This document shows, piece by piece, positions 1-64,000 of a stretch of DNA of 64,000 nt. A program made the position numbers and the translations under genes. Numbering within the stretch: the stretch's first letter is position 1; every line of letters starts with the position of its first letter. The DNA comes from Candidatus Shapirobacteria bacterium. GTDB taxonomy: Bacteria > Patescibacteriota > Microgenomatia > UBA12405 > BS750m-G30. Where the stretch lies: positions 107,467 through 171,466 of the forward strand of contig JBDRHA010000011.1 of NCBI GenBank assembly GCA_043817235.1, read 5' to 3'. The notes beneath the pieces are model-generated. The model saw only the letters and a list, made by a program, of their open reading frames with translations, made no database searches and had not been told where the DNA came from.

Positions 1-202
1 CTCCGGTATCCGCATCCAGCTTTACTTCATAGTCTGCCTCAAGATCAATATCCTCACCCTGCTCATTGGCGTCCTTTTTAAAAGCCGCTACTAAGGCAAG
101 CTTCACTGACTCAATTACAGCCTCCGGATCAATTTTTCGCTCTCCGGCTATCTGGGCGACAGCAGCGGCAAATTCAGTTTTCGGTAGCTTTCTTATAGCC
201 AT
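1..202 (-). CDS. NusA-like transcription factor, N-terminal fragment (gene continues past window start)
   Basis: Minus-strand ATG at 200-202. Translation MAIRKLPKTEFAAAVAQIAGERKIDPEAVIESVKLALVAAFKK... fits the NusA N-terminal pattern. Absent from the ORF track because it is truncated. Confidence 0.4.
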   Translation of the reverse strand, partial: MAIRKLPKTEFAAAVAQIAGERKIDPEAVIESVKLALVAAFKKDANEQGEDIDLEADYEVKLDADTG

Positions 203-310
203 TTTTTAGATAGATTATTCAAAAAAAGGGCGACCACAAGCGCCCCTCTTTCTTTAATACGATAAGTCAATAATGGATTAATTTTAGCAACTTCAGCTTA
301 GATAGTCAAC

Positions 311-628
311 TTATAAGGAGCATTCAGAGTCCGCCCGGCAATAGCCCCGACGGCATTGAGGACAAGGGTCTTGACCTTGAGATATAAGATCATCACAGGC
401 ACATGTTCCGGCTTTGTGGTTATTCCATTGATTGGCTTCTAAATAGCACATTGTACAAGCCGGCCTAATGCAACAGCGATAATCACCAGCGGCTGCTGCT
501 TCTTCAATGGCTAGCTCTATTTGTCTATTTATAGAATCTGATTTTTCTTGCGAGGAATAACTAAGGCCAAAAAACAAAATAGAAAGAGTTAGCAAAACAA
601 AAGAAGAAACAATAATCTTTTTTTTCAT
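311..628 (-). CDS. small secreted cysteine-rich protein (putative metal-binding)
   Basis: 105 aa with an N-terminal hydrophobic signal/TM and several Cys-containing motifs (CC, CxxC-like, CxC, CxxC) in the C-terminal half. Last gene of an operon with a CsoR-like sensor and DsbA. Confidence 0.5.
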   Translation of the reverse strand: MKKKIIVSSFVLLTLSILFFGLSYSSQEKSDSINRQIELAIEEAAAAGDYRCCIRPACTMCYLEANQWNNHKAGTCACDDLISQGQDPCPQCRRGYCRADSECSL

Positions 629-1341
629 TCGCTTAAATAATTCTGAATTATTTGCTCAAAAACTGAATAGGGCTGAGCACCGTTTACGAAAGTGCCACTT
701 ACTTGACCGCTCTCATCTAGCCGACCAATAACAAAAGCCGGAGTACCGTAAATTCCAGCTTTAGCCGCATCAGTTTTATCTTTTTCTACCTCCACAGCAA
801 GATCTTTATTGTCTAAACAGTTGATTAATTTTTGGCCGTCGATTCCCAAACTCTTGGCCAAATTAATTAATTTATCTTCAGCCATTCCTTGCCCGTTGCC
901 GGCAGTATTTTGGTATAGTAGATCATGATAGAGAAAATAAACCTCGTCTCCGCTTTGCTCCTGAACACATTCGCCAGCGATGGCTTCTTTTAAAGCAGCC
1001 GGGTTATGAAAATCCAGAGGCAAGTCGCGAAAAACTAAAATTGCCTTACCCGTGTGAATATAATTCTCTTTAATTTGACCAAGAGTTTGCTCGTAAAAAC
1101 GCTTGCAGTAAGGACACTCATAGTCACTAAATTCTACGATTGCTACTTTCGCCCCGGATTTATCTCCCAAGACTGGGTCATCATCCAAAGAAACTGTCTT
1201 TTGGGGAGAAGCAACAGAAGTTGGTGAAGAGCTCGATATCTGTTCGTTCTTATTCGGCCTAGAAAAACCCTGTAAGCCAAAAAAAATAGCCAAAGAAATC
1301 ATTGCCCCTACCAAAAGAAAAGTTAAAATATTCTTGTTCAT
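625..1341 (-). CDS. DsbA-family thiol:disulfide oxidoreductase (thioredoxin fold)
   Basis: CPYC active-site motif (ECPYCKRFYE), N-terminal TM anchor; 4-nt overlap with the downstream gene. Confidence 0.75.
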   Translation of the reverse strand: MNKNILTFLLVGAMISLAIFFGLQGFSRPNKNEQISSSSPTSVASPQKTVSLDDDPVLGDKSGAKVAIVEFSDYECPYCKRFYEQTLGQIKENYIHTGKAILVFRDLPLDFHNPAALKEAIAGECVQEQSGDEVYFLYHDLLYQNTAGNGQGMAEDKLINLAKSLGIDGQKLINCLDNKDLAVEVEKDKTDAAKAGIYGTPAFVIGRLDESGQVSGTFVNGAQPYSVFEQIIQNYLSE

Positions 1342-1347
1342 CTTTTA

Positions 1348-1620
1348 TTAACGATTAAAAAGATTAGCAACCTGCAGTATCTCCTTCGTCATTTTTTGCT
1401 TTCTGACTTCGTTTTTAGATTGCATGGCTTCTTTGAAACAAGTATTAAGATGATTTCTCATTAACTGCTGATGAGCTGATCGCAAAAGGCCGATAACAGC
1501 TAAATTCTGCTGCATGAGATCAATGCAATATTGATCCTCTTCCATCATCTGAATAATCTTTGCAATATGACTTTTGGCTTTTTTAAAATTAGTTAACACT
1601 TTTTGATTATCGTTTTTCAT
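1348..1620 (-). CDS. CsoR/RcnR-family metal-sensing transcriptional repressor
   Basis: 90 aa with the pattern ...QYCIDLMQQ...SAHQQLMRNHLNTC..., i.e. the Cys / His-x3-Cys ligand arrangement typical of Cu-sensing CsoR. Confidence 0.65.
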   Translation of the reverse strand: MKNDNQKVLTNFKKAKSHIAKIIQMMEEDQYCIDLMQQNLAVIGLLRSAHQQLMRNHLNTCFKEAMQSKNEVRKQKMTKEILQVANLFNR

Positions 1621-1684
1621 TAGCTTTTTCTTACCTGCACCTCAGGTCTAGGTCTCTAAAGAATACTAATTTATTAAATCTTTG

Positions 1685-2058
1685 TCAAGGGGCAAAATAT
1701 AGTAACATCTGGGAAAAATCGATTCCGTCGCCGAAAAAGAAAAACAAAGAAGGGTTTCCATCATCATGTATAGTAGCTAAACTAGTCACATATTCTATAT
1801 TTTTGATCTCAATCCCCACTTCTTCTTTAACTTCTCTTTTTAAAACTTTTTCCAAAACGTTATACCAGTAAAACTCTGTCTCTTTAGGAAGATCAATATA
1901 ATCACTAATTTCTAGCTTTCCTCCGGGTACTGTCCATTTAACCAGGAAATCTTTTTTTTGAAGGAGCCCGCCGAGTAATTAAATATTTGCCATCTCTAAT
2001 CAATCACAATCGCTGTGATTACTACCTCATGCAATCGCTCATTATTAACCTTACTCAT
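1685..2058 (-). pseudogene. NUDIX hydrolase gene disrupted by two frameshifts
   Basis: Minus-strand pieces: MSKVNNERLHEVVITAIVID*, then (frame -1) LIRDGKYLITRRAPSKKRFPG*, then a frame change inside an A8 homopolymer (1958-1965) to ...DFLVKWTVPGGKLE...REVKEEVGIEI (Nudix-box-like). None of the pieces is in the ORF track. Confidence 0.45.
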
Positions 2059-2193
2059 TTAAGAAGTCTACAAAAAAACAAGCCTGCAATTCTAATTTCT
2101 CTTTTTTGATAATTTTAATTGCCTTTTTCAAACACCAATGCTCCGGCCGACTTAATTTTTTTTAACATCTGCTGAATCTTCTTGCTTTTAATG

Positions 2194-2589
2194 CTACTTC
2201 TTTTTCGCTTTTTTGGACTTCTTAGGTTTTTCTGGTTTTTTGTTGTCTTCCAGCAAGCCTATGATCTTGGCAAGATTAGCATTAAGGGCCTCTATGTTTT
2301 GGGAAAGCTTGTTTATGCTTTGCTCATTTGGACCTCTTGGTAACGATGACCTATTTGAATCCCGGCCGCCAAAATCTCGCCTATAAGAGCCCCTGCGGTC
2401 AGGCTTTCGCTCGTCTCCTCCGCCTCTTTTTTCAAAACAGTCACTGCAGTAAATGGGCTTATCTCCACTAGGCCGAAAAGGCACTTGGCAATTTCTGCCG
2501 CATTCATCACAAACAGCATCATGCATTGCTGGCCTTCCTGAGTCTCTTCTGTTTCCTGATCTATTATTATCCCTAAAATTTCTCATCAA
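2194..2589 (-). CDS. zinc-ribbon protein with Arg/Gly- and Lys-rich tails
   Basis: CDECGRNC...FRPSGDKPIYCSDCF four-Cys ribbon, then RGG/RRD low-complexity and a KKSKKAKKK tail; start uncertain (MMRNF or MHDAV). Confidence 0.45.
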   Translation of the reverse strand: MMRNFRDNNRSGNRRDSGRPAMHDAVCDECGRNCQVPFRPSGDKPIYCSDCFEKRGGGDERKPDRRGSYRRDFGGRDSNRSSLPRGPNEQSINKLSQNIEALNANLAKIIGLLEDNKKPEKPKKSKKAKKK

Positions 2590-2688
2590 TATATCTTTCT
2601 ATTTGTATTTGTAAATTTGTAAATATAATATTCTAATAGACTGTAAGTATACGCGGTATAAGTTCCAATAGCAAGAGTAAATAGAGCA

Positions 2689-3279
2689 TTGACTTTTTTT
2701 AGTCCAACAGCTATCATATTTTTAATGAGCGAAGTTGGAGAAGCGCCTCCTCAAGAAACATTAAAAGACAGGATAGATGGAACTTGGGATAGAAGATACA
2801 GTTTTTATCATCTTTCTCCAGATTCTAGGCTCGCTTTCTTGCCGGGACGAAAAGAAGCCAAAGACAGAGAGGCAGCCGTCTATGCTAGCCAACGAGCAGC
2901 CAGAAAAATCTGGACGCTAAAAAGTACACTTCCAGAGGAGTCAAGAGACAGAAGAATAATAGAGCTTGCCGGGGATTATGGAAAGGAAACTTGGGGATTA
3001 CTCGGTTCCCCAAGCATGATTATAGCTTCAGGGAAACCAATGGCTGAAGACCTGGTAAGCCGGGGGTTTTATACTGACTCTGGCAAGGCTCTCCATGACC
3101 TTATTGACCCACATCTAGCCGAATTGTCTTTAATCGGAACAAGGCAATTACCGGAAAATTCTCTAAAAAGAAGAATCGCAATCGGAAAAAGAAGAGCCGA
3201 GCTTGTCGAAGCTTCCCGAAATCATGATTCCAGGGTTCAGGCTTGGCTTAAGGAAAAAATGAAAAAAAGAGTCCGCTGA
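2689..3279 (+). CDS. hypothetical protein
   Basis: 196-aa ORF with no recognisable motif; true start may be the internal MSEVGE. Confidence 0.3.
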   Translation: MTFFSPTAIIFLMSEVGEAPPQETLKDRIDGTWDRRYSFYHLSPDSRLAFLPGRKEAKDREAAVYASQRAARKIWTLKSTLPEESRDRRIIELAGDYGKETWGLLGSPSMIIASGKPMAEDLVSRGFYTDSGKALHDLIDPHLAELSLIGTRQLPENSLKRRIAIGKRRAELVEASRNHDSRVQAWLKEKMKKRVR

Positions 3280-3327
3280 TAAAAAACACGAGAGACATCT
3301 TTTGCCCCATAATATTAAAACAAGACG

Positions 3328-3939
3328 ATGCAAATACAGACTTTTGTCTTAGGAGAACTGCAAACTAATTGCTACTTAGTTTTTGAGGAAACAGGCGAGG
3401 CGGCTGTGATTGATCCGGCAGATGAAGCAAATTTTATTTCCGAACAAATTTTAAAGCAAAATTTAAAACTTAAGCATATTATTGCCACCCATGGACATTT
3501 TGACCATATTTTAGCGGCCTGGGAATTAACTTTAGCTTTTGATCTGTCGTTATCACTTCATCCTAAAGATAAATTTATGGCTGATTATATGCAAAAATCA
3601 GCTCAATATTGGCTCAAAAGAAAAATAATTGAAAAGCCGCCGGAAAAAGTAAAAGATTTAAAAGAAAAATATATTCAATTCGGCCGGCAGAAATTAAAAG
3701 TTATTCTTACCCCCGGCCATACACCAGGAAGTATCTGTTTGTATTCCCCAAAAGAAAAAGTTCTTTTTACCGGCGATACTCTTTTTGCCGATGGAGTTGG
3801 CCGCACTGATTTGCCTTATGGTTCGGAAAAAAACCTATCTATTTCCTTAAAAAAATTAGCAAAGCTTCCTGAAAATACAAAAATTTACTCTGGGCATGGA
3901 CCGGCAGGCGCACTAAAAGACATCACACGCCGGGCGTGA
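3328..3939 (+). CDS. MBL-fold metallo-hydrolase (glyoxalase II-like)
   Basis: THGHFDHI metal-binding motif, later GH and D residues; 203 aa. Confidence 0.75.
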   Translation: MQIQTFVLGELQTNCYLVFEETGEAAVIDPADEANFISEQILKQNLKLKHIIATHGHFDHILAAWELTLAFDLSLSLHPKDKFMADYMQKSAQYWLKRKIIEKPPEKVKDLKEKYIQFGRQKLKVILTPGHTPGSICLYSPKEKVLFTGDTLFADGVGRTDLPYGSEKNLSISLKKLAKLPENTKIYSGHGPAGALKDITRRA

Positions 3940-4077
3940 CCCAAGCCACACCTGGTGTGTGGCAATCTCTGTTTGGAATTGCTGGTTCCGCGCAGGATTG
4001 CCGCGTCAGTCGCTTCGCTTCCTTCCTCGCAATGACAATGTTAACAACTCGCGATGACATTGATATCTCTAATAACT

Positions 4078-4911
4078 CTAAAAAGTCTTTTTTAGATTAT
4101 TAATTATTCTTCTTTGTTCAGCTGTTAATCTTTGGGGTATTTTAGCTTTAATCTGAACATATTCATCTCCCAAAGATCTAAATATTCCGCCGGTTTTTAG
4201 GCCCTGACCACGCAAGCGAATTAAACTTCCGGACTGAGTTCCTGGCCTAATTCTTAATTTTAGTAAACCGCTTATGGTGGGAACTTCCACCGCTCCTCCT
4301 AGCACCAAAGTTGGGTAATCAACTTCCTTGCTCACAATAATATTCTGCCCTTCCCTTTTGAAAACCGGATGAGGCTTGACCGAAATAATTAAATTAAAAT
4401 CCGAAAAACGAATTCTCTGGCCATTATCCACTCCAGGCGGAATTTTAATTTTGCGTCTTCTTCCTTCAATGCTCACCTGCTTTTCCACTCCTTTAATAGC
4501 TTCCATAAAATCTAACTCAACTTGATAAGTAGGCTGAGCCCTTTGGCCGGAAAAAGGAGAGTCCCCGCCAAAAAATTGTTCAAAAATATCAAAAGGATTG
4601 GAAAAATCAAACCCTTCCGGCGTTCCTCCTCCAGAAGTAGAGTAGGTATAAGTAAATGGGCCTTGGCGATAAGAATGAGCCCCCTCTTGAGAAGAAGGCA
4701 CTTCTCCGAACTGATCGTAAGTTTCTCTTTTTTTGGAATCAGACAAAATCTCGTAAGCAGCGTTGATTTCCTTAAATTTATCTTCTGCTTCTTTGGTTTT
4801 ATTGCGATCCGGATGCCATTTTAAAGCCAGCTTGCGATAAGCACTCTTGATTTCTCCCAAGCTTGCTTTTTTATCAACGCCCAAGACGTTGTAATAGTCC
4901 TTTTTCATCAA
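4078..4911 (-). CDS. dnaJ: DnaJ-class co-chaperone lacking the Zn-finger (CbpA-like)
   Basis: J-domain DYYNVLGV...[14 protein letters not shown] with HPD, G/F region, no CxxCxGxG repeats; last gene of the hrcA-grpE-dnaK operon. Confidence 0.75.
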
Positions 4912-4917
4912 AAGGCT

Positions 4918-6825
4918 CTAGTTAACTATTTCTCCTTCTTCCGCTTCCTTTTTTTCTTCGCCGTTTTTTGGCTCTTCCTTCGGCGCTTCTTCGCTTGGCG
5001 CTTCTGCTTGAGACTCTGCGCTTTGGGCAGCTTGATGTGCTTTAGAACCAATAGCCTGCATCAAAGAAGACAATTCTTGACTTTTATTTTCATAGTCTTC
5101 TTTACTTGTTTCTTCGTTGGCTAAAAATTCTTTACTTTCTTTAACCGCTTTTTCCAAATTTTCTTTGTCTTTTTCTTCCAGCTTATTTTTCATATCAGAA
5201 AGCATTTTTTCCGCCGCAAAAACAGTATTATCTAAAGTATTTTTAGATTCTACCTTAGCTTTTTTCTCTTCATCTTCAGAAGCGTGCTTTTCCGCTTCCT
5301 CCTTCATTTTTTCCACTTCTTTCTCAGATAAATTAGTGGCATTTTTAATACTAATTTGCTGTTCTTTGCCGGTTGCCTTATCTTGAGCCGAAACATTTAA
5401 AATGCCATTACTGTCAATGTCAAAAGTAACCTCAATCTGCGGCATGCCGCGCGGAGCCGGAGGAATCCCGTCTAAAATAAACCGGCCCAACGACTTGTTG
5501 TCGGCCGCCATTGGCCGCTCTCCCTGAAGAACATTAATTTCTACCTGAGTCTGGTTGTCTGCCGCTGTAGAAAAAACTTGTGACTTTTTTGTTGGCACGG
5601 TAGTATTGCGGTCAATCAAAGAAGTGCGCACTCCCCCTAAAGTTTCAATTCCCAAAGTTAAAGGGGTAACATCCAAAAGCAAGACATCTCGCACTTCTCC
5701 TCCCAAAACTGCGCCCTGAATAGCTGCTCCCACCGCTACCACCTCATCCGGATTAACCGATTTATTGGGCTCTTTGCCAAAATATTCAGAAACCAGTTTT
5801 TGAATTTTGGGCATACGAGTCTGGCCACCGACCAAAATTACCTCATCAATATCACTTGGCTTTAGCTTGGCATCTTTTAAACAAGCCTCCACCGGCTTCA
5901 TTGTTCGCTCAGTCAGATCTTGGGTCATCTGTTCTAGCTTAGAGCGAGTTAACTTTTTCTCTAAGTGCAGGGCCTTATTGTCCCGCTGAACCAAGAAAGG
6001 CAAGTTAATTTCTGCTTCCTGAACGGAAGAAAGTTCAATTTTCGCTTTTTCGGCTGCTTCTCTGATTCTTTGCATCGCCTGAAGATCTTTAGATAGATTA
6101 ATGCCTTCGGCTTTTTTAAACTCTTCTACCAGCCATTCCACAATTTTTTGGTCAAAATCATCGCCTCCCAAGAAAGTGTCACCGTTGGTTGCCTTTACTT
6201 CAAAAACGCCGTCGCCAATTTCCAGTATAGAGATATCAAAAGTCCCACCGCCTAAATCATAAACAGCGATCGTCTCGTTTTTCTTTTTATCTAGGCCATA
6301 TGCCAAGGAAGCGGCCGTTGGCTCATTAATAATTCGCTTGACGTCCAAACCAGCAATTTCTCCGGCTTGCTTGGTCGCTTGGCGCTGAGAGTCATCAAAA
6401 TAAGCGGGAACAGTAATTACCGCTTCCTTAACTTCTTCGCCCAAAAAAGCCTCGGCATCTGCTTTTGCTTTTTGCAAAATTTTGGCTGATATTTCTTGAG
6501 GCGTATAGGTTTTATCGCCTACCTTAACTGCCGCCATGTTGTCCTTGCCTGAAACAACCTCGTAAGGAACCATTTCCTGTGTCTTTTGAACTTCCTTATC
6601 TTTGTAGCGGCGACCCATTAATCTTTTTATTGAATAAATCGTACTTTTGGGATTTAAGATCATCTGGCGCTTGGCCAAATCTCCTACCAAACCTTTTACC
6701 GGCTCCACTACCGAAGGAATTAAGTTTCCGCCCTCGGCCGTGGGAACAACCTTTGGCTTCCCCGCCTCCATAATGGCCACACAAGAATTAGTCGTTCCTA
6801 AATCAATACCGATTATTTTGCCCAT
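4918..6825 (-). CDS. dnaK: molecular chaperone DnaK (Hsp70)
   Basis: [31 protein letters not shown] signatures; 635 aa with an acidic C-terminal tail. Confidence 0.95.
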
Positions 6826-7299
6826 TTATTTTTTCCCTCCTTGGCCTACCCGAACTTTGGCCGGCCTAACCACCCGGCCATCAAGGGTATAGCCTTTATT
6901 TAATGTTTTAACAACTAAATTTTGTTTTCCCTCTCCCATTTCTACACAATCCATAAGCTCCGGATCAAACATTTCTCCTTTGCTTTTAATTTCCTTAACC
7001 CCCTCACTTAGCAAAACTTCTTTAAACTGGTTTACGGCTATTGCAAGTCCTTTATCCTCAAGATGAGATTCAGCTCTTTCCAAATCATCCAAAACCCCCA
7101 AAAGCTTATCTATCAACCGCAAAGCCGAATTCTTTTTAAAATGGCTAATTTCTTTTTCTATCCGACATTCTAAATTGCGATAATCAGCCAAAGCTCTTTT
7201 TAGCTGCTCTTCTAAGCCAGTCACCCTGATTTTTAAATCTTTATTATTACTTTTCATTCTTTTAATTTTACCGAGCAATATGAGAAATAATATCCGCAA
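6826..7299 (-). CDS. grpE: nucleotide exchange factor GrpE
   Basis: 157 aa, coiled-coil N-terminus, located between hrcA and dnaK. Confidence 0.85.
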   Translation of the reverse strand: MRILFLILLGKIKRMKSNNKDLKIRVTGLEEQLKRALADYRNLECRIEKEISHFKKNSALRLIDKLLGVLDDLERAESHLEDKGLAIAVNQFKEVLLSEGVKEIKSKGEMFDPELMDCVEMGEGKQNLVVKTLNKGYTLDGRVVRPAKVRVGQGGKK

Positions 7300-8002
7300 A
7301 ATAATTTACTAAAGGAACCACTTCAGAATAGCGCTGGCGGGCCGGGCCCATTACCCCAATTATTCCCTTATATGGTCCAGTTTCGTATTCTTGGAAAATA
7401 AAACCGCAGGGTTCGAGCAGAGCTTCGCCCAGGTCATGACCAATAAGCAATCTTGCCTCGCCTTCGTCAATCGGCGAAGAAACAATAGAATCCATAATTT
7501 TCAGCCAATAATCAGACCGGTCAATAAGTTCCAAAGCCATTCGGGTCACATCAATATCCATAAATTCCGGTTCATCAAGAAGGTGAGCCATACCGGAAAA
7601 ATACATGCCGCCCTGGGAAGTGGCGCTTAAAGCCATTTTTCGCGATCGTTTTGAAAGCTCTTTAGTAGCTTCTTTTAGCAAAGAATCAAAATCATGCTTT
7701 TTTTCTAACACTTTTTCTTTTACTCCCACTTCTTCGGAAACAGAAAGTTTTTTGGGAGTCATTAGTTCCCGCACGTAATACTTTAAAGCCATGGAAGTAG
7801 GCATTCTGCCCGAAGAGGCGTGAGGCTTGCTTAGGTAGCCAATCTGGGCCATCTTGGCCATTTCATTTCTTAAAGTAGCCGGGCAAACACCAAAATTATA
7901 TTTCTTTTCCAGGCTTTCCGAGCCAACTGGCTCGGCTGTATCAATAAATTCTTCTACAATCGCTTTCAAAATATTGATTTGTCTTGGTGTTAAATCGGCC
8001 AT
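7268..8002 (-). CDS. hrcA: heat-inducible transcription repressor HrcA
   Basis: N-terminal winged-HTH pattern (RQINILKAIVEEF...PVGS), 244 aa, first gene of the operon with a CIRCE-like element upstream. Confidence 0.85.
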   Translation of the reverse strand: MADLTPRQINILKAIVEEFIDTAEPVGSESLEKKYNFGVCPATLRNEMAKMAQIGYLSKPHASSGRMPTSMALKYYVRELMTPKKLSVSEEVGVKEKVLEKKHDFDSLLKEATKELSKRSRKMALSATSQGGMYFSGMAHLLDEPEFMDIDVTRMALELIDRSDYWLKIMDSIVSSPIDEGEARLLIGHDLGEALLEPCGFIFQEYETGPYKGIIGVMGPARQRYSEVVPLVNYFADIISHIAR

Positions 8003-8003
8003 A

Positions 8004-8030
8004 TTAGCAAAAGATTAACACGACTGCTAA
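8004..8030 (-). promoter_or_regulatory. CIRCE-like inverted repeat (HrcA operator) overlapping the hrcA promoter
   Basis: TTAGCAAAA-N9-GACTGCTAA matches the TTAGCA-N15-TGCTAA frame of the CIRCE consensus TTAGCACTC-N9-GAGTGCTAA. A minus-strand TTGACA (-35) at 8035-8040 lies just upstream. Confidence 0.6.
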
Positions 8031-8036
8031 TTGCTG

Positions 8037-8330
8037 TCAAGGGGTAATTTTCATTAAAGCCCAGAAAAAAGAAGCAAAAAGAATAAATAGGATAATGCTT
8101 AGCTGTTTATACCAAATAAAAAGCCCTAAAGTTAAGGTTAAAGAAAGCCATAAAGAAAGTTTAAATCTTCCCCAAATTCCAAAAAATAAGAAAAAGAAAA
8201 ACAAGAAAAAGAAAAGAAAGAAAATTAAAATTTGCCACCAAAAATCAGGAGATATTTTAACAATCCAAAACACTAAGGAAATTAAAGAAAGCAAAGATAA
8301 AAATGAAAAAAGAATTTTTCTTTTGATCAC
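8037..8330 (-). CDS. hypothetical small hydrophobic protein (doubtful)
   Basis: 97-aa Phe/Leu-rich ORF lying on an A/G-rich low-complexity tract; may not be coding. Confidence 0.2.
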   Translation of the reverse strand: MIKRKILFSFLSLLSLISLVFWIVKISPDFWWQILIFFLFFFLFFFFLFFGIWGRFKLSLWLSLTLTLGLFIWYKQLSIILFILFASFFWALMKITP

Positions 8331-8375
8331 TGTTATTATTTAAGAAGAAAAAAAGAAGAAAAGCAAACTGCTCAA

Positions 8376-8430
8376 GGGAACCGGGGGCTTGTTTGTCAAA
8401 AATCGACAAAAACAAAGCCGCCCGGCTCCC
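8376..8430. repeat. 55-bp hairpin-forming repeat, copy 1 (identical to 9851-9905)
   Basis: GGGAACCGGGGGCTTGTTTGTCAAAAATCGACAAAAACAAAGCCGCCCGGCTCCC; internal imperfect palindrome GGCTTGTTTGTC...GACAAAAACAAAGCC; at the low-GC/high-GC boundary. Confidence 0.9.
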
Positions 8431-8453
8431 CTTGCACCTAAAAATGCTACAGC

Positions 8454-9638
8454 CTATTGACTATAGCATTTCTCCCAGGAATCCATGGCCCACATGGCGT
8501 CATCTCCGCCGCATGGTTTCCAGCCGTCTATCAGCTTCTCTGCATAGACATCCGCCATCGAGCGGGCCGCGGGATCAGCGGCAGGTGAGAACGGCGCTAA
8601 AGTAATCGCGCCTTCTGCCAAGCCATGATTCCACCTGAACCCTACGAAACCTCCCTCCAGAGTTTTCCGGACGGCCCAGGTGTATATGTCCGACCAATCG
8701 ATCACCACGCTGGTGAGAATGTGGTCGTTGGGCGCCACGCGCTCGGCCCAGTTGGAATCGTAGCCGATCACCCAGACATCGGTGTCCACCAGCGCCGTAC
8801 CGGCAGCCGTGCTGTCCTGGTGCACTGCCACCACTCTCGCCCCCTCTTCTTTGAGCGCCAGCGCCCCGGCGGTCTCGTCGCCTAAGTTCTCCCAATTGTT
8901 GATATACACAGTGGAAATGCTGACCGGCAGCCCTCCCCCCTTCTCAGCCCAAGTGTCGGCGAAGCAGGCGGCGCACGCCCCGTGGTTGGAGGCTACCTGA
9001 GGATTCTCCGCATAGGCGCCCAGCATGCCAAGCTCAGGCTCATCCACAATAGCCGCCGCGGCAGCGCAGGCCGCACAGAATCCTTCCCACGATTTCGGGT
9101 ACATGGACACCAGGTTCGTGGCCACCGGCCCGCGGATGCAAGCGAAATTCACGTCGGGGTGGCTTGGCGCCACGTTTTCCTGCAGATCTTGGCACCAGTT
9201 CTCGGCGGTGACAAAGACCAGCCTGGCGCCTTTGGAAATCATGTCCTCAGCCACACGTGAAGCTTCTGTGGCGCTAAAATCCGTAGTCGCCGTCCAGGAA
9301 AGGGTGTTGACTACCACCTTACCTGTGCCATCCACAACTCTAAAGCCTTCCCCGTCCTCTTCCACCTGCATACCCTGGGATGGATCGTAGACAGCTTCCA
9401 AGGCCTGCCGCAGACCCTCCCGGTGCGCGGCCGACCAAGGGATCTGAACCGGCGAGATGTAGATCATTCCGATAGTAGTCAGATCCACAGTCTCTGCTGC
9501 ATCCGTAGGTTGCGACTGCGGCTGGGCGGTTAGCTGCACTGGCGGCGCTACTAGCGGAGCCGTGCACGCGCTGAAGACGCAGGACAGGGTGAACAAGAAA
9601 AACGTTGCGGCAAGGGCCACCAGGTGAACGCGTTTCAT
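8454..9638 (-). CDS. BMP-family (PnrA-like) ABC-transporter substrate-binding lipoprotein, probable nucleoside binding
   Basis: High-GC gene. RBS AAAGGAG plus ATG at 9638, giving MKRVHLVALAATFFLFTLSC with a lipobox; BMP-family motifs. The ORF-track start at 9728 is probably too far upstream. Confidence 0.65.
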   Translation of the reverse strand: MKRVHLVALAATFFLFTLSCVFSACTAPLVAPPVQLTAQPQSQPTDAAETVDLTTIGMIYISPVQIPWSAAHREGLRQALEAVYDPSQGMQVEEDGEGFRVVDGTGKVVVNTLSWTATTDFSATEASRVAEDMISKGARLVFVTAENWCQDLQENVAPSHPDVNFACIRGPVATNLVSMYPKSWEGFCAACAAAAAIVDEPELGMLGAYAENPQVASNHGACAACFADTWAEKGGGLPVSISTVYINNWENLGDETAGALALKEEGARVVAVHQDSTAAGTALVDTDVWVIGYDSNWAERVAPNDHILTSVVIDWSDIYTWAVRKTLEGGFVGFRWNHGLAEGAITLAPFSPAADPAARSMADVYAEKLIDGWKPCGGDDAMWAMDSWEKCYSQ

Positions 9639-9850
9639 CTTGTGTTCTCCTTTTCTTTTTTTTTGAGTACTCGGGACAACAACGCCGGCTTGCCAAGCCT
9701 TTAGGCAATTCCTCCTTTTAAGGTGCATAAAAAAAGAAAGGTTTTTTAGGGAAATCGCAATTGACTTCCCCTTGCCTTTCTTTTAATTCCTCTGTTTTTG
9801 AGAAACAAAAGAAATCCTATTATTATATACTAAGACTCATTTTACTTCTC

Positions 9851-9905
9851 GGGAACCGGGGGCTTGTTTGTCAAAAATCGACAAAAACAAAGCCGCCCGG
9901 CTCCC
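9851..9905. repeat. 55-bp hairpin-forming repeat, copy 2
   Basis: Perfect 55/55 identity with 8376-8430; lies between the two BMP genes. Confidence 0.9.
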
Positions 9906-9929
9906 AAAAGCACCTTAATCTGAAGGCTA

Positions 9930-11023
9930 CTACGGAGCGCCCACCACCCCCTCTACGAACCAACTCATGGAAAGCATGTCAGCGTCGCTCATGCACTGGC
10001 CGGAAGCGATTGCTAGAGCACCGTCCTGGCTATTGATAGGACCGCAGAAGACGTCCCACTCGCCACTGAGGATGACCTGCTCGCGCTCTTCCACCAGGTC
10101 CGCCACATCGACCGGCACACGCTCGCTCAGATCAGCCAGGGCCACGATGCCATCATTCATGCTGCCCCAGTACTGGTGCGTCTCCCAACTTCCATCGAGC
10201 ACGGCCTGCACCTGCCGCACGTAGTAGGGACCCCAATTCCACATGGGGCTGGTCAACACCGTGTCGCCCACGAACTCACGCATATCCGAGTCGTAGCCGA
10301 TGCTCAAGGCCCCGCGGTCGGCGGCGGCCTTCTGGGGTTCGGTGGTGTCCTGATGTTGAGCGATGATGTCAGCGCCCACATCGAGCAGCCCTTCGGCGGC
10401 TTCCTTCTCCAGGACCGGGTCGAACCAGGTGTTGGTCCAGACCACGCGCACCTCGGCTTCGGGATTGGCCTCGCGCACACCCAGGGTGAAAGCGTTGATG
10501 CCGCGCACAACCTCAGGGATGGGGAAGGCGGCGACATAGCCAATGATGTTGGAATGGGTCATGCGGCCAGCCACCAGACCAGAGAGGTAGCGGGGCTGGT
10601 ACATACGGCAAAGTAAGTAGCGGCGTTGTCCAGCGTCTTGTAGCCGGAGCAGTGCATGAAGACCACGTTGGGGTACTCGGCGGCGACGTTGACCGTCGGG
10701 TCCATGAACCCAAACGAGGTGGTGAAAATGACGTCGTAGCCTCGTTGGGCGAAGTCGCGGATGACCCGTTCGGCATCCGGGCCTTCGGGCACGTTTTCGA
10801 TGTAGGTGGTTTCGACTTGATCGCCGAAGGTTGCTTCGACCTGCAGTCGACCTTGCTCGTGGGCCCAGGTCCAGCCGAGGTCACCGATAGGGGCGACGTA
10901 GACGAAGGCTACTCTGAGAACCTCCGCCTCAGGGGCAGGAGCCGCGGGCTGAGCCACTGGCGGCGCGCAACCAACTATCAACGCTAGAATCACGACAACT
11001 AGCAAAGCCAAATTCTTCTTCAT
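9930..11023 (-). pseudogene. BMP-family substrate-binding lipoprotein gene split by a frameshift near 10600-10660
   Basis: N-terminal piece 10559-11023 (MKKNLALLVVVILALIVGC lipobox, RBS CTCCTT at 11032) and C-terminal piece 9930-10604 are in different frames. The concatenation reads as one BMP protein (...KTLDNAATYFA / RMYQPRYLSGLVAGRM...). Confidence 0.55.
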
Positions 11024-11095
11024 CTTTCTTCTCCTTAAGAATTATTGAGATGAGACAGAGGTGCGATGTTCTGCACCTCTGTCTTTGCGAAACTC

Positions 11096-13033
11096 CTACC
11101 GCACGACCTCCCTGCATTCCCCGGTGGTCACGTTGACGAATCCGGAGGGGCAGTCCTCGAAGGGAGCCACGAGCACCCACTTCCAAGGCTGGCAGGTCAG
11201 GGTTTGGAACCGTGCCGATTCGGCACTTTGGAGCGCGGCTGAACTATATGCCGGGCTCTCCACTGGCAGGTAGGAGAGCCATTCCAGTCCGGCGGCGGAC
11301 TCCCAGAAAGCCTCGAAATCCTCGGCTACCTCATGCGCGGGTCGCGACGACATGAGCCCGCCGATCTCCAACTGGACATAGTCCACTACCTCGCCACCCG
11401 AGACCAGGACATAGCCGCCGTTGATGGAGGCCAGGTAGTTGACGGCCTGAGCCATGGCCTCGTCGCTGGTGCCCATCACCTGGACGTTGTGATTATCGTG
11501 CGCCTCGCTCAGGGCGAAGGCCGTATCCGGCGTGGCCGGACCGACGTCGCGCCAGAACATGCAGGCCACCGGATCTGCTAGCGCATTGTAGCGGTCGACG
11601 ATGCAGAACTTGCTGACCTTGTTGGCGACGTCGCGCTGGACCGCTCCGTCTACCACCGGCAGCTCGACTTCTGGGTAGGTGGGAGCGAAGTAGAACTGGC
11701 TTAAGACGGCGGCCATGGCCGTATTGCCTTCTGCCGCCACCACGAAATCGTCTGCCGTCACCTCGCGGCCGATGTTGATGGTGTCTTGCGCCCATTCTGG
11801 CCAGTCGACGGTCGGAATCTCGTAGACCAACTGGCCATCCACGCCGACGAGCTTGCCGGAGGCCCAGACTCTGTTGATATCGACGGTCTCCGGGTTGCGC
11901 AAGAGCACGACATGGGCATACCGCCCGGGGGCGATGGAGCCCACCAGGTGCTCGAGATGCCAGTGACGTGCGGCCGTATAGGAGGCCGAGGCGTAGGCTG
12001 CCTCTACAGGGACGCCCAGCTGGATCGCCGTCCTGGTGTTGTAGTCCATGGTCCCCAGCTCCAGAGCCTCGTCCACGCTTCGGTCGTCCGTGGTCCAGGA
12101 CATGTTGGACCAGTCCTTCAGCCCCATCTTGATAAGGTAAGGAATGACCTTTCCCATGGAGCCTGTCCTGATTTGAATGAAGACCCCGTGGCGAAGCTTG
12201 TCCAAGACTTCGGCGCCTTCGCGAATCTCGTGATCGGATGACAGCCCGGCGGCTGCGAAGGCATTGATCTCATCGTAGGTGAACATGCGGCTGCCGTGGC
12301 CCTCGATCACCCCGTCTGCATCCCAGGTGGCTTGTAAGGCCTGCCACATGCGTTCGTATCCGGGCATCTCTGGGTTCCACACCGATGGCCAGTCCATGAC
12401 CTCGCCCAGTCCAATCACCCAGGGGTGGCTGTTCATGAGCTCCGTGACCGCATCGTAGTCGTAGTAACCCCCGGTGAACTCGAACGGCGTCGGCGGGATG
12501 GCCGAGCCTAGCTGTGGGAAAATGGTTAGTGGGCTGCCATTCTGGTGGGGAAGCAGCCACAATTCGGCGTTGTGGTCGCCATCCACGTTGCCAAACTCGT
12601 GCGATGCTTCTGCGATCCAGGTTGTCCCCTGCGGCAGAACCACTTCGGCTTCGCGGTCCGGCGAAAGATGGCTGGACTCGATGTGCTTGTGGGGTTCGCC
12701 GAACCCCGGCACCGCGTAGAGGCCGTAGGCGTCCACCGTTTCCGCGGCCGTTCCCGACCAGGCGCCGCGGGGACCCACCCAGGCAATCCGCTCGCCTTTG
12801 ATGACGATGTCCTGGCTGGGCATCCAGGTTAGGGTGTGGACGTCGAGGACCGTTGCACCGGAAATGATCAGGTCTGCTTCGGCCCTGCCCAGAGCGACCA
12901 GCACCAGCTCCTGGCGGACCTTCACTTCATCCGATGGGAAGTCTTGCCGGTCGAAGTCGGCTGCGGCAGGCAATGCCCCTGTCACAAGCAGTGCTGCCAA
13001 CAGCATTACACTTAGCAATGCTTTGTGTTTCAC
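11096..13033 (-). CDS. adenine deaminase family amidohydrolase with an N-terminal Sec signal peptide
   Basis: ISGATVLDVHT and PGFGEPHKHIESS and GLGEVMDWP match adenine deaminase motifs. The likely start is GTG at 13031-13033 preceded by AAGGAG, giving MKHKALLSVMLLAALLVTGALPAAADF. Confidence 0.6.
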   Translation of the reverse strand: MKHKALLSVMLLAALLVTGALPAAADFDRQDFPSDEVKVRQELVLVALGRAEADLIISGATVLDVHTLTWMPSQDIVIKGERIAWVGPRGAWSGTAAETVDAYGLYAVPGFGEPHKHIESSHLSPDREAEVVLPQGTTWIAEASHEFGNVDGDHNAELWLLPHQNGSPLTIFPQLGSAIPPTPFEFTGGYYDYDAVTELMNSHPWVIGLGEVMDWPSVWNPEMPGYERMWQALQATWDADGVIEGHGSRMFTYDEINAFAAAGLSSDHEIREGAEVLDKLRHGVFIQIRTGSMGKVIPYLIKMGLKDWSNMSWTTDDRSVDEALELGTMDYNTRTAIQLGVPVEAAYASASYTAARHWHLEHLVGSIAPGRYAHVVLLRNPETVDINRVWASGKLVGVDGQLVYEIPTVDWPEWAQDTINIGREVTADDFVVAAEGNTAMAAVLSQFYFAPTYPEVELPVVDGAVQRDVANKVSKFCIVDRYNALADPVACMFWRDVGPATPDTAFALSEAHDNHNVQVMGTSDEAMAQAVNYLASINGGYVLVSGGEVVDYVQLEIGGLMSSRPAHEVAEDFEAFWESAAGLEWLSYLPVESPAYSSAALQSAESARFQTLTCQPWKWVLVAPFEDCPSGFVNVTTGECREVVR

Positions 13034-13500
13034 GTTAATCTCCTTGTTGGTTGGTATATGGTGAATCGCGGTGTTGGCCAAGAACGCTTGGCGTTAACGC
13101 TGTCCTCTGCCTTCATCTGGTTGACTGCCAGATTAAGACAGTTCTTGCTTTTTTAAAAGCAAGACGAATATAGGAACAGCAGGAAGAAAAAACCACTAAA
13201 AATATTAATCTAATAATCTTTTTTTCCCGCTGTTCCTTTAGCCTTCAAATTGTTAAGGTGCTTTAAAAAAGTTCAGAGAAAAGCGCTTGAAAAAATCGCT
13301 TTTGATTTTTTTAGCTTTTTTCTCCAGTTTCCCTTTTTGGAAACAAAAAAACCCGGGATATATTTATCCCAGGTTCAGATTTTTTCCAAAACACAAAAAC
13401 GGTATTTGGTATGTGGCGCCCTGTTTCATTTATTTTATCTCCGGCAGGCCTTTGAGATACTATATTGTTTAAGCAAATATAGCTTTTTTCTAAAAGCTCG

Positions 13501-14061
13501 TCAAGACTCAGATTTGAAAATCGGCAAAGAAACTAGATATTCAAACGGCTCAAGTTCTTCAAATAATTTTTCTCCTTGTTTGACAATCGCCCCAAAAACG
13601 ACTATATCTGCTTCACACTTTTCCATTAATTTTTTCATCATTCGCATGGTCACACCGGTAGAAATAACATCGTCCACGATGGCTACTTTTTTTCCTTTGA
13701 TTAAATCCCGATCTAAGCCGTCAATTACTAGAGGCTTAACGTGTTTAGGAAAATGCGGCAAGGGTTTTAAAACCAAAGGATTAATCATATGCGGCTTGCG
13801 GCTTTTGCGGCAAATAACATAATGCTTATGGTTAAAAATGTTAGCCAGCTGATCAATTAAAGGTACTACTTTTACTTCCGGCCCCACTAGATAATCAAAA
13901 TCATATTTTTTTAGTTTCTTATAAAGCGCTTTGGCCGTCGCTCTAATCAGCAAAACATCTCCGGAAATGTTCAAACTGGCAATTTTAGTGTTCTTGCCAA
14001 TTCCGATTAAGGGCAATTTTCTTTGTAAACCGCAGATTGCAAGATCATAAAAATCTCTCAC
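13501..14061 (-). CDS. type I phosphoribosyltransferase (purine PRTase-like)
   Basis: PRPP-binding motif KVAIVDDVISTGVTM; 186 aa; low-GC native gene right beside the high-GC island. Confidence 0.6.
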   Translation of the reverse strand: MRDFYDLAICGLQRKLPLIGIGKNTKIASLNISGDVLLIRATAKALYKKLKKYDFDYLVGPEVKVVPLIDQLANIFNHKHYVICRKSRKPHMINPLVLKPLPHFPKHVKPLVIDGLDRDLIKGKKVAIVDDVISTGVTMRMMKKLMEKCEADIVVFGAIVKQGEKLFEELEPFEYLVSLPIFKSES

Positions 14062-14098
14062 CTAAAAGTATAACTTATTTTCTATAGTATAATAAAGA

Positions 14099-15124
14099 AT
14101 GACTCCTTGGATTCCAGTGATTATCGTGGTAATTAGTCTTGTTGGCGTAGGAATTTATATTGAAAGAAAATTTAAAAACTTAAGCTCCCAGGTTAAGCCA
14201 GACGAAACTTTAATAGAATGGCTCAAAAGCCAGCAACAAGATTGGCAAAAATCCCAGCAAGATTTTAATCAGACTTTGCGCTCTACCAACCAAAATATTC
14301 AGCAGGTTTTAACTGCCAGCACCCAATCTTTAAATAAAAGACTAGATAACGCAGCCCAATATATGTCTCAAGTAGCCAAAGAAGTCGGCCAAATGAGCGA
14401 AATTGGAAGGTCAATGAAGCAGCTCCAGGAATTCTTGCAAAGCCCAAAACTCCGAGGGAATATTGGCGAGGAAGTTTTAAAAGACTTAATTGGCCAAATG
14501 TTTCCAAAAAACAGCTTTCACTTGCAATATCAATTTAAAACCGGAGACAAAGTTGACGCCGCCCTAAACACCGAAGCCGGAATTTTGCCCATAGATTCTA
14601 AGTTTCCTATGGAAAACTTCCGCAAGTCTACTTCTGCCGAAAACAAAATAGAAAGAGCAAAATTCAAAAAAATATTCGCCTCGGACGTGAAAAAACATAT
14701 CAAGGCTGTTGCCAAAAAATATGTTCTTCCGGAAGAAGGAACTTTAGATTTTGCCCTGATGTATGTGCCTTCGGAAGCTGTTTATTATGAAGTAGTGAAT
14801 GAACCAGAAATAATAGAATTTGCCCGAAAGCTAAGAATTTATATAGTTTCCCCCAGTACCTTATATGCCGTTTTGCAAACTATTTTACTTTCTTTTGAAG
14901 GAAAGAGAATTGAGCAAGAAGCAAGGCAAGTTTTTCGCTTATTGCGCGCTATTCAGCAGGATTATCAGAAAACCGAAACGGAAATGTCGGTTCTTGGAAA
15001 ACATATTGGCAATGCTTACTCGAAAATGAACGAGGTCTTCCAAAGATTTTCTTTGCTGGGCCAAAAAATCAGCAGCGCTACTCAGCTTCCCCAAACAAAA
15101 GAAACCAAAAAGATTAAGAGCTGA
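14099..15124 (+). CDS. rmuC: DNA recombination protein RmuC
   Basis: N-terminal TM, Gln-rich coiled coil, C-terminal LKDLIGQMFPKNSFHLQYQFKTGDKVDAAL...LPIDSKFPMENF typical of RmuC. Confidence 0.7.
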   Translation: MTPWIPVIIVVISLVGVGIYIERKFKNLSSQVKPDETLIEWLKSQQQDWQKSQQDFNQTLRSTNQNIQQVLTASTQSLNKRLDNAAQYMSQVAKEVGQMSEIGRSMKQLQEFLQSPKLRGNIGEEVLKDLIGQMFPKNSFHLQYQFKTGDKVDAALNTEAGILPIDSKFPMENFRKSTSAENKIERAKFKKIFASDVKKHIKAVAKKYVLPEEGTLDFALMYVPSEAVYYEVVNEPEIIEFARKLRIYIVSPSTLYAVLQTILLSFEGKRIEQEARQVFRLLRAIQQDYQKTETEMSVLGKHIGNAYSKMNEVFQRFSLLGQKISSATQLPQTKETKKIKS

Positions 15125-15139
15125 TGATAAAATTAGCTG

Positions 15140-18100
15140 ATGACAATTAAGTTAAACCCTACCCAGAAAGAGGCGGTCAAACATGAAAAAGGCCCGCTTT
15201 TGATTATTGCCGGAGCCGGAACTGGAAAAACAACAGTAATTACCGAGCGAATCAAATGGCTTATTACCAAAAAAAACATTCTTCCTTCTCAAATCCTAGC
15301 TCTTACTTTTACTAATAAAGCCGCTTTGGAAATGGAAGAGAGGGTGGACTTAGCTTTACCCCTGGGCTATTCTAATATGTGGATTTCTACTTTTCATTCT
15401 TTTGGCGATAGAGTGTTGCGAGATGAGGCAGTGCATATCGGTCTTGATCCGAATTTTAAGCTCCTCTCCCAAGCCGAATCTCTGCTTTTTTTGCGAAAAA
15501 ATTTATTTAAGCTAAAACTAAATTACTTTAGGCCGGCCACTAACCCGACCAAGTTTTTAGACGCCTTACTTACCCATTTTGCCCGGCTGGCAGATGAATA
15601 CATCAGCCCTCAAGAATATTTAAATTTTGCCCAAAAACAAAAAGATAAAGCCGACACCAAGGAAGAGAAACTGGAAGCAAAAAAAAGCTTGGAGCTGGCT
15701 AATTGTTTTGCCCAATGCCAAATCTTGAAAGAAAAAAACGGATTTATGGACTTTAGTGACCTGATCAGCAACACCTTAGCTTTATTTAATAAGAGGCCAA
15801 ATATTTTGCGAAATTATCAGGAAAAATTTAAGCATGTTTTGGTGGACGAATTTCAAGATACAAATATTGCCCAAAACGAACTAATCAGTTTGCTTACCCT
15901 AAAGAAAGGAAATATTACAGTGGTAGCTGACGATGACCAATGTTTACCTGCCAATACTCTCATCGAAACCCCACAGGGACGAAAAAATATCAAAAATATT
16001 AAGACAGGAGATATGGTAATAACAGGCGTTGGTAAAGGCTATGTTTCTGCTAAAAAAGTAACTAAAAAATTTACTTCTAAAAAAACAGCAGACTTTCTGT
16101 CAGTAACAATGGAATGTGGAAAAAACCTAACATTAACAGCAAATCATCTAGTCTTCTGCTATACTCCACGTTTTTATACTAACAAAAAATGGTATTACAT
16201 CTATCTAATGGAAAATAAAGATTTGGGCTGGCGATTAGGAGTAACTCATGATCTTGTCCAAAGGCTTAAGTTGGAAAGAAGCGCGGATAGGATTATTGCG
16301 ATTAAAGCCTGTAAAACTAATCAGGAAGCTCATTATTGGGAATCTTACTATTCATTAAAATATAAAATACCTACCGTTTGCTTTAAAGAAAGAGGAAATC
16401 TTATCGCCGGCGAATGGCTTAAAAAGCTTTATTCGGCAATTGACAGCAAAAAGGGAGCAATTAATTTAGCAAATGATCTTCAAATTGAACTTAGCAGACA
16501 TCATTATTGCCTAGATGCAGTGAATCGAGGAAGCAAGAAAAGAACGAAAGTAAATCTCTATTTATGCCTGAGAAAACATCGAATTAAGAAACATTTAAAA
16601 AATAATATTCTCATCAATCCCAAGATAGTTCATCAAGTCGGAATCACCACCTCAAATAAAAGAGTCATTAATATTGTCAGATCTTTAGGACTAGATATGA
16701 CGAAAGGCAAAAAGAACACCAAAGCCTTTAGAAAGCAGTTTAGCTCCTTCATTGAAGCCGGAAAATTTGCGCGATATCTTGCAGACAGCACTAAGGCAAT
16801 TTTGGACATTAAAACTGCAATCGCAACTAAAAACGGTATTTCTAAACAAGCAAGAGTTATGCCTGCAAGCAATCTCGTCGAGGGCATATATTTACCCATA
16901 TTAAAAAATAATAATATTGTTTACGACGAAATCGTCGCAATCTCTAGAAAAAGAAAAACACAAACTGTTTATGATTTAGAGATAGAAGACAGCCATAATT
17001 TCATCGCCAATCAAATCGTTGTTCATAATTCTATTTATAAGTGGCGCGGAGCAGCAATTTCCAATGTGCTTCAATTTAAAAAGAATTTTCCAAAAACTAA
17101 GATAATTACCCTTAATCAAAACTATCGCTCTACTCAGGAAATTTTAGATCGCGCTTATCAGCTCATCCAGAACAATAACCCGGACCGGCTGGAAGTTAAA
17201 GAAAGAATCAATAAAAAACTCAAAGCAGTTCGCCCAATTAAAGGAAAACCAATAGAACTTATTTTTACTCCCAGAGCAGAGCAGGAGGCAGAAGAGGTGG
17301 CTATAAGAATTAAAAAACTAGTTAGCCGGAAATATGAGCCAAGAGATGTTGCTATTTTAGTCAGAGCCAACAGCCAAGCCGAATCTTTTACTCGCGCCCT
17401 TTCCCGTAACAATATTCCCTATCAATTTTTAGGCCCAGGCCAGCTTTTTCGCCAGCCGGAAATTAAAAACTTGATTTCTTATCTTAAGATTCTTACTAAT
17501 CCGGAAGATAATGTAGCCCTTTTTCGCTTAAGCAATTTGCCTGTTTTTAAAATCTGGGCACGCGATTTAGCTTTTAGCAATAGCTTTGCTAAAAAGAATA
17601 ACCTATCCCTTTTTGAAGCCTTTGAAAAAATTAGTCAAAAAAAGAAAAAAAATGAGGAATTAAATCTCCCTTCATTTGCCAAGGTTAGCCAGAACGGAAT
17701 AAAAAAATTGGTCAAAATAGTTTATCGCCATTGGAAACTTGTTTCCAAAGAGTCGGGCGGCCAGCTGCTTTACTATTTTTTAGAACAAACCAAGCTCTTA
17801 GAACAGTATTTAAAACCGGAAACAGAAAATCAACAGCTGGCCGCCCTAAATATTGCCAAATTTTTCGATAAAATAAAAAGCTTTGAAGCTCAAAATAAGG
17901 AAACCCTAGCAGGGGATTTATTAGACTGGATTACCCTAAGAATGGAAATGGGAGAAAGCCCGCAGGCCTCAGAAATTGATTGGACAAACTATAATGCTGT
18001 AAATATTATCACTATTCACTCGGCCAAAGGCCTTGAGTTTCCGATTGTCTTTCTGGTTAACCTGGTCAACCGCCGCTTTCCCACTGATAAAAGAAGGGAA

Positions 18101-19147
18101 GCTATTCCCATCCCCCAGCCACTAATCAAGGAAATCCTACCTAAGGGAGATTACCACCTACAAGAAGAGCGCCGGCTTTTTTATGTCGGGCTTACCCGAG
18201 CCAAAGACCAAGTCTTTTTAACTGCTGCCAAAGTGTATCCAGAAAGAAAGCTGGAAAAGAAACTTTCAATTTTTGTGAACGAAACCCTAGGCGATCAAAA
18301 AGAAAGGTCAATATTAAACGAGAAAAGCTCATCCTTAGCCGAATGGGAAAAAGAAAAGCAAGTGGAAAAAGCACCTGTTCTAAATCCACCCGTGAGCTTT
18401 CTTTCCTATTCTCAAATTGATGCTTTTGACATTTGTCCCCGGCAATATCAATATAAATACGCCCTAAGAATAACTACTCCCCCTTCGGCTACCCAAACCT
18501 TTGGCAGTATCGTCCACCAAACCTTAAAAGCTTTCTGCCAAAAACAAATTGCCGCAAACCACAAGCTTAAGCAGGAAGAATTATTAAAATTACTTTCCCA
18601 AAGCTGGATTTCCCGGGGATTTAAAAGCAAACTGGAAGAAAAAAAAGCCAAGCAAAATGCGGCTAAGATGTTAAAAAATTACTATCAAAAGGGCTTTAAT
18701 TATCAAAACGTAGACCAGGTTATGGCCCTAGAACAGTCCTTTAATTTTAAAATCACACCCGGTTTAAAAATTGGGGGGATTATTGACCGAGTAGACAATT
18801 TGAAAAACAATCAAATAGAAATTATTGATTATAAAACAGGAGCCAGAATACCCAAGCAAAAAGACGTTGACGGAAACGACCAGCTTACTCTTTATGCTTT
18901 AGCGGCCAGCTCGCTTAAAGATCTAAGCTTTTATCGGCCCTTAAACAAAATTATTCTTTCTCTATATTTTTTGGATCAAGGGAAAAAACTAAGCAGTAAG
19001 CGCACACCCAGCCAAATTGGTAAATTTAAGGAAAAAATAATTAACCTGGCTAAAGAACTGGAAAAAACCAACTTCCCTTCCCAGCCGAACACGCCTTTTC
19101 CTTGTGATTTCTGTGAATACAAGCTTCTTTGCGACGCCTGGCACTAA
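15140..19147 (+). CDS. UvrD-family helicase fused to a C-terminal Cas4/AddB-like PD-(D/E)xK FeS nuclease; intein-interrupted
   Basis: Walker A AGAGTGKTT, motif II VLVDEFQDTN, motif III split as VVADDDQ/.../SIYKWRGA. C-terminus has DICPRQY...IDYKTG...CDFCEYKLLC (Cas4-like nuclease with a 4-Cys cluster). Confidence 0.8.
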   Translation: MTIKLNPTQKEAVKHEKGPLLIIAGAGTGKTTVITERIKWLITKKNILPSQILALTFTNKAALEMEERVDLALPLGYSNMWISTFHSFGDRVLRDEAVHIGLDPNFKLLSQAESLLFLRKNLFKLKLNYFRPATNPTKFLDALLTHFARLADEYISPQEYLNFAQKQKDKADTKEEKLEAKKSLELANCFAQCQILKEKNGFMDFSDLISNTLALFNKRPNILRNYQEKFKHVLVDEFQDTNIAQNELISLLTLKKGNITVVADDDQCLPANTLIETPQGRKNIKNIKTGDMVITGVGKGYVSAKKVTKKFTSKKTADFLSVTMECGKNLTLTANHLVFCYTPRFYTNKKWYYIYLMENKDLGWRLGVTHDLVQRLKLERSADRIIAIKACKTNQEAHYWESYYSLKYKIPTVCFKERGNLIAGEWLKKLYSAIDSKKGAINLANDLQIELSRHHYCLDAVNRGSKKRTKVNLYLCLRKHRIKKHLKNNILINPKIVHQVGITTSNKRVINIVRSLGLDMTKGKKNTKAFRKQFSSFIEAGKFARYLADSTKAILDIKTAIATKNGISKQARVMPASNLVEGIYLPILKNNNIVYDEIVAISRKRKTQTVYDLEIEDSHNFIANQIVVHNSIYKWRGAAISNVLQFKKNFPKTKIITLNQNYRSTQEILDRAYQLIQNNNPDRLEVKERINKKLKAVRPIKGKPIELIFTPRAEQEAEEVAIRIKKLVSRKYEPRDVAILVRANSQAESFTRALSRNNIPYQFLGPGQLFRQPEIKNLISYLKILTNPEDNVALFRLSNLPVFKIWARDLAFSNSFAKKNNLSLFEAFEKISQKKKKNEELNLPSFAKVSQNGIKKLVKIVYRHWKLVSKESGGQLLYYFLEQTKLLEQYLKPETENQQLAALNIAKFFDKIKSFEAQNKETLAGDLLDWITLRMEMGESPQASEIDWTNYNAVNIITIHSAKGLEFPIVFLVNLVNRRFPTDKRREAIPIPQPLIKEILPKGDYHLQEERRLFYVGLTRAKDQVFLTAAKVYPERKLEKKLSIFVNETLGDQKERSILNEKSSSLAEWEKEKQVEKAPVLNPPVSFLSYSQIDAFDICPRQYQYKYALRITTPPSATQTFGSIVHQTLKAFCQKQIAANHKLKQEELLKLLSQSWISRGFKSKLEEKKAKQNAAKMLKNYYQKGFNYQNVDQVMALEQSFNFKITPGLKIGGIIDRVDNLKNNQIEIIDYKTGARIPKQKDVDGNDQLTLYALAASSLKDLSFYRPLNKIILSLYFLDQGKKLSSKRTPSQIGKFKEKIINLAKELEKTNFPSQPNTPFPCDFCEYKLLCDAWH
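15941..17029 (+). mobile_element. intein (363 aa) inserted in helicase motif III
   Basis: Starts with Cys (CLPANTLIETPQGRKNIKNIKTGDMV, block A) right after DDDQ. Ends ...VYDLEIEDSHNFIANQIVVHN followed by Ser (block G, HN+S). The host motif SIYKWRGA resumes in frame. Confidence 0.75.
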
Positions 19148-19935
19148 ATTGATGCCCCAGAATATCTTTTTAACGAAAAGTTCCAAAATTTATGGGAGAG
19201 CCAAAGGGAGAGAATCGCAAAAACAAAAATATAGAGTATCCAATTCCAGGAAAATATTTTTAAGAGCACCCGGGCAGGAGTAGTCACAATAGCCACTACC
19301 GGAAAAAATATCCATAAAAAATAACCAATCAATCCGTAATAGATATTACCTGGCTTATCAGCAAAATCAATAAGATGAGTAAAAAGATGATTGGCATTGG
19401 ATAAGCGATCAGTATAAAAAGTCATACAAACAATCATAAACCAAAGACTGTAGCAAACAATAACTCCCCCTGCTAATAAAGCGATAAAAATGAAAACCTG
19501 ACCAAGAGATACGGATAAGCCCTGTCGCATCAGTCCAGTTACTATTAAGATAGGAGAAAATAGGAGTCCAGAAAGAGAATTATTTAAGTTAAATCGATTT
19601 ATTGAGGCCAAAAACTGGGAAGAAACAGGCTTAAGCAAGATTAGATCAAGCTGGCCCTTATTAATCATTCTGATTAGCTCGCCAAAATTGGAATAAAAAG
19701 CACTGTATAAAACTGATTGAATCAAATTATGAACGCCTAATAAGACTAATACTTGATTGATATTCCAACCCCCAACAAGATTTGTATGGCCATAGAGAAT
19801 GTCAAAAAATATTAGGGTAACAAGAAGCCAGCCTAAATTAACTAAAGTCCAGACAAAAAAATTAGAGCGATATCCCATTTCTCTGGCTAAATTAATCTTA
19901 AAATAGTGTAAAAATAGTTTTATAAATCGCTTCAT
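19144..19935 (-). CDS. ABC-2 family transporter permease
   Basis: Six-TM protein with the INKGQLDLILLKPVSSQFL motif typical of ABC2_membrane_6 permeases. Confidence 0.55.
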   Translation of the reverse strand: MKRFIKLFLHYFKINLAREMGYRSNFFVWTLVNLGWLLVTLIFFDILYGHTNLVGGWNINQVLVLLGVHNLIQSVLYSAFYSNFGELIRMINKGQLDLILLKPVSSQFLASINRFNLNNSLSGLLFSPILIVTGLMRQGLSVSLGQVFIFIALLAGGVIVCYSLWFMIVCMTFYTDRLSNANHLFTHLIDFADKPGNIYYGLIGYFLWIFFPVVAIVTTPARVLLKIFSWNWILYIFVFAILSLWLSHKFWNFSLKRYSGASI

Positions 19936-19967
19936 TTTTTTTTATATTCCTACCCCAGAAAATTTCT

Positions 19968-20723
19968 TCAGTCCCCTTTTCCATAGAAAAAAAGCCAAAA
20001 AACAACTCCCATAAGTTCGGCTCGACAATTTTTAAGTTCTCCAGTTAAGATTTGAATAGGAACATAAATTAAATACTTAAAAGGTAAGAAACCGGCAAGG
20101 GCTTGCATTTTTTGGGGCATGATAAATAAGGGGAACATTTGGCCGGAGAACAAAGCTCCCGTCCACCAACGCAGATTAATAAGGCTGGTTGCTTCTTGAA
20201 GCCAAAAAGCAAAAGCGCTGGTAATAAAATTTATCATTACCGATAGGCAAAAACCTAAAAAAACAAAAATCAGATATAGGGGCAAATTTTTGAAGCTTAC
20301 TTGAGAAAGCGGCATAAAACCGGAAATAAGGAACAAGACCAGAACTGAAAATAAAAAAGCCAAAGGATTGCGAATTAACTTATAAGACAGTTCTTCTATA
20401 GAAAAACGAGTAAAAATACTTATCGGCTTCGTTAGTTGGCTTGCCAATTCGCCATCTTTGATATAGTTAATCAGCCAAGTATCAAAATGCGCTCCTGTCG
20501 CGCTGTCCGTAAAAATCATAATAAAATAATAAGTTACCATTTGAGCTAAGCTTATTCCTGCTATTGAGGTCTTATTCTGATAAATAGCTTGCCAAACAAA
20601 AATAACAGAGAGCACAGGAATGGAATCCATAATTACCCATAAAAAAGCTTCTGTTCTGTAAGTAACAGCATCTTGCCAGCCAATAACCAAATAAGCCCAG
20701 GCTTTACGAAGCTCTTTTAACAT
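19968..20723 (-). CDS. ABC-2 family transporter permease (paralogous partner)
   Basis: Multi-TM protein of similar architecture, adjacent to the other permease; no ATPase gene in the window. Confidence 0.5.
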   Translation of the reverse strand: MLKELRKAWAYLVIGWQDAVTYRTEAFLWVIMDSIPVLSVIFVWQAIYQNKTSIAGISLAQMVTYYFIMIFTDSATGAHFDTWLINYIKDGELASQLTKPISIFTRFSIEELSYKLIRNPLAFLFSVLVLFLISGFMPLSQVSFKNLPLYLIFVFLGFCLSVMINFITSAFAFWLQEATSLINLRWWTGALFSGQMFPLFIMPQKMQALAGFLPFKYLIYVPIQILTGELKNCRAELMGVVFWLFFYGKGD

Positions 20724-20727
20724 GGAG

Positions 20728-21777
20728 TTATCTTTTTCTAAGCCTTAGTATTTTCCACCGAGCTTTTTCCGCCAAGTTATACAAACCATAAAGTGGCTTA
20801 TTGATCACCAAATCCCAAGAACCGACCATTTTTACCAAATCCCCTCCATAGCCCTGCTTAAAACGATGGAAGCCATACCAGGGGTGAGAAGAAGGCGCGC
20901 TTGGCGGCAGCCCTCCCCACATGTCAAATTTCTGGCAACCCTCCCTTTTTCCAATTTTAATCGCTTCCCAGCAAATTAAGTTAGAGGCCATTAAGTTCCG
21001 AAATTGACTTGAAGAAGCGCCGTAAGGATAGTAAAGGGTATCTTTCCAGAAAAAGAGCATCCAGGCCGCTAAAACATTGCCCTTATATTTTGCCAGCAAA
21101 ATCTTCGCTGCTTTCCCATTGCCCAACTGATCCCAAAGTTTTTTAAAATAATCGGGACTATGCATATAAAAGCCCTGTCTCTTTACTGTTTCTTCAAAAA
21201 GAAGTTTCGTGAAGATTGTTAATCCAATAGGAGAGCTATCTTCACTCACTCTTACCCCCCTTTTTTTCGATAAACGAATATTGTAACGAGTTTTATTATG
21301 AAAACTTTCAAGAAGCTCACTCTCGCTATTTTTAATATTTAGAATAAAAGTATAAGGATCAAAAGTTGTTTTTGCCGATGGGCTTAGGCCTAGTTTAGCA
21401 AAGTTAAATTTTGTTTCCCGAACCCTATCTTCCTGAATTCTTCCCTTGTTGTTTTTCCAAATTTTTTCAATTTGATTCGGTTCAAATTTAACAAAAATCG
21501 CCTTTTTCTCCAGAGCTATTTTTTTTATTGCCCGAATCATAGCCTTATTTGGCTTTTCTCCCCGAGGAAAATAGCCAATGGTAAATTTACTTTTAGGCAC
21601 AGGGTGGAAAAAAACCTGAAAAGCGGAAACTAATCGTTCCTTTTGCCAAACCCCGAAACGCTCAACCTGCACGCCGTAACTTTCTCGCAATTCACCCCAT
21701 TCAAAGCTCTGCAAGGGATGGCTAACCCGCTGATTATATTGATTTTTACTAACTTTGCTTAAAACCTTTATTGTCAT
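20728..21777 (-). CDS. FemAB-family peptidoglycan-bridge aminoacyltransferase
   Basis: 349 aa with a FemAB-like GNAT-fold pattern (FEWGELRESYG..., YYPYGASS..., WEAIKIGKREGCQKFDMWG). Confidence 0.6.
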   Translation of the reverse strand: MTIKVLSKVSKNQYNQRVSHPLQSFEWGELRESYGVQVERFGVWQKERLVSAFQVFFHPVPKSKFTIGYFPRGEKPNKAMIRAIKKIALEKKAIFVKFEPNQIEKIWKNNKGRIQEDRVRETKFNFAKLGLSPSAKTTFDPYTFILNIKNSESELLESFHNKTRYNIRLSKKRGVRVSEDSSPIGLTIFTKLLFEETVKRQGFYMHSPDYFKKLWDQLGNGKAAKILLAKYKGNVLAAWMLFFWKDTLYYPYGASSSQFRNLMASNLICWEAIKIGKREGCQKFDMWGGLPPSAPSSHPWYGFHRFKQGYGGDLVKMVGSWDLVINKPLYGLYNLAEKARWKILRLRKR

Positions 21778-21804
21778 TCTTATAATAACCCTAAAAATAT
21801 TCTA

Positions 21805-23730
21805 TCACTCTGTATCTAAATCCCAGCTATCATCAAAAACTTCCGTCCCTTCAAAGCAAAGCAAATTCTCTGATATATCCAGTAAAAAGCGAGAAGGTTC
21901 ATTAAAACTCATTTGGCCAAAATAAAGCCGCTTGCTGGCAAAACTCAAAAAAAGCCGCTTTCTGGCCCGGGTTAAGCCAACATAACAAAGCCGGCGCTCT
22001 TCTTCTAATCTTTCTTCTTCTTCTAAGGAACGGGCATGAGGGAGCAGGCCTTCCTCTAAGCCTACAATAAACACAGCCTCAAACTCTAATCCTTTACTGG
22101 CATGCAAGGTCATTAAACGAATGGCTTGGCTGGCCCAATCTTTTTTTTCTTTTTCCTGGACAAAATATTCTTGCTGAACTAAAGTCACATTTTCTAAAAA
22201 TTCACCTATGTCAGGAAAAGACTCGGCTACAGACAAGAGTTCATTAATATTTTCTAATCTCCGGCTGTCTTCCTCCTCGTCCGGATCATACTTTTCTAAA
22301 TAAGTACTCTTTTCTAAAAGGGCGCTAAGCAGACTTTTGCTCTCCCATGTCTCTTTTCTTTTTTCTTTAATAAAATCTTTAACCTTATTCGTTCTTCTTA
22401 TGCCCATATTTTTTACTAATCTTTCCAAAGAAACATCATCTTTAGGGTTATAAAAAAACCGAAGCAAAGATAAGGCGTCTTTTACTTCTTGCCTTTCATA
22501 AAAGCGCACCCCACCAATTAGTATATAGGGCAAGCCCCGCCTAATTAAAACCTCTTCAATTACCCGCGATTGAGCATTAGTTCGATACAAAATAGCAATT
22601 TTCGTCGGGTCTGTACCTTTAAAATCCACCAGGGTCTTAATTTTATCTGCTACCCAAGCCGCCTCACCGCCTTCGGAAAGTGCCTGATAAACTACAGCTT
22701 TTTCTCCACCTTTATTCTCTGTTCTCAATCTTAAAACCGGGTGCTTGCTATTTTGCCGAATAACTTCAAAAGCTATGTCCAAAATATTTTGAGTAGAACG
22801 ATAATTAACCTCCAAATTAACGGTCTTGATTTTTGGAAAATCAGATTTTAAATTAAGCAAATTCCGGTAATCAGCTCCTCGCCAAGAATAAATCGCTTGA
22901 GAGGCATCGCCAACTACGGTTAGATTTTGATATTTTTGAGCCAGCAGCTTGGTAAGCAGATACTGAGGACGATTGGTATCCTGATACTCATCTACCAATA
23001 TATACTTATACCTTTCCTGAAATATTTTTAATACATTTTCTTTTTCTTCCAAAAGACGCACTGCTTGACAAAGTAAATCTGTAAAATCTAAAGCATTCAT
23101 TTCCTGCAGCTTTTTTTCATATTCAAGATATACTTTAGCCACTACCTTTCGATAAGGATCATAAGCCTTTTTGCCAAAACTTTTGGCGTCCAGAAGTTCG
23201 TTTTTTGCTTGCTCGATAATCGCTTTTAAAACCACTGGCTTAAAACGTTTATCAGATAAATCAAATTTCTTTAAAATATTTTTAAGTAAAGATTGTGAAT
23301 CTCCCTCGTCAAAAATCACAAAATTGGGAGATAAATTGATTGCTTTGCCAAAAGAACGAAGCGAATATCCACCAAAAGAGTGGAAGGTTCCGGCAAATAA
23401 ATTCGCCTTCTTATTTTCGCCCAAAAGACTCAAAAGCCTTTGCTTCATTTCTCCGGCCGCCTTATTGGTAAAAGTTAAGAGCAAGAGCTCATTTATTTTT
23501 GCTTTTCCGGCGGCCACCAGCCAAGCCGCCCGATGAGTTAAAACCCGGGTCTTGCCGCTGCCAGCACCGGCCAAAACCAAAAGCGGCCCCCTGTCATGCG
23601 TCACCGCTTGCTTTTGAGCCGTATTTAAATCTTTGAATAAATCTTCCACTCTATTATTGTAACAGTAAATTAGGTTTTTAATTGGCAGTTTATTGATACT
23701 ATGTTTCGATGTATCGATACATCGAAACAT
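21805..23730 (-). CDS. UvrD/PcrA-family DNA helicase (start uncertain)
   Basis: LVLAGAGSGKTRVLTHR, VDEYQDTN, VVGDASQAIYSWRGA, no intein. The ORF-track N-terminus MFRCIDTSKHS is a translation of the palindrome at 23701-23730, so the real start is probably downstream (non-ATG). Confidence 0.75.
   Translation of the reverse strand: MFRCIDTSKHSINKLPIKNLIYCYNNRVEDLFKDLNTAQKQAVTHDRGPLLVLAGAGSGKTRVLTHRAAWLVAAGKAKINELLLLTFTNKAAGEMKQRLLSLLGENKKANLFAGTFHSFGGYSLRSFGKAINLSPNFVIFDEGDSQSLLKNILKKFDLSDKRFKPVVLKAIIEQAKNELLDAKSFGKKAYDPYRKVVAKVYLEYEKKLQEMNALDFTDLLCQAVRLLEEKENVLKIFQERYKYILVDEYQDTNRPQYLLTKLLAQKYQNLTVVGDASQAIYSWRGADYRNLLNLKSDFPKIKTVNLEVNYRSTQNILDIAFEVIRQNSKHPVLRLRTENKGGEKAVVYQALSEGGEAAWVADKIKTLVDFKGTDPTKIAILYRTNAQSRVIEEVLIRRGLPYILIGGVRFYERQEVKDALSLLRFFYNPKDDVSLERLVKNMGIRRTNKVKDFIKEKRKETWESKSLLSALLEKSTYLEKYDPDEEEDSRRLENINELLSVAESFPDIGEFLENVTLVQQEYFVQEKEKKDWASQAIRLMTLHASKGLEFEAVFIVGLEEGLLPHARSLEEEERLEEERRLCYVGLTRARKRLFLSFASKRLYFGQMSFNEPSRFLLDISENLLCFEGTEVFDDSWDLDTE
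23703..23728. promoter_or_regulatory. perfect 26-bp palindrome GTTTCGATGTATCGATACATCGAAAC, copy 1 (putative operator)
   Basis: 40 bp upstream of the YerC/TrpR-like gene; identical copies at 24228-24253 and 62677-62702. Confidence 0.6.
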
Positions 23731-23767
23731 AGTACTTGCATGTTTAAAATTCTCATGATTAAATGTT

Positions 23768-24217
23768 TTGATGACTCAAATTTCCAAAAAATTCGTAAAG
23801 CCAGAAACTCTTGAAAAAACTTTTGACCTTCTGTTGGCTTCTTTACTAAAAAGCGGGGGCAAAGCAGATACCAAAGAATTTCTTGAGGACCTCTTAACAC
23901 CGACAGAAAAAGTCATGATTGCCAAAAGAATTGCAATCGCTTATCTTCTCCTCCAGGAAGTTGATCATAGAACTATTTCTGAAATGCTTAAAGTAAGCAC
24001 GTCTACAATAAATCGGATATCGTTTGTTCTTAATAGGCAAGGAGCTGGTTTCAAAAGAGTTCTGAAGAGATTACTAAGAGAAAAGAAAATTAATAATATT
24101 CTTGAAGAAGTCGGCGAACTGCTGTTTAATTCATTACCGCCTAAATACGGCGATAAAAGAGCCTGGGCCAAAGAAAAATTTGTCAGAAAAATGACCCGCC
24201 AATCACCCTTGAGCTAA
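23768..24217 (+). CDS. YerC/YecD-family TrpR-like DNA-binding protein
   Basis: LTPTEKVMIAKRIAIAYLL...ISEMLKVSTSTINRIS matches the TrpR-related YerC family HTH. Confidence 0.7.
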   Translation: MMTQISKKFVKPETLEKTFDLLLASLLKSGGKADTKEFLEDLLTPTEKVMIAKRIAIAYLLLQEVDHRTISEMLKVSTSTINRISFVLNRQGAGFKRVLKRLLREKKINNILEEVGELLFNSLPPKYGDKRAWAKEKFVRKMTRQSPLS

Positions 24218-24227
24218 AAATTCATCT

Positions 24228-24253
24228 GTTTCGATGTATCGATACATCGAAAC
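24228..24253. promoter_or_regulatory. 26-bp palindrome copy 2
   Basis: Identical to 23703-23728; 10 bp past the YerC-like stop, in the convergent gap with the DUF2298 gene. Confidence 0.6.
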
Positions 24254-24258
24254 GGGAA

Positions 24259-26322
24259 TTAGAGCTTTAGCTTATATAATCTCGTTCCGCCGTTGGAGAA
24301 AACGATCTTGCCCCAATCGTTAAATCTATTTTCATCCAGCTGGGGATATTTTTCTTTTTCCAGTTCTCCGACAACAACATATTCTACCTGATACTCTTCT
24401 AGCAAGTCCTTTGCTAAAATTAAGTTTTGACCTTGATAAATCTTTTCAACTTCAGCGGCTCGAGAACCGGGAAGATCATAGCCGCCCCGCCAAAGCCATT
24501 CATGCACCAACCACCCTTCTATGGTGGGCAACCCCGTCAAGGCAGAAACCCGATCGTATAAGGTATAACTATCACCTACCGCTTCTAAGATATTAGGTTG
24601 ATTTTTAATATTTTTCTTAATCCATAAAACCAGCTGAAAATCTCCCGGATACTGTATTTTTAAAAAATTTAAACCAAAAAGACCCTGATAACGAGAAGCT
24701 TTTAGCTCACCATAGTATCCACGGACGGCAAAAAAAGGATAGATCATTTGCGCGCTAAATCCTAAAAGAAAAAACAAAAGGAATAAACGAGAAAGCCAGT
24801 AGAGCTTACTGTCCTCTAAAAAGCCTTTTACCTTTAGAACAATAAAGCCGGACATTGAGGCAAAAAGGACAAAAGACTGATAGACCAGCTTAAACATTGT
24901 GTTGGCCCGGTGGTATTCAAAAATATAGATATCTTTTACATAAATAATCTCCGGAATAATAATCAAAATCAAAGCCCAAAAGGAAGCCGAGAAAGTCAGC
25001 CACTCTGCCGGACCCCGATAGGGACTTTTAATAAAGATGAGCCAAAAACAAATACTCAAAAACCAGAAAAAACCCCATAAAACAAAAAACTGCCACCACA
25101 ATGTATGAGCATTTACCAACCCTATTCCCTGAGTCATCGGCGAAAAGCTGCGGGCAAAAAGCAAGGAGGTCAGCCCGGTAATTAGCAAAGAAATAATTCC
25201 CCAGCCAATTATTTCTTTTAAAGCCTTTAACCTTTGGGTAGATTTTAGCTTTCTCCCCAGCAACCAAAAGCCAAGCAAAAAAAGAGCCAGAAAAACCCCA
25301 TAAATAGGCAAATCCCAAGAATTAGTCATGTACATTAATCCCAGCAAAAAACCGGGCAAAATAAAATTTTTAATTTTTCTTTCTTTTAAAACCAACCCCA
25401 AGGCCAAAAGGCTGGCCAAAAAAAGCAAAACCGCAGGCAGGTTATTCAAGTGCCCGTGCAGATCGGCTACTACAAATGAGTAAGAAGGAAATTCGTGTAT
25501 TGTTTTGTCGTTGGGATTATTGGGGTTGTATCCTATAAAACGAGTAGCGTCAGGGTACCAGTAACGAGAAGCCCCATTTTTCAAGATGTAAGTTACAGCA
25601 TGCAGGTTTCCTCCAAGCGCAAGCAAAAAAGCAGAAATAAATGCCGCTCCTATAATCGCTTTCTCTTTTATTTTTCTGCTTCCTTTTTTACTTTGGAAAA
25701 AGACCAAGTTCGCTGTCAAGCAAAAGCCGCTCCCGAAAGTAAGGGCAAAAAGGGTAGCAATCATCAGATTATAGGTAGTCGCCGAATCTAAGCCCGAAAG
25801 CTTGGTTAATACAGCTGCCTGAAGATGGCCAAAATAATAATAATTGATTGCCCCACCGCTAAACCACATGTCCTTGGGTGGAAAAAACTGGGAACGGAGC
25901 AAGGAGTTTACAAAACCATAGTCCATAAATTTCTCCAAGCCCTCAATATTGGGCTGAAAAGCACGAATAAAAGACCAAAAAAGCAGGGCTGCCAAAAATA
26001 TTCCTTCTTCCAATAAAATTGTTTTTTTGATCTTCAAAAGTGCTTTTTTGTATTTAGGCAGTTCTTTTCTTAAGCGCCAGTAAAATGCTCCCGCCCAAGC
26101 AATCAAAATTAAGAAAATCGTTTCTTGATAAAAAGGAAGAAGATGAAAACTTGCCAAAAGAAAAACACTAAAAGACAAAACTAATATTCCTAAGGTTTTA
26201 GCTAAAATCCAACCCTTGTCCCAAAAACTAGCAAAGACTTTTAAAGCTAGGGGCAAGAATAGGATCCCCAAAAAAAGTAAAATCAGCCACCAGTAAATAA
26301 TCGTAAAAAAGTCAATAAGCAT
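24259..26322 (-). CDS. DUF2298 (Chlor_Arch_YYY) large integral membrane protein
   Basis: 687 aa, many TM segments, signature GGAINYYYFGH. Confidence 0.6.
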   Translation of the reverse strand: MLIDFFTIIYWWLILLFLGILFLPLALKVFASFWDKGWILAKTLGILVLSFSVFLLASFHLLPFYQETIFLILIAWAGAFYWRLRKELPKYKKALLKIKKTILLEEGIFLAALLFWSFIRAFQPNIEGLEKFMDYGFVNSLLRSQFFPPKDMWFSGGAINYYYFGHLQAAVLTKLSGLDSATTYNLMIATLFALTFGSGFCLTANLVFFQSKKGSRKIKEKAIIGAAFISAFLLALGGNLHAVTYILKNGASRYWYPDATRFIGYNPNNPNDKTIHEFPSYSFVVADLHGHLNNLPAVLLFLASLLALGLVLKERKIKNFILPGFLLGLMYMTNSWDLPIYGVFLALFLLGFWLLGRKLKSTQRLKALKEIIGWGIISLLITGLTSLLFARSFSPMTQGIGLVNAHTLWWQFFVLWGFFWFLSICFWLIFIKSPYRGPAEWLTFSASFWALILIIIPEIIYVKDIYIFEYHRANTMFKLVYQSFVLFASMSGFIVLKVKGFLEDSKLYWLSRLFLLFFLLGFSAQMIYPFFAVRGYYGELKASRYQGLFGLNFLKIQYPGDFQLVLWIKKNIKNQPNILEAVGDSYTLYDRVSALTGLPTIEGWLVHEWLWRGGYDLPGSRAAEVEKIYQGQNLILAKDLLEEYQVEYVVVGELEKEKYPQLDENRFNDWGKIVFSNGGTRLYKLKL

Positions 26323-26365
26323 TCCAGGTGAGGTTTTTTTTCATCTCTATTTAAATTAAGCAAGC

Positions 26366-26842
26366 TTAGCAGAAATTAATTAATAATAAACCAATTGAAA
26401 AACCACCAACAATATCTACTGGATAGTGAAGAGAGAAAACAAGCCGAGAAAAAACACTTAAAAAGAGACCAGGTGCCAATATCCAGGCAATGCTGACATT
26501 TATTTGAGCCAAAAAATAAAAAATGATCACTGCCCGCAAGGCATGGCCGGAAGGGAAGCTTCCCTTTGAATAGCCAAAAATACTTTTTGGTACTTTTGCC
26601 CCGGATTTTAAATAGGGCCTTGGCCAGGGAGAAAAAAACTTACCTGCCTGGTGAATAGCTTCCGAAAAAAGCATTATCTTCCAAAAACAAAATAACTGAG
26701 GGTAATTATTGCTAGCAACCCACCAAAGATTAAGCAAAAAAATGACTGCAAGAAAAAAATAAAATGAAAAAAAATGCCAAAAGCGAAAACAAAATCCTAA
26801 ACATGACCTTGAAGGAGTCCAAAAAAATATTTTTTTAAACAC
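26366..26842 (-). CDS. PAP2-family lipid phosphatase
   Basis: PAP2 motifs PSGHA and SLHYPVDIVGG; membrane protein, 158 aa. Confidence 0.6.
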   Translation of the reverse strand: MFKKIFFWTPSRSCLGFCFRFWHFFSFYFFLAVIFLLNLWWVASNNYPQLFCFWKIMLFSEAIHQAGKFFSPWPRPYLKSGAKVPKSIFGYSKGSFPSGHALRAVIIFYFLAQINVSIAWILAPGLFLSVFSRLVFSLHYPVDIVGGFSIGLLLINFC

Positions 26843-26898
26843 AGTAAATTATACCAGGCGACTTCATTAAAAACTGAATTCTGTTATAATTTTTTCCC

Positions 26899-27459
26899 AT
26901 GACTCAAAAAATAATCAGGGTCGGGCTTGATCTTGATGGCGTAATTATTAACAAACCCCCAGCTATTCCTAAAAGTGTTATTGAATGGCTAATCCAATCC
27001 CACACTAATCATCAAAAAAAATATCGCTTCCCAAAAACCAAGCTAGAGCAATGGGTAAGAATTAAAAGCCATCATTGGAAGCTGCGTCGGCCCTTAAATC
27101 AGAATCTTAAAATGGTCCAAAATTTAGCTAAAAGTAAAAAACATGATATTTATTTTGTTTCCAGCCGTTTTAGCTTTTTAAAACAGCAAACTAAAAACTG
27201 GTTTGAGCATTATTTTCCTAAGTTTAATTACAAAAAAGTTTATATTAACTTAAAAGATCAACAACCTCATTTGTTTAAAGAAGAAATGATTAAAAAACTA
27301 AAATTAGATTGCTATTTGGAAGATGATCCACGCACTATCAGCTACCTTAAAAGTAAATCCAGGTGCTTAATTATTCGCGTTTTTCAAGACGAAGATATCA
27401 ATCTTTTTTTAGATAATCTAAAAAAAGCTTCCCCCAGCTTGAAGCAAAATACCGCTTAG
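26899..27459 (+). CDS. HAD-like hydrolase (tentative)
   Basis: N-terminal GLDLDGVI (HAD motif I-like) and late LEDDP; 186 aa. Confidence 0.35.
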   Translation: MTQKIIRVGLDLDGVIINKPPAIPKSVIEWLIQSHTNHQKKYRFPKTKLEQWVRIKSHHWKLRRPLNQNLKMVQNLAKSKKHDIYFVSSRFSFLKQQTKNWFEHYFPKFNYKKVYINLKDQQPHLFKEEMIKKLKLDCYLEDDPRTISYLKSKSRCLIIRVFQDEDINLFLDNLKKASPSLKQNTA

Positions 27460-28477
27460 CTCTTCGTTGCCCAAATCGCCGATACCAATAATAGTCATAA
27501 TATAAACGAGAAGCTAAATAAGACCAGGGAACAATAAAGCTTTGCAACAATAGCTTTTCTAAACTCCAAGGCAATTTATGATAAATAAATCTCTGGCCCA
27601 AAGAAGCAAAGTTATCCGTTTTTTTAAACTTAAACTTGGGCAATTTCTTAATCCCCAAAATCTTAATTTTAGCAGGATCATTCTCTCCTAGTTCTAATTT
27701 CTTCCCTAATTGTAAATACTTTATCCCCAGCGGATTAAGGCCAATAATTTTGGCGGCCACTGAATCTAGAGCCACCTGGTCCTGGCTTCCTAAAATTAAA
27801 TTCGCTTCTTTCCATTCCATCGCCCGCGGCCCCGAACCAAAACCTACTACCGAACCATCCATAAGGGCCAAAATTTGAGGATGAGTTTCTTTCTGAATAG
27901 AAAGAAGATCGATTATTGTTTCGTGAATAAAACGGTGAGCATGATGTCTTTTAGTGTTGAGCATACCAAAATAGTTTTTTATCGCTCCCGTATTTTGAGT
28001 AAAAACATGAGTTTTAAGAGTGCATAGGCTAATTAGATCCTTATTGAGTAAAATTTTCGGGAGCAAAATTCCCTGAGTAAATATTTTGTTCATAGCTAAC
28101 ATGCCTGCTTTTGGTTGATATCGAATATATTTTTCTTCTGTCAGGTAATGAAATTTTATTCCGTACTTTTTGCACACTTTATCCCAGCCATGATTTTTGA
28201 CTCCTCTCTTAACATTAGTTACCACCGTTCGGTTTTCTACCGGAATAATTTCTTTTTTAGAATAGCCCAAGTCCAAAAGTGCTTTGATTGCCCCCTCTAG
28301 CTGCCAAGGAGGAGACGAGCAAGCAGGATAAACTTTGGTCCAAGATAAATTTAATTTAAGAACTACTGGTCTCCTTTTTTTTACCCATAATTTCTTAACC
28401 ATTAGAGCACAGTCGTCTATTGCAGTATCGGGAGAAGTTTTTTTAATTAAAACCCAGCTCTTTTTCATTAATAGCAT
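27398..28477 (-). CDS. DUF362 domain protein
   Basis: KTHVFTQNTGAIKNYFG, LMDGSVVGFGSGP, DQVALDSVAA resemble DUF362 conserved blocks; the ORF-track start overlaps the convergent gene, so the true start is probably an internal Met. Confidence 0.5.
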   Translation of the reverse strand: MLLMKKSWVLIKKTSPDTAIDDCALMVKKLWVKKRRPVVLKLNLSWTKVYPACSSPPWQLEGAIKALLDLGYSKKEIIPVENRTVVTNVKRGVKNHGWDKVCKKYGIKFHYLTEEKYIRYQPKAGMLAMNKIFTQGILLPKILLNKDLISLCTLKTHVFTQNTGAIKNYFGMLNTKRHHAHRFIHETIIDLLSIQKETHPQILALMDGSVVGFGSGPRAMEWKEANLILGSQDQVALDSVAAKIIGLNPLGIKYLQLGKKLELGENDPAKIKILGIKKLPKFKFKKTDNFASLGQRFIYHKLPWSLEKLLLQSFIVPWSYLASRLYYDYYWYRRFGQRRAKRYFASSWGKLFLDYLKKD

Positions 28478-28488
28478 TCTAGCAATAA

Positions 28489-30165
28489 TTATTGCTTTTG
28501 AAAAATTAAAACGCGGGGATGATCATAAACCGTAAAAGATTCATCTGCGCTTTGGTCATTAACCTCAAATTTCCAACTGCCAATTCTTAAGCTAGGATAA
28601 GAGGTAAATTCGGCAATTAAATTAAAACCCAGCTCTCCGGAAAATAAATCCCGGTAATATTGAGCAGTTTTGGGATAGCAACGCGCATATTTTTCACAAT
28701 CTTCCAGTCGCGGCAAAGGCGTAAATAAGCGATTACTGGCCAAAATCAGATAGTCAGCCTTTTTTAGATTGTTATTTATAAGCTCCCACTTTTTCAAGCT
28801 ATTATCCGATTCGTACAAAGGCATTTCTAGATATTGATATTTTTGCGCGCCAAACAAAGGCAGGCGATCATCCCAATGCTCCACGGCTATAACCGATCCA
28901 GGTGGGATATTTTCTTGAATCCAGTAACTGGCCTGAACCCGAGAGTGAGGACGAGAATAAATAGAGGCAAAAGCCAGCAGCCAACCTAGGTGAAAAACAA
29001 ATAAAATTCCCAAAATAATTTTTCCCCAAATATTTTTAAAAACTTCCAAAATCTTGCTTAAAAAAACTACTCCCATAAAAATAAACCAAGGATACAAAGG
29101 CAAAAAATAGCGCATGAATTTTACGGCGAATCTGCCTACAACTAAAAAATATATCAGGCCGAAAATAACTACTATTAATTCTAAAGCTTCTTGATCATAG
29201 TCCCCTTTTGTTTTTAATCTCTTGCCAAAATCAATAAAATAAAAAACTGAGCCTATTATTGTCAGAATCCCCAAGCCCAACCCCATTCCCCAAAAAAACA
29301 TGTTTTTTAAATAGTAAAAATAAGGTGTAGTGCCTACATACTGGAGTGTATATGGAAAAACATAGGCATTCTTCGTCATCTGTTCTTGAGCCAAAATCTG
29401 CTTTTTAAACTCGAAGAAGTCCAGCAGAGCATAGGGTTCAAAAAAAGCGAAAGTTAACATGGTTACCAATAAAACGAACCCTCCCCAAATTAATACTCCT
29501 TTGGCAATTCTCGTTTGAATTTTTCTTTGGGCTGTTTTCCTTAAAAACAAATCAGCGAGCAGGGCAACCCCCATACCCACCAGCAGTAAACCGGCGCTAA
29601 TTTTAGTAGCCAAACTTAAGCCAAAAGCAAAACCAATTTTTAAAGCATTTTTATAATTTGGCTCCTGGTAAAAAATCAGAAAAAAATAAACGGTCAACCA
29701 GATAAAGAAGTTTAAGGTCGTATCCACAGCATAAAAATGGCTAAGCTGCAAGGGAAAAACACAGCTAGCATAAAAAAGGGCTGACCAAAGTCCTACTTTC
29801 TTGCCCCACACTTTTTGGCCGATTTTAAAAATTACGACTATTGTTCCTAAATCAAAAAAAATGGAAATAGCTCGGCCTAAAATGGGCAGATAAGAATAAG
29901 TAACCCAAAAAGGCCCGAAAAATATACTAATCAGCCAGGAAAAAAATTTCAGTAAATATAAAGGGAGGCTTCCATACGCAAAAAAATGAGGATTAAGCTT
30001 ATCCGGAAAATGTAATTTCTCTATGACCATTACGATCATTCGCTCGTCCGGATGCAAATGAAAACCTTGATCCCAATTGAAGCCGCAAACTCTTACCAAA
30101 AACCCTAAAAGCAAAATTGCCAATAAAATATATTTTGTTCTGATTTTTGCTCTTTTAATTTTCAT
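28489..30165 (-). CDS. GT-C fold membrane glycosyltransferase (ArnT/PMT-like)
   Basis: 558 aa, more than 10 TM segments, a periplasmic-loop FHLHPDE motif, soluble C-terminal domain; tandem paralog of the next gene. Confidence 0.5.
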   Translation of the reverse strand: MKIKRAKIRTKYILLAILLLGFLVRVCGFNWDQGFHLHPDERMIVMVIEKLHFPDKLNPHFFAYGSLPLYLLKFFSWLISIFFGPFWVTYSYLPILGRAISIFFDLGTIVVIFKIGQKVWGKKVGLWSALFYASCVFPLQLSHFYAVDTTLNFFIWLTVYFFLIFYQEPNYKNALKIGFAFGLSLATKISAGLLLVGMGVALLADLFLRKTAQRKIQTRIAKGVLIWGGFVLLVTMLTFAFFEPYALLDFFEFKKQILAQEQMTKNAYVFPYTLQYVGTTPYFYYLKNMFFWGMGLGLGILTIIGSVFYFIDFGKRLKTKGDYDQEALELIVVIFGLIYFLVVGRFAVKFMRYFLPLYPWFIFMGVVFLSKILEVFKNIWGKIILGILFVFHLGWLLAFASIYSRPHSRVQASYWIQENIPPGSVIAVEHWDDRLPLFGAQKYQYLEMPLYESDNSLKKWELINNNLKKADYLILASNRLFTPLPRLEDCEKYARCYPKTAQYYRDLFSGELGFNLIAEFTSYPSLRIGSWKFEVNDQSADESFTVYDHPRVLIFQKQ

Positions 30166-31753
30166 GCTTTTGATAAAGCCTTAAAGTTGGGTGGTCAAAA
30201 ACTGTCCAGGTTTCTTCACTATTTAAATCACTCCCGACAACTAACCGCTCCCATCTAGAAAAAAGATTAAATTCTCTTATTAGGGAAAAACCGGATTTTC
30301 CGGAAAGCAGGTCTTGATAAAAGTCTTGAGTATAGGGAAGCTTTTGTTGCTGTAAGTTGGCAAATACTCGCCGCGAAGGAGAAAGAAAATAATCCGCTTT
30401 GGCTAAATAACTGGTTAATTTTTCCTGCTGACCAAAAGACTCTTCTAAGGTATAAAAATTAAAGCCTATGGTTGTAAATTTATTTTGATCTAAAGAAGGC
30501 AAGTCCACAATATTACCATTTTCAAACAAAATAACCGAGTTTGGAGCTAAATTTTGATTGATCCAATCCGTTGCTCTTAATCTGATATCAGTTGTCCAGT
30601 ATATTTTGCTAAAAATCAAGCCGGGAATAAGGCTGATAAGCACCATAAAATAAGCTAATTCTTTTTTTGTTATTCGAGTAATCCGCCAAAAGGCTAAAAT
30701 TACCCAAAAAGGCAAAACAGGAATCATAAAGCGCACCCACTTGGTATAAAGAAAAATATTAAAAAGAAAGTACGGCCACCAGCCAAGATGAAATAACCAC
30801 CATTGTTTTTTAATTTTCCTTTTAATCAGCAAAAATATATTTAAAATTAGACCCCAGATGCCCAAGATAAAAAGCGGCCATCCTAAAACCCAAGGAAATA
30901 TTCTTTGTAGTTGAAAAACCAATGGTTTAGTTAGCCAAAATTGGCGAGTATAAAAAGCCGTCAACTGGCCAGAAGCTAATTTGCTTTCATAAATCAAAAT
31001 TCTTAGCGCTTCAGGCCAATTTAGAAAATAATAAGGGCAGAAGATAAAAAAGAAAATTAACGTTAAAATTATTAGGCTCCCAATCTTAACGAGCCAGATT
31101 TCTTTCCTTTTTTCTCTTATCCAGCTCGCAATTGAAGCCAAGGCTACGGGCAAAATAAAAAAAAGAGCGGTAACTTTGCTAGCCAAACCAATTGCCAATA
31201 AAAAAGCACTGACTAAAACATATTTATTTTTAAAGCCGTTTTGAAAAATTAAAAGAGACAGATAAACTAACCCTAAACAAATAAAAGTTAAAAGCGATTC
31301 AGTTGTGCCAAAGTGAGCGGATTGAATTAATCCGGGAACAAAAGCTAAAAGAGGAATAAGGAGCCAATTCATTTTTTGCCTTTCTTTTTCAAACAATGAA
31401 TCAACGAGAAAATAAGCAAGGTAAATCGCGGCCAAGGAAAAAAGGGCGCTAAAAAATCTCAGTAAATAAACCGCTTGCACATAAGAAACGGTCCCGGAAA
31501 TTCCCCCACTAATAAAATTTAGCAGAAGACCGGAAAAATAGGCTAAGTATAAGGGAAATTGACCATAAGCAAAAAAACGCGGGTTTAGATCAAAAACTCG
31601 CATTTGAGTAATGCTTCTGGCCATATTGCCCTCATCAGGATGGAAAAAATATCCCCCTCCCCAATTAAAACCCTGAAAACGGATTAACAATACGACTAAA
31701 AACAAAAGGAGCGCCAGTGAAATTTTCTTTTTTTTCTTAAACAAATCTTTCAT
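30155..31753 (-). CDS. GT-C fold membrane glycosyltransferase (ArnT/PMT-like), paralog
   Basis: FFHPDEGNM motif, multi-TM. Start set at the internal MKDLFKKKKK (31753), because the ORF-track start at 31933 would overlap the UbiA gene by 175 nt. Confidence 0.5.
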   Translation of the reverse strand: MKDLFKKKKKISLALLLFLVVLLIRFQGFNWGGGYFFHPDEGNMARSITQMRVFDLNPRFFAYGQFPLYLAYFSGLLLNFISGGISGTVSYVQAVYLLRFFSALFSLAAIYLAYFLVDSLFEKERQKMNWLLIPLLAFVPGLIQSAHFGTTESLLTFICLGLVYLSLLIFQNGFKNKYVLVSAFLLAIGLASKVTALFFILPVALASIASWIREKRKEIWLVKIGSLIILTLIFFFIFCPYYFLNWPEALRILIYESKLASGQLTAFYTRQFWLTKPLVFQLQRIFPWVLGWPLFILGIWGLILNIFLLIKRKIKKQWWLFHLGWWPYFLFNIFLYTKWVRFMIPVLPFWVILAFWRITRITKKELAYFMVLISLIPGLIFSKIYWTTDIRLRATDWINQNLAPNSVILFENGNIVDLPSLDQNKFTTIGFNFYTLEESFGQQEKLTSYLAKADYFLSPSRRVFANLQQQKLPYTQDFYQDLLSGKSGFSLIREFNLFSRWERLVVGSDLNSEETWTVFDHPTLRLYQKHEN

Positions 31754-31758
31754 CTTTA

Positions 31759-32679
31759 TCAGATGATATACATGATGAATACGAGCATTGCCCCCCAAAG
31801 AAGTACTGTTCCAAGAAGGGTATAGTCGCCAGTAAGCGCTTTTTCTGGCTGTTCTCCATCGCGGGAAGAAAAAATTAGATAGGCATAGCGCATAAAGCCC
31901 ATTAAAACCGGAATTAAGGTAAGCATCAACCATTTCCGCCCCACCAGGCTATCCCAAGAAGGACCAAGACGGTCGGCTAAACGAGTACCAAAATCTTCCC
32001 CGGGCGCAAAATAAGTAAAAAGGGCATAAGAAATTAAAGTTGAAACAGAAAAAATAGAAACATAAAAATTAAGCAAACTCTTTTGGTACTTATCTAAAAC
32101 GGGTCGGGTTCTGTCGCCCTCAGTAACTAACTCCGACCTTCTTTTGCCGGCCGCCACAAAAAGAGAGAGAAAGATAACCGTGAAGCTAAGCCAAATTGAT
32201 AAGTGATATCCCGTCGCCACTTCTCCAGCAAAAGCCCTGATAGAAAAAGATGCAGCGATAGTCAAGATATCCCACAACACTAACTTTTTTAACAAAAAAG
32301 AATAACCAACATGCAAAAGATAAAAACTTCCCGCCATTAGGAAAACACCCATGCTTAAAAAAGAAGCTAGTCCTAGGCCCAGAAAAAGAAGTCCCAAAGA
32401 AATAATAACAGCTGAAGAAATAGGCAAATCGCCGCGGGCAACAGGGCGGTTTTTTTTAAGTGGATGAAGACGATCTAGAGGTGCATCAACTATATCGTTT
32501 AATAAATAAGAAGAGGAGGAAAGGAAGCAAAAGACCACAAAAACCCAAAAACTGACCCAAAAGAGAGAAGGGTCAAAAAGATTACCGGTAAACAAAATAG
32601 GCGCAAAAACAGCCAAATTTTTAGTCCACTGGTTAATTCTTAAAGAACGAAGAACTATCTTTATTTTCTTAACTTTCAT
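31759..32679 (-). CDS. UbiA-family prenyltransferase (decaprenyl-phosphate phosphoribosyltransferase-like)
   Basis: NDIVDAPLDRLHP (the NDxxDxxxD motif), 8-9 TM segments, 306 aa. Confidence 0.65.
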   Translation of the reverse strand: MKVKKIKIVLRSLRINQWTKNLAVFAPILFTGNLFDPSLFWVSFWVFVVFCFLSSSSYLLNDIVDAPLDRLHPLKKNRPVARGDLPISSAVIISLGLLFLGLGLASFLSMGVFLMAGSFYLLHVGYSFLLKKLVLWDILTIAASFSIRAFAGEVATGYHLSIWLSFTVIFLSLFVAAGKRRSELVTEGDRTRPVLDKYQKSLLNFYVSIFSVSTLISYALFTYFAPGEDFGTRLADRLGPSWDSLVGRKWLMLTLIPVLMGFMRYAYLIFSSRDGEQPEKALTGDYTLLGTVLLWGAMLVFIMYII

Positions 32680-32718
32680 CTATCTACCTATTTTATGAGA
32701 AAAAGAAGCAAATTTCAA

Positions 32719-34140
32719 TCAAAGAAGAAAGATGAAAAATAAGCCACTCGCTAAAACCGCAATGCCCAAGAATAGGCCAGCGTTTGCAAAAATTCCTTGC
32801 CCTGTTTGGGGAATTTGGGTGGGAGAAGAAAAAGTCGGCGAAGCCGCGGGAACACTGGGCGTAGAAGTGGGAGCTGAAGGCGTCAGGGTCGGAGTTAGGA
32901 TCGGAGTTGTAGTTGGAGCCCGAGTTGTAGTTGGAGTGGGAGTAAAAATTGGGCTGGGAGTAAGCGACACCTGACCACCGGAGGGGGTAGCTGTGAAAGC
33001 AGTATCGTTGTCTGCCGCCAAAACCGTAAAATTCCTTTTTAAAGTAATTTTCTCTCCCAAAACACTGGTAAACACGGCCGTTAAAGTATGCTCTCCGGGT
33101 TCCAAATTGCCCGGCGGGGCATAACGCCAAAAACCTTGCTCGTCAACGTCCACTTTTCCCTGATAAATAGTGTCTGATTCAATAGTAACTTCCACTTGGC
33201 CATCCAGCGGACCAGTGCCAAAAACCTCCGGCCGAAATGTGGCTACTCCCTCCCCATTTTCAGGATTAATAATAGTAAATTCTTCACCCGCCCGCTGATA
33301 GTCTTGATCTTCAAGAGAAATTCGGCCGGAAGAAGCGGTTGGTGTAGCTTGTGCTTGGCTTGCTCCGCTTAGATCACGAAAATCATCGTTACGTCCTAAA
33401 GTAATGGGCAAAACCGGTTTATTATTTCGAGTGAAATTAAGCACTTCAGACTGGCCGAAAGGCCCACCTTCGACCCTAATTTCCTCCTCAACCTCCCCTT
33501 CTTGATAATTGGCGAGGTTTGTTAGGTCGGGAGCATAGGCAAAGGCAAAAGGAACCATCCAATAGCCGGAATCCGAAGTTAAACTAGATAAAGGGGCAAC
33601 CTCGGGAATATTCAAATAAACGACTACACCACCAACAGCCTGATTCTGGAAATCTATAATTTGGCCATAAGCTAATCTATTTTCTAAAGAAGGGTCAGCT
33701 TTAAAAGGGGCAGTCCGGGTTAAAAAAGGCCTGCCTTTCTCTTTTCCATCTTGCCCATATGTCCGGCCATTACTGGTAATCATAAACTCGTATTCGGCAC
33801 TAATTTGCAGGTTATTTATTTTTATATAGTGGGTATAAAACTCCCTTTTTTCCTGATCCTGATCAAAACGAATATCGTTATAAATTGCTTTTTGGGGAGA
33901 AACTAAATCAAGTGTTACATAAGCCGCTTGGGAGGTAGTAAAAGAAACCGTAAAGGAATCTCCGCTAATATTAGTTACCTGAACTCCTTGAGGAACAGCT
34001 TGAGTACCGGCAATTGAACCCCAGATAAATTTTTGGCCAAAAAAATTAATAATCAGTAAAAGCGCCAGCAAGCTTGCTATTCCTACAAACGTCGGAAAGC
34101 GCAAGGAGCCGGCGAATCTATTCTTGATTAGCTTCTTCAT
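32719..34140 (-). CDS. secreted cell-surface protein with a Pro/Thr-rich stalk and a C-terminal IPQTG plus TM segment
   Basis: N-terminal signal/TM, beta-rich domains, PT-rich linker (PTPTTTRAPTTTP), C-terminal IPQTGQG followed by a hydrophobic helix. Confidence 0.45.
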   Translation of the reverse strand: MKKLIKNRFAGSLRFPTFVGIASLLALLLIINFFGQKFIWGSIAGTQAVPQGVQVTNISGDSFTVSFTTSQAAYVTLDLVSPQKAIYNDIRFDQDQEKREFYTHYIKINNLQISAEYEFMITSNGRTYGQDGKEKGRPFLTRTAPFKADPSLENRLAYGQIIDFQNQAVGGVVVYLNIPEVAPLSSLTSDSGYWMVPFAFAYAPDLTNLANYQEGEVEEEIRVEGGPFGQSEVLNFTRNNKPVLPITLGRNDDFRDLSGASQAQATPTASSGRISLEDQDYQRAGEEFTIINPENGEGVATFRPEVFGTGPLDGQVEVTIESDTIYQGKVDVDEQGFWRYAPPGNLEPGEHTLTAVFTSVLGEKITLKRNFTVLAADNDTAFTATPSGGQVSLTPSPIFTPTPTTTRAPTTTPILTPTLTPSAPTSTPSVPAASPTFSSPTQIPQTGQGIFANAGLFLGIAVLASGLFFIFLL

Positions 34141-34453
34141 TAATTTCTCCGCTCGGCGAACTATTTAAACTGCTAAAATAAGCTTCTATCCGGCTCATTT
34201 CAAAATATTCCTTGTTTTTAATTTCCTCTAAAACCTCCACCTGAAGCTGGGGATTTAAAGTTTTAATTAGATAAGCAGACTCCTCAATCATCTGCCGAGA
34301 AATTAAGCGATGATAGCCATCAACACTAATCCAAACAAGGCAAGCCAAAAGAATAGCTAAGGCCACTCTTTTCCCTAAAAACAAAAAACGCTGGTAACGA
34401 ATTAAAGCCTGCTTTTTTTTAAATTCGCTCGCTTGTTTTATTTCATTTTTCAT
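34118..34453 (-). CDS. hypothetical single-TM protein
   Basis: 111-aa ORF, one TM; overlaps the upstream gene, suggesting an operon. Confidence 0.3.
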   Translation of the reverse strand: MKNEIKQASEFKKKQALIRYQRFLFLGKRVALAILLACLVWISVDGYHRLISRQMIEESAYLIKTLNPQLQVEVLEEIKNKEYFEMSRIEAYFSSLNSSPSGEINEEANQE

Positions 34454-35072
34454 TTTTGGGCGAACTATTAAAAAAAAGCAGGCTTCCGTTTATTTTAGTG
34501 TTAATCAGCTCTCCCTGAGCCTCCTCATCCTGCTCCATCTGATAATTGTCGATAGTTGTTCCTCTTCTTATTTGGAAAAGAGAGGATAAAAAATTACGGC
34601 TCTGGCTGTAATTACCTTGAAGACTAAAACTGAACTCAAAACCCTCGGGTAAGTTTTTAAAATCTGCCTGAGATAGCCTAAGATTGTTTATCTTCAATCC
34701 TTCTTGCTGAGCTAAGCCAGTCAATTGCACCAGTCCCTCTGTAAGTTGGGGAAGGTAAGGGTAATATTGATCTATTAAAAATACTTCTTGTTGTACCTGG
34801 GCATAAGTTGTTTGAGCCTCAATCATCTGGTCTATTTTCTTTTTCATTTTCAAAGACAATTCCTCCTTGTTGCGAATTTCTGAAACCAGGCCGGAAATAG
34901 CCTGCACTGTCGGCCTAATGGCAAAAATAGATAGCAAAATAACTGTACTTAAAGTTAGCAGCGCCTCCAACGAGCGCCAAATTTCTTCCTGATAACGATA
35001 CTTCTCGTAAGTTCTGCTTACCTGGATCAGCAAACTCTTGCTGCCTTTAGTTAATTTATTTTCCTTTTTCAT
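34443..35072 (-). CDS. PilO-like inner-membrane pilus assembly protein (tentative)
   Basis: N-terminal TM, coiled coil, ~200 aa; translationally coupled to the PilN-like gene. Confidence 0.35.
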   Translation of the reverse strand: MKKENKLTKGSKSLLIQVSRTYEKYRYQEEIWRSLEALLTLSTVILLSIFAIRPTVQAISGLVSEIRNKEELSLKMKKKIDQMIEAQTTYAQVQQEVFLIDQYYPYLPQLTEGLVQLTGLAQQEGLKINNLRLSQADFKNLPEGFEFSFSLQGNYSQSRNFLSSLFQIRRGTTIDNYQMEQDEEAQGELINTKINGSLLFFNSSPKNEK

Positions 35073-35619
35073 CTTTTTTAAAATTAACCATCAACCCAAT
35101 TTCAATTCCGGTGGCAATTTTCTCTTTTTTAATTGATCCTACTTGAACTGACTCTATCTCTTCTTCTTTCAAAAGCTGATTAATAAAATAAGACAAGCCT
35201 TGTTCTGAGTAAACACCGATACTCAAGTTAGCGCTTGCTCCCTTCTCTTTGTTGGTAAAAGAAATATTGTGAAGAATTACCCCATCCGGTAAAGAACGAG
35301 CAACTGTAGTAAGCGGAAATACCAGGTCTTGTTCGCCATTTACTAGGTTTGCCGCTTGACTCAATCTTGTTTGAAACCGACGAAATTCCTCCTCAAACTC
35401 TAACGTGCTTTCTAAAATAGCCCTTTTTTGCCTTAAATCATCGGAAAGGTCAGAATTTTTCCTATCCAGCCAAAAACGAGAAAAAAAGGCGGCAACAACT
35501 ACCAGCTCTACTAAAACCAAAATAGCCCGTCCCCAAGTAGTAAGCCAATTTACAATTCGTCCTTGAGGAGTTAAGTCAAAAGGAGCGGCCGAGAGCAGGG
35601 AAATCTGTTTTTTAGCCAT
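35056..35619 (-). CDS. PilN-like inner-membrane pilus assembly protein (tentative)
   Basis: Short cytoplasmic N-terminus, TM, coiled coil (RQKRAILESTLEFEEEFRRFQ), 187 aa. Confidence 0.35.
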   Translation of the reverse strand: MAKKQISLLSAAPFDLTPQGRIVNWLTTWGRAILVLVELVVVAAFFSRFWLDRKNSDLSDDLRQKRAILESTLEFEEEFRRFQTRLSQAANLVNGEQDLVFPLTTVARSLPDGVILHNISFTNKEKGASANLSIGVYSEQGLSYFINQLLKEEEIESVQVGSIKKEKIATGIEIGLMVNFKKDEKGK

Positions 35620-35655
35620 TTACTAATTTCAGTATAATTAATCAAGCTCAGAGAG

Positions 35656-37341
35656 TCAAAGTTCTTTTGTAAGTGAGGCAGAAATAAGCTCCTTTGGCTT
35701 TTCAAGTTGTTCCTGACTAAGCTGAAAAATAGAGGGAAGGTGGCCCATTTTTTTTATTAAACTCAAAAGTATTTTTGCCTCTCTAACATCCAATTTAAAC
35801 GACAGCCAAAGATAGCTCAAGCTCCCTCCTAAAAGCGAAAGCGCAGTCAAAAGCAAAAGCCCCCAAACCCGAGTTGTATTAAAATACATGTCTCCAAAGC
35901 GCATCAAAAACCAAAAAACCGGAGCAGAAATTAAACTAATAATTAATATTTTTAAAGTAAAACCTCCCAAGCGCTGCCAAGAGAATCCAGATAACTTTCT
36001 GGAAATAGCAAAAAGCAAGACCCCGAAACGAACAATAGCGGCCAAGGAGATGGCCATAACCAAAGCCGCAATGCCCCAGCCAAAAACATAAATACCGAAT
36101 AAGCTAACCAGTAAGGTAACAGCCAAAGACAACAAGGAAATATACAGTGGCCGGCGCGTATCCTGGAGAGAATAATAACCCCGAGTAACAATTTGTGAAC
36201 CTGACTGGGCAATCACAGCCGGAGATAAAATAGCTAGCACTCGCCCTGTTTGCAGCGTCGCCTCCCAAGGAAAACCTTTTGCCCCAAAAGCCAGGCGAAC
36301 CAAGGGGATACGCAAGACCAGGAGGACAATGGCCGCCCAAACACTTAAATATAAAGACTGGAGCAAGGAATCCATAAACACCTTATTGAATTCTTCGCTC
36401 TTTTGGGAAGCATTTAAAGAAGATAAAGAAGGCAGAGCTGCCTGACCAATAGTTGCGCCAAATATTCGAGAAAAAAGCTGGCTTAGATGTTCAGCCAAAT
36501 AAAGCAGAGAAAGGGAGCCAGCGGCAAAACCGGTGGCGAAAAACAAAATAACTGTAGACTCAATTTGAGACAAGCCCAAGGTCAAGCTACGGGGCAGCAT
36601 TAACCTTAAAATTCGTTTAAATTCAGGAAAATGGAAAGAAAAATTGGGTTTTAGCCGAAAGCCCAATTGCCTAGTCAGCGGGTACTGAATCAGGAAATGG
36701 CCAGCCGCGCCAAACAAAACGCCAATAGCCGGACCATAAATCCCCAGCCACCCGGAAAGCAAAAGCACCCCCAAAATAATTCCTAGATTATAAATCAAAG
36801 GCGAAAGCGCCGGAATAATAAAGCGTCTATGAGCCTGTAAAATTCCTGTAGTTAAATTAGAAAAAAGAAAAAAAGCCTGAGCGAAGATCATTATTCGGGT
36901 TAAGTCAGCCATCACCATCAACTGCTGATAATTAAAGCCGGCTGTAATTAAAGAGGAAAGGAAAGGGGCAAAAATAAAAATGATCAGGGCCAAAGGAATA
37001 AAGGCTAAAAATAAAAAGGTTCCCAAAGAACGGGCAATTAAAAAGGCTTCACTCTCATCTTCTAGAAGTTTTTGAGAAAAGATAGGAATAAAAGCAGCTG
37101 ACAATGCCCCAATTACCAACAGCTGGAAAACCAAGTCAGGAAGGCGAAAAGCTGCGTTGTAGGCGTCTAAATCAGAAGCGCAGCAAGCATAAAAGCGAGC
37201 ATAGAGGAGCCGGTCACGTAAAATTCCCAAAAGAGCGGACAGACCAAAAGCAATTGCCAGAATTAGAGCGGCCGAAAAAATATTGCTTTGGCGTCGGGAA
37301 AGTAAATTACGACCATTAGCCAGTAGGTTCTTCAATCCCAT
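35656..37341 (-). CDS. murJ: lipid II flippase MurJ (MviN)
   Basis: LLSRRQSNIFSAALILAIAFGLSALLGILRDRLLYARF...DAYNAAFRLPDL...FIPIFS N-terminal signature; 561 aa, ~14 TM. Confidence 0.75.
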   Translation of the reverse strand: MGLKNLLANGRNLLSRRQSNIFSAALILAIAFGLSALLGILRDRLLYARFYACCASDLDAYNAAFRLPDLVFQLLVIGALSAAFIPIFSQKLLEDESEAFLIARSLGTFLFLAFIPLALIIFIFAPFLSSLITAGFNYQQLMVMADLTRIMIFAQAFFLFSNLTTGILQAHRRFIIPALSPLIYNLGIILGVLLLSGWLGIYGPAIGVLFGAAGHFLIQYPLTRQLGFRLKPNFSFHFPEFKRILRLMLPRSLTLGLSQIESTVILFFATGFAAGSLSLLYLAEHLSQLFSRIFGATIGQAALPSLSSLNASQKSEEFNKVFMDSLLQSLYLSVWAAIVLLVLRIPLVRLAFGAKGFPWEATLQTGRVLAILSPAVIAQSGSQIVTRGYYSLQDTRRPLYISLLSLAVTLLVSLFGIYVFGWGIAALVMAISLAAIVRFGVLLFAISRKLSGFSWQRLGGFTLKILIISLISAPVFWFLMRFGDMYFNTTRVWGLLLLTALSLLGGSLSYLWLSFKLDVREAKILLSLIKKMGHLPSIFQLSQEQLEKPKELISASLTKEL

Positions 37342-37418
37342 GCAAAACTATATCACAAGCTAGTACTGACCAACAATAATAATTTGCCCTCTTGCCATTT
37401 TGCTGATAAAATAGCTCC

Positions 37419-37697
37419 ATGCCAATTACCGAATCAGCAAAAAAGTTTTTGCGCCAGTCTAAAAAAAAGGCGAAGATAAACAAACTGCGCCGGGAAAAAG
37501 TAAAAAAGGCGATCAAAGAACTAGAAAAAAAACCAATTCCAGCTAACCTAAAAAAAGCCTTTTCTGAAATTGATAAAGCCGTGAAAAAAAAGATTGTTCA
37601 TCAAAATAAGGCTAGTAGATGGAAAAGCCGACTTTCAAAGCTGGTAAAGGAAAAAACTCCTCGTGCTAAAATGGAGAAGAAAAAGAGCAAAAAATAA
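37419..37697 (+). CDS. rpsT: 30S ribosomal protein S20
   Basis: SAKKFLRQSKKKAKINKLRR...IVHQNKASRWKSRLSKLV matches the S20 pattern; extended -10 TGATAAAAT upstream. Confidence 0.75.
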   Translation: MPITESAKKFLRQSKKKAKINKLRREKVKKAIKELEKKPIPANLKKAFSEIDKAVKKKIVHQNKASRWKSRLSKLVKEKTPRAKMEKKKSKK

Positions 37698-37722
37698 TTT
37701 TGCTTTTATTTCTGACTAGCGG

Positions 37723-39135
37723 ATGAACAAAAAGTATTATCTAACTACGCCAATTTATTATGTTAATGACGTTCCCCATATTGGGCATTTGAGCACCACC
37801 TTGGCTGCTGACTTTTTGGCCCGCTATCATCGACTTAAAAACTATCAAGTGTTTTTTTTAACCGGTACTGATGAGCACGGCCAGAAAGTAGCTCAAGCAG
37901 CCGAACAAAAGAAACTTTCCCCGCAAGAATTTACTAATCAAGTTTCTGCCCGTTTTCGCCAAGCCTGGAAAGAGCTTTATATCAGCAACGACTTTTTCAT
38001 TCGCACTACTGATCCTCGCCATAAAAAAATTGCCAGCCAAATTATCCAGAAAATTTATGATCAGGGCGATATCTATCAAGATACCTATGAAGGATTATAT
38101 TGTATTGGCTGTGAAAAATTCTTAACTGAATCAGATTTGGTAGATGGACATTGTCCTTTTCACCCGCCAGAAAAAACAGTTTCGCAAAAAGAAACAAACT
38201 GGTTTTTTAAGCTGTCAAAATATGTTCCTCAAATAATAGAACTTTTAGAAAATAAAAAAACTAATTACGCCTTTCCCGAATCCAAAAGAAAAGAGGTTTT
38301 GGCTAAATTAAAAACAGGCGTTCACGATATTTCTTTTTCTCGAGCCAATGTGGAATGGGGCGTTCCTGTTCCTTGGGATAAAACACAGACTGTTTATGTT
38401 TGGGTAGAAGCGCTACTCAATTATTATACCGCTACCCAATTTTTACCTAGAAAAAAGAATTATTGGCCGGCCGATTTGCATTTATTGGGCAAAGAAATTA
38501 TTTGGTTTCATATGGTGATTTGGCAAGCCATGCTTCTTTCGGCTAAACTGCCTCTTCCCAAAAAAGTTTTTGCTCATAGCTTTTATATTATTGACGAAAA
38601 AAAAATTTCTAAGTCTTTGGGCAATATGATCAGCCCCCGAGAATTAATTGACCAATTTGGAGCAGAAGGCACTCGCTATTTAATTGCCAGTTCTTTTCCG
38701 GACAAAAATGACACCAATGTCAGCTTAAGAAAATTCAAAGAAAAATATAACGCTGATTTGGCTAATAATTTTGGCAACTTAGTTTCGCGGGTGGCCAAAC
38801 TTACCAAAGATCTTAAAATTACTAATCCTAAAATTAAACTAAACTTCTATCCTCAAGTAGAAAACAATCTTAAAAAAGTTGACTTTAACAAGGCGCTAGA
38901 ATTTATCTGGCTAAAAAAAATAGATAAACTTAATTTAATTCTTAATCAAGAAAAACCCTGGCAGCAAAAAGAAACAAAAGCGAAAGCTATCTTAATCAAA
39001 ATAATTAAAGAAATTCAGTTAATAAATTATAATCTAAAGCCATTTTTGCCGGAAACGAGCAGCAAGATAGAAAAAATCTTTCGCCCGGGAAAACTAACTT
39101 CTTTACCTCAAAATCCCCTTTTCCCAAGAATTTAA
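37723..39135 (+). CDS. metG: methionine--tRNA ligase (minimal form, no C-terminal tRNA-binding extension)
   Basis: HIGH motif (TTPIYYVNDVPHIGH), KMSKS variant KISKSLGN, CIGCEKF...GHCPFH zinc knuckle. Confidence 0.9.
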   Translation: MNKKYYLTTPIYYVNDVPHIGHLSTTLAADFLARYHRLKNYQVFFLTGTDEHGQKVAQAAEQKKLSPQEFTNQVSARFRQAWKELYISNDFFIRTTDPRHKKIASQIIQKIYDQGDIYQDTYEGLYCIGCEKFLTESDLVDGHCPFHPPEKTVSQKETNWFFKLSKYVPQIIELLENKKTNYAFPESKRKEVLAKLKTGVHDISFSRANVEWGVPVPWDKTQTVYVWVEALLNYYTATQFLPRKKNYWPADLHLLGKEIIWFHMVIWQAMLLSAKLPLPKKVFAHSFYIIDEKKISKSLGNMISPRELIDQFGAEGTRYLIASSFPDKNDTNVSLRKFKEKYNADLANNFGNLVSRVAKLTKDLKITNPKIKLNFYPQVENNLKKVDFNKALEFIWLKKIDKLNLILNQEKPWQQKETKAKAILIKIIKEIQLINYNLKPFLPETSSKIEKIFRPGKLTSLPQNPLFPRI

Positions 39136-39204
39136 TTCCAAAAATTTATTTCGAGCCTTGCCCAGGGAATAAATACCCTATATTTTATTATAATATACTT
39201 CGGC

Positions 39205-39522
39205 ATGTATAGTAAAATCGAAGGACAAAATTCAGCCCCCTTTATTCAAAAAGCAATGGAAGTAGCAGATACCGCCAATGGGATGATTAGTTCAGGCGCT
39301 AGACTAGAAGAAGATCCCAATGATCTTGAGGCACTTTTTACTCAAGCCGTATGCCAAGCAAAAGTAAGAAACGACCAGGAATTGGCAAAAGGAATTGTTG
39401 TATATAAAGAGCAGCTGCTATTTAGACTGACTAAGATAATAGAAATCCTAGAAACCGAGGGCGAAGATGCTCTATCTAATCTAAATCTAATAATGATTGG
39501 GTATTCTTGGGGAGTATTTTGA
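39205..39522 (+). CDS. hypothetical protein
   Basis: 105-aa ORF, no recognisable motif. Confidence 0.3.
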   Translation: MYSKIEGQNSAPFIQKAMEVADTANGMISSGARLEEDPNDLEALFTQAVCQAKVRNDQELAKGIVVYKEQLLFRLTKIIEILETEGEDALSNLNLIMIGYSWGVF

Positions 39523-39636
39523 GAAACACTAACCCCGAGCTAGGTTTATAGACAATCCCTTCCTATAATAAAAGTCCGAAAATCGTCCCTATCCTACTTT
39601 AAAACTTCAGGGTAATAAATATCCGGCGAGCAAATT

Positions 39637-39975
39637 CTAAGAAGACCAGAAAACAATCAAGCTACTTTTATGCTGGTAAAGCTGATAATCCTTTAAAACC
39701 CTGTCAAATAATACCAGCCAATCTTTTTTAGGGAGAGTCTTGCCTGCATCAAACAAAGCATGATACAAATCTTTTACTGGCTCGCGCAAAAAGAGGTATT
39801 TAAAATTTCTGACTACTTCATTTAATACATTTTCCTTATCATCTAAGTGGTGGAGGGCAAAAGTAAAAGTGGCCATTTCTCCCTTAGGTATTTTCTTATT
39901 TAAGTCCATTTTCTTAACTCTTAACCCTTTTTCTCTAGCTCCTTTCAAAAGAAAATCGTTGCGTTCATAGCCCAA
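39637..39975 (-). CDS. hypothetical protein, possibly a truncated methyltransferase remnant
   Basis: FTFALHHLDDKENVLNEV resembles the post-motif-I region of SAM methyltransferases; no N-terminal SAM-binding motif. Confidence 0.3.
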   Translation of the reverse strand: MGYERNDFLLKGAREKGLRVKKMDLNKKIPKGEMATFTFALHHLDDKENVLNEVVRNFKYLFLREPVKDLYHALFDAGKTLPKKDWLVLFDRVLKDYQLYQHKSSLIVFWSS

Positions 39976-40149
39976 AACGCTCTTAGGTTGAAAGGTCTTC
40001 TTAATTCTTAAAGTATTTGAGCCGCAGGATTATACAGACTAAGCCGGTCCTAAAACCGTCCACGCCGGTAAATTAAATGGTACCCAATTTAACCAAGATA
40101 TTTCTTGCATTTTATCAGGTTTAGAATTATTTAACCTGAAGGGTGGACA

Positions 40150-41067
40150 CTAAAATCCTATAGGCTTAAAAGGCTTTTGGGCAATTATTTCGTACCAAAC
40201 TCTGGGAAGAGCAGAAATACTAAGTTCACTGATTGCTTGTTTAAATGCCCTGCTTTTTTCTATGTCCGAAACGCTTTCTTGTCCCAGCACATCCTCAAGC
40301 GCTCCTCTAAAAAAAGCTGGATATTCTGCGATAGCTGCTAATGCCCTTGTTGTCAAATTTACAACTTTTTTTGCTTCATGAATGACTTCAAGACCAGTAT
40401 TTTTTATCATTTGTCTATATGTTTCAGGGGAATGGATTTGCATTACTTGAATCTGTCTATCTCTCTTTCCTCCCAATATTCTCATTACTCGCAATTTCAA
40501 TTTCCCCCATGACATAGGATCTTCTGAAATTCCTTCAGTTGTAAAAGCGCTATTAAAAGCTAGTAGTCCTCCTGGTTTTAAAATATTTGCCATGCTTCCA
40601 ATAATCTTAATTTTATCCTCATCCTCTCTAATTTCATGAAGAGCATCATGTATACTAACCCCATCAACCCCCCTTGGTTGAATTCTTTCGCTAAGTAATT
40701 GCATAAGATCCTGGCCCAAGCCGGCGATAAATTCTATAGAGATATCTCTTGAGCCTAGAACCTTTCTCATGGCTATACTCAGAGAGGTTTCATTGGGATC
40801 TATACCTATAATTGCCCCTCTTTTATTTTTTTTAGACGCTTCTTCTTTAATAAGTTCAGGAACAAGTCCTGTGCCAGTAGCGACATCAACATGGTAAAAG
40901 ACTGGCGGAAGCTCCGATACCAACTGCCTGACGAGATCTCTGTTAACTTCTCTATATTCTGATTGCCTGCTGAAATTTTCAAAATTTAAGCCATTGCCTA
41001 CGGGAGGCTGTTCTTCTGACATTTTTTCTTGGTAGCCTACTGACGAACTCGCTCTTTCGGGGCTCAT
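40150..41067 (-). CDS. class I SAM-dependent methyltransferase
   Basis: Motif I-like VDVATGTGLV; later ILKPGGLLAF. Confidence 0.55.
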   Translation of the reverse strand: MSPERASSSVGYQEKMSEEQPPVGNGLNFENFSRQSEYREVNRDLVRQLVSELPPVFYHVDVATGTGLVPELIKEEASKKNKRGAIIGIDPNETSLSIAMRKVLGSRDISIEFIAGLGQDLMQLLSERIQPRGVDGVSIHDALHEIREDEDKIKIIGSMANILKPGGLLAFNSAFTTEGISEDPMSWGKLKLRVMRILGGKRDRQIQVMQIHSPETYRQMIKNTGLEVIHEAKKVVNLTTRALAAIAEYPAFFRGALEDVLGQESVSDIEKSRAFKQAISELSISALPRVWYEIIAQKPFKPIGF

Positions 41068-41511
41068 TAAAATTAATTATATACTTGTCTCGCTCAAATT
41101 TGTAATTTTTAAGCTATTCGCATGCCCCAATTTATCACATAGGGTAATTTAGAGAATGGTTTTAATGTGTTCTAAAATCGCTCCATCCGACAAATCAATA
41201 TCAGCTGACAAGGGGATCGGGAAAACCCTATCTGTCCTCATTCTTTGAATCACTGGTATTATAAACCAAGCTTTTTCCCCAGAATTGTCTAATCTTCTTG
41301 CTTCTAAAAGACTTTGGAAGTAAAATATCGCATGTCAGCAGAAAAAAATCCAGGCAGCCAAGATGAAATTATAAGGTTTATGAGTGAACACTATAGAGGG
41401 CGGACTCCCCCCTCCGGCTCTTTAGATGCTTTAATCCAAGCCCAAGAAAAGGAAATATCTACTAAAGACGATCCAGGCAATCAACAAGATAAACTCCTGC
41501 TATAATTTTGC

Positions 41512-42405
41512 ATGATTGACGCTCATGCTCATCTTAGTTTTCCAGACTATCAATCTGATTTAGACTTGATAATTGCCCGAGCAAAAGAAGCGGGAGTAAA
41601 AAAAATAATTTGCGCTTCCAGTAATTTAGAAGAAAGCCAGCGAGCAGTAGAAATTGCCCAAAAATATCCGGGTGTTGTTTTTGCGGGCATTGGGATTCAC
41701 CCTCAACAGACTGACCCAGAAAACAAAATGCCTCTTGATAAGCAAATAAAAGCTCTCGAGTCGCTGGCTTCTCAAAAAGAAGTGGCTTGCCTTGCCGAAT
41801 GCGGTTTAGATTACGCGCCCGCTCCCCCTCCAGAAAAAGATCGAAGTAAAAAAAATCAATATTATCTTTTTGAAGCCCAGCTGAAAATCGCCCAAAAACT
41901 AAACCTGCCAGTTCAAATTCACTCCCGCCAAGCTTATTTAGACACCTTAGCTATACTCAAAAGTTATCCCAAAATAAGAGGACTTTGGCATTGCTATTCT
42001 GAAGGAAAAAAAGGTATTGAAGCAATTATTAATCTTGGTTTATATTTTGGCGTGGACGGCAACTTAACCTACGACCCGGGCTTGCAAAATGTTTTTAAGC
42101 TTATCCCCCTGAATAAAATAATTTTAGAAACAGATTCCCCTCTTTTAACTCCGCTTCCTTTTCGCGGCCAAAGAAACGAGCCAGCATATTTATTTTATCT
42201 AGCAAAAACCCTAGCCAAAATGAAGCCTCTGCGCAGCAAGCTGCGCAGTTTCTTCTTTTGCTCGCTTTGCGAGGATTATAGCTTTCATCCACGGAGCAAG
42301 CTCCGAGGTTTTCCCGCTCGCAAAATAAAAAATGTCCCTTTGGCTAAAATCGACCAAATTACTTCCCGTAACACCAAAAATCTCTTTACTAAGCTAGCAC
42401 AATAA
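41512..42405 (+). CDS. TatD-family metal-dependent hydrolase with a C-terminal insertion
   Basis: MIDAHAHLSFPDY, ...ECGLDY..., LNLPVQIHSRQA, ILETDSPLL TatD blocks; extra ~35 aa before the C-terminal end. Confidence 0.7.
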   Translation: MIDAHAHLSFPDYQSDLDLIIARAKEAGVKKIICASSNLEESQRAVEIAQKYPGVVFAGIGIHPQQTDPENKMPLDKQIKALESLASQKEVACLAECGLDYAPAPPPEKDRSKKNQYYLFEAQLKIAQKLNLPVQIHSRQAYLDTLAILKSYPKIRGLWHCYSEGKKGIEAIINLGLYFGVDGNLTYDPGLQNVFKLIPLNKIILETDSPLLTPLPFRGQRNEPAYLFYLAKTLAKMKPLRSKLRSFFFCSLCEDYSFHPRSKLRGFPARKIKNVPLAKIDQITSRNTKNLFTKLAQ

Positions 42406-42422
42406 GTTAATCTAATATTAGA

Positions 42423-45400
42423 GTGAAACAGATCGCCAGATTATTATTTTTTGTTGTTCTTGGTTTAATTTTTTTCGCTAAGTCAGCTTCAGCCGCAAAC
42501 CGCTACTGGGTTGGAGGATCAGATGGCGCCAACACCAATAATACAGCCAACTGGTCAGCTTCTTCGGGCAATGCCTGCGGACTGGGCGGCGGGGCATCTG
42601 TTCCCGGTTCTTCAGATGTAGCTATTTTTAACCCAGACTGCACTAATGGCGCAACTATTAATTCTGCTCTTAATGTCGCCGGAATGGATATCAACACAGG
42701 CTATACAGGAACGATTGCCCAAGCTTCGGGGATAACTATTACTGTTGGATCAAGTGATTGGATCCAGGATGCCGGTGATTTTAACGGGGGAGATGCCTAT
42801 ATTGACGTTAATGACGACTTTACCTTAAATTCTGGGGCCGATTTTACTTCTACTTCAAATGAGTTAAAAGTAAGCGGCAATTTGACAATTAATTCCGCTG
42901 CTATTTTTACTCACAACTCCGGCATCATTACTTTTGACGGCAGTTTTTCAAAAGCCATGGCTTGCGGTGGTAAAACATTTAATGCCATTAATTTCAGTAA
43001 GGGCATCTACACTATGACTGTAGGAAGCGACTGCACTCTTCCTGTTGCCGGCACTGATCCGACTTCGTCCGGTATTGTTAACAATGGCTCTATTATAGTT
43101 ACCGGTGATTGGACCATTAACGGTAATTACACCAGTAACACTGGTTGTAGTTTGACCATGTCTGGCAATACTCTTGATGTTCAGGCCTTGGTGCTTAACG
43201 CGGGCACTTTTCCGACGGGAATAACGACTCTTTATTTATCAGGCAATCTTGATAATAGCGGCAACCTTTTACCAAATAATATTGATCTGACCTTAGACGG
43301 CTTATCGAACACCATCTTAACAAGTTGCGGGACTGCTACTTTTAATTCGGTTAATATCGACAAAGGCAGTTTAGGTTACACGGTGACCGTTGCCAGCAAC
43401 TGTACCCTGCCTATTGCCGGTACCGATCCTTCAAACACCGGCAAGGTGGTCAATAACGGGGAAATTATCATTGATGGTAATTGGAATATTGATGGCTATA
43501 CGGCCAACAGCGGTTCTGTTTTAACAATGACCGGTGACATTCTTGATATTGATGGCGATTTAACACTGAATGCCGGTACCTTTCCTCAAGGGATTACCAC
43601 TTTGTTTGTTGGGGCCAATTTGGACAATACCGGTAATCTTTTACCCAATAATCTTGATTTAAGCTTTGACTCATCAAATCACACTGCAGTTACCTGCGGC
43701 AATGCTACTTTTAATTCGGTTAATATTAGCAAAGGCAGCACCGTTTACACCGTGACTGTTGGCAGTGACTGCACTTTACCGTTGGCTGGAAGCAATCCTA
43801 TTTCTGTAGGCAGGGTTATTAACAATGGTCAAATTGATGTCACCGGCACCTGGTCGATTACTGCTTTTACCAGCAACGCTAATTCGACTTTAACAATGAC
43901 CGGCAATACTTTAGCGACCGTGGCTGACAGTCTTGTCTTAACCGCTGGCACTTTTCCCCAGGGAATTACCACCCTTTCGGTGGCAGGTAGTCTTGACAAC
44001 AGCGGCAGCCTTTTGCCTGATGGAATTGATTTAACTTTATCTTTTGGCCACGGTAATTTAAACTGTGGTAATGCGGCCTTTAATTCCATTACCGTAAATA
44101 AATCCATTATTTATACTACTACCCCTGTCAGCAGCTGCAGCACGGGTAATTTTAATTTAATCTCAGGTAGTTTTGCCAATCCGGCTTTGGCTTACACTTA
44201 TAATCTTACGGGTAATTACTCGCAAACAAATAATATTACCACTGCGGGTGGTAATTTGACTTTTAACTTTACCGGTACCGGCGCTCAGGCATTGTCCATG
44301 ATTGCCGGTACTTTTGCTTCTGTTTTTAATGTTAACAAGTCCAATAGTACCTTGTCTTTGTCCACTGCGTTTAGTACCTCGGCCCAAGCCTGCACGGTTC
44401 AGGAAGGCACTTTTGATATCAATGGCAATGCTTTTACCTGCGGTTCGGCTTTTACGATTGAAGACGGCGGTATTTTTCAATTTGAAGGCGATGAGTCTAC
44501 CACCACGCCCACTTTAAATTCCGGTTCAAAAGTAGTTTACAAAGGCAATGGCGACTCTAGCCCTGATTCTTACTCATTGCTTGAATGGGATTATCATCAC
44601 TTAACTATTAATATGACGGATAGTGATGATATAGTGACTGGCAACGGAATAGACGAGATTAACGTAATTGGCAATTTAGCCCTTGACGGCGGTATTTTTA
44701 CTGGCCCGATTCTTTTAAACGTGACCGGAGATTGGAATGACGGCTCGGGTAGTTTTAGCCACAACTCCGGTACCGTGGTTTTAAACGGCTCCAGCCAGGC
44801 AATTACTGGCACTACGACTTTTAACAACTTTACCAAAGCAGCTTCTGCAGCAGACACCCTGATTTTTCCGGCCTCTAGCCGCCAAACTTTTATGGGAACC
44901 ATGACTTTAACCGGACAAGAAGACAACTTGCTTTCTTTGCGCTCTTCTACGCCTGAAACTCAGTGGGAAATAGATCCTCAATCAGCCCGAACTATTCAGT
45001 ATTTAGACGTGCAGGATTCTAACAATGTTAGCGCTACTCCTATCACTACCTCCGGATTAAACATTACTGACTCGGATCGCAATACTGGCTGGACTTTTAA
45101 TTCTGCCCCGGAAGCAACCGCTCCTTCATCTGTCTTTCAGTCTACAGATGGAAGTGGACATATTACTTTCTCTACCGCAATTTCTGACTCGGATAGCAAT
45201 GATACTAAGCTCAGGATAGAATATTCGGACGACGGCGGGAGTAATTGGCATGACCCGGATTTAGTTTCTGCTACTCCTTCTTCAGGAACAGTAGACCTTG
45301 ATGATGATAATGCTTACCAGGTCGGCAGCGTTGACAATATAGATACTTCTGGAGGAAATATTACCTTGACCATTGTTTGGGATACTCAGTCGGCTAATAA

Positions 45401-47780
45401 TGAAAATGGAAGTTTAGATGATACTTCTCAAGACGATATTCAAATTAAAGTAATTGCCAATGATGGAATTATTGATAGTTCAGCTGCAACTAGCAATTCT
45501 TTTTCCGTGGACAACCAAGATCCTTCGGGTGGAAGTCTTAGTATAAACGCGGGGGCAGTATATGCAACTTCTACTGCGGCTACTTCAATCATTGCCGCTA
45601 CCGGCGCTTCCCAAATGATAGTTTCAGAAAGCAGTAACTTTACTGACGCCTCTTGGGAAGATTACAATACAAGTAAAGCTTTTACTTTATCTTCCGGCAA
45701 CGGCACTAAAACTGTTTACGCGAAATTTAAAGATGCTGTCGGCAACGAATCTGGAACAGTTTCCGATAACATCATCTTAGATACCATTGCTCCCCAAGAT
45801 TCCAACTCCATTAATGATGGAGCGGCTTATACTAACTCCACTAGTATTACTTTAACGATCAGCGCTTTTGATGCTACTTCCGGTTTAAATCAAATGATAA
45901 TCTCTGAGAACGCTGATTTTACTGGTGCTTCTTGGGAAGACTACGCTATGAGCAAAAGTTTAACTATTTCTTCAACCGAAGGAGCAAAAACCGTCTACTT
46001 GAAGTTTAAAGATAACGCCGGCAATGAATCAGAAGTTTTTTCTGATACTATTACTTTGGACAGTACGGCTCCGACCGGAACAATAAACATCAATAATGGA
46101 GCTGCCTACACCGGCTCCGTTAGTATTACTTTGGCTATTTCCGCCAACGATACTCTTTCGGATGTAGCCCAAGTTATAGTTTCTGAAGATAGCAGTTTTA
46201 CTGGCAATTCCTGGGAATCGTACACTACCAGCAGATCTTTTACCCTTTCCGGTGCTCCTGGTCAAAAAACTGTGTATTTAAAAGCAAAAGACAATGCCGG
46301 CAATGAATCCGGCACATATTCAGATACTATAATCTTGGACGATGCTCCACCTTCGAGTCTTTATCTAGATTCCCCCAGTCCTGACGGTTTTACCAATTCC
46401 GAGCGGCCTACTTTTAAATGGAAAGCTGCTTCGCCAGCAGATTCTGATCTATCAGAGTATCAGCTAGAAATAGATAATGGCGATAATGGCAGTTTTAGTC
46501 TAGACGGCATCCCCACTAACCGAACAACAAATTACGAAACTAGCAAATATTATGTTCGATATGAGGGGTTTTCTGACGAAAACGATGACAATAACTATCT
46601 TTATTTGCAAACTAAATCTACAGACTTTTGGACTAGCTCCCAAAATGATGGCAAACTAAGAGAGGGGAGAAGGGCTTGGAAAATAAAAGCGATTGACCAA
46701 GCAGGCAATGTTCGGGAAAATTCTGCTAAGCTGTATGTAGATTTCACCTCTCCTGGTCTTTCAGTTTTTTTAAACCAAACTAGAGTGAACGACAATCAAA
46801 CACTAGCCGCCCTAGATACTGCTCCTTTGCTTTCTTTAAGCTTAACGGATAGCAGAAGCGGCAGCAATGCTAATGACAGAATCCGCTCTGATCCTCAAAA
46901 AATTATCATTACCCTAACCAAGATCGGCAGCTTAATAGATAAAGTTTCTCAAACTATTACCATTGCCGACTTAAGTTACGATACCTCCCGATGCAGCTCG
47001 GGCATTGACCCTTTTTCGGCAGATGACGATTGCTCTGCTTTCTTTAATTACGACTTAGAAGACTTAGATTGCGACAGCAATTACCAAATCAAGATTGAGG
47101 GAAACGATTGGGCCGGAAACAAGAAAATTATCAGCTTTAATCTAAATCAGGTTTCCCAACTCTCTTTACCCCAAGAGCTGAAAGAGGAAATAGAAAAAGA
47201 AATAGAGAAAATAGAAGAAGAGAAAAATATTTCTTTAAGTCCCAAAGAAAAAGAAGAAATTAAAGAAAAAATTATTAAAGATTTTCCTCAAGTCTCTGCT
47301 CTTACTCAGTCTCCCTCAAAAATTACGAAATTGACCAAAAACATTTTTCGAGCTCTTCTGACAACCTTGAGAAAAGCCGGAAAAATTGTAAATAGCGCCA
47401 AACCCTCGATAAATCCTCCTTCAATTGCAATCTTTCAGTCTATCTTTAAAATAGGCCAAGGAATAAAAATCGCATATCAGTCTTTTGTAGCTACAGTTTT
47501 TGACAGTGAACCGACGAAAATTATTGGGGTTAAAATTAAGAACACAGAGCCGAATCAGGCAATCCTGACTTTTTCTACTAACCATCCGGCGACTATAAAA
47601 GTCAATTACGGCAAATCTACTGCTTACGGCCAGGAAAAATTCATTGATCAAAAAGGAAAAGAGCATCTAATAATTTTAGATAGTTTAGAAGCAGAAACAG
47701 AATACTTTTTTGAAATCATCGCTCAAGGAAAAAACACAGCCATTGATGCTTACCGCACATTTGAAACGCCGACCGAATAA
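42423..47780 (+). CDS. giant (1785 aa) secreted repeat-containing surface protein / putative adhesin
   Basis: Signal peptide, N-terminal RYWVGGSDGANTNNTANWS motif (autotransporter-associated beta-strand-repeat-like), 4 tandem ~130-aa units, 4 tandem ~91-aa units (...SENADFTGASWEDY...KTVYLKFKDNAGNES...), a charged EKEIEK segment, C-terminal FN3-like domain. Confidence 0.8.
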   Translation: MKQIARLLFFVVLGLIFFAKSASAANRYWVGGSDGANTNNTANWSASSGNACGLGGGASVPGSSDVAIFNPDCTNGATINSALNVAGMDINTGYTGTIAQASGITITVGSSDWIQDAGDFNGGDAYIDVNDDFTLNSGADFTSTSNELKVSGNLTINSAAIFTHNSGIITFDGSFSKAMACGGKTFNAINFSKGIYTMTVGSDCTLPVAGTDPTSSGIVNNGSIIVTGDWTINGNYTSNTGCSLTMSGNTLDVQALVLNAGTFPTGITTLYLSGNLDNSGNLLPNNIDLTLDGLSNTILTSCGTATFNSVNIDKGSLGYTVTVASNCTLPIAGTDPSNTGKVVNNGEIIIDGNWNIDGYTANSGSVLTMTGDILDIDGDLTLNAGTFPQGITTLFVGANLDNTGNLLPNNLDLSFDSSNHTAVTCGNATFNSVNISKGSTVYTVTVGSDCTLPLAGSNPISVGRVINNGQIDVTGTWSITAFTSNANSTLTMTGNTLATVADSLVLTAGTFPQGITTLSVAGSLDNSGSLLPDGIDLTLSFGHGNLNCGNAAFNSITVNKSIIYTTTPVSSCSTGNFNLISGSFANPALAYTYNLTGNYSQTNNITTAGGNLTFNFTGTGAQALSMIAGTFASVFNVNKSNSTLSLSTAFSTSAQACTVQEGTFDINGNAFTCGSAFTIEDGGIFQFEGDESTTTPTLNSGSKVVYKGNGDSSPDSYSLLEWDYHHLTINMTDSDDIVTGNGIDEINVIGNLALDGGIFTGPILLNVTGDWNDGSGSFSHNSGTVVLNGSSQAITGTTTFNNFTKAASAADTLIFPASSRQTFMGTMTLTGQEDNLLSLRSSTPETQWEIDPQSARTIQYLDVQDSNNVSATPITTSGLNITDSDRNTGWTFNSAPEATAPSSVFQSTDGSGHITFSTAISDSDSNDTKLRIEYSDDGGSNWHDPDLVSATPSSGTVDLDDDNAYQVGSVDNIDTSGGNITLTIVWDTQSANNENGSLDDTSQDDIQIKVIANDGIIDSSAATSNSFSVDNQDPSGGSLSINAGAVYATSTAATSIIAATGASQMIVSESSNFTDASWEDYNTSKAFTLSSGNGTKTVYAKFKDAVGNESGTVSDNIILDTIAPQDSNSINDGAAYTNSTSITLTISAFDATSGLNQMIISENADFTGASWEDYAMSKSLTISSTEGAKTVYLKFKDNAGNESEVFSDTITLDSTAPTGTININNGAAYTGSVSITLAISANDTLSDVAQVIVSEDSSFTGNSWESYTTSRSFTLSGAPGQKTVYLKAKDNAGNESGTYSDTIILDDAPPSSLYLDSPSPDGFTNSERPTFKWKAASPADSDLSEYQLEIDNGDNGSFSLDGIPTNRTTNYETSKYYVRYEGFSDENDDNNYLYLQTKSTDFWTSSQNDGKLREGRRAWKIKAIDQAGNVRENSAKLYVDFTSPGLSVFLNQTRVNDNQTLAALDTAPLLSLSLTDSRSGSNANDRIRSDPQKIIITLTKIGSLIDKVSQTITIADLSYDTSRCSSGIDPFSADDDCSAFFNYDLEDLDCDSNYQIKIEGNDWAGNKKIISFNLNQVSQLSLPQELKEEIEKEIEKIEEEKNISLSPKEKEEIKEKIIKDFPQVSALTQSPSKITKLTKNIFRALLTTLRKAGKIVNSAKPSINPPSIAIFQSIFKIGQGIKIAYQSFVATVFDSEPTKIIGVKIKNTEPNQAILTFSTNHPATIKVNYGKSTAYGQEKFIDQKGKEHLIILDSLEAETEYFFEIIAQGKNTAIDAYRTFETPTE

Positions 47781-47797
47781 TGTGCTAAACTAAAAAA

Positions 47798-49099
47798 ATG
47801 CTCACTCTTTTTAATTGCAGTCTTTGGGGAGATGAGGCTTTTTCTGCCTTGCTGGCTCAAAAATCTTTTTGGCCAATGATTCAGATTGTGGCCAAAGACA
47901 CTTCTCCGCCTCTTTTTTATATAATTTCCTGGATCTGGTTTAGAATCTTTGGCTCCTCGGAAATAGCGATTCGCTCTCTTTCTTTTATTTTTTACCTGGC
48001 TACCGCCTATGTTATTTATCTTATCGGAAAAACTCTTTACAGTAAAAAAGCAGGTGTTTGGGCAGCCTTGCTTTCTTTTTTTAACCCCTTTTTATTTTTA
48101 TACGCTTTTGAAGGTCGAATGTATTATTGCCTGCTTTTTTTTACCGTTCTTTCTTTTTACTTTCTTATTAAGAAAAATAAATTAGGCTATATTTTGGCCG
48201 CCACGGCGGCCCTTTATTCCCATCACTTTGCTATCTTTCCTCTGCTTTCCCAATTTATCTGGAAAGCCATTCAAATCAAAAAGATAAGCTTAAAAAACAT
48301 ATTCTTGTTAGTTAAGCCTTATTCACTTATTGCTTTTCTTTATCTGCCCTGGATTTATCCTCTTTATCTGCAAACCACTTTAGTTTCTACTGGATTCTGG
48401 CTGGGAAAACCAAAAACGAAAGACCTAATTAATATTTTTCTAAATTTTCTTACCGGGGAAAAAATTTATTTTTTTCAAAAATACCTTCCTCTTGCTGCCC
48501 TTTTGATTGTTGTTTTTAGACGATGGAGCAAGAAATATATTAAAAGTGACCTTCTTCTCTTCTTCTGGGCAGTTATCCCGCCAATTTTTACTTTTCTTGT
48601 TTCTCAAACTAAAGTATCCATCTTTTACGAACGCTATCTTCTTTATAGCATCGTCCCTATCATGATTCTCCTTGCTTCTAGGCAAAGAAAACTCTCTTTT
48701 CTGCCCTTGGGCATTATCTTGGTTATTTATTTATTGGCAAGTTCTTACCAATTTACCCACCCCTTTAAAAAGCCCTTCCGGTCTTTTTCTTTATGGATTA
48801 GAAACAATGTTCCCTCTGATGCCTATTTAATAAACTATAACGGCAGCGCTCATCATCTTTGGGAAACTAAATATTACGGAATTCAGTCGCCCATTTACTC
48901 GCCGGGTGGGCCATTGCCTTACTTTGTTGGCACAGCGCAAATGGAAGAGAATGACGTCGTCTACACACTGCCCCAGAAAGATACTATTGGGCTAATTAGC
49001 AGCGATTCTCCCGATAAAATTTCGGTCGCTGGTTTTGAGCCAGATAGCGACCACAAAGAAGGCCCACTTTATTTCATCTGGCTCAAAAAAAAGCCCTAA
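47798..49099 (+). CDS. GT-C fold membrane glycosyltransferase (ArnT/GT39/GT83-like)
   Basis: N-terminal GDEAFSALLAQ...DTSPPLFY motif typical of ArnT/PMT-like enzymes; multi-TM. Confidence 0.55.
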   Translation: MLTLFNCSLWGDEAFSALLAQKSFWPMIQIVAKDTSPPLFYIISWIWFRIFGSSEIAIRSLSFIFYLATAYVIYLIGKTLYSKKAGVWAALLSFFNPFLFLYAFEGRMYYCLLFFTVLSFYFLIKKNKLGYILAATAALYSHHFAIFPLLSQFIWKAIQIKKISLKNIFLLVKPYSLIAFLYLPWIYPLYLQTTLVSTGFWLGKPKTKDLINIFLNFLTGEKIYFFQKYLPLAALLIVVFRRWSKKYIKSDLLLFFWAVIPPIFTFLVSQTKVSIFYERYLLYSIVPIMILLASRQRKLSFLPLGIILVIYLLASSYQFTHPFKKPFRSFSLWIRNNVPSDAYLINYNGSAHHLWETKYYGIQSPIYSPGGPLPYFVGTAQMEENDVVYTLPQKDTIGLISSDSPDKISVAGFEPDSDHKEGPLYFIWLKKKP

Positions 49100-49102
49100 A
49101 TC

Positions 49103-50617
49103 ATGAAGAGGATAAAAGCAGCTGCCGAAGATTTATTTACGGATAAGATATATTTAGTTTTAATTTTTCTTCTTTTCTTTCTTTGGCTGCCTAGTTTTTT
49201 TGAACCAATATCTTATGGAGATGAGTGCATTTACTTGACATTAGGTCAAGCTTTTCGCCGAGGATTGGTATTTTATCGAGATATTCATGATAATAAACCT
49301 CCTATTTTATACTTAATAGCCGCTCTAAGCTTTGGCAAGCTTATCTATCTTCGGTTTTATAATTTCCTCTGGAATTTTATTCATCTGACCATTATTTACC
49401 TTTTAGCCAAAAGTTTAACTAAAAACAAACTAGTTATTTTACTGAGCTTGGTTGGATTTTTGCTTCTTTTTATTCTTTTTGAAGGCAGGGTCGCCAATGG
49501 TGAAACATTTATGATGATGCCTGTTACTTTAGCTGCTTACCTGCTTTTAAAAAAGAGGATTTTTGTAAACAAATATATTTTCGGCTTAATTGTCGGATTT
49601 CTTTTTTCTTTTGGATTTTTAGTCAAAATACCAGTGATTTTTGATTTCTTTGGAATCACTCTTGCTTATTTTTTCTTCCCGATAAAAAAGTTAAATACAA
49701 AAAATATTTTAAATATTCTTAAGAATAAAATCTTGTTGGGAGCCTTGGCAGGCTTTAGCTTGCCCATCTTGCTGAGCATCATTTATTATGGGAGCAAAGG
49801 TGCCTTTACGCCTTATGTTCGCTCAGCTCTTTTTCAAAATATTGGCTATCTTTCCTCTTGGCAGGGAAGCAGCTTAGGACTATTTTTCCGCTTTTTTCTC
49901 CTTATTTTCTTTTGCCTTGTTGTTTTCCTAAAAAGAAAAGAGATTCCCGCAAAAATGATGTTAATCTCAGTCTGGTTCTTGTTTTCCCTTTTTGGTGCGC
50001 TTCTCTCTGCTCGCCCCTATCCTCATTATTTAATTGAAGTTGTTCCCAGTTTAACACTACTATTGGTGGCAGGGCTTGGAAAAAAAAGCAATAACTATTT
50101 AGTTATTGCTCCTTTAGTCGCTATTATTCTCACTATCATTTCTTTTGGCTATTATCATTTCTGGTATTATCCCCAATCAAAATACTACAAAAATTTTTTT
50201 AATTTAGTTAGCAAAAAAATAAGCTCTGAAGAATATCTCTCTTTTTGGGGACAAAGAGTAAAAGATAATTATAGTCTGGCCCAATTTGTTCAAGAAACAG
50301 TCTTGCCACAGGAAAGAATATTTGTCTGGGGCGATGCGGCTTGCGTTTACGCCACCAGCAAACGCCTCCCTCCCGGCCGATTTACAGTAAACTACCATAT
50401 TTTTGACTTCAATGGCTACAAAGAGACACTGGAAGCAATCCAAAAAGAAAATCCAAAAATCATTATCAAGATGGAAAATGAAAGCCGCCAATGGCCGGAG
50501 CTTGATTTTCTCCTCCAAAGCAAATATGTTCCTCTCAAGCTTCCGGAAATAAAACTCCCGGAGATAAAAGACCAAATTTTTCTTCTTCAAGAGGAGCAGG
50601 CCGCTGTAAAATGGTAG
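49103..50617 (+). CDS. GT-C fold membrane glycosyltransferase, paralog
   Basis: YGDECIYLTLGQAF...DNKPPILYLIAA; multi-TM plus a soluble C-terminal domain. Confidence 0.5.
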   Translation: MKRIKAAAEDLFTDKIYLVLIFLLFFLWLPSFFEPISYGDECIYLTLGQAFRRGLVFYRDIHDNKPPILYLIAALSFGKLIYLRFYNFLWNFIHLTIIYLLAKSLTKNKLVILLSLVGFLLLFILFEGRVANGETFMMMPVTLAAYLLLKKRIFVNKYIFGLIVGFLFSFGFLVKIPVIFDFFGITLAYFFFPIKKLNTKNILNILKNKILLGALAGFSLPILLSIIYYGSKGAFTPYVRSALFQNIGYLSSWQGSSLGLFFRFFLLIFFCLVVFLKRKEIPAKMMLISVWFLFSLFGALLSARPYPHYLIEVVPSLTLLLVAGLGKKSNNYLVIAPLVAIILTIISFGYYHFWYYPQSKYYKNFFNLVSKKISSEEYLSFWGQRVKDNYSLAQFVQETVLPQERIFVWGDAACVYATSKRLPPGRFTVNYHIFDFNGYKETLEAIQKENPKIIIKMENESRQWPELDFLLQSKYVPLKLPEIKLPEIKDQIFLLQEEQAAVKW

Positions 50618-50630
50618 AATAAATCGTTCC

Positions 50631-52127
50631 ATGAGAATTATCGGGCCGCGCGCTTATCGTTTTTTGGAAATGATTCCAGGTTTGCTTTCCTGGAGCATTA
50701 TTTTATTCCCCATTTGGGGATCTTTTATTGTTCCTCGAGCTGTTGCCTATTTTACTATTGCCTTTATCGTTTATTGGTTTTACCAGTCTTTAAAAACAGC
50801 CATTTTGGGTTTTAAGGGCTACCACATTATTCAAAAAGCCACCAAAACAGACTGGCAAAAAAAATATAAGAAAGAGAAAAAAGACGGCTGGCTTGAATGG
50901 GATAAAATAAAGCATATTATCATTATTCCTAATTACAACGAAACTGCGGAGAAAATCAGCGACAGCTTGCAAGCACTGGCCAAACAAAAGAAAATTGATA
51001 AAAAAAAGCTGATTGTTGTTTTGGCCATGGAAGAAAGATTCGCTGGTGCCCAAAAAAAGGCCAGGGTTCTTCTTTCTCAATATAAAGGGAAATTCGGAGA
51101 ACTACTGGCTACCTATCACCCAGCCAGCATTGAAGGTGAGGTTATTGGCAAGGCTTCTAATGAATCTTGGGCAGCAAAACAAGTAAAAAAAGAGCTCATT
51201 GAAAAAAGAAACTGGGATATTAAATATCTGACTGTTACCAGCTGCGATTCTGATGCTCGTTTCAATCCTCTTTATTTTGCCTCTTTAACTTATCATTTTG
51301 CCAAAAATCCCCAGCGCCACTTAAGATTTTGGCAAGCCCCAATATTCTGGCACAACAATCCAAACAAAGTGCCTGCACCAATAAGGATTGTGGGCATTTT
51401 GGGCAATGTTTCTCATATCGCTGATATCCAACAGCCGGATGGAATATTTTTTAACTATTCAGCCTACTCTCTTTCTTTGGCCCTTTTAGATGACATAGGC
51501 TACTGGGACACTGATATCATTCCTGAAGATTGGCATATTTTCCTGCAAGCCTTTTTTGCTAAACAGGGCCAGGTAACCGTGGAGCCAATGTTTATACCAA
51601 CCAGCATTGATGCTCCGGAAGGAAAAACTTTTTTTGAAGCCTTAAAAAATCGCTACTTGCAATGCCAGCGCCATGCTTGGGGAGCAACAGATATTCCCTA
51701 TGCCATTGCTCAATCGTTTGCCCATCCGGAAATTCCTTTTGCCTTAAGATTTTTCAGAGTTTATAAAATTATTAAAACTCACCTGGTCTGGTCAACCAAC
51801 TGGTTCATTCTTACCCTTGGGGCATCCCTGCCTGCCTTTCTTAACCCCAAGTTTTTTCAAACATCGCTGGGCTATAATCTTCCCCGCTTTTCCCAAACTG
51901 TATTGACCATTTGCTTGCTCTTTTTATTCATCGTTATTAGCTTAGATATGAGACTGCGGCCAAAAGAGGTTAAAATAAGAGGAATTAAGGGCTGGGCCAT
52001 TCATTGGGGCCAATGGATTCTTATGCCTTTGGCTACTTTATTTATGGCCGTAATACCAGGATTACACGCCCAAACTAAATTAATGCGCGGCAAAAGACTA
52101 GAATATTTTGTTACTAAAAAATATTAG
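50631..52127 (+). CDS. membrane-bound family 2 glycosyltransferase (processive, CesA-like)
   Basis: IIIPNYNE, TVTSCDSDARF, DTDIIPEDWH, LQCQRHAWG (QxxRW-like); flanking TM segments. Confidence 0.6.
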   Translation: MRIIGPRAYRFLEMIPGLLSWSIILFPIWGSFIVPRAVAYFTIAFIVYWFYQSLKTAILGFKGYHIIQKATKTDWQKKYKKEKKDGWLEWDKIKHIIIIPNYNETAEKISDSLQALAKQKKIDKKKLIVVLAMEERFAGAQKKARVLLSQYKGKFGELLATYHPASIEGEVIGKASNESWAAKQVKKELIEKRNWDIKYLTVTSCDSDARFNPLYFASLTYHFAKNPQRHLRFWQAPIFWHNNPNKVPAPIRIVGILGNVSHIADIQQPDGIFFNYSAYSLSLALLDDIGYWDTDIIPEDWHIFLQAFFAKQGQVTVEPMFIPTSIDAPEGKTFFEALKNRYLQCQRHAWGATDIPYAIAQSFAHPEIPFALRFFRVYKIIKTHLVWSTNWFILTLGASLPAFLNPKFFQTSLGYNLPRFSQTVLTICLLFLFIVISLDMRLRPKEVKIRGIKGWAIHWGQWILMPLATLFMAVIPGLHAQTKLMRGKRLEYFVTKKY

Positions 52128-52508
52128 ATGACTGAACCAAGATCATTAACTAAAATTATCATTGGCTTTGGTAAAATCTGGCTAAAGCCAAAAAGAAGCA
52201 AAGGAATTCGTATAATTCTTATTTTAATCGCCCTGCAAATACTAACTATCGTTTATTTTTTTACTAAGCTCCCCCCCCAAATACCTCTTTATTTTTCCCT
52301 TCCCTGGGGAGAATCTCAGCTTACTTCTTCCTTTTCACTTTTGCTCCTTCCGCTTTTTTCTTTAATCGTCCTGTTTTTCAATCTTTTTCTGGCTAGCTCT
52401 TTAATAGAAAACAGCGACTTTCTCGCTGATTTTTTAATCATTGGAAGCCTTATTTTCTCTCTTTTCTCCTTAATGGCTATTTTAGAGTCCATTAATCTCG
52501 CCTTATGA
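52128..52508 (+). CDS. small membrane protein
   Basis: 126 aa, 3-4 TM; translationally coupled between the GT2 and GT4 genes. Confidence 0.3.
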   Translation: MTEPRSLTKIIIGFGKIWLKPKRSKGIRIILILIALQILTIVYFFTKLPPQIPLYFSLPWGESQLTSSFSLLLLPLFSLIVLFFNLFLASSLIENSDFLADFLIIGSLIFSLFSLMAILESINLAL

Positions 52509-53551
52509 CCAATCTGCTTACCCAGCCGCTAATCTTATCTTTTCTTATTTCTCTTTTGGCCACTCCTCTAGTAATTAAAATATTCAAAAAAAATAATTGG
52601 CTGGATGATCCGAAAAAAAATAAACATCCTAAGGTAATCCATCAAAAACCATTGCCAAGAGGCGGAGGAATAAGCGTTTTTCTGGCTGTTTTGCTTACAG
52701 CTACTTTTTTTCTTCCTTTAGACAAACATCTTGCAGCTATTTTGCTGGCGGCCCTTTTAACTACCATCGTCGGAGTAATTGACGATCTTAAAGACCTTAG
52801 CCCTTACTGGCGCTTCCTTACTAATTTATTAGCCGCTCTAATAATAATTTTAGGCGGAATCGGAATTAGTTATATTACCAACCCCTTTGATACTGTTTTT
52901 CACCTAGACCAGTTTTACATAGGATCAGTGCCCATACTAAAAATCGGCCTTACTCTTTTTTGGCTAGTCTGGTGCATGAATATTGTCGGCTGGTCCGGCG
53001 GGGTAGATGGCCAACTGCCCGGTTTTGTAAGCATTAGCGCAGTTATTATTGGCTTGCTTTCCCTAAGATTTTCTCAAGATATTACTCAATGGCCCGTGAT
53101 CGCTCTTTCTGGAACTGTAGCCGGAAGTTATTTAGGCTTGCTTGTTTTTAACGCTTATCCCCAGAAAATTATCCCGGGATATTCGGGAAAGAGCTTAGCT
53201 GGGCTAATGCTGGGAACTTTAGCTATTCTGTCAGGCGCTAAACTTAATACGGCCATTCTTGTTCTGGCCCTTCCGATGATTGACGGCGGATTTATTATTA
53301 TCCGCCGAATCTTAAAGAAAAAATCCCCGGTTTGGGGGGATGCTCAGCATCTTCACCATCTGCTCCTAAAAATCGGCGTTCCCAAGCCAAGAATTGCTCT
53401 TTTCTACTGGATCTTCTCCCTAATTTTAGGATTAATAGTTCTGAATCTTAATAGCAAACAAAAGCTCTATTTTTTAGCCATGGCTATTATTGCTATTGGC
53501 GCAGGAGTTCTGGTATTAGAAGGATTAATCAAGAAAAAAAGGCTAGGGTAA
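52505..53551 (+). CDS. GT4-family polyprenyl-phosphate sugar-1-phosphate transferase (MraY/WecA-like)
   Basis: 10-11 TM segments, IDDLKDL, NAYPQKIIPGYSGKS motifs. Confidence 0.6.
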   Translation: MTNLLTQPLILSFLISLLATPLVIKIFKKNNWLDDPKKNKHPKVIHQKPLPRGGGISVFLAVLLTATFFLPLDKHLAAILLAALLTTIVGVIDDLKDLSPYWRFLTNLLAALIIILGGIGISYITNPFDTVFHLDQFYIGSVPILKIGLTLFWLVWCMNIVGWSGGVDGQLPGFVSISAVIIGLLSLRFSQDITQWPVIALSGTVAGSYLGLLVFNAYPQKIIPGYSGKSLAGLMLGTLAILSGAKLNTAILVLALPMIDGGFIIIRRILKKKSPVWGDAQHLHHLLLKIGVPKPRIALFYWIFSLILGLIVLNLNSKQKLYFLAMAIIAIGAGVLVLEGLIKKKRLG

Positions 53552-54361
53552 TTCTGTTTTCGTTGCATACTGACCAGAAATCCAACCCTCTTCTCCTTGC
53601 TCATATTCAATTTTGTACCAGCCATTGTCTTCGTCCAAAATTTCATATTCATCATCAGGGTCAACTCTCCCCACTTCTTTTCCGACAGTAGAAGCTTTAT
53701 CTCTAACTCTTAGCCAGCCGGTGGGCGTTTCATTAATAACAATTTTAGGAACGACAATCATTTCCTCTTCTTGCTCTTGCTGGATTTCGGAAACCTCTCC
53801 GCTTGCAGCTAGCTTTGCTTCTACAACCAATCGGTAATCAGATAGGGTTTTGACTATTATTTCTTCACTTTTATAGTCCGGATGAGTTAAGAGCAATTTA
53901 TGCTCACCGCTACCAATATCATCTAAATTAAGCGGGGCAAAACCCCGCATCTGTCCGTCAACGGAAACAGCCACACCATTGGGAATAGAAGTCAATACCA
54001 AGCCTGCCTTTTTTTTATCGCCGGTTCTTTCCCAATAAAGTATTTGGCTAAATTCATCATCAGAGAAAACAGCAAATTGTTTGCGAATCACCACGCGGGT
54101 ATTGGGGGTAATAGTTAACCTTCTTTCCCAAGCAATAGCCCCATCAACACCCTGGGGCTCCAAGCGCAGATCCAAGTCACCGGAAACAACCGCATCATCT
54201 TTGTAGGGCGCTTCTCCAACTAAATCTCCATTTATAAATACTTTTGCCCCAGGTATGGCATTAATTTCTATTGCTCCAGTTTTCTTGGAACCAAAGCGAA
54301 TAACTAAAAATACACCTAGGGAAATTAACAGCGCCGGAAGAACAATTCGTAATATTTTCAT
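53543..54361 (-). CDS. secreted PEGA-domain plus SH3b-domain protein
   Basis: N-terminal TM/signal, PEGA-like GAKVFINGDLVGEAPY, C-terminal SH3b-like ...WLRVRDKASTVGKEVGRV...GWYKIEY...GWISGQY. Confidence 0.5.
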   Translation of the reverse strand: MKILRIVLPALLISLGVFLVIRFGSKKTGAIEINAIPGAKVFINGDLVGEAPYKDDAVVSGDLDLRLEPQGVDGAIAWERRLTITPNTRVVIRKQFAVFSDDEFSQILYWERTGDKKKAGLVLTSIPNGVAVSVDGQMRGFAPLNLDDIGSGEHKLLLTHPDYKSEEIIVKTLSDYRLVVEAKLAASGEVSEIQQEQEEEMIVVPKIVINETPTGWLRVRDKASTVGKEVGRVDPDDEYEILDEDNGWYKIEYEQGEEGWISGQYATKTELP

Positions 54362-54440
54362 TTTTAAAGTTTAGCAAACAGCTTTAGGCTTGGCAAGACC
54401 AAGCTGTTTTTGATAAAATTAAGAAGTCTTAGATTTTCGC

Positions 54441-54514
54441 GGGCCGTTAGCTCAGTTGGCTAGAGCACTGTCCTGATAAGACAGGGGTCTCAGGTTCGAG
54501 TCCTGAACGGCCCA
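54441..54514 (+). tRNA. tRNA-Ile (anticodon GAT)
   Basis: 74 nt; acceptor stem GGGCCGT/ACGGCCC, D-arm GCTCAGTTGGCTAGAGC, anticodon loop CTGATAA, T-arm TCAGGTTCGAGTCCTGA; no encoded CCA. Confidence 0.85.
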
Positions 54515-54551
54515 CAATTCTAGATATAGTTTCTGGAGCGGGTTCCCTCCT

Positions 54552-54605
54552 GGCCGCGCCCGCACACGCAAGCGATTTTCATTTAATACAAGATTAAGTT
54601 TCTCC
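54552..54605. repeat. modular intergenic element, copy E (module 3 only)
   Basis: GGCCGCGCCCGCACACGCAAGCGATTTTCATTTAATACAAGATTAAGTTTC is shared with copies at 56490-56560 and 57990-58040; followed by an extended -10 TGGTAGAAT at 54622-54630. Confidence 0.75.
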
Positions 54606-54636
54606 TTTAAGTAAGTGATTTTGGTAGAATTAATCA

Positions 54637-55791
54637 ATGAAAATCCGTAGCTTTACTAAACTATTTTACATTTTTCAATTTTTCACTGATTTTGTTTTCA
54701 TATACGCTGTTGAAAAGTTATTTATGCTAAATAGAGGCCTTAATCTTTCTCAAATCGGTATCTTGCTTTTTCTCTGGTCAGCTATGACTTTATTACTAGA
54801 AGTGCCTAGCGGCGCAATTGCTGATCGTTGGAGCCGAAGAAAAATGCTAATTTTGTCAGGCATCTCTTACTCCCTATGTTACTTTCTTTGGATTTTTAGC
54901 CACTCTTTTTGGCTCTTTTTATTTGGCTTTTTGCTAAGAACCATTGGCAGTACTTTTTCTTCCGGAACCCTTCAGGCTTATGTTTATGATTTTTTAAAAA
55001 CAAAAAAAGCAGAAAACCACTTTGAAATAATCTGGGGAAAAGGTAACGCTCTAAGGACTTTGGGCATTGGAATTGCAGTTGCTCTGGGTGGTTTTATTAG
55101 TGAAATTTCTTTTACGATAACCGTCTTTCTTTCTGCCTTGCCAGTGTTAACAACTGCCATTATTGCTTTTATTTGGCCAGAAGTGGAAATAGCTCAATCA
55201 ACCCAAGAAACCAAGTACTGGCAGTTTGTCAAAAACTCATTTAAAACCATTAAAGAGAGCAAGGTACTTCTTAGACTAATGATTTATCTAGCCATTGTCC
55301 TAGCTTGGTTAGCTAGTTTAGAAGAATTTAATGATATTTATTTAAATTCCCTAGGATTTTCAAGATCAATAATTGGTCTTATTTTTGCTCTAGCTGCTGC
55401 AGGTCAAGCTCTAGCCAGCAGCCTAGCTCATAAGTTTAAAAAACACTCTTGGCTAATAATTAATTTGTCAGTAATAATCACTGCCCTGATTATGTTCACA
55501 GCCGCAATTATCAAACACCCAATAATGGCAATAGGAATTTTGTTTCTAGGAGTAATGATGGAATTTGTTTCCGTTATTAAAGAAAGTATTGTCCAAAAAG
55601 AAACCAAATCTTACCAGCGGGCCACTGTTTCTTCAATGAGTGGTTTAATCATGAATCTTATTCCCCACCAACTTGCTTTTGGCTTTATTGCTAATTACTA
55701 TAGCTTTCAAGTCGGCTATGGTTTTTTTGGAATATTCGTCTTGTTATACTTTTTAATTACTCTTTTTGTCCCCAATAATAAAAACCGCTAA
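54637..55791 (+). CDS. MFS transporter
   Basis: 12 TM; GAIADRWSRRKML (MFS motif A). Confidence 0.7.
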   Translation: MKIRSFTKLFYIFQFFTDFVFIYAVEKLFMLNRGLNLSQIGILLFLWSAMTLLLEVPSGAIADRWSRRKMLILSGISYSLCYFLWIFSHSFWLFLFGFLLRTIGSTFSSGTLQAYVYDFLKTKKAENHFEIIWGKGNALRTLGIGIAVALGGFISEISFTITVFLSALPVLTTAIIAFIWPEVEIAQSTQETKYWQFVKNSFKTIKESKVLLRLMIYLAIVLAWLASLEEFNDIYLNSLGFSRSIIGLIFALAAAGQALASSLAHKFKKHSWLIINLSVIITALIMFTAAIIKHPIMAIGILFLGVMMEFVSVIKESIVQKETKSYQRATVSSMSGLIMNLIPHQLAFGFIANYYSFQVGYGFFGIFVLLYFLITLFVPNNKNR

Positions 55792-56360
55792 TGAATAGCC
55801 TAATTTCAAGAAAACTAAAAATAATCATAATTGATGCCCCTAGCTTAACAAAAAAACAGATAAAAGATAAAAAAGGGCTGCAAGCGCTTTGTTTTGGCAG
55901 CCTTGACCCTCAAGAAATAGAAGAAGATTTTTGCCATCCAGAAACTGCCCATGTTTTAGCTTACCTTAATAAACAACTGTCAGGTTGGGCAGGAATTCAC
56001 CTTGAAAACACAATTTACAACAACAAGAAAATTAAACTAGGCGGCTTTGGTATTTGCACCCATCCAAAACATCGGCAAAAAGGAATCGCCAGCAAAGTAT
56101 CTCAAAAAGCAATGGGGTATTTAAAACAACAAAAGTGTGATTTGGCATTTTTATCGATTGATCCTTCCAAAAAAGGTCCAAAAGAACTTCACCAAAAAAC
56201 CGGATTTGTTAGTCTGCCCAATAATTTTTCTTGGATAAGTAGATCAGGAAAAAGAAAACTAGGAAAGGAAGGAATGATTGCTCCCCTTTCTTCTCCAAAA
56301 ATATTTAAGCAAATACTCAATGGAAAAGAAATTCTCCATATAGCCAAAGGATATTGGTAG
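55791..56360 (+). CDS. GNAT-family N-acetyltransferase
   Basis: ...GGFGICTHPKHRQKGIASKV... GNAT motif A-like; start codon overlaps the MFS stop. Confidence 0.55.
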   Translation: MNSLISRKLKIIIIDAPSLTKKQIKDKKGLQALCFGSLDPQEIEEDFCHPETAHVLAYLNKQLSGWAGIHLENTIYNNKKIKLGGFGICTHPKHRQKGIASKVSQKAMGYLKQQKCDLAFLSIDPSKKGPKELHQKTGFVSLPNNFSWISRSGKRKLGKEGMIAPLSSPKIFKQILNGKEILHIAKGYW

Positions 56361-56369
56361 TTAACCCTA

Positions 56370-56560
56370 CTCGCCCAAGGGGCGAGAAAATCGCGCGCCC
56401 TAAAAAAGCGAGGGCCAAGGGCCCGAGCTTAACCGTTGTTCGGGGAGGTTCGGATTTGTTGGTAAAGATCCACCACTGAAGAAATCACAAGGGGATCAGG
56501 AAAATGCTGGGCCGCGCCACCCTTCGTGACTTTCAATTAATACAAAATTAAGTTTCTTTT
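56370..56560. repeat. modular intergenic element, copy A (modules 1+2+3)
   Basis: CTCGCCCAAGGGGCGAG hairpin, AAAATCGCGCGCC, ...AAAAAAGCGAGGGCC..., TTAACCGTTGTTCGGGGAGGTTCGGATTTGTTGGTAAAGATCCACCA, then GGCCGCGCC...TTCAATTAATACAA..TTAAGTTTC. Confidence 0.8.
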
Positions 56561-56741
56561 CTTCAGGTAAATTCTGGTAAAATCAAGAATAATTTTAAAT
56601 TACTTAAGAGCTGGCTTTGCTGTCTATTTTCTCGGCTTATTCGCCTTCCTCATAAGCCACAAAGGTGCTTTTGGCGATTTATCCTTCTACTATCTTTCTT
56701 ACTTTATCCAGCTCTTTCTTCTTTTAGAAGTCGCTAGGGTA

Positions 56742-57161
56742 GTGACTTACAAACTGAAGCTAAAACTAAAATTCAAAGGTGTGTATTTACTTTTACTTTT
56801 CTACACCATTATTAATTCTTTAGTTTTAGCCTTTTTCCCTAATTTAAGAAACTTAATTTTCAATCGCTTCGGCCATCTGCTTTCCGGGATTATTTTTTCA
56901 ATACTTGCCCACAATATTCTTAAAGCCACCAAAACAACAAGGCAACTCTCAAAACCCCTGTTTTATTTCTTTGTTTTCTGCTTTGCCAGCACCGCCGGAG
57001 TTTTTAACGAAATTATTGAGTTAATTCTAGATCTTACTGCCAGGAGCCAAAGACTCGGGCCCACTCCCGATACAGCTACTGATTTACTAATGAATACCCT
57101 TGGAATCAGTGCTTATCTTCTCTTTAAAAAAAACAATGACCAAAAAAGAAAAACTAATTGA
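56742..57161 (+). CDS. hypothetical membrane protein (start uncertain; frame is open back to 56571)
   Basis: GTG start in the ORF track; the in-frame upstream stretch is hydrophobic (AGFAVYFLGLFAFLI), so the gene may be longer. Confidence 0.35.
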   Translation: MTYKLKLKLKFKGVYLLLLFYTIINSLVLAFFPNLRNLIFNRFGHLLSGIIFSILAHNILKATKTTRQLSKPLFYFFVFCFASTAGVFNEIIELILDLTARSQRLGPTPDTATDLLMNTLGISAYLLFKKNNDQKRKTN

Positions 57162-57789
57162 GCTAGCTAAAGTCCTGCTGGTAATTATAATTCTATCAGT
57201 TGCCTTGCGCTACTTAATCCCTACTTTAACCTCGGAGGAGTTTAAGCTGTTTGTGCAAAAACTAGGACCATTAGGCCCTTTAGTAATCATTATCTACACT
57301 ACCCTTTCTCATGTCTTGGCTCCTTTAGCAGGAACGCCAGGAATTTTACTGAGCGTGGCAGTATTTGGAATATTTAAAACGATGTTTTACATCTACCTTG
57401 GAAGCATGATTAGCGCTGCTCTCAATTTCTATATCAGTCGCAAATTTGGAAGAGGCTGGGTAACCAGATTAGTAGGAAAAAGAACCATGAAGGAAGTTGA
57501 TGATTTTGTTAAAGCTTCAGGAGAAAAAGTTTTAATTTTAAGTCGAATCTTTGGCTTTTCCCTTTTTGAAATTATTTCCTACGCTGCCGGTCTAACTAAT
57601 ATTAATTTCAAAAGATATCTTATGATCACCCTATTATTTACCTTAATTCCCAATCTCTTTTTTACTTACCTCTTTAGAAACATGGACTTTTCCTCAAATC
57701 TAAATCTAGTTATCTGGCTAGCAACTCTCATTATCACTGGACTAATCTTTTCCTTTTTCATTAAAAAAGCAATTAACAAAAAGAAGTAG
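57100..57789 (+). CDS. DedA / TVP38-TMEM64 family membrane protein
   Basis: ...LILSRIFGFSLFEIISYAAGLTNINFKRYL... characteristic of the SNARE-associated/DedA family. Confidence 0.6.
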   Translation: MESVLIFSLKKTMTKKEKLIELAKVLLVIIILSVALRYLIPTLTSEEFKLFVQKLGPLGPLVIIIYTTLSHVLAPLAGTPGILLSVAVFGIFKTMFYIYLGSMISAALNFYISRKFGRGWVTRLVGKRTMKEVDDFVKASGEKVLILSRIFGFSLFEIISYAAGLTNINFKRYLMITLLFTLIPNLFFTYLFRNMDFSSNLNLVIWLATLIITGLIFSFFIKKAINKKK

Positions 57790-57817
57790 GTCTTTTTGTT
57801 TTTAATAAAAACCAAAA

Positions 57818-58040
57818 CTCGCCCAAAGGGCGAGAAAATCGCGCGCTTCTTTCTTAAAAAAAGCGAGGGCCAAAGGGAGTTTAAAACTCTTTTTTCAATA
57901 CAGCTTAACCGTTGTTCGGGGAGGTTCGGATTTGTTGGTAAAGATCCACCATCCACAAAATGGATTTGGGATTTGGCCTGATTTTGGCCGCGCCCCCGCT
58001 CGCAAGCGATCTTCAATTAATACAAGGCTAAGTTTCCTTC
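57818..58040. repeat. modular intergenic element, copy B (modules 1+2+3, with an extra GAGTTTAAAACTC hairpin)
   Basis: CTCGCCCAAAGGGCGAGAAAATCGCGCGC...; its module 2 (57905-57950) is 45/45 identical to copy A; module 3 is followed by an extended -10 TGATAAAAT. Confidence 0.8.
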
Positions 58041-58136
58041 CTTGAAAAAGCGATTTTTGATAAAATATCCTTAATATATAAACCCTACTTAATCCCCATT
58101 TCAGTTAAAGGCATTGTTTTTCGAAAAAATAGTGTT

Positions 58137-58490
58137 TGGCTAAGAAAAAATGAAAGGAATGAGTGGGAATTGCCCGGTGGGAAAATGGACAAAGGAGAAC
58201 AGCCTGAACAAACAATAGTAAGAGAGCTGGAAGAAGAGCTAGGTTTTAAAACTAAAGTAGTAAACATTATTCAGGCTTACCTTTACACTATCAAAACTTC
58301 TACCGACGAAGCGAGAGGAGTTTTAGTTGTTTCATATCTTTGTGAATTATTAGAAAAAACAGGAAATTTTGAAACCGAAGGAGAAGCTGGCCCAGCTCAA
58401 TTTAAAAAGTTCCCCATCAAAAACATTCCTTCTTTAAAAATGCCTCAGTTTTACAAAAAAGCTATTCTTAAAGCTTCAAGGCAAAAATAA
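58137..58490 (+). CDS. NUDIX hydrolase (non-ATG start; exact start uncertain, frame open from 58032)
   Basis: Nudix box GGKMDKGEQPEQTIVRELEEELGF; upstream in-frame VKGIVFRKNSVWLRKNERNEWELPGGK indicates a TTG/other start before the ORF-track position 58170. Confidence 0.6.
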   Translation, partial: WLRKNERNEWELPGGKMDKGEQPEQTIVRELEEELGFKTKVVNIIQAYLYTIKTSTDEARGVLVVSYLCELLEKTGNFETEGEAGPAQFKKFPIKNIPSLKMPQFYKKAILKASRQK

Positions 58491-58528
58491 TTATGTCAAA
58501 AAAATTAAGTTTTACGTGATTTACAACA

Positions 58529-59185
58529 TTAAACTACCCTCATTATTGAGCCTTCTTTCCCCTTCTGCTCAACAATAATTAGAGCATGGAAATTTTGATA
58601 GACTTTTACTTTTTTTGGCAATGACTTTTCAAAAAGCTCTTTAAGATTGTCATAACTCAGCTGTTTTGATATTTTTTCTCTACTAACCAATCTTTTGGTA
58701 TATTCATCAATAATAAAAGTCCGCTGGTCAGTAGCGTATAGAAGAATCGTGTCCGCGGTTTCTGGACCAATACCATAAAGACTAAGTAATTTTTCCCGAG
58801 CAGGAACCAAATCCTCCTTAGAAAAATTGTTTAGATCTTTATAATTATCAACAATAAAAGAAGCAAGGCCAAAAAGACGCCTTGGTTTTGTTTGATAAAA
58901 ACCAGCTGGCCTAATTAATTCTATTAATTTGTTAAGTTTTTTCAAAGAAGCAATGCTTTTTAAACTAAGCAGTTTTTCTTTTTTCAAATTCCTTAAGGCT
59001 AAATCAGCATTATGCCAACTAGTTCTTTGAGTTAAAATAGCACCAATAGCAATTAAGTCTCTTAACCTGGGAGTCTTTTTTTTAGCACACCACTGGGGCC
59101 AAAACTTTTCTGGGTCACCATGTCTTTTGTAAAGCTCTATATAAAGCTTATGGATTTTGTTTCTACTTCTCATCTTTTCTAGCAC
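58529..59185 (-). CDS. HhH-GPD superfamily base-excision repair protein (endonuclease III-like, no FeS cluster)
   Basis: Helix-hairpin-helix LLSLYGIGPETADTILLYA followed by a catalytic D; 218 aa. Confidence 0.6.
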   Translation of the reverse strand: MLEKMRSRNKIHKLYIELYKRHGDPEKFWPQWCAKKKTPRLRDLIAIGAILTQRTSWHNADLALRNLKKEKLLSLKSIASLKKLNKLIELIRPAGFYQTKPRRLFGLASFIVDNYKDLNNFSKEDLVPAREKLLSLYGIGPETADTILLYATDQRTFIIDEYTKRLVSREKISKQLSYDNLKELFEKSLPKKVKVYQNFHALIIVEQKGKEGSIMRVV

Positions 59186-59218
59186 TGATGAATATATTTT
59201 ACCCTAATTTTGCGAAGC

Positions 59219-59364
59219 AAAAAAATCGCGCGCCTTCTTCCTAAAAAAGCGAGGGCTAGGGGCCCGAGCTTAATCACTGTTCGGGGAGGTTCGGATTTGT
59301 TGGTAAAGATCCACCATTTCCAATATGCTCTCTGACTCGGGCGGATTTTGGGCCGCACCCGCAA
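59219..59364. repeat. modular intergenic element, copy C (modules 1+2, partial 3)
   Basis: AAAATCGCGCGCC...AAAAAAGCGAGGGCTAGGGGCCCGAGCTTAATCACTGTTCGGGGAGGTTCGGATTTGTTGGTAAAGATCCACCA...GGGCCGCACCCGCAA. Confidence 0.8.
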
Positions 59365-59863
59365 ATATACCTATAAGGGAAAATGTTTAGGAGGGTGTTG
59401 AAAAACGCTGTACAACATGCGCACCGCTGGGCGGATGTACCACATTCGCACCCGAGAGTAGCGTCAAAGCGGGACGGCGCTCCAAAATCGGGACTATTTG
59501 ATGCACTTCAGCCCACCAACAACATGCGAACTCACTTTTTCGACACCCTCTTTGTGACACATTTGACAAGATTTGGAGTCTGTGGCACATTTGTATTAGT
59601 TGGCAATATGCATCGGCGGAGAGGCTTCATTCAGGAACCAAGTCCGCCGATAGTTTCTGCTATTCTTCGTCTCGACCGATTCTCGAACGATCTTCCCTTC
59701 TCCATTGTCATGAGAGTCGAGCGTGGTGGCGTTCTATTGCCGGTTTCCACGTCTGGCTCATGGAGGTCCCCAGTTGCCGCGTTGATTCGCGGCTTGCGGT
59801 TTTCTACGATGTCTGAAACGGGCGCGTCATGCCCTTGCTCAACCCCAATCTGGAGCGATAAGC

Positions 59864-60400
59864 TTATCTGGTGTTGCTCACTTTGCCACGTGGGTAGCTC
59901 AAGAGTGATCTTCGGTGGTAAAGCGTGATGCGAGCCGCAAGAGCGGCGTTGCCCAGGAACAGCAAAGCTAGCAGCAGAAGATTGATCGTAAATTCGAGTC
60001 CGGGCGATAAGGTGCGTTGAACACCGTCGCCCAAAAATGGAACCATGTACAGCAATGCTAAGATAGTAAACAGGAGCATGTTGACAAGTGTCGCAAGAAA
60101 TCCAAATGCGACAGATATCCACAGGTAAGTTCTTGAGATTCGTGCTTGCTTTCTGCAAAAAGTCCAAACCGAAAAACCGATGACCGCTAATACGGCAGCC
60201 AGAAGCAACACGGCGGCTTGCCATATGACCCCTTCGACAAAATGAGAGATGCCACTCATTTCTCGAAAGGAGTCAAAAGCTGGCCAATACATGTAGCCTA
60301 TAAGGTAGCTCACGGGGGCAGAGAAGGCCATCAGGAGTACGCCGATGAGTGCCCCGAGGCTACAGATTGGTTTACGTAGCGTCAGCTTTTCATCGTCCAT
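59864..60400 (-). CDS. hypothetical 4-TM membrane protein encoded in a higher-GC islet
   Basis: 178 aa, hydrophobic helices, ~50+% GC unlike neighbouring genes; the overlapping ORFs 59383-59928 and 59631-60224 look non-coding. Confidence 0.4.
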   Translation of the reverse strand: MDDEKLTLRKPICSLGALIGVLLMAFSAPVSYLIGYMYWPAFDSFREMSGISHFVEGVIWQAAVLLLAAVLAVIGFSVWTFCRKQARISRTYLWISVAFGFLATLVNMLLFTILALLYMVPFLGDGVQRTLSPGLEFTINLLLLALLFLGNAALAARITLYHRRSLLSYPRGKVSNTR

Positions 60401-60440
60401 AACGTATTCTCAAGCTTGAGTATAATCCTTACCTTCATGT

Positions 60441-60980
60441 TTAGGCCTCTTGCTCAACAAAGTCAGAAAGATAGACCCCACTATCTTCATCAATTACTAA
60501 TCCTGGAAAATAATCACTAAGCACCCTAACTTCCAAAATACCCCTGATAACCGGTTGGTGCAAAACCATCGGAGGAATTACTATTGTCTCTCCCAGCTCT
60601 AATTCAACCCTTCTAATCTCGCCTTTTCTCTCCTTAATTACTTGTCTTAATATTTCTGGATCTTTTAGTTGTTTAAAAGGAATGCCTGATTCTCTTAGAT
60701 CCAAAAGATAGACATGTCCCTCCCCATTAACCCAAATTTCCTCCTTTTCATCATCTTGACCAATTTCTACTTTGCCACTCTTAAGAGCATAACGCTTCTC
60801 TCCTTTTCGATTAACGCAAGTAGGCCCCTGTCCTACCTCTAGAGATTCTGCTGAAAAAACATCTCCCCAATATTTTCCCTCGGGAACTTCATAGTCTATC
60901 CCATACGCTAGCAATGGTTCCTGGCCTTCTTCATCAAAACTTACCCGTGCTCCTGGTGGTCTTTCGGCATTAATTGACAT
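60441..60980 (-). CDS. hypothetical protein (possibly cupin-like beta-barrel)
   Basis: 179-aa ORF, low-GC codon usage, no firm motif. Confidence 0.3.
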   Translation of the reverse strand: MSINAERPPGARVSFDEEGQEPLLAYGIDYEVPEGKYWGDVFSAESLEVGQGPTCVNRKGEKRYALKSGKVEIGQDDEKEEIWVNGEGHVYLLDLRESGIPFKQLKDPEILRQVIKERKGEIRRVELELGETIVIPPMVLHQPVIRGILEVRVLSDYFPGLVIDEDSGVYLSDFVEQEA

Positions 60981-61023
60981 TAATTTATTTTATCATTAAT
61001 CACGAAAATGATATAATTTAACC

Positions 61024-61548
61024 ATGAATATTCTTGAAGAAATACGTCAAGCAAATAAAAAGCCAAAAGAGATGGCGCTTTTTTTAACCAAAAAGTTCCA
61101 ACAACAAAAACCAACTCCGAAGGAGTATCGCACTGCTCTAGAAAACGCTTCTAAAGTAGAGCAAGGAGTTTTAATTGAAACCATGGAATTTATTACCCAA
61201 GAAAACCCTTCTTTTGCCAAGCCCTTTCTGGGCATTATCATCGAATATATAGCCAGCCCGATTCCCAAGGCAAAATGGGAAGCTGCCCGCATAATCGGTA
61301 ATGTAATTAAAGAGTTACCCACTCAAGCTGAAAAAGGAATTCCCAATCTTTTGGTCAATACTAATGACCAAGGAACAGTTGTTCGTTGGAGTGCTGCCTT
61401 TGCTCTAGGAGAAATTATCAAGCATCACTCCAAAATCCGCCCTAAGCTGATGCCGAAAATAGAAAAAATCATCAAAAAAGAGCAAAACAGCGGAGTAAAA
61501 AACGTCTATCTCAAGGCCTTTAAAGAAATCGAAAAGCAATCAAGTTAA
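61024..61548 (+). CDS. HEAT/ARM-repeat protein (tentative)
   Basis: Repeated alpha-helical units (...AARIIGNVIKELP..., ...VRWSAAFALGEIIKHH...). Confidence 0.35.
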   Translation: MNILEEIRQANKKPKEMALFLTKKFQQQKPTPKEYRTALENASKVEQGVLIETMEFITQENPSFAKPFLGIIIEYIASPIPKAKWEAARIIGNVIKELPTQAEKGIPNLLVNTNDQGTVVRWSAAFALGEIIKHHSKIRPKLMPKIEKIIKKEQNSGVKNVYLKAFKEIEKQSS

Positions 61549-61625
61549 TAACTTGAAATATTTACCCTAAAACCAGCAAAGTTGGCTAAAAACGCGTACG
61601 CTTTAAAAAAGCGAAGCAAAAAAAT

Positions 61626-61886
61626 TTAGCCAAAAACAGCTTTTTTTAGGTAACCCTTAATTAAAGATTGATAGGGCACATTAATTTCATTAGCTTGCTC
61701 TTTAATCCGGTTAATCAAATATTCAGGCAAACGAATAGAAATCGCCCTCGTGGTTGGTTTCAGATTAGGAAAAGAGACTCTTTGGAAGTCACTAGACTCA
61801 AAATAATCAGCTAAATTAATTTTAGCCCAAAACTCTCTTTCTTTATCTTCGTCTTTAAACTTTGGCAGTTTAAGTGGCTTTTTCAT
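61626..61886 (-). CDS. brnA: BrnA-family antitoxin
   Basis: MKKPLKLPKFKDEDKEREFWAKINLADYFESSDF... plus a C-terminal RHH-like region; start placed at the internal Met, overlapping the BrnT stop by ~17 nt. Confidence 0.55.
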   Translation of the reverse strand: MKKPLKLPKFKDEDKEREFWAKINLADYFESSDFQRVSFPNLKPTTRAISIRLPEYLINRIKEQANEINVPYQSLIKGYLKKAVFG

Positions 61887-62166
61887 GTAATTTCCTTTCT
61901 TTTTTATTAACATCTCGGCCAGAAATAACCCTGACCTTTTTGCCCCTAAGGGTAAAAACAACAAATAATAATCTATTTCTTTTTGTTTCTCCTAATAAAA
62001 TGAATCTCTCCTCTTTTTCCGAGTGAAACCGGTCTTTACCAATTACCTTGCTTTCATCAAAAAAAACTTCTTCGCATTCCTTATTAGTTACTTTATGCTT
62101 AATCCAGTTTTTTTCTCTATTCCCTTTATCCCAAATAAACTCGACCGAATTTCCTATTAATAACAT
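61870..62166 (-). CDS. brnT: BrnT-family (DUF497) toxin
   Basis: FIWDKGNREKNWIKHKVTNKECEEVFFD...RFILLGETKRNRLLFVVFTLRGKKVRVISGRDVNKKERKLH matches the BrnT/DUF497 pattern. Confidence 0.65.
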   Translation of the reverse strand: MLLIGNSVEFIWDKGNREKNWIKHKVTNKECEEVFFDESKVIGKDRFHSEKEERFILLGETKRNRLLFVVFTLRGKKVRVISGRDVNKKERKLHEKAT

Positions 62167-62219
62167 TTCTGTATCTCTTTATTGTATATACTGTGTTATA
62201 CCTTGTCAAGGGTAATTTC

Positions 62220-62326
62220 AAAATCGCGCGCTTTCCTTTAAAAAAAGCGAGGGCTAAAGGCCTGACCCGCCTGCCGGCAGGCGGGGCTTCCATCGTTAGG
62301 CGGGATTGAGCGAGGTTCGGATTTTT
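62220..62326. repeat. modular intergenic element, copy D (module 1, degenerate module 2, with a 20-bp GC palindrome)
   Basis: AAAATCGCGCGCTTTCCTTTAAAAAAAGCGAGGGCTAAAGGCC..., CCCGCCTGCCGGCAGGCGGG (62266-62285), ...GAGGTTCGGATTTTT. Confidence 0.7.
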
Positions 62327-62353
62327 CTATAAGCTTTTGTTAAAATATAATTT

Positions 62354-62599
62354 ATGCCCAAATGGTCGCTAAATATTTTGACTGATAATGCTCTGGCCAA
62401 AATGAAAAAGCACGGATTAAGCCAGGGAGAAATCCAGGGCGCTTTTGAAAGATATCAAAAAAAGGAAAATGGCCCTATTTCTGGTTGTACTAGTTTTATA
62501 AGAATCTTGAGGAGCCGGGAAATCGGGGTTATTGCCCGGCAAAAAGAAAATGGCTTGTGGTGTATAGTCAGCGTCTGGCAAAGAAAGCTTTATAAATGA
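62354..62599 (+). CDS. hypothetical small protein
   Basis: 81-aa ORF directly downstream of element copy D. Confidence 0.3.
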   Translation: MPKWSLNILTDNALAKMKKHGLSQGEIQGAFERYQKKENGPISGCTSFIRILRSREIGVIARQKENGLWCIVSVWQRKLYK

Positions 62600-62676
62600 T
62601 CAGCTTAAAAAATATAAGAGTTATTTTTATCCTATCTTAATCTACTTATGAACACTCTGGGAATCGGTTTTTATCT

Positions 62677-62702
62677 TGTTTCGATGTATCGATACATCGA
62701 AA
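62677..62702. promoter_or_regulatory. 26-bp palindrome copy 3
   Basis: GTTTCGATGTATCGATACATCGAAAC is identical to the copies flanking the YerC-like gene; ~75 bp upstream of the 62780 ORF. Confidence 0.6.
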
Positions 62703-62779
62703 CATAAAAGGGCAATATGTCTTGGCATATTACATTTTCTCCTTGACACCAGAGAGAATAAATATTATCCTAGTTTCAC

Positions 62780-63409
62780 ATGGATACTGAATCTGTAATC
62801 CAAACCCCTGCTCCCCAATCTGCCCGCGAAGCATCTGAGAATAAGGGCCGGGAGCGGCGTGAACGTTTTTCCAAAAGACTTTCCGAAACAAGAGTCGGCC
62901 AAACAATCAATAAGTTTAAAAACTCTGTTAGCACGGGAATTGATGTTTTATTTAGATCTCCGGAGATAATGTCAAATGCGTATGATAAGCTAACTAGCAA
63001 ATTGGAAAAACCTAAAAACAATGCGATTGCCAAAGTGACTAATTTAACTAGAAGAGCTGCGGTTTGGGGTTTAACAAGTATTGCTGAACCAATAGAAAAC
63101 AGAATCAGGTCCATATACGAGATCCCTGCTGGTATTCAAGATTGGAAAGCTGATAGGGTTGCCGGTAGAGCAGAAATGCTAGAGCAAGAGGCATATAAAA
63201 AACAGGAACGCATAACTCAACTTCGTAATTTATTAGCGATGATGGAAAAAGAGGCAACAGGTAGTTACTCTGAGGCTTTATCTGCCGCTTCTACAGCTCA
63301 GGCTGAATCCGAAAAGCTACGCGATCAAGCTGACGGAAGAAGATATGATGCCAAAAATAAATTTAGCAAAGCAAGAAATGCTGTGGCCGCTATTAATGCA
63401 ACAGCTTAA
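62780..63409 (+). CDS. hypothetical coiled-coil protein
   Basis: 209 aa, charged alpha-helical sequence; preceded by palindrome copy 3. Confidence 0.35.
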   Translation: MDTESVIQTPAPQSAREASENKGRERRERFSKRLSETRVGQTINKFKNSVSTGIDVLFRSPEIMSNAYDKLTSKLEKPKNNAIAKVTNLTRRAAVWGLTSIAEPIENRIRSIYEIPAGIQDWKADRVAGRAEMLEQEAYKKQERITQLRNLLAMMEKEATGSYSEALSAASTAQAESEKLRDQADGRRYDAKNKFSKARNAVAAINATA

Positions 63410-63427
63410 AATTTTTAAAAATTAATC

Positions 63428-63727
63428 ATGGACTTACAACAATTAAAAGAAACTCTAAATAAAGCCGGATTTTCCGAAGAATCTACTAAAGTAATAAATG
63501 AGATTCTTGATCAAGCTATTGCGCGCGGCTCGATTAAAGCTGAGGAAAAAGAAAAATTATTAGGAATTGTAGACATTGAAACTGAAGCGGCCAATATTGA
63601 AGCGGATGCTTTAGAAGAAGTCGCCGACAGCTTAACTGCCTTTGCCCAAGAAGTTGAGCAAGCCACCGAACAGGCGCTGAAAGAAACAGAAAAAGCGGCA
63701 GATCAAGCTACTTCTGGTCAAAGTTAA
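63428..63727 (+). CDS. hypothetical acidic coiled-coil protein
   Basis: 99 aa, E/A-rich. Confidence 0.3.
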   Translation: MDLQQLKETLNKAGFSEESTKVINEILDQAIARGSIKAEEKEKLLGIVDIETEAANIEADALEEVADSLTAFAQEVEQATEQALKETEKAADQATSGQS

Positions 63728-64000
63728 TTACTTTAGCCTCGTCCATGGGCAAGCCTTCATCATCTAAGGCCGCCTGGTAAACCTGCTTCATATCGGAATG
63801 AACGATTTCTTTTTCGTCAAGACCTAAAAACTCTTTCTTGGTGAACCAGCGGCCCTCTTGAACATCCGAATCAGTCACTTTTTTCCGTTCTTCACTTTTC
63901 AGGCGCACTTCAAGAACAATAAACATCCAAGAGGCACTATTTTTAGTACCCTGATACAGACCCAATATTGATTTGGGCTCAACCTTATAGCCTGTTTCTT
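63708..64000 (-). CDS. hypothetical protein, C-terminal part (gene continues beyond window end)
   Basis: Minus-strand frame stays open from 63708 through 64000; the TTG start in the ORF track is probably internal. Confidence 0.3.
   Translation of the reverse strand, partial: ETGYKVEPKSILGLYQGTKNSASWMFIVLEVRLKSEERKKVTDSDVQEGRWFTKKEFLGLDEKEIVHSDMKQVYQAALDDEGLPMDEAKVINFDQK

Follow-up and report, generated by a model that had tools for sequence, protein, structure and literature searches.

A GC-rich, probably horizontally acquired module with a proposed role in purine-base capture beside a native phosphoribosyltransferase gene in Candidatus Shapirobacteria

How does a block of ~4.7 kb with ~60-62% GC come to lie in a genome of 38% GC, and what could its genes do for the cell? 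The block (8431-13135) sits in a 64-kb window, the whole stretch of DNA analysed here, from Candidatus Shapirobacteria (Patescibacteria/CPR). An initial annotation had read it as a nucleoside/purine-scavenging island from a high-GC donor, which together with a neighbouring phosphoribosyltransferase (PRT) would form a complete adenine to hypoxanthine to IMP route. That this is a foreign block in a low-GC, reduced CPR-type genome holds, and its deaminase-like protein has a 100% identical counterpart in a Candidatus Shapirobacteria MAG. The function and the origin of the block look different from this first account: we consider it probable that a horizontally acquired three-gene module captures purine bases outside the cell, beside a native PRT.

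Composition and architecture of the island

In 150-nt windows, GC rises from 0.27-0.41 to 0.51-0.69 across ~8400-8475 and comes back down across ~13050-13200; in 1-kb windows, 10001-13000 reaches 0.61-0.62, while nearly all of the other 59 kb stays at 0.33-0.45. The four island ORF pieces have GC3 values of 0.68, 0.79, 0.72 and 0.78, compared with 0.349±0.041 in the 42 other ORFs (z=8-10). The tetranucleotide distance of the island from the rest of the window has a z-score of 10.2; the Pearson correlation is -0.23 for the island, and no other 4.7-kb window falls below 0.72. The annotated GC jump and GC3-rich codon usage are thereby borne out, and the island DNA is foreign by composition. The same goes for the GTG start and the AAGGAG ribosome-binding sites, described as unlike those of the neighbours: AAGGAG lies 6-8 nt 5' of the start codon in all three island genes but in just one of ~40 native genes (dnaK), and GTG is the start codon of the deaminase-like gene. 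A -10-like hexamer lies 3-12 nt 5' of the start codon in 12 of 37 native genes (random expectation 1.5±1.2); native genes appear mostly to do without an SD sequence and are often leaderless-like. The features of the locus are as follows.

8376..8430, minus strand: 55-nt imperfect hairpin, copy 1, 23 nt 3' of the Bmp1 stop codon, then a T-rich tract; probable terminator, sitting in low-GC DNA at the outer island edge
8434..8442, minus strand: TTTAGGTGC, differing at one base from the boundary 9-mer TTAAGGTGC; located in the gap that separates hairpin copy 1 from the Bmp1 stop codon
9638->8454, minus strand: Bmp1, exported BMP-family protein, 394 aa; GC 0.59, GC3 0.68
9639..9929, minus strand: low-GC spacer with the Bmp1 leader, ~37-44% GC
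9726->9718, minus strand: GCACCTTAA, within that spacer
9851-9905, minus strand: 55-nt hairpin, copy 2, 24 nt 3' of the Bmp2 stop codon
9907..9918, no strand assigned: AAAGCACCTTAA, left arm of the perfect 12-nt inverted repeat around the Ade+Bmp2 module
11023->9930, minus strand: Bmp2, BMP lipoprotein gene, lipobox LIVGC; GC 0.60-0.63, GC3 0.72-0.79
11054..11083, minus strand: 11-bp hairpin in the 72-nt Ade-Bmp2 spacer, then AAGGAG and the Bmp2 ATG
13033 (GTG)->11096, minus strand: Ade, Ade-family amidohydrolase, 645 aa; GC 0.62, GC3 0.78
13034..13264, minus strand: Ade leader, ~230 nt, low-GC from ~13140 upward
13253-13264: TTAAGGTGCTTT, right arm of the inverted repeat, at the upstream end of the Ade leader
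13349..13376, minus strand: intrinsic-terminator-like hairpin and T-run, 3' of the PRT gene
13501..14061, minus strand: native PRT, PRK07322 subfamily (PF00156, NF005592); GC 0.36-0.37

The three genes had been placed on one strand, and all are indeed on the minus strand. The island start had been set at 8376; the island is real, but this position is the first base of the 55-nt repeat and not of GC-rich DNA. The spacers inside the island (9643-9929, 11024-11095) are host-like or intermediate in GC. The two hairpin copies are exact direct repeats and the sole two in the 64 kb at up to 3 mismatches; copy 1 folds with -46.8 kcal/mol in its 101-nt context (z=-5.3). The exact core of the 9-mer occurs three times in the window, every time at a module border. 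The spacer at 9639..9929 houses both hairpin copy 2 and the left inverted-repeat arm, and a region of ~75 nt in it resembles the sequence upstream of Ade; AAGGAG precedes the Bmp1 ATG by 8 nt. The Ade leader is strongly structured (fold z=-6.8), with hairpins at 13169-13240 (a long one) and ~13143-13164, and matches generic hairpins alone in Rfam; AAGGAG follows 6 nt upstream of the GTG. The hairpin at 11054..11083 folds with -28.1 kcal/mol (z=-4.4).

Encoded proteins and the proposed salvage route

The assignment of Ade to the adenine-deaminase family is upheld by the Pfam domains Adenine_deam_C (E=6.5e-29) and Amidohydro_1/3, by Agrobacterium Atu4426 (3nqb; E=5.6e-57) and by TIGR01178 (E=1.6e-81), although the score for the last, 274.5 bits, falls under the curated cut-off of 472.5. 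The catalytic metal-ligand motifs are intact: H115, H117, E211, H246, D267/H268 and D316/D317 are invariant throughout the subfamily. Ade starts with a Sec-type signal peptide (MKHKALLSVMLLAALLVTGALPAAA, then DF), and all close relatives inspected also have a signal peptide, so any deamination would take place outside the cytoplasm rather than within it as a step that supplies the PRT. A literature search found no characterised member of this exported subfamily and the score is below the adenine-deaminase cut-off; the substrate of Ade is therefore one that we infer.

Bmp2 is broken into two ORFs, 11023->10559 and 10604->9930, which match PF02608 with E=3e-17 and 9e-34. The frameshift noted earlier was confirmed by alignment to the intact orthologue in a related locus, L001, as the loss of a single G at ~10609; Bmp2 appears to be inactivated here, and the module may accordingly be partly decaying, unless the shift is an assembly error. 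What does the protein bind? Its pocket is that of purine-base binders and not of PnrA-type nucleoside binders. Bmp2 matches two of these end to end, 3s99 (E=2.6e-105), a Brucella melitensis 'basic membrane lipoprotein' with adenine modelled, and AtzT of Pseudomonas sp. ADP (PDB 6pi5; E=1.9e-100), which binds guanine with a KD of 110 nM and adenine with a KD of 2.5 µM (PMC6834077). With the pocket residues taken from the same study, the pattern W/SF/E/W/H/D is identical in Bmp2 and 3s99. We predict that Bmp2 binds purine bases of the adenine type.

Bmp1 matches PF02608 with E=1.5e-10 and carries a signal (MKRVHLVALAATFFLFTLSC to FSAC) that is probably of the lipoprotein type. At the six pocket positions compared with AtzT and 3s99 it keeps W, W, H and D, with S replaced by A and E by Q. 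Its BMP subfamily is Cys-rich and rare, with only 4 representatives at E<=1e-30 among 1.84 billion, and has been found so far only in similar salvage clusters in Patescibacteria-type contexts; searches including the 1.84 billion representatives returned no relative outside a CPR-type context.

As annotated, the island adjoins a native, low-GC PRT gene. The protein exceeds the NF005592 cut-off (164.6 bits, cut-off 143), and NCBI names its subfamily 'adenine PRT'. It is a functionally linked neighbour outside the foreign DNA, and the gene sets of L001 and of a further locus, L009, likewise have a homologous PRT gene at their flank (45% and 43% identity, respectively); the hairpin at 13349..13376 would separate its transcription from that of the island. 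The island does encode the purine-scavenging proteins claimed for it, an adenine-deaminase-family enzyme and two BMP-family binding proteins. The complete adenine to hypoxanthine to IMP route is not upheld: the deaminase is exported, the PRT falls into the 'adenine PRT' subfamily, and neither the window nor the related CPR loci examined contain a BMP-type ABC ATPase or permease, which leaves the uptake route missing. In the working model, the deaminase would act on adenine (or a closely similar 6-aminopurine) on the outer side of the cell membrane, yielding hypoxanthine and ammonia, the BMP proteins would capture free purine bases on the cell surface and hand them over to a putative transporter, and the neighbouring PRT would turn the base into a nucleotide in the cytoplasm. 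The transfer would add to the salvage capacity of a tiny, nucleotide-dependent bacterium.

Relatives, origin and alternative explanations

The closest relatives of all three genes lie in a distantly related Patescibacteria lineage. L001-type gene sets occur there in three MAGs (GCA_018814125.1, GCA_018825565.1, JAHKAQ01), with PRT, DnaJ, NusA and IF2 genes as neighbours. Between the window and L001, identity is 87% for Ade (P0002), 81-86% for Bmp2 and 74% for Bmp1, compared with 36% for DnaJ and 45% for the PRT, and the order of the set differs; for these reasons, a horizontal origin is well supported. L001 and L009 give the reverse picture, with PRTs 75% identical (the hosts are closely related) but Ade proteins just 40% identical. 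dS is ~1.0-1.3 for the island genes and saturated for the PRT; dN/dS is 0.06-0.16, and the island genes are under purifying selection. The little amelioration of the island copy points to a fairly recent arrival. This is a clear case of gene transfer, albeit not an unprecedented one, as close relatives of the genes are present in another, distantly related member of the phylum.

Outside CPR, the nearest Bmp2 relatives are Anaerolineae/Chloroflexota proteins (65-76% identity) in Bmp-ATPase-permease-permease operons, and the nearest Ade relatives are from PVC and gammaproteobacterial lineages (55-64%), adjoining genes for a nucleoside hydrolase, a xanthine/uracil permease and NUP. No sampled genome beyond Patescibacteria-type contigs has the three genes together. 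As the nearest non-CPR relatives differ in lineage from gene to gene, and all three genes have their closest relatives in another Patescibacterium, the island appears to be a mosaic circulating among Patescibacteria and not one donor fragment. Bmp2 probably goes back to a Chloroflexota-type BMP ABC operon, whose substrate-binding gene was acquired with neither ATPase nor permeases; Ade is a member of an exported subfamily that is widespread in Planctomycetota, Verrucomicrobiota and Gammaproteobacteria, and the set now appears to move between Patescibacteria.

Horizontal acquisition from a high-GC donor, as first proposed, is hence supported for the transfer itself by composition and the L001 identities, but not for a single fragment. 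A contiguous piece from one high-GC donor, possibly a host cell, bringing the complete cytoplasmic route, is unlikely. It would account for the uniformly high GC of the three genes, for the identity of Bmp2 to Anaerolineae/Chloroflexota proteins, and for one Chloroflexota-like contig (L008) that has a Bmp2 relative next to an adenine deaminase gene. That deaminase is, however, of the canonical cytoplasmic type and ~33% identical to the window Ade, and the best 120 Ade matches include no named Chloroflexota protein. The CPR confinement of Bmp1, the best relatives of all three genes in another Patescibacterium, the repeated, host-like internal spacers and the export of the deaminase also stand against it.

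Could the genes be foreign, yet serve something other than nucleotide salvage, such as ammonia release to supply nitrogen, the removal of an adenine-type signal, or BMP sensors or adhesins, or form a decaying, non-functional module? The lack of a transporter partner in the window and the related CPR loci, the frameshift in Bmp2, and the position of non-CPR exported Ade relatives in purine catabolism/uptake clusters with a ureide permease would fit such roles. We nevertheless regard them as quite improbable in view of the strong purifying selection, the reported lack of nucleotide biosynthesis in the host's group (PMC12455944), and the repeated linkage of island-type genes to PRT, IMPDH, UPRT, thymidine kinase and CTP/GMP synthase genes in L001, L009 and L010, the taxonomy of L009 and L010 being assigned solely from gene content and PRT similarity.

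Highly doubtful is an ancient cluster, vertically inherited in Patescibacteria, with its high GC kept by something besides recent transfer. A cluster of PRT, BMP, Ade and Bmp1-type genes does recur in at least three Patescibacteria-type lineages, and the Bmp1 subfamily has so far been confined to such contexts; but the island identities contradict host relatedness in both comparisons (87% versus 36-45%, 40% versus 75%), island-gene dS is ~1 where host genes are saturated, a GC3 as high as 0.68-0.79 would not have escaped amelioration in a genome with GC3 0.35, and the higher-GC copy is in the lower-GC host, that of the window. A chimeric contig, with a piece of a high-GC organism joined into a low-GC one, is very unlikely: the shift is abrupt and the source a metagenome-assembled genome, but two false joins would be needed around 4.7 kb of a 336-kb (336,659-bp) contig, both flanks belong to one low-GC contig, GC is host-like in 9643-9929 and part of 13140-13264, one copy of the perfect 55-nt repeat lies in the low-GC outer flank and the other within the island, and the three genes sit in Patescibacteria contigs of the three MAGs above, which are separate assemblies.

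Comparison with known systems

Finally, we would like to place the module next to systems that resemble it. Ultra-small Patescibacteria have gained foreign genes detectable by composition, including ones for nucleotide metabolism (mSystems 2025, PMC12455944), a study that leaves purine, adenine and substrate-binding genes unmentioned. Compared with those islands, all products here are exported, a distantly related Patescibacterium has close copies, and repeated leaders and terminators of native appearance surround every foreign ORF. The layout recalls integron cassettes, in that both modules end with the same imperfect 55-nt hairpin and the Bmp1 segment lies between direct copies of it, 1475 bp apart, as if a small circle had integrated. 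Unlike in cassettes, the leaders are long, there are only two hairpin copies, and attC R/L core sites could not be recognised; the 64-kb window yielded neither an integrase nor any other recombinase.

Ade resembles Atu4426 and TIGR01178/PRK10027 in combining an amidohydrolase with Adenine_deam_C; residues 38-586 align with Atu4426, and the HxH, Glu, His, Asp-His and Asp-Asp motifs are shared. It differs in having a signal peptide at the N-terminus and, at the C-terminus, a conserved tail that contains Cys, and it lies well under the curated equivalog cut-offs; its subfamily appears to be uncharacterised. With 3s99, Bmp2 shares the two sandwiching aromatics, Ser-Phe, Glu, His and Asp, and Bmp1 keeps four of the six positions. 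Compared with 3s99 and AtzT, however, Bmp2 is an orphan without a nearby ABC partner, frameshifted, in foreign DNA, and lipid-anchored in a probably single-membrane cell. The biological setting resembles that of Borrelia burgdorferi BmpA-D and Treponema pallidum PnrA, which, according to PMC7093131 and PMC13325309, are likewise BMP surface lipoproteins serving salvage in a reduced, purine-dependent genome. The spirochaete proteins bind nucleosides, whereas the Bmp2 pocket looks to be of the free-base type, and their genes are native, whereas the BMP genes of the island appear to have been acquired recently.

Composition and translation signals of the island

The initial annotation had described a jump into a high-GC island, and the sliding-window scans of GC, GC3 and tetranucleotide usage that it called for make the block at 8431-13135 an outlier in all three measures. 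In 1-kb windows, GC is 0.54-0.62 over 9001-13000 and 0.33-0.45 almost everywhere else in the 64 kb; at 150-nt resolution, it rises between ~8400 and ~8475 and falls between ~13050 and ~13200. GC3 reaches 0.68-0.79 in the island ORFs compared to 0.349 ± 0.041 in 42 other ORFs of the window (z = 8-10), and GC1 and GC2 are elevated too, so the protein composition is foreign as well. In tetranucleotide usage, the block deviates by 10.2 sd when set against every other 4.7-kb window, and its correlation with the remainder of the window is negative (r = -0.23, versus at least 0.72 for the other 4.7-kb windows). The features discussed are:

9638-8454, minus strand: Bmp1, a divergent BMP protein (Pfam E = 1.5e-10; PF02608 41 bits, cut-off 24.1)
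11023-9930, minus strand: Bmp2, a BMP protein with lipobox LIVGC, split by a single lost G at ~10609 relative to the intact L001 orthologue
13033-11096, minus strand: Ade, with GTG start, AAGGAG 6 nt upstream, and Adenine_deam_C and Amidohydro_1/3 matches
13376-13349, minus strand: terminator of the phosphoribosyltransferase (PRT) gene, 3' of that gene
14061-13501, minus strand: low-GC, native PRT; NF005592 (PRK07322-type, named 'adenine PRT') 164.6 bits, cut-off 143

As far as the sequence itself can tell, the rival explanation that the island is an assembly artefact can be excluded. Two false joins would be needed to make a chimera; the internal spacers of the island have host-like GC, a perfect 55-nt repeat has one copy in the low-GC outer flank (8376-8430) and one inside the island (9851-9905), and the same genes sit in Patescibacteria DNA in other assemblies. 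Ade and Bmp1 are 100% identical to Candidatus Shapirobacteria MAG proteins (336,659-bp contig), and the surroundings are typical of CPR: hrcA-grpE-dnaK-dnaJ, rmuC, an intein-containing AddA-like helicase, MurJ and PMT_2 glycosyltransferases. The helicase gene (15140-19147, plus strand) encodes a UvrD/AddA-type helicase-nuclease (UvrD-helicase, UvrD_C, PDDEXK_1) with an intein (Intein_splicing/Hint) at ~aa 263-630. Near-identical strains or an empty site were also sought; searches for exact copies of the Ade, P0001 and HrcA proteins brought up no record, a scan of genome contigs returned one partial Patescibacteria contig and the first metagenome scan none.

Translation signals mark the island as foreign independently of composition. 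Each of its three genes has a long leader and AAGGAG, whereas a Shine-Dalgarno (SD) sequence is absent from nearly all native genes, which bears out the earlier remark that the ribosome-binding sites are unlike those of the neighbours. Start-codon contexts were examined throughout the window (for example at 14099, 26842, 41512 and 61024), and in 12 of 37 native genes a -10-like hexamer, TANA[AT]T, ends 3-12 nt before the start, where 1.5 ± 1.2 are expected at random. These hexamers close to starts, together with the rarity of SD sequences, suggest that many mRNAs of this genome are leaderless.

The sole other GC bump in the window is smaller (59.2-60.4 kb, ~0.50 versus 0.35). Overlapping ORFs on both strands cover 59200-60400, of which one (59864-60400, minus strand) resembles a membrane protein; the region has no match in Pfam or Rfam and may represent a further acquisition of foreign DNA or an RNA that has escaped recognition.

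Predicted functions of the exported proteins and the phosphoribosyltransferase

Ade is a relative of adenine deaminase rather than an equivalog, since it matches Adenine_deam_C well (101 bits, cut-off 27) but falls below the curated cut-offs of TIGR01178 'ade' (274.5 versus 472.5 bits) and PRK10027 (222.4 versus 768 bits). Its nearest solved structure is the Agrobacterium adenine deaminase 3nqb (E = 5.6e-57). In the amidohydrolase superfamily, the HxH motif, a bridging Glu, a His, an Asp-His and an Asp supply the metal ligands of the binuclear centre. The catalytic motifs of Ade are intact: its alignment with 3nqb shows HxH, Glu, His, Asp-His and Asp-Asp conserved, and nine subfamily members have them without variation. 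The N terminus, MKHKALLSVMLLAALLVTGALPAAADF, is a typical Sec signal peptide, and a signal-like hydrophobic N-terminal peptide is found in all 11 homologues with retrieved sequence, in the case of the Patescibacteria homologue P0002 upstream of the annotated start, which argues that the entire subfamily is exported. A Cys-containing C-terminal tail is likewise common to Ade and its homologues. Our literature search found no paper on an exported enzyme of this type. Ade is predicted to convert adenine to hypoxanthine and NH3, a reaction for which the gene context of its relatives speaks: those outside CPR adjoin genes for a nucleoside hydrolase, a xanthine/uracil permease, a ureide permease or NUP.

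For Bmp2, the frameshift reported by the initial annotation is traced to the G missing at ~10609. A programmed frameshift was considered and rejected on inspection, as the site (TAC TTT GCC) has no slippery heptamer. The two pieces score 62.9 and 117.2 bits against PF02608 (cut-off 24.1), and once repaired, Bmp2 aligns over its full length with two BMP proteins, 3s99 from Brucella (E = 2.6e-105) and AtzT (E = 1.9e-100). By eye, IVGC in the signal MKKNLALLVVVILALIVGC fits the lipobox [LVI][ASTVI][GAS]C. AtzT binds guanine with a KD of 110 nM and adenine with 2.5 uM through a pocket of Tyr45, Ser97, Phe98, Glu165, Trp194, Asn218 and Asn220, and adenine has been modelled in the site of 3s99 (PMC6834077). 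The purine-base pocket of the 3s99/AtzT subclade is made of two base-sandwiching aromatics, a Ser-Phe pair, a Glu, a His or Asn and an Asp or Asn. Bmp2 shows W, S-F, E, W, H and D where AtzT contacts its ligand, the exact pattern of 3s99; purine bases, rather than nucleosides, are hence its most plausible ligands.

Bmp1 corresponds only partly to this pocket: four of the six compared positions are kept (W, W, H, D), while A-E replaces S-F and Q replaces E. It is only probably a lipoprotein, as its signal, ..FLFTLSCVFSAC, offers two lipobox candidates, TLSC and FSAC, both imperfect when judged by eye. The protein contains conserved cysteines and an insert of 27 aa. Its subfamily is rare: searched exhaustively with HMMER, 1.84 billion representatives yielded four members at E <= 1e-30, the next ones coming only at E ~1e-27. 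Relatives of Bmp1 occur only in similar salvage clusters, namely L009, from a third Patescibacteria-type lineage, and L010, which contains thymidine kinase, CTP synthase, GMP synthase and a PRT. Bmp1-type proteins (8454-9638; relatives P0242-P0251) form a sharply bounded, Cys-rich subfamily with the signatures TAENWCQD, CIRGP and NPQVASNHGACA, and some members have a plain signal peptide with no lipobox.

All three island proteins are therefore predicted to be exported, each carrying a signal or lipoprotein peptide. The neighbouring PRT had been recognized from the start as native, low in GC and of purine type, and its NF005592 score above the cut-off agrees; genes of the island type are also repeatedly linked to PRT, IMPDH and UPRT genes. 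BMP proteins work with a cognate ABC importer consisting of a double ABC_tran ATPase and two BPD_transp_2 permeases, usually encoded in the same operon. No BMP-type ABC ATPase or permease was found among the scanned ORFs of the window, and tblastn with the ATPase and permeases of L020, a Chloroflexota-type BMP operon contig, gave no match in the window, L001-L003, L009, L010 or L013. The duplicated ABC ATPase of that operon returned nothing at E <= 1e-3 in the 64 kb, so that two ABC-2 membrane proteins (19144-20723) stand there with no detectable adjoining ATPase gene.

In the salvage route that we propose, adenine-type bases would be deaminated outside the membrane, the BMP proteins would capture the free bases, a putative transporter would import them, and the native PRT would phosphoribosylate the imported bases. 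Of the adenine-hypoxanthine-IMP route initially envisaged, the purine-handling genes beside a PRT thus stand, but the deaminase is predicted to be exported and no BMP importer was found. The weak points of the route are the importer, missing from the window and from related CPR loci, and the frameshift in Bmp2.

Relatives of the island and its origin

A distantly related Patescibacteria lineage, represented by three MAGs (L001, L002 and L003, the last a 4-kb contig ending inside the Ade gene), carries the same three genes, and in L001 and L002 they again adjoin a PRK07322-type PRT. The order differs: Ade-Bmp2-Bmp1 on one strand in the window, Bmp2-Ade with Bmp1 on the opposite strand in L001. 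L009/L013, loci of the third lineage, resemble L001 closely in host genes and little in Ade. Their IMPDH and PRT genes are low in GC, and the island genes next to these are once more GC-rich (GC3 0.66-0.79).

Identities between loci for island and host genes
Window and L001, island: Ade 87%; Bmp2 81-86%; Bmp1 74%
Window and L001, host: DnaJ 36%; PRT 45%
L001 and L009, island: Ade 40%; BMP genes 56-59%
L001 and L009, host: PRT 75%

This pattern shows that similarity of the island is decoupled from host relatedness. The locus combines host-deviant composition with similarity discordant with the host phylogeny, the features by which genomic islands are recognized; it is real, well delimited and horizontally acquired, and the core idea of the initial annotation was right. 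Between the window and L001, dS is 1.0-1.3 for the island genes and saturated for the PRT. The dN/dS of 0.06-0.16 indicates purifying selection on the island genes, which were functional through most of the divergence time. GC3 is higher in the window copy than in the L001 copy, though the host of the window has the lower GC; consequently, the window copy cannot descend from an ameliorated copy like that of L001.

Where did the genes come from? The BLASTP searches proposed to find the donor did yield foreign relatives, but no single donor. Beyond these contigs, the nearest proteins to Bmp2 come from Anaerolineae/Chloroflexota (65-76% identity); their Chloroflexota-type genes open canonical Bmp-ATPase-permease-permease operons (L007, L008, L020). 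For Ade, the best relatives (55-64%) are found in metagenomes and in Planctomycetota, Verrucomicrobiota and Gammaproteobacteria. Because the nearest relatives of Ade, Bmp2 and Bmp1 differ, the proposed origin from one high-GC donor is unlikely, and we read the island as a mosaic that circulates within CPR. As its direct source, another Patescibacterium or an element not yet sampled is likelier than a single host genome.

On the phage-like contig L006 (5127-8911; JGI Ga0452209_019910), DpdA, an exported-type Ade-family gene 58% identical to the window Ade and a dCTP deaminase stand in a row, which hints that phages, too, employ the Ade subfamily, in nucleotide metabolism or DNA modification. 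A phage as vector was rejected, as alignment-derived patterns found no relatives of Ade or of the BMP proteins in IMG/VR; L006 does, however, carry its Ade-family gene.

Repeats, leaders and the significance of the locus

The repeats of the island bracket sub-modules, not the whole. The 55-nt hairpin follows each BMP gene, and a perfect 12-nt inverted repeat (9907-9918 and 13253-13264) encloses Ade and Bmp2; joined, its halves would make a 20-nt palindrome from AAAGCACCTT and AAGGTGCTTT, and the empty site predicted under cassette insertion is AAAGCACCTTAAGGTGCTTT beside one hairpin copy. Of the 9-mer TTAAGGTGC, the 64 kb contain three exact copies (~0.5 expected), each at a module border, and a one-mismatch copy lies at the fourth border. 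No further copies of the boundary repeats were found elsewhere in the window. The regions upstream of Bmp1 and Ade share weak similarity over ~75 nt, and the Ade leader folds unusually well (z = -6.8).

In L001 and L009 as well, repeated leaders of low GC flank the foreign ORFs, joined in L001 by repeated terminator hairpins. A 56-nt leader upstream of Bmp2-type and Ade genes is 86-93% conserved between these two Patescibacteria-type lineages:

L001 6733-6788: 56-nt leader copy
L001 8223-8278: 56-nt leader copy
L009 7217-7272, minus strand: 56-nt leader copy
L013 ~3360-3425: 56-nt leader copy

The leader consists of ACAGAACAATATT, a stem of 5 bp, two of them covarying, that closes the loop NGCCGA, and AAAAGCTTATGCT..ATAAATTGGCAAA, followed by an intrinsic terminator. 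Known from three distinct copies only, this element is a candidate for an RNA that regulates in cis. Rfam has no counterpart, blastn-short did not find it in the window, and a metagenome pattern scan for more copies gave only the L009 organism again (L013) and chance matches in coding regions. At the Rfam gathering threshold, the only known RNA or riboswitch in the whole window is a tRNA-Ile. With permissive settings, nothing but generic, miRNA-like hairpin matches appeared over 8000-14200, and scans of L001 and L009 gave only a tRNA. Upstream of the L001 PRT, a small, uncalled GC-rich ORF with a signal-like N terminus (5531-5922) is flanked by a further leader copy (5277-5390) and a terminator-hairpin copy (5975-6033), and may be a fourth cassette-like unit.

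The repeats and leaders, present in two copies per genome, are consistent with cassette insertion or duplication inside a native regulatory scaffold. It is tempting, if improbable, to go further and see in the PRT-side locus of Patescibacteria a native 'docking scaffold' in which low-GC leaders and terminator hairpins recur, formed in the window by the 55-nt hairpin and the split 20-nt palindrome. Single foreign ORFs for exported purine-handling proteins would repeatedly be inserted, swapped and reshuffled there as cassettes with no recognizable integrase, the conserved leaders acting as purine-responsive regulatory RNAs such as the 56-nt element of L001/L009. If true, such a scaffold would let genome-reduced symbionts keep sampling the GC-rich xenologues of their neighbours. 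An integron cassette array was rejected. Integrons are recognized by an intI integrase with attI beside the array and by attC sites with R/L boxes, whereas no recombinase, the tyrosine type included, was found in the 64-kb window, and the 55-nt hairpin has, by eye, no GTTRRRY-type cores. As to the usual mobility hallmarks of genomic islands (an integrase or transposase, a tRNA target and flanking direct repeats), the window has its sole tRNA at 54441 and the repeats around sub-modules described above.

CPR/Patescibacteria cannot make nucleotides, and how they acquire purines is still poorly understood. The locus offers a concrete solution, a borrowed and predicted surface set of an exported deaminase and two purine-base binders that is under purifying selection and is common to very distant members of the phylum. 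It raises the questions of how a substrate-binding protein is used when taken without its own ABC permease, what an adenine deaminase does outside the cell, and how SD-dependent foreign genes are expressed where native genes are mostly SD-less. The Chloroflexota affinity of one gene is a lead to possible partner organisms, not proof. Horizontal transfer is already documented to shape the metabolism of Patescibacteria, nucleotide genes included (PMC12455944), and to this known repertoire the present locus, its core idea standing and its details revised, adds a purine-scavenging island.

Follow-up and report, generated by a model that had tools for sequence, protein, structure and literature searches.

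In this work we asked what an identical 55-bp sequence, here called R, does behind two lipoprotein genes of a GC-rich island in a metagenome-assembled genome of Candidatus Shapirobacteria (CPR/Patescibacteria), and how its two copies came to be identical. The analysis covered a 64-kb stretch (the window) of a 336,659-bp contig, which encodes the proteins MFH1602041–MFH1602044, with a background GC content of approximately 38%. All relevant genes of the locus are carried on the minus strand. In the order of transcription, a phosphoribosyltransferase (PRTase) gene is followed by the leader and coding sequence of a secreted adenine-deaminase-like amidohydrolase (ADE) with a hairpin, the BMP/PnrA-like lipoprotein gene BMP2, a spacer, R copy 2, the leader of a further lipoprotein gene, BMP1, and BMP1 itself (Table 1). 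Downstream of BMP1 lie a 23-nt spacer, R copy 1, 45 U-rich nucleotides, a gene for a small membrane protein, and hrcA-grpE-dnaK. The GC-rich portion of the island consists of three coding sequences only, and every spacer and leader has a GC content of 36–44%, with ADE preceded by an AT-rich leader of 318 nt. BMP1 is intact, encodes a lipoprotein signal peptide behind a good ribosome-binding site, and shares 74% protein identity with its best non-self homologue. BMP2 is composed of two overlapping open reading frames, each matching PF02608, and a tblastn comparison with the orthologue in another lineage (L001) revealed the frame shift, which reflects either a pseudogene or a sequencing error.

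Table 1. Features of the island locus and their positions in the 64-kb window.
Feature	Position	Strand	Remarks
U-rich tract	8331–8375	-	24% GC; follows R copy 1 and precedes the small membrane-protein gene
R copy 1	8376–8430	-	23 nt past the BMP1 stop codon (8454–8456); left edge of the GC-rich island
BMP1 stop-to-R spacer	8431–8453	-	small stem-loop with TTTAGGTGC (8434–8442)
BMP1, intact BMP/PnrA-like lipoprotein gene	8454–9638	-	60% GC; Pfam PF02608; bracketed by R copies
BMP1, region aligned with L001	8454–9476		78% nucleotide identity
BMP1 leader, AT-rich, 212 nt	9639–9850	-	36% GC; composite hairpin 9732–9784
R copy 2	9851–9905	-	24 nt past the BMP2 stop codon (9930–9932); upstream of the BMP1 leader
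BMP2 stop-to-R spacer	9906–9929	-	small stem-loop with TTAAGGTGC (9910–9918)
BMP2, BMP/PnrA-like lipoprotein gene	9930–11023	-	61% GC; 1-nt deletion near 10606
BMP2, region aligned with L001	9938–10912		83% nucleotide identity
12-bp hairpin unlike R, directly after the ADE stop codon	11053–11084	-	conserved with L001
ADE, region aligned with L001	11061–12937		79% nucleotide identity
ADE, secreted adenine-deaminase-like amidohydrolase gene	11096–13030	-	62% GC; Pfam PF13382/PF01979
GCACCTTAA...GGCTA motif copy	13232–13265	-	in the leader of the deaminase gene
Canonical terminator of the PRTase gene	13349–13376		found by a consensus terminator scan
PRTase gene	13501–14061	-	37% GC

Comparison of the window with two Shapirobacteria-type genomes, L007 and L006, revealed collinearity on both sides of the island (RmuC identity of 88% and 84%, respectively), and neither of the two carries the GC-rich segment. 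Homology to these relatives runs to 8349 and restarts at approximately 14076–14083, and the slot contains guaB-like, purA, and purB genes in L007 and a nudix gene, purA, and a gene for an FAD protein in L006. Positions 8350–14075 are therefore a replaced segment in a slot that is variable for purine metabolism. The GC-rich island is horizontally acquired. R copy 1 lies at the compositional boundary, between the end of the homology to the relatives and the start of GC-rich coding sequence at 8454, as the first-pass annotation had said in placing this copy at the GC shift. The same three GC-rich genes, adjoining a PRTase gene, are present in another Patescibacteria lineage, represented by five contigs from five samples (L001–L005; three GenBank assemblies and two sequencing-run assemblies), and a third lineage (L086) has them as well, so that two other Patescibacteria lineages share the three genes with the window at about 80% nucleotide identity. 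At the protein level, the window and L001 are 87% identical in ADE and 45% identical in the PRTase. Homology between the window and L001 is limited to the coding sequences, and the leaders and 3' hairpins are lineage-specific; the blastn block over ADE passes beyond the stop codon of this gene. More distant adenine-deaminase homologues were found in L089 and L090, where they lie in unrelated purine-catabolism contexts.

The repeat R is the 55-mer GGGAACCGGGGGCTTGTTTGTCAAAAATCGACAAAAACAAAGCCGCCCGGCTCCC, present in two same-strand copies in the 64-kb window that match at all 55 of 55 positions, with 0 copies expected by chance (100 dinucleotide shuffles). Its sequence is an imperfect palindrome. 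Folding of R as RNA gave 24 base pairs and a free energy of -34.7 kcal/mol for the minus (mRNA-sense) strand, compared with 21 pairs and -29.1 kcal/mol for the plus strand; the stronger minus-strand fold is due to two G-U wobble pairs, which are the sole basis of this asymmetry. The foot of the minus-strand stem is GGGAGCCGGG/CCCGGUUCCC and includes one G-U pair. Above the foot, the stem continues through a bulged C, GGCUU/AAGCC, a bulged U, GUU/AAC, and a bulged UU, and at its top UGUCGA/UUGACA closes a 3-nt loop. Set in a 95-nt context, the minus-strand folds of the two copies have z-scores of -5.8 and -5.65 against shuffled sequences, and the plus-strand folds have z-scores of -3.6 and -4.05. 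In a 64-nt sliding fold of both strands, the two R copies lead the stability ranking of all hairpins in the window (-38 kcal/mol), and their length and stability far exceed those of the other gene-end hairpins there. Thus the identical 55-bp repeat and the long imperfect palindrome of the first-pass annotation are both borne out, and the RNA fold energy that it had proposed as a check agrees with them. The two copies are identical exactly as far as the stem is paired, from its first to its last base pair, and beyond it the flanks are unalignable. Different flanking bases lengthen the helix, by 2 extra pairs in one copy and by 6 in the other. Since the two copies are identical, R offers no covariation evidence.

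The two copies do stand just 3' of the two BMP genes, as had been claimed, at nearly the same distance from the stop codons (Table 1). The two stop-to-R spacers share their design, with T(T/A)AGGTGC in a small stem-loop 3–4 nt ahead of R, and only about half of their bases match (~55%). A function at the transcript level is suggested by several features: R lies in sense orientation 23–24 nt from the stop codons, folds better as the mRNA strand, has its helix lengthened by differing flanks in both copies, and has U-tract-bearing analogues in L001. Like intrinsic terminators, R is a stable, GC-rich-footed stem-loop on the transcribed strand past a stop codon, at the end of a transcription unit, and the analogous hairpins of the L001 locus bear U-tracts. 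It differs from them in its length, since its stem of ~24 bp, interrupted by three bulges, greatly exceeds typical terminators, the host's own at the PRTase gene included, and in lacking a U-tract of about 7–9 nt abutting the stem in either copy, so that the consensus scan omits the full hairpin. Directly past the stem, copy 1 continues with UU GAGCAG and only then becomes U-rich, and copy 2 continues with GAGAAGUAAAAUG. Published work describes U-tracts as generally needed for intrinsic termination (for example PMC3993855). Given that no U-tract adjoins the stem, R by itself does not qualify as a canonical intrinsic terminator; the use of canonical terminators by the host, for example at 13349–13376, also counts against the stem-loop reading, as do the excess of R in length and stability over the other gene-end hairpins of the window and the dependence of the strand asymmetry on two wobble pairs. 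Of the three roles offered by the first-pass annotation, that of a transcription terminator is nevertheless the best supported, in a loose sense that does not extend to a U-tract directly after either copy.

R most resembles a re-used transcript-end stem-loop, rather than a mobile element, an attachment site, or the leftover of a duplication. Specifically, we consider it a gene-end RNA stem-loop that acts as a 3'-end barrier or partial terminator and was recently copied within the locus, and we assign this reading a probability of about 0.5. During minus-strand transcription of BMP2 or BMP1, the small stem-loop would form at about 24 nt past the stop codon, and the 55-nt R would next fold into its ~24-bp stem with a GC-rich foot. 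At this stem RNA polymerase is expected to pause or, in part, to terminate, and 3'-to-5' exonucleases to be stopped, in the manner of REP elements and terminator stems, so that each island transcript would gain a defined and more stable 3' end. R would also insulate the imported genes from one another and from the small membrane-protein gene and hrcA-grpE-dnaK. Full termination after copy 1 would probably take place in the U-rich tract at 8331–8375, which does not abut the stem and may complete the process. After copy 2, the probable site is the second hairpin with its U7 tract (9729–9784), where the composite A/U-rich hairpin of the BMP1 leader enters the U7 at 9729–9735. hrcA has its own TTGACA box and an inverted repeat at 8003–8040 that we take to be CIRCE-like by its consensus, so a transcription stop at R copy 1 is compatible with expression of the chaperone genes. 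In its effect on transcription and mRNA decay, R would behave as a terminator-like or REP-like module that is used twice in one locus.

Analysis of the other lineages indicated that gene-end hairpins of this kind accompany the same genes elsewhere. The L001–L005 contigs carry their own hairpin of ~50 nt, which occurs just three times in 19 kb, each time at a gene end of the locus; two of the three copies in L001 are followed by UUGCUUUUU-type U-tracts, and one base pair of this hairpin is altered on both sides with the pairing kept. The three genes of L086 are followed by hairpins that have a GCTCATTTGCAT-like loop motif in common and differ in their stems. The hairpin families behind these genes are unrelated in sequence between lineages, and comparison of R with the L001 gene-end hairpins, by eye and with an nhmmer profile, likewise showed no similarity. 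Lineage-specific, locus-restricted repeated gene-end hairpins are thus a recurrent property of this gene set. Within the window, a near-identical hairpin, ACTCGCCCAAGGGGCGAG, lies outside the island behind two unrelated genes (56369 and 57817) and belongs to a local repeat family of four copies; its position behind two unrelated genes indicates that re-used gene-end modules recur in this genome.

The likeness of the locus hairpins within each lineage, together with the conserved loop and differing stems of L086, would also suit a recognition element that co-regulates the purine-salvage genes, in the form of an RNase III site, a site for an RNA-binding protein, or an operator. A second motif, GCACCTTAA, points in the same direction. 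It occurs only in the intergenic DNA of the island, in the BMP1 leader (9718–9726) and in the leader of the deaminase gene, and in a transcript that reads through, it pairs across the spacer between BMP2 and BMP1 (z-score -5.6). A stem of ~24 bp is sufficient in length for RNase III, and R shares with T7-type RNase III hairpins a long, bulged intercistronic stem whose cleavage could give the upstream mRNA a protective 3' stub; this likeness is one of shape only. However, the deaminase gene of the window has no R copy behind it, the hairpin families are wholly different between lineages despite genes that are ~80% identical, and no partner protein is identifiable. Searches of Rfam 15 with R gave nothing at the gathering thresholds and only a chance-level snoRNA match at permissive E-values, and no known RNA family or riboswitch matched the island hairpins or leaders. 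A 64-nt hairpin in the leader of the deaminase gene showed no similarity to R (P = 0.25). We therefore regard a recognition element as improbable.

Further copies of R were sought at several scales. No third copy with up to 3 mismatches is present in the 64-kb window, and searches of the window and of 85 related Microgenomates loci (1.39 Mb) with blastn-short and nhmmer gave no further copy either. Exact patterns covering only the interior or only the clamp of R had no match in the GTDB one-genome-per-species set, JGI metagenomes, or IMG/VR; these genome, metagenome, and viral collections were scanned without the source genome, of which the search took in the 64 kb of the window but not the ~270 kb of contig beyond it or the other contigs of the bin. 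No match to R was returned by blastn against plasmid and phage collections. With two copies in 64 kb and 0 in the 1.39 Mb of related loci and the public scans, a generic dispersed REP element is disfavoured within the sequence searched. R nevertheless shares several properties with the enterobacterial REP/BIME sequences, which stabilise mRNA 3' ends, as at malE-malF: it is a repeated imperfect palindrome in a 3' untranslated or intercistronic position, has no U-tract, and may plausibly, by analogy, shield the upstream mRNA from exonucleases. REPs differ in forming hundreds of dispersed copies with a 5' GTAG and a link to RAYT, compared with two local copies of R, no GTAG at the stem (CAAG and UUUU stand directly 5' of it), and no RAYT gene in the 64 kb.

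The sharp end of the identity at the hairpin foot, with unrelated flanks on both sides, is what the insertion of a discrete unit would give. R may on this account be a selfish hairpin element (REP/RAYT, PATE/IS200-IS605-derived, or MITE-like) that was inserted independently behind both BMP genes. The T(T/A)AGGTGC shortly before both copies is a possible target, and in L087 a Y1 transposase flanked by repeated hairpins lies beside a BMP1 homologue, so that systems of this type are found next to such genes. Set against this account are the presence of only two copies in 64 kb, in one locus and one orientation, the negative result in the 1.39 Mb of related loci and the collections scanned, and the absence of GTAG 5' of the stem. 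The flanks (CTCAA-R-CTTGC and TTCTC-R-AAAAG) contain no target-site duplication. The window encodes no integrase, transposase, or other recombinase, and none of its open reading frames matches PF01797 (Y1/RAYT); viewed as an IS200/IS605-type element or PATE, R would amount to two same-strand hairpins around one gene, with no TnpA in the window. Overall, a selfish element is an unlikely source of R, and the MITE-like role that had been put forward lacks support, there being neither a target-site duplication nor further copies in the sequence scanned.

The arrangement of the two direct copies, which enclose exactly one gene with its leader, suggests in turn that R serves DNA recombination at the borders of a single-gene cassette. 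It would then be attC-like, as in a group of attC sites lacking an integrase, or a 55-bp stretch of homology by which a circular leader-BMP1-R unit was integrated and may be lost again. The order of the three genes in L001 is unlike that in the window, it is different again in L086, and BMP1 is inverted in both lineages, which implies that the genes move as single units. In common with attC sites and CALIN arrays, R has a similar length (57–141 bp for attC), forms an imperfect palindrome 3' of a single open reading frame, occurs as direct repeats bounding one gene, and has all the extra bases of its palindrome on one arm. The core sites of attC follow the consensus RYYYAAC (R'') and GTTRRRY (R'). 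The ends of R, GGGAGCC...GGTTCCC on the minus (gene-sense) strand and GGGAACC...GGCTCCC on the plus strand, do not fit this consensus, and no attC core site is found at them on either strand. In addition, no intI is encoded in the window, BMP1 has its own long leader, unlike promoterless cassettes, and the repeats do not delimit the whole island. A recombination site is hence a doubtful explanation, and the proposed att-site role is unsupported, because the 64 kb hold no recombinase and the repeats bracket BMP1 only. In a broader form of this idea, imported purine-salvage genes in CPR would travel as cassettes, each consisting of a lineage leader, a coding sequence, and a lineage hairpin, with R and GCACCTTAA forming a DNA or single-stranded DNA joint for insertion, re-ordering, inversion, and loss. 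The enzyme may in that case be encoded elsewhere in the genome, or the recombination may be hairpin-guided. We hold this form to be speculative and of low probability; if true, it would amount to integron-like gene shuffling without a recognisable integron.

Returning to the reading of R as a gene-end stem-loop, its main difficulty is the perfect identity of the copies, as a structural role needs no 55/55 identity and the adjacent spacers are only ~55% similar. This disparity calls for a separate copying event. The first-pass annotation had suggested a tandem duplication of the BMP cassette, but the BMP1 and BMP2 proteins, both of the PF02608 family, are only 22–32% identical, and in a nucleotide alignment of the two 3' regions, identity is limited to the 55 nt of R, with nothing aligning outside it. 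With such protein identity and with sequence identity ending at the stem foot, the R pair does not derive from duplication of a BMP-plus-repeat cassette; this candidate is rejected and the claim refuted. Given the diverged spacers and the old paralogous genes, the 55/55 identity reflects a recent event confined to the hairpin, which in the preferred reading is recent copying of the hairpin alone within the locus. It may have come about through gene conversion in the 55-bp tract, the only homologous one, through recombination between R copies during re-ordering of single-gene units, or through hairpin-specific mobility.

The length of the repeat also raises a technical explanation, in which the second copy is an assembly artefact and a mis-resolved graph node placed the BMP1 segment between copies of one hairpin. 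The repeat is exactly 55 long, and 55 is the largest default k of metaSPAdes; moreover, a single assembly represents this genome, and the 1-nt frameshift of BMP2 is possibly also an error. The edges of the repeat, however, match the stem foot, which is a biological boundary, and both contexts are coherent, each with a stop codon, a similarly designed spacer, R, and then a U-rich tract or a leader. Short reads of more than 55 nt span such a node, and in the other lineage five independent assemblies show similar GC-rich genes among locus-specific repeated hairpins. An artefact thus appears very improbable.

Taken together, R is a real but fairly ordinary feature that looks most like a re-used gene-end stem-loop. 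Its significance as a transcript-end stem-loop lies mainly in annotation, since it would then show where two transcription units end within an imported island of an uncultured CPR bacterium, and its context shows that the BMP pair is no recent duplication. Our searches of the literature found nothing specific to CPR terminators or to this island. The more interesting pattern is that three GC-rich purine-salvage genes with ~80% nucleotide identity are common to distant Patescibacteria, and that each lineage re-packs them with its own AT-rich leaders, its own repeated gene-end hairpins, and a different order. If the hairpins prove to be recombination joints, they would constitute a new cassette system. 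This re-packing could show how genome-reduced symbionts domesticate foreign genes.

Between the small membrane-protein gene and rmuC lies a slot of variable content devoted to purine metabolism. In the window it carries a PRTase gene, the secreted adenine-deaminase-like gene and the two BMP lipoprotein genes. Among the closest relatives, the slot holds guaB-like, purA and purB genes in L007 and nudix, purA and FAD-protein genes in L006. High GC content in the slot is confined to the three imported coding sequences, which have a GC3 of 0.70–0.78 versus 0.36–0.38 for host genes. Comparison with the orthologue in L001, a locus from another Patescibacteria lineage, revealed a 1-nt deletion that splits BMP2 (TTTGGCCGCATG versus TTTGCCGTATG); the gene is a pseudogene unless the deletion is an error of sequencing. 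On L087, a contig carrying a BMP1 homologue, a Y1 (IS200-like) transposase gene has two copies of the hairpin GTCAACCCGACGGGTTGAC on each side, a REPtron-like arrangement that adjoins the homologue.

The three exact window copies of the 9-mer TTAAGGTGC/GCACCTTAA all lie in intergenic DNA of the island, with a further copy carrying one mismatch, and only 5 copies were observed in 1.32 Mb of other loci. The 9-mer is included in a longer quasi-palindromic motif, GCACCTTAA-N5-12-G[GC]CTA. In an RNA reading through from BMP2 into BMP1, the 9-mer that follows BMP2 base-pairs with its counterpart in the BMP1 leader, closing a domain (z-score -5.6) that includes the 55-bp hairpin found 3' of each BMP gene. 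The window also contains a second local intergenic repeat family, whose copies have the motifs AAAATCGCGCGC and AAAAAAGCGAGGGC in common and include a near-identical hairpin, ACTCGCCCAAGGGGCGAG, 3' of two unrelated genes. The perfect palindrome TGTTTCGATGTATCGATACATCGAAACA, a probable operator, brackets a Trp-repressor-like gene and recurs 74 nt upstream of an ORF at 62780. In addition, hrcA is immediately preceded by a TTGACA box and then a CIRCE-like inverted repeat (TTAGCAGTC-N9-TTTTGCTAA), and an AddA/UvrD-like helicase-nuclease contains an intein, with Intein_splicing and Hint domains at residues about 263–630.

Coordinates of the slot, repeats, hairpins and associated genes
Feature	Locus	Coordinates	Details
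Purine-metabolism slot	window	8350-14075	
	L006	6355-9977	
	L007	4903-9779	
BMP2 frameshift	window	10559-10610	
9-mer	window	9718-9726, 9910-9918, 13253-13261	exact
	window	8434-8442	one mismatch
Deaminase-leader hairpin	window	13173-13236	64 nt, minus strand, -33 kcal/mol
Duplicated leader segments	L001	11311-11389/12824-12902, 11510-11568/13000-13058	
	L086	5617-5744/7015-7152	
Second repeat family	window	56350-56480, 57798-57956, 59195-59320, 62195-62320	4 copies, 68-94% alike
Palindrome TGTTTCGATGTATCGATACATCGAAACA	window	23700-23729, 24227-24253, 62677-62706	27-30 nt
Trp-repressor-like gene	window	23768-24217	
TTGACA box and CIRCE-like repeat	window	8003-8045	minus strand
AddA/UvrD-like gene	window	15140-19147	1335 aa
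Y1 transposase gene and hairpins	L087	2068-2930	

Within its AT-rich leader, the adenine-deaminase-like gene has a near-perfect hairpin, for which a search of Rfam returned only chance-level matches to miRNA precursor models. In L001 and L086, which represent two other lineages with the same three GC-rich genes, the deaminase and BMP2 leaders are duplicated inside each genome, with copies 82–93% identical, and the long leader hairpin of L086 exhibits compensatory changes between its copies. These duplicated leaders have no match in Rfam and may represent a cis-regulatory RNA of purine salvage that has yet to be described.

Follow-up and report, generated by a model that had tools for sequence, protein, structure and literature searches.

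Host gene and boundaries of the insert

The locus raises the question of what divides a conserved ATPase motif of a helicase gene in Candidatus Shapirobacteria, and what the long middle part of the dividing segment encodes. The window, the whole stretch of DNA analysed here, is 64,000 nucleotides long, and the coordinates below are its positions, with all features on the + strand unless called antisense.

The host gene is a single ORF at 15140..19147, whose 1335-aa precursor (153.6 kDa) is identical to the NCBI MAG protein P0004 (Candidatus Shapirobacteria). Pfam matched it with UvrD-helicase (E 7.5e-69), UvrD_C (E 7.7e-61), and PDDEXK_1 (E 2.9e-38). The N-extein (aa 1-267; 15140..15940), delimited by ORF translation, Pfam, and alignment, carries helicase motifs I to II plus the first half of III, and ends with VVADDDQ. 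The C-extein (17030..19147) starts at Ser+1 with the second half of motif III, SIYKWRGA, and continues through the remaining helicase into a PD-(D/E)XK nuclease (18401-19135). This nuclease has the Cys pattern C...CX2CX5C, one N-terminal Cys in DICPRQY and three C-terminal ones in CDFCEYKLLC, and the same four Cys are kept in the orthologs P0005, P0007, P0054, and P0075. By its domain matches, the host is a UvrD/PcrA-type SF1 helicase fused to a putative Fe-S, Cas4/AddB-type PD-(D/E)XK nuclease. Since it scored far under every cutoff of the NCBIfam equivalog models for PcrA, UvrD, Rep, AddA/B, and Cas4, it is none of these proteins specifically.

The segment at 15941-17029 is stop-free and in frame within this ORF, running from CLPANTLIETPQGR to EDSHNFIANQIVVHN (363 aa, 41.5 kDa, pI 9.95) between the flanks ...NITVVADDDQ and SIYKWRGAAIS..., and thus divides helicase motif III. 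It scored 61.8 bits with Pfam Intein_splicing (E 8.4e-17; curated cutoff 35.8), 31.7 bits with Pfam Hint (curated cutoff 29.7), and 27.8 and 25.0 with the NCBIfam models intein_Cterm (TIGR01443, cutoff 15.6) and intein_Nterm (TIGR01445, cutoff 24.5), respectively, and its closest solved-structure matches in a PDB sequence search were the gp41-1, DnaB, and RadA inteins. The N-terminal splicing half of the Hint domain (intein aa 1-80; 15941..16180), assigned from block A with Cys1, the intein_Nterm and Hint matches, and the gp41-1 alignment, includes block B, T66-A-N-H69 (16136-16147). The C-terminal half (intein aa 311-363; 16871..17029), assigned from the Intein_splicing and intein_Cterm models, the DnaB and RadA intein matches, and family conservation, includes block F, TVYDLEIEDSHNFIAN (16964-17011), and block G, which ends with H362-N363 (17024-17029). 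The class-1 splicing residues are all there (Cys1, T66-x-x-H69, D345/H352, H362-N363, and Ser+1), and the same residues are conserved in two family sets of 104 and 47 relatives. As judged from these models and residues, the intein signal is far beyond chance, and the 363-aa insert is almost certainly a class-1 intein with a Hint fold.

Translation would therefore yield the 153.6-kDa precursor with a broken ATPase motif III, from which the Hint domain would excise itself. Splicing would start with an N-S acyl shift at Cys268, the N-extein would be passed to Ser631, Asn630 would cyclise, and an O-N shift would come last. This is predicted to release a free 41.5-kDa intein and to leave a 112-kDa helicase-nuclease in which VVADDDQSIYKWRGA is restored, and the junction peptide predicted for the spliced host is ...VVADDDQSIYKWR. 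Joined in silico, the two exteins make up 972 aa and motif III is intact again.

An antisense ORF (16633..16899) is also found within the intein. It seems an unlikely candidate for an antisense endonuclease gene of the type described in bioRxiv 10.1101/2025.01.02.630785, given its shortness and the strong protein-level conservation of the domain in the sense frame.

Empty insertion sites in orthologs

The closest orthologs, P0005 and P0007 (71% identical, 969-973 aa), have an uninterrupted GDDSQSIYKFRGA at the site, with the identity covering 100% of the extein length, and the site of intein-free orthologs at 65-71% identity reads DDSQSIYKFRGA without insert. Consistently, locus L056 has an empty site and the synteny of the window, HrcA...RmuC followed by the helicase-nuclease. 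In the window, the site reconstituted without the intein, a 90-bp sequence, is ACCCTAAAGAAAGGAAATATTACAGTGGTAGCTGACGATGACCAA joined directly to TCTATTTATAAGTGGCGCGGAGCAGCAATTTCCAATGTGCTTCAA. The intein is carried by 2/119 other best extein relatives, so its distribution among close orthologs is patchy. The 303-aa fragment P0001, on a 267-kb contig, was considered as a decayed copy and rejected, as fragmentation there affects RmuC and an MFS transporter as well as the helicase; this contig is probably an error-rich assembly and no evidence of decay.

These results bear out most of what an earlier sequence-only reading had proposed for this segment: an intein at exactly 15941-17029, starting with Cys and ending with His-Asn before Ser, that splits motif III of a UvrD helicase with a Cys-bearing nuclease, the spliced host being ~970 aa. 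Orthologs in which the segment is a conserved, non-excised part, which that reading had named as the case against an intein, were not what was found, as orthologs without the segment exist.

A widespread intein family at SF1 motif III

In an exhaustive search of representatives, the central-domain profile matched 500 at E<=1e-3 and 242 at E<=1e-10, which contradicts the idea of a very rare intein. Word-indexed protein search was insensitive here, giving 3 matches with the intein query and 11 with the 45-sequence profile, and it missed both P0054 and P0075, which bear the same intein. Among the best 150 representatives, every visible junction had ..DDxQ before the first Cys and HN before (S/C/T)(I/V/L/M)(Y/F)xxxG, that is, SF1 motif III. 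A large intein family thus uses motif III as its regular site, which is not particular to the host gene; this qualifies the specific insertion site noted from sequence alone.

A genome scan with a 4-sequence alignment found the close subfamily in 54 species genomes of many phyla, a count that samples this close subfamily only. The 47 complete copies were all intact, 349-374 aa long, and at the identical insertion site, and no mini-intein derivatives were among them. The same intein type is present in phage helicases. The entire intein-bearing protein is annotated as 'hypothetical protein' in at least one phage genome.

Within the intein, conservation is highest in the GIY-YIG-like module described below: its mean pairwise identity is 62.7%, whereas the Hint halves reach 49-54% and the flanking extein 47%.

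A divergent GIY-YIG-like module in the middle of the intein

Pfam, NCBIfam, PHROGs, and PDB sequences were searched directly with the intein and with its middle part, using single sequences as well as profiles of 4 and 45 sequences; only Hint and intein matches came back, and, for the middle, noise or sub-threshold GIY-YIG matches. An AF2 model was built from the 45-sequence alignment (pLDDT 92.1, pTM 0.87); the version from the 4-sequence alignment (pLDDT 54) was not usable. In this model, the first part of the insert (intein aa 84-150; 16190..16390) folds as a three-stranded sheet with flanking helices, corresponding to the beta-beta-alpha-beta-alpha core of GIY-YIG nucleases.

Sequence comparisons pointed in the same direction. 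Pfam GIY-YIG was the sole family matching more than one of 51 modules (12/51 at E<=10, best E 4.5e-4), and the module of the window matched it (PF01541) with E 0.0017 and 19.1 bits, under the curated cutoff of 22.6; the curated GIY-YIG threshold was reached by no sequence model. Three of the four multi-member PHROG matches were 'endonuclease' and 'homing endonuclease' families. With hhalign, the module was aligned to an alignment of solved UPF0213 GIY-YIG proteins with a probability of 86.8% (E 4.2e-6) and to a YhbQ-like sequence, validated against PDB 1zg2 and 1ywl, with E 2.4e-4, while the comparison with I-TevI alone was not significant.

The family-invariant residues Y88 (16202-16204), R98 (16232-16234), R108 (16262-16264), E112 (16274-16276), and E134 (16340-16342), together with G100 and P144, were then compared with the GIY-YIG active site. 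The motif of the family is YVYLM...G.RIG.T...R...E. The UPF0213 alignment pairs Y88 with Tyr, R98 with Tyr, G100 with Gly, R108 with Arg, E112 with His, and E134 with Glu. Y88, at the 'GIY' Tyr position, does not vary in two diverse sets of 45 and 51 members and aligns with the first Tyr of UPF0213. The position of the 'YIG' Tyr is held by the invariant R98, followed by I/L-Gly, and the canonical second Tyr is absent; T5orf172-type relatives have Lys at this position. The helix 1 Arg (R108) and the Glu at the metal-binding position of helix 2 (E134) are both invariant, and the canonical His position is Glu112. No invariant Asn follows E134, and Y141, P144, and F148 are nearly invariant there. 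The spacing from G100 to R108 is 8 residues, presumably the same as that from G19 to R27 in I-TevI, in which the His31 position corresponds to Glu112. These results indicated that the first part of the insert is probably homologous to the GIY-YIG superfamily, as a divergent module of it.

The rest of the insert consists of two parts. A linker with two helices (intein aa about 157-180; 16391..16540; model helices H82-91 and H94-105 in alignment numbering), possibly helix-turn-helix-like according to the model, had no family match in the profile searches. It is followed by a basic alpha/beta C-module (intein aa 201-310; 16541..16870; pI 11.2, 25 K+R vs. 4 D+E), a putative DNA-binding module.

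A proposed homing endonuclease and alternative explanations

The best explanation of the locus, which we hold at a probability of about 0.7, is that motif III of a UvrD/PcrA-type helicase-nuclease houses a bifunctional class-1 intein with a two-part endonuclease inserted between its Hint halves. In the free intein, the first part would be catalytic, with Tyr88, Arg108, and Glu134 as candidate active-site residues and with Arg98 and Glu112 standing where canonical enzymes have the second Tyr and His, and the second part, the short helical linker with the strongly basic alpha/beta module, would bind DNA. Homing would follow from cleavage of intein-less alleles by this nuclease, at or close to the sequence encoding motif III, and from recombinational repair that copies the intein into the cut allele. 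That the insert is a homing endonuclease active at present is slightly favoured. It is a tentative proposal, held at somewhat under even odds, that the family is a large class of bifunctional inteins not described before. Its in-frame homing endonuclease would belong to the GIY-YIG superfamily, with an altered active site, Tyr-Arg-Arg-Glu-Glu for Tyr-Tyr-Arg-His-Glu, and with a basic DNA-binding module of a new type, and the class would be specific to motif III of SF1 (UvrD/PcrA/Rep-type) helicases in many bacterial phyla and phages.

The alternative that survives best, though it is unlikely, is that the GIY-YIG-like insert is real and no longer cleaves DNA, or never did, being kept instead for DNA binding or regulation, for maturase-like help with folding or splicing, or as a sensor for conditional splicing, in an intein inherited mainly vertically. 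Two canonical catalytic residues are replaced throughout the family, and, because of these changes of the second Tyr to Arg and the His to Glu, activity is not deducible from the known GIY-YIG enzymes. Further, near-identical inteins in distant hosts were not seen: the nearest intein relatives are only ~50% identical, no sign of recent homing was found among the relatives compared, and intein and extein divergences are similar and moderately correlated (Spearman 0.44), so that long vertical residence is also compatible with the data. The full-size insert in 47/47 complete copies is likewise unusual for a homing cycle of invasion, decay, and loss (PMC4760082). On the other hand, the invariant residues fall exactly on the GIY-YIG catalytic positions (Tyr, Arg, metal-binding Glu, and charged replacements), and the module is conserved more than the splicing domain. 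The patchy presence among extein relatives and the occurrence of the same intein type in phage helicases also argue against a non-cleaving insert, as does the finding that the inteins nearest to that of the window belong to hosts that are more distant in their exteins than other intein-bearing hosts are.

A degenerate LAGLIDADG homing endonuclease in the middle of the intein is very improbable. LAGLIDADG is the usual endonuclease type of inteins, and the best Foldseek matches of the model in PDB were the meganucleases I-OnuI, I-SmaMI, I-PanMI, and I-CvuI. However, these matches were weak, no LAGLIDADG helix was found, and LAGLIDADG families gave no match in Pfam, NCBIfam, or PHROGs at any threshold used. 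HNH also had no match in these three collections and was not among the fold matches. The sequence-only reading had seen no LAGLIDADG motif, which agrees with this, and had left the middle as either degenerate or of another family; the second option is favoured by the GIY-YIG similarity, and the first, as a degenerate LAGLIDADG enzyme, is not. Least probable of all is a splicing-defective intein in a host pseudogene or dead allele, or a permanent, non-excised helicase domain, because, although motif III is essential and the unspliced protein would be inactive, the class-1 catalytic residues are intact here and conserved across 47-104 relatives, the 1335-codon ORF is unbroken, the exteins on both sides are well conserved (see the intein-free orthologs above), and orthologs without the segment exist.

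Significance and comparison with known systems

The intein and its site are of a known kind. UvrD inteins are already catalogued, 16 in five phyla in the available part of Novikova et al. (2016; PMC4760082), so the intein and the site are routine in themselves and the interest lies in the endonuclease, a type that appears to be unreported in the literature searched. According to PMC1564403 and PMC2677866, GIY-YIG nucleases occur as free-standing genes and in group I introns but are absent from inteins, and the intein endonucleases named in a 2025 survey are limited to the LAGLIDADG, HNH, Vsr-like, and EndoVII-like types (bioRxiv 10.1101/2025.01.02.630785). If true, the homing endonuclease reading would contradict the repeated statement that inteins hold no GIY-YIG endonucleases and add to the known types, of which LAGLIDADG and HNH occur in frame and Vsr-like and EndoVII-like in other arrangements. 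If the GIY-YIG assignment is right, a common and phylogenetically wide intein family would fill the GIY-YIG gap, the acquisition of endonucleases by inteins would have drawn on one more nuclease fold, and a nuclease of compact size, with an atypical GIY-YIG active site and a DNA-recognition module of its own, would target a very conserved coding sequence of 30-40 bp. Such a nuclease may serve as a scaffold for site-specific nickases or nucleases, and annotators would gain a name for a ~230-aa region that at present has no Pfam, NCBIfam, or PHROG model.

The published UvrD/PcrA/Rep inteins, as far as the available parts of PMC4760082 and PMC5874633 describe them, share with the window intein a COG0210 helicase host, a class-1 Hint domain, and a site in a conserved ATPase motif, and their endonuclease domain is not characterised in those parts. 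The helicase inteins in the available part of PMC5874633 are placed at the P-loop, whereas the present family is in motif III, and the host in the window is a helicase-nuclease fusion of Patescibacteria, a phylum absent from the 2016 list in the same part of PMC4760082.

Among GIY-YIG nucleases, I-TevI, I-BmoI, and the Seg proteins are encoded in group I introns or free-standing phage genes, whereas the module of the window lies in frame within an intein and has Arg for the second ('YIG') Tyr and Glu for His. It is also without the NUMOD, IENR, and zinc-finger DNA-binding modules of GIY-YIG homing endonucleases, having an unrelated basic alpha/beta module instead. The URI-type GIY-YIG proteins UPF0213 (1zg2, 1ywl) and Slx1 (6seh, 7cq2) are stand-alone or RING-fused repair nucleases; compared with them, the module inside the intein has the active-site Tyr and His replaced and a shorter loop connecting the Arg helix with strand 3.

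Fractured genes, in which a free-standing GIY-YIG or Vsr-like endonuclease gene lies between the halves of a split intein (Dassa et al., 2009; PMC2677866), likewise combine an intein and a GIY-YIG-type endonuclease at one locus, and their gp41-1 intein is the best solved-structure match of the N-terminal half of the window intein. They have a separate endonuclease ORF and a split intein, whereas the window has one polypeptide with the nuclease within the Hint domain. PI-SceI and PI-MtuI (LAGLIDADG) and the HNH, Vsr-like, and EndoVII-like inteins (bioRxiv 10.1101/2025.01.02.630785) have the same plan as the window intein, a Hint domain interrupted by an endonuclease between blocks B and F and placed at a conserved site of a DNA-metabolism gene, while the predicted endonuclease fold of the window intein differs from all four of these types.

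An intein splits motif III of a UvrD-like helicase-nuclease

Translation of window 15941-17029 (+) gave a stop-free product of 363 aa, from CLPANTLIETPQGR to EDSHNFIANQIVVHN, lying in frame inside a single 1335-codon ORF (15140..19147, +) between the flanks NITVVADDDQ and SIYKWRGAAIS. The sequence-only reading had described this insert with a starting Cys, a terminal His-Asn and a Ser at +1, and its coordinates, length and residues were all exact on translation. When the flanks are joined, the product has 972 aa and its SF1 helicase motif III is normal. Pfam UvrD-helicase (E 7.5e-69) is split at residue 268 of the ORF, UvrD_C (E 7.7e-61) resumes at residue 656, and PDDEXK_1 (E 2.9e-38) covers residues 1088-1332. 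The host scored far under every NCBIfam cutoff for the equivalog models PcrA, UvrD, Rep, AddA/B and Cas4; it is none of these named proteins, and combines a UvrD-like helicase with a four-Cys nuclease resembling Cas4/AddB. An identical protein is deposited (P0004, a MAG protein of Candidatus Shapirobacteria). Base composition differs slightly, the intein being richer in AT (GC3 0.30) than its exteins (0.38-0.39).

On the insert alone, Pfam Intein_splicing scored 61.8 bits (cutoff 35.8) and Pfam Hint 31.7 bits (cutoff 29.7), NCBIfam intein_Cterm and intein_Nterm were both above cutoff, and the nearest solved sequences were the inteins gp41-1, DnaB and RadA. The class-1 residues are complete, namely C1, T66-A-N-H69, D345/H352 in TVYDLEIEDSHNFIAN, H362-N363 and Ser+1.

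The insertion site is empty in the closest orthologs

The spliced product retrieved thousands of relatives, the nearest of which (P0005-P0011; 969-984 aa, 65-71% identical over 100% of the length) lack the insert and read uninterrupted across the site: TGDDSQSIYKFRGA. In the P0007 locus (L056), the gene order DnaK-GrpE-HrcA...RmuC-helicase-nuclease is that of the window, and the site is uninterrupted in the DNA. Among the other best extein relatives, 119 in all, only P0054 and P0075 have an intein; its type and position are the same. Since the nearest orthologs read through the site, the segment is not a domain fixed in the family; the intein models, the class-1 residues and this empty site together support the earlier proposal of an intein in helicase motif III.

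An RmuC-family gene (window 14099-15124, +) lies directly upstream of the helicase-nuclease gene, as in L056, an arrangement suggestive of a conserved pair of DNA-recombination genes in these Patescibacteria; in locus L057, RmuC is farther upstream with other genes intervening. Further upstream, window 8454-13081 (minus-strand genes) is a sharp island of 57-66% GC vs. about 38% elsewhere in the window, holding two PnrA/Bmp-like nucleoside-binding lipoprotein genes and an adenine-deaminase-like amidohydrolase gene (661 aa), and a low-GC phosphoribosyltransferase gene lies at 13501-14061. Because only about 350 bp separate HrcA from RmuC in the syntenic, intein-free L056, the island and the 13501-14061 gene are an insertion in the window, by its appearance a purine-salvage cassette gained horizontally, or possibly an assembly chimera. 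The overlapping island ORFs 9930-10604 and 10559-11023 (-) each match a different part of one Bmp/PnrA model, the former its C-terminal part (profile 109-275) and the latter its N-terminal part (profile 3-103), and together look like a single gene with a frameshift, as a pseudogene or through sequencing error.

The intein middle resembles GIY-YIG nucleases

Intein residues ~76-322 had no match of usable significance in Pfam, NCBIfam, PHROGs or PDB sequences, the sole hints from direct searches being Pfam GIY-YIG (E 0.074) and the UPF0213 protein 1zg2 (E 0.63). An AlphaFold2 model from a 45-sequence alignment was confident (pLDDT 92.1, pTM 0.87) and showed a beta-beta-alpha-beta-alpha module (aa 84-150), two helices and an alpha/beta module (the basic C-module, aa 201-310). 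The consensus of the former is YVYLM....G.RIG.T.....R...E..AD........EA...E....YGIPT..F., and Y88, M90, R98, G100, R108, E112, E134 and P144 (intein numbering) are invariant in 45 and 51 diverse members.

Pfam GIY-YIG was the only family matched by more than one of the 51 modules (12 of them, best E 4.5e-4, sub-threshold), T5orf172 and MUG113 matching one each; the window's own module gave E 0.0017 and 19.1 bits, under the cutoff of 22.6. Of the four PHROG families that at least two modules matched, three bear the annotation 'endonuclease' or 'homing endonuclease'. At the sequence level, support for GIY-YIG is sub-threshold yet specific. In a profile-profile comparison, the 51-sequence profile aligned with UPF0213 GIY-YIG proteins (two PDB sequences plus one further sequence, validated at E 8e-18) at a probability of 86.8% and E 4.2e-6, with 39% identity over 49 columns. 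Y88 was paired with the GIY Tyr, R98 with the YIG Tyr, G100 with the Gly, R108 with the Arg, E112 with the His and E134 with the catalytic Glu, so that two canonical positions are substituted (R98, E112); the conserved Asn of GIY-YIG was not located in the module. From the invariant residues, the model, the sub-threshold matches and the UPF0213 comparison, we assign the module to the GIY-YIG superfamily at a confidence of about 0.8.

An 88-aa antisense ORF (window 16633-16899, -) within the C-module coding region is short and without match, and is probably spurious; antisense endonuclease genes within inteins have been described (bioRxiv 10.1101/2025.01.02.630785).

The intein type is widespread

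When 1.84 billion representatives were searched exhaustively by HMMER with a 4-sequence profile of the intein middle, 500 proteins matched at E<=1e-3 and 242 at E<=1e-10; the rarity suggested by an indexed protein search (3 matches) was a sensitivity artefact. Among the best 150 matches, all with visible junctions have the domain within an intein at ..(G/A)DDxQ|C and HN|(S/C/T)(I/V)(Y/F)xxxG(A/S), that is, in motif III of SF1 helicases, which vary in size (~900-1100 aa PcrA/UvrD-like proteins and ~1300-1400 aa helicase-nucleases). With one genome scanned per species, the close subfamily was present in 54 genomes, from many Patescibacteria lineages, Omnitrophota, Rokubacteria, Saganbacteria, Margulisbacteria, Aerophobetes, Clostridia, a Planctomycetales MAG and MAGs labelled Gammaproteobacteria. 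Forty-seven complete copies hold an intact intein of 349-374 aa, at DD(D/S)Q|C...HN|(S/C). The fragment P0001 should not be taken for a decayed intein, since nearly all genes of its source L057 (ENA contig_4152, 267 kb), RmuC, an MFS transporter and the intein-bearing helicase among them, are in fragments, a pattern better explained by a frameshift-rich assembly than by real pseudogenes.

The type also occurs in phages, BFVD structural matches including a 924-aa protein (E 9e-11) and a Siphoviridae helicase. In Klebsiella phage KP13-16 (OP617741.1 98481-102077; L055 1021-4617), a 1198-aa 'hypothetical protein' is a UvrD-like helicase with the window's intein type: its insert at aa ~585-934 matches Hint models and contains the GIY-YIG-like middle domain of the window's intein; with a LAGLIDADG_3 match upstream at aa 249-292, this helicase appears to carry two inteins. 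BFVD A0A8S5TZY8 (Myoviridae sp. ctCuC1, 782 aa, named 'adenine specific DNA methyltransferase') also matches the central-domain model (Foldseek E 3.4e-5), and may be a different host protein for this intein type or a mis-named helicase.

Constraint on the module and a possible homing route

Mean pairwise identity over the 47 complete members was 62.7% in the GIY-YIG-like module, 54% and 49% in the C- and N-terminal Hint halves, 47% in the flanking extein (640 aa), 44% in the linker and 40.5% in the C-module. The nuclease-like module (62.7% vs. 49-54%) is thus more strongly constrained than the splicing domain, and this argues for a working function. Most of the following route we infer. Translation would yield a 153.6-kDa precursor in which motif III is broken, and class-1 splicing would free from it a 112.1-kDa helicase-nuclease and a 41.5-kDa intein; the basic module would position the GIY-YIG-like module to cut intein-less alleles around the motif III coding sequence, and recombination would copy the intein into the cut allele.

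The main rival holds that a non-cleaving role keeps the module conserved and that the intein is now inherited largely vertically. It is favoured by the substitutions at active-site positions, by the lack of mini-intein derivatives and by the lack of recent transfers, of which there was no sign. Intein and extein identities were only moderately correlated (Spearman 0.44). Omnitrophota genomes with exteins 44% identical hold the inteins closest to the window's (~50%), and one genome has an extein 62% identical to the window's, yet an intein of 49%. This mismatch and the patchy presence in close orthologs fit occasional horizontal movement.

Comparison with known inteins

Sixteen UvrD inteins in five phyla have been catalogued (PMC4760082), and PMC5874633 lists UvrD inteins as well; the present intein is a new member of this kind. 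Searches for GIY-YIG inteins and for intein with T5orf172 returned nothing relevant in the literature covered, most subscription journals lying outside its scope, an absence that does not prove novelty. GIY-YIG enzymes were reported from group I introns and free-standing genes, 'not ... in inteins' (PMC1564403, 2006), and a 2025 survey of intein endonucleases lists LAGLIDADG, HNH, Vsr-like and EndoVII-like only (bioRxiv 10.1101/2025.01.02.630785). The intein and its insertion site are ordinary for the field, and the endonuclease assignment is the part worth attention.
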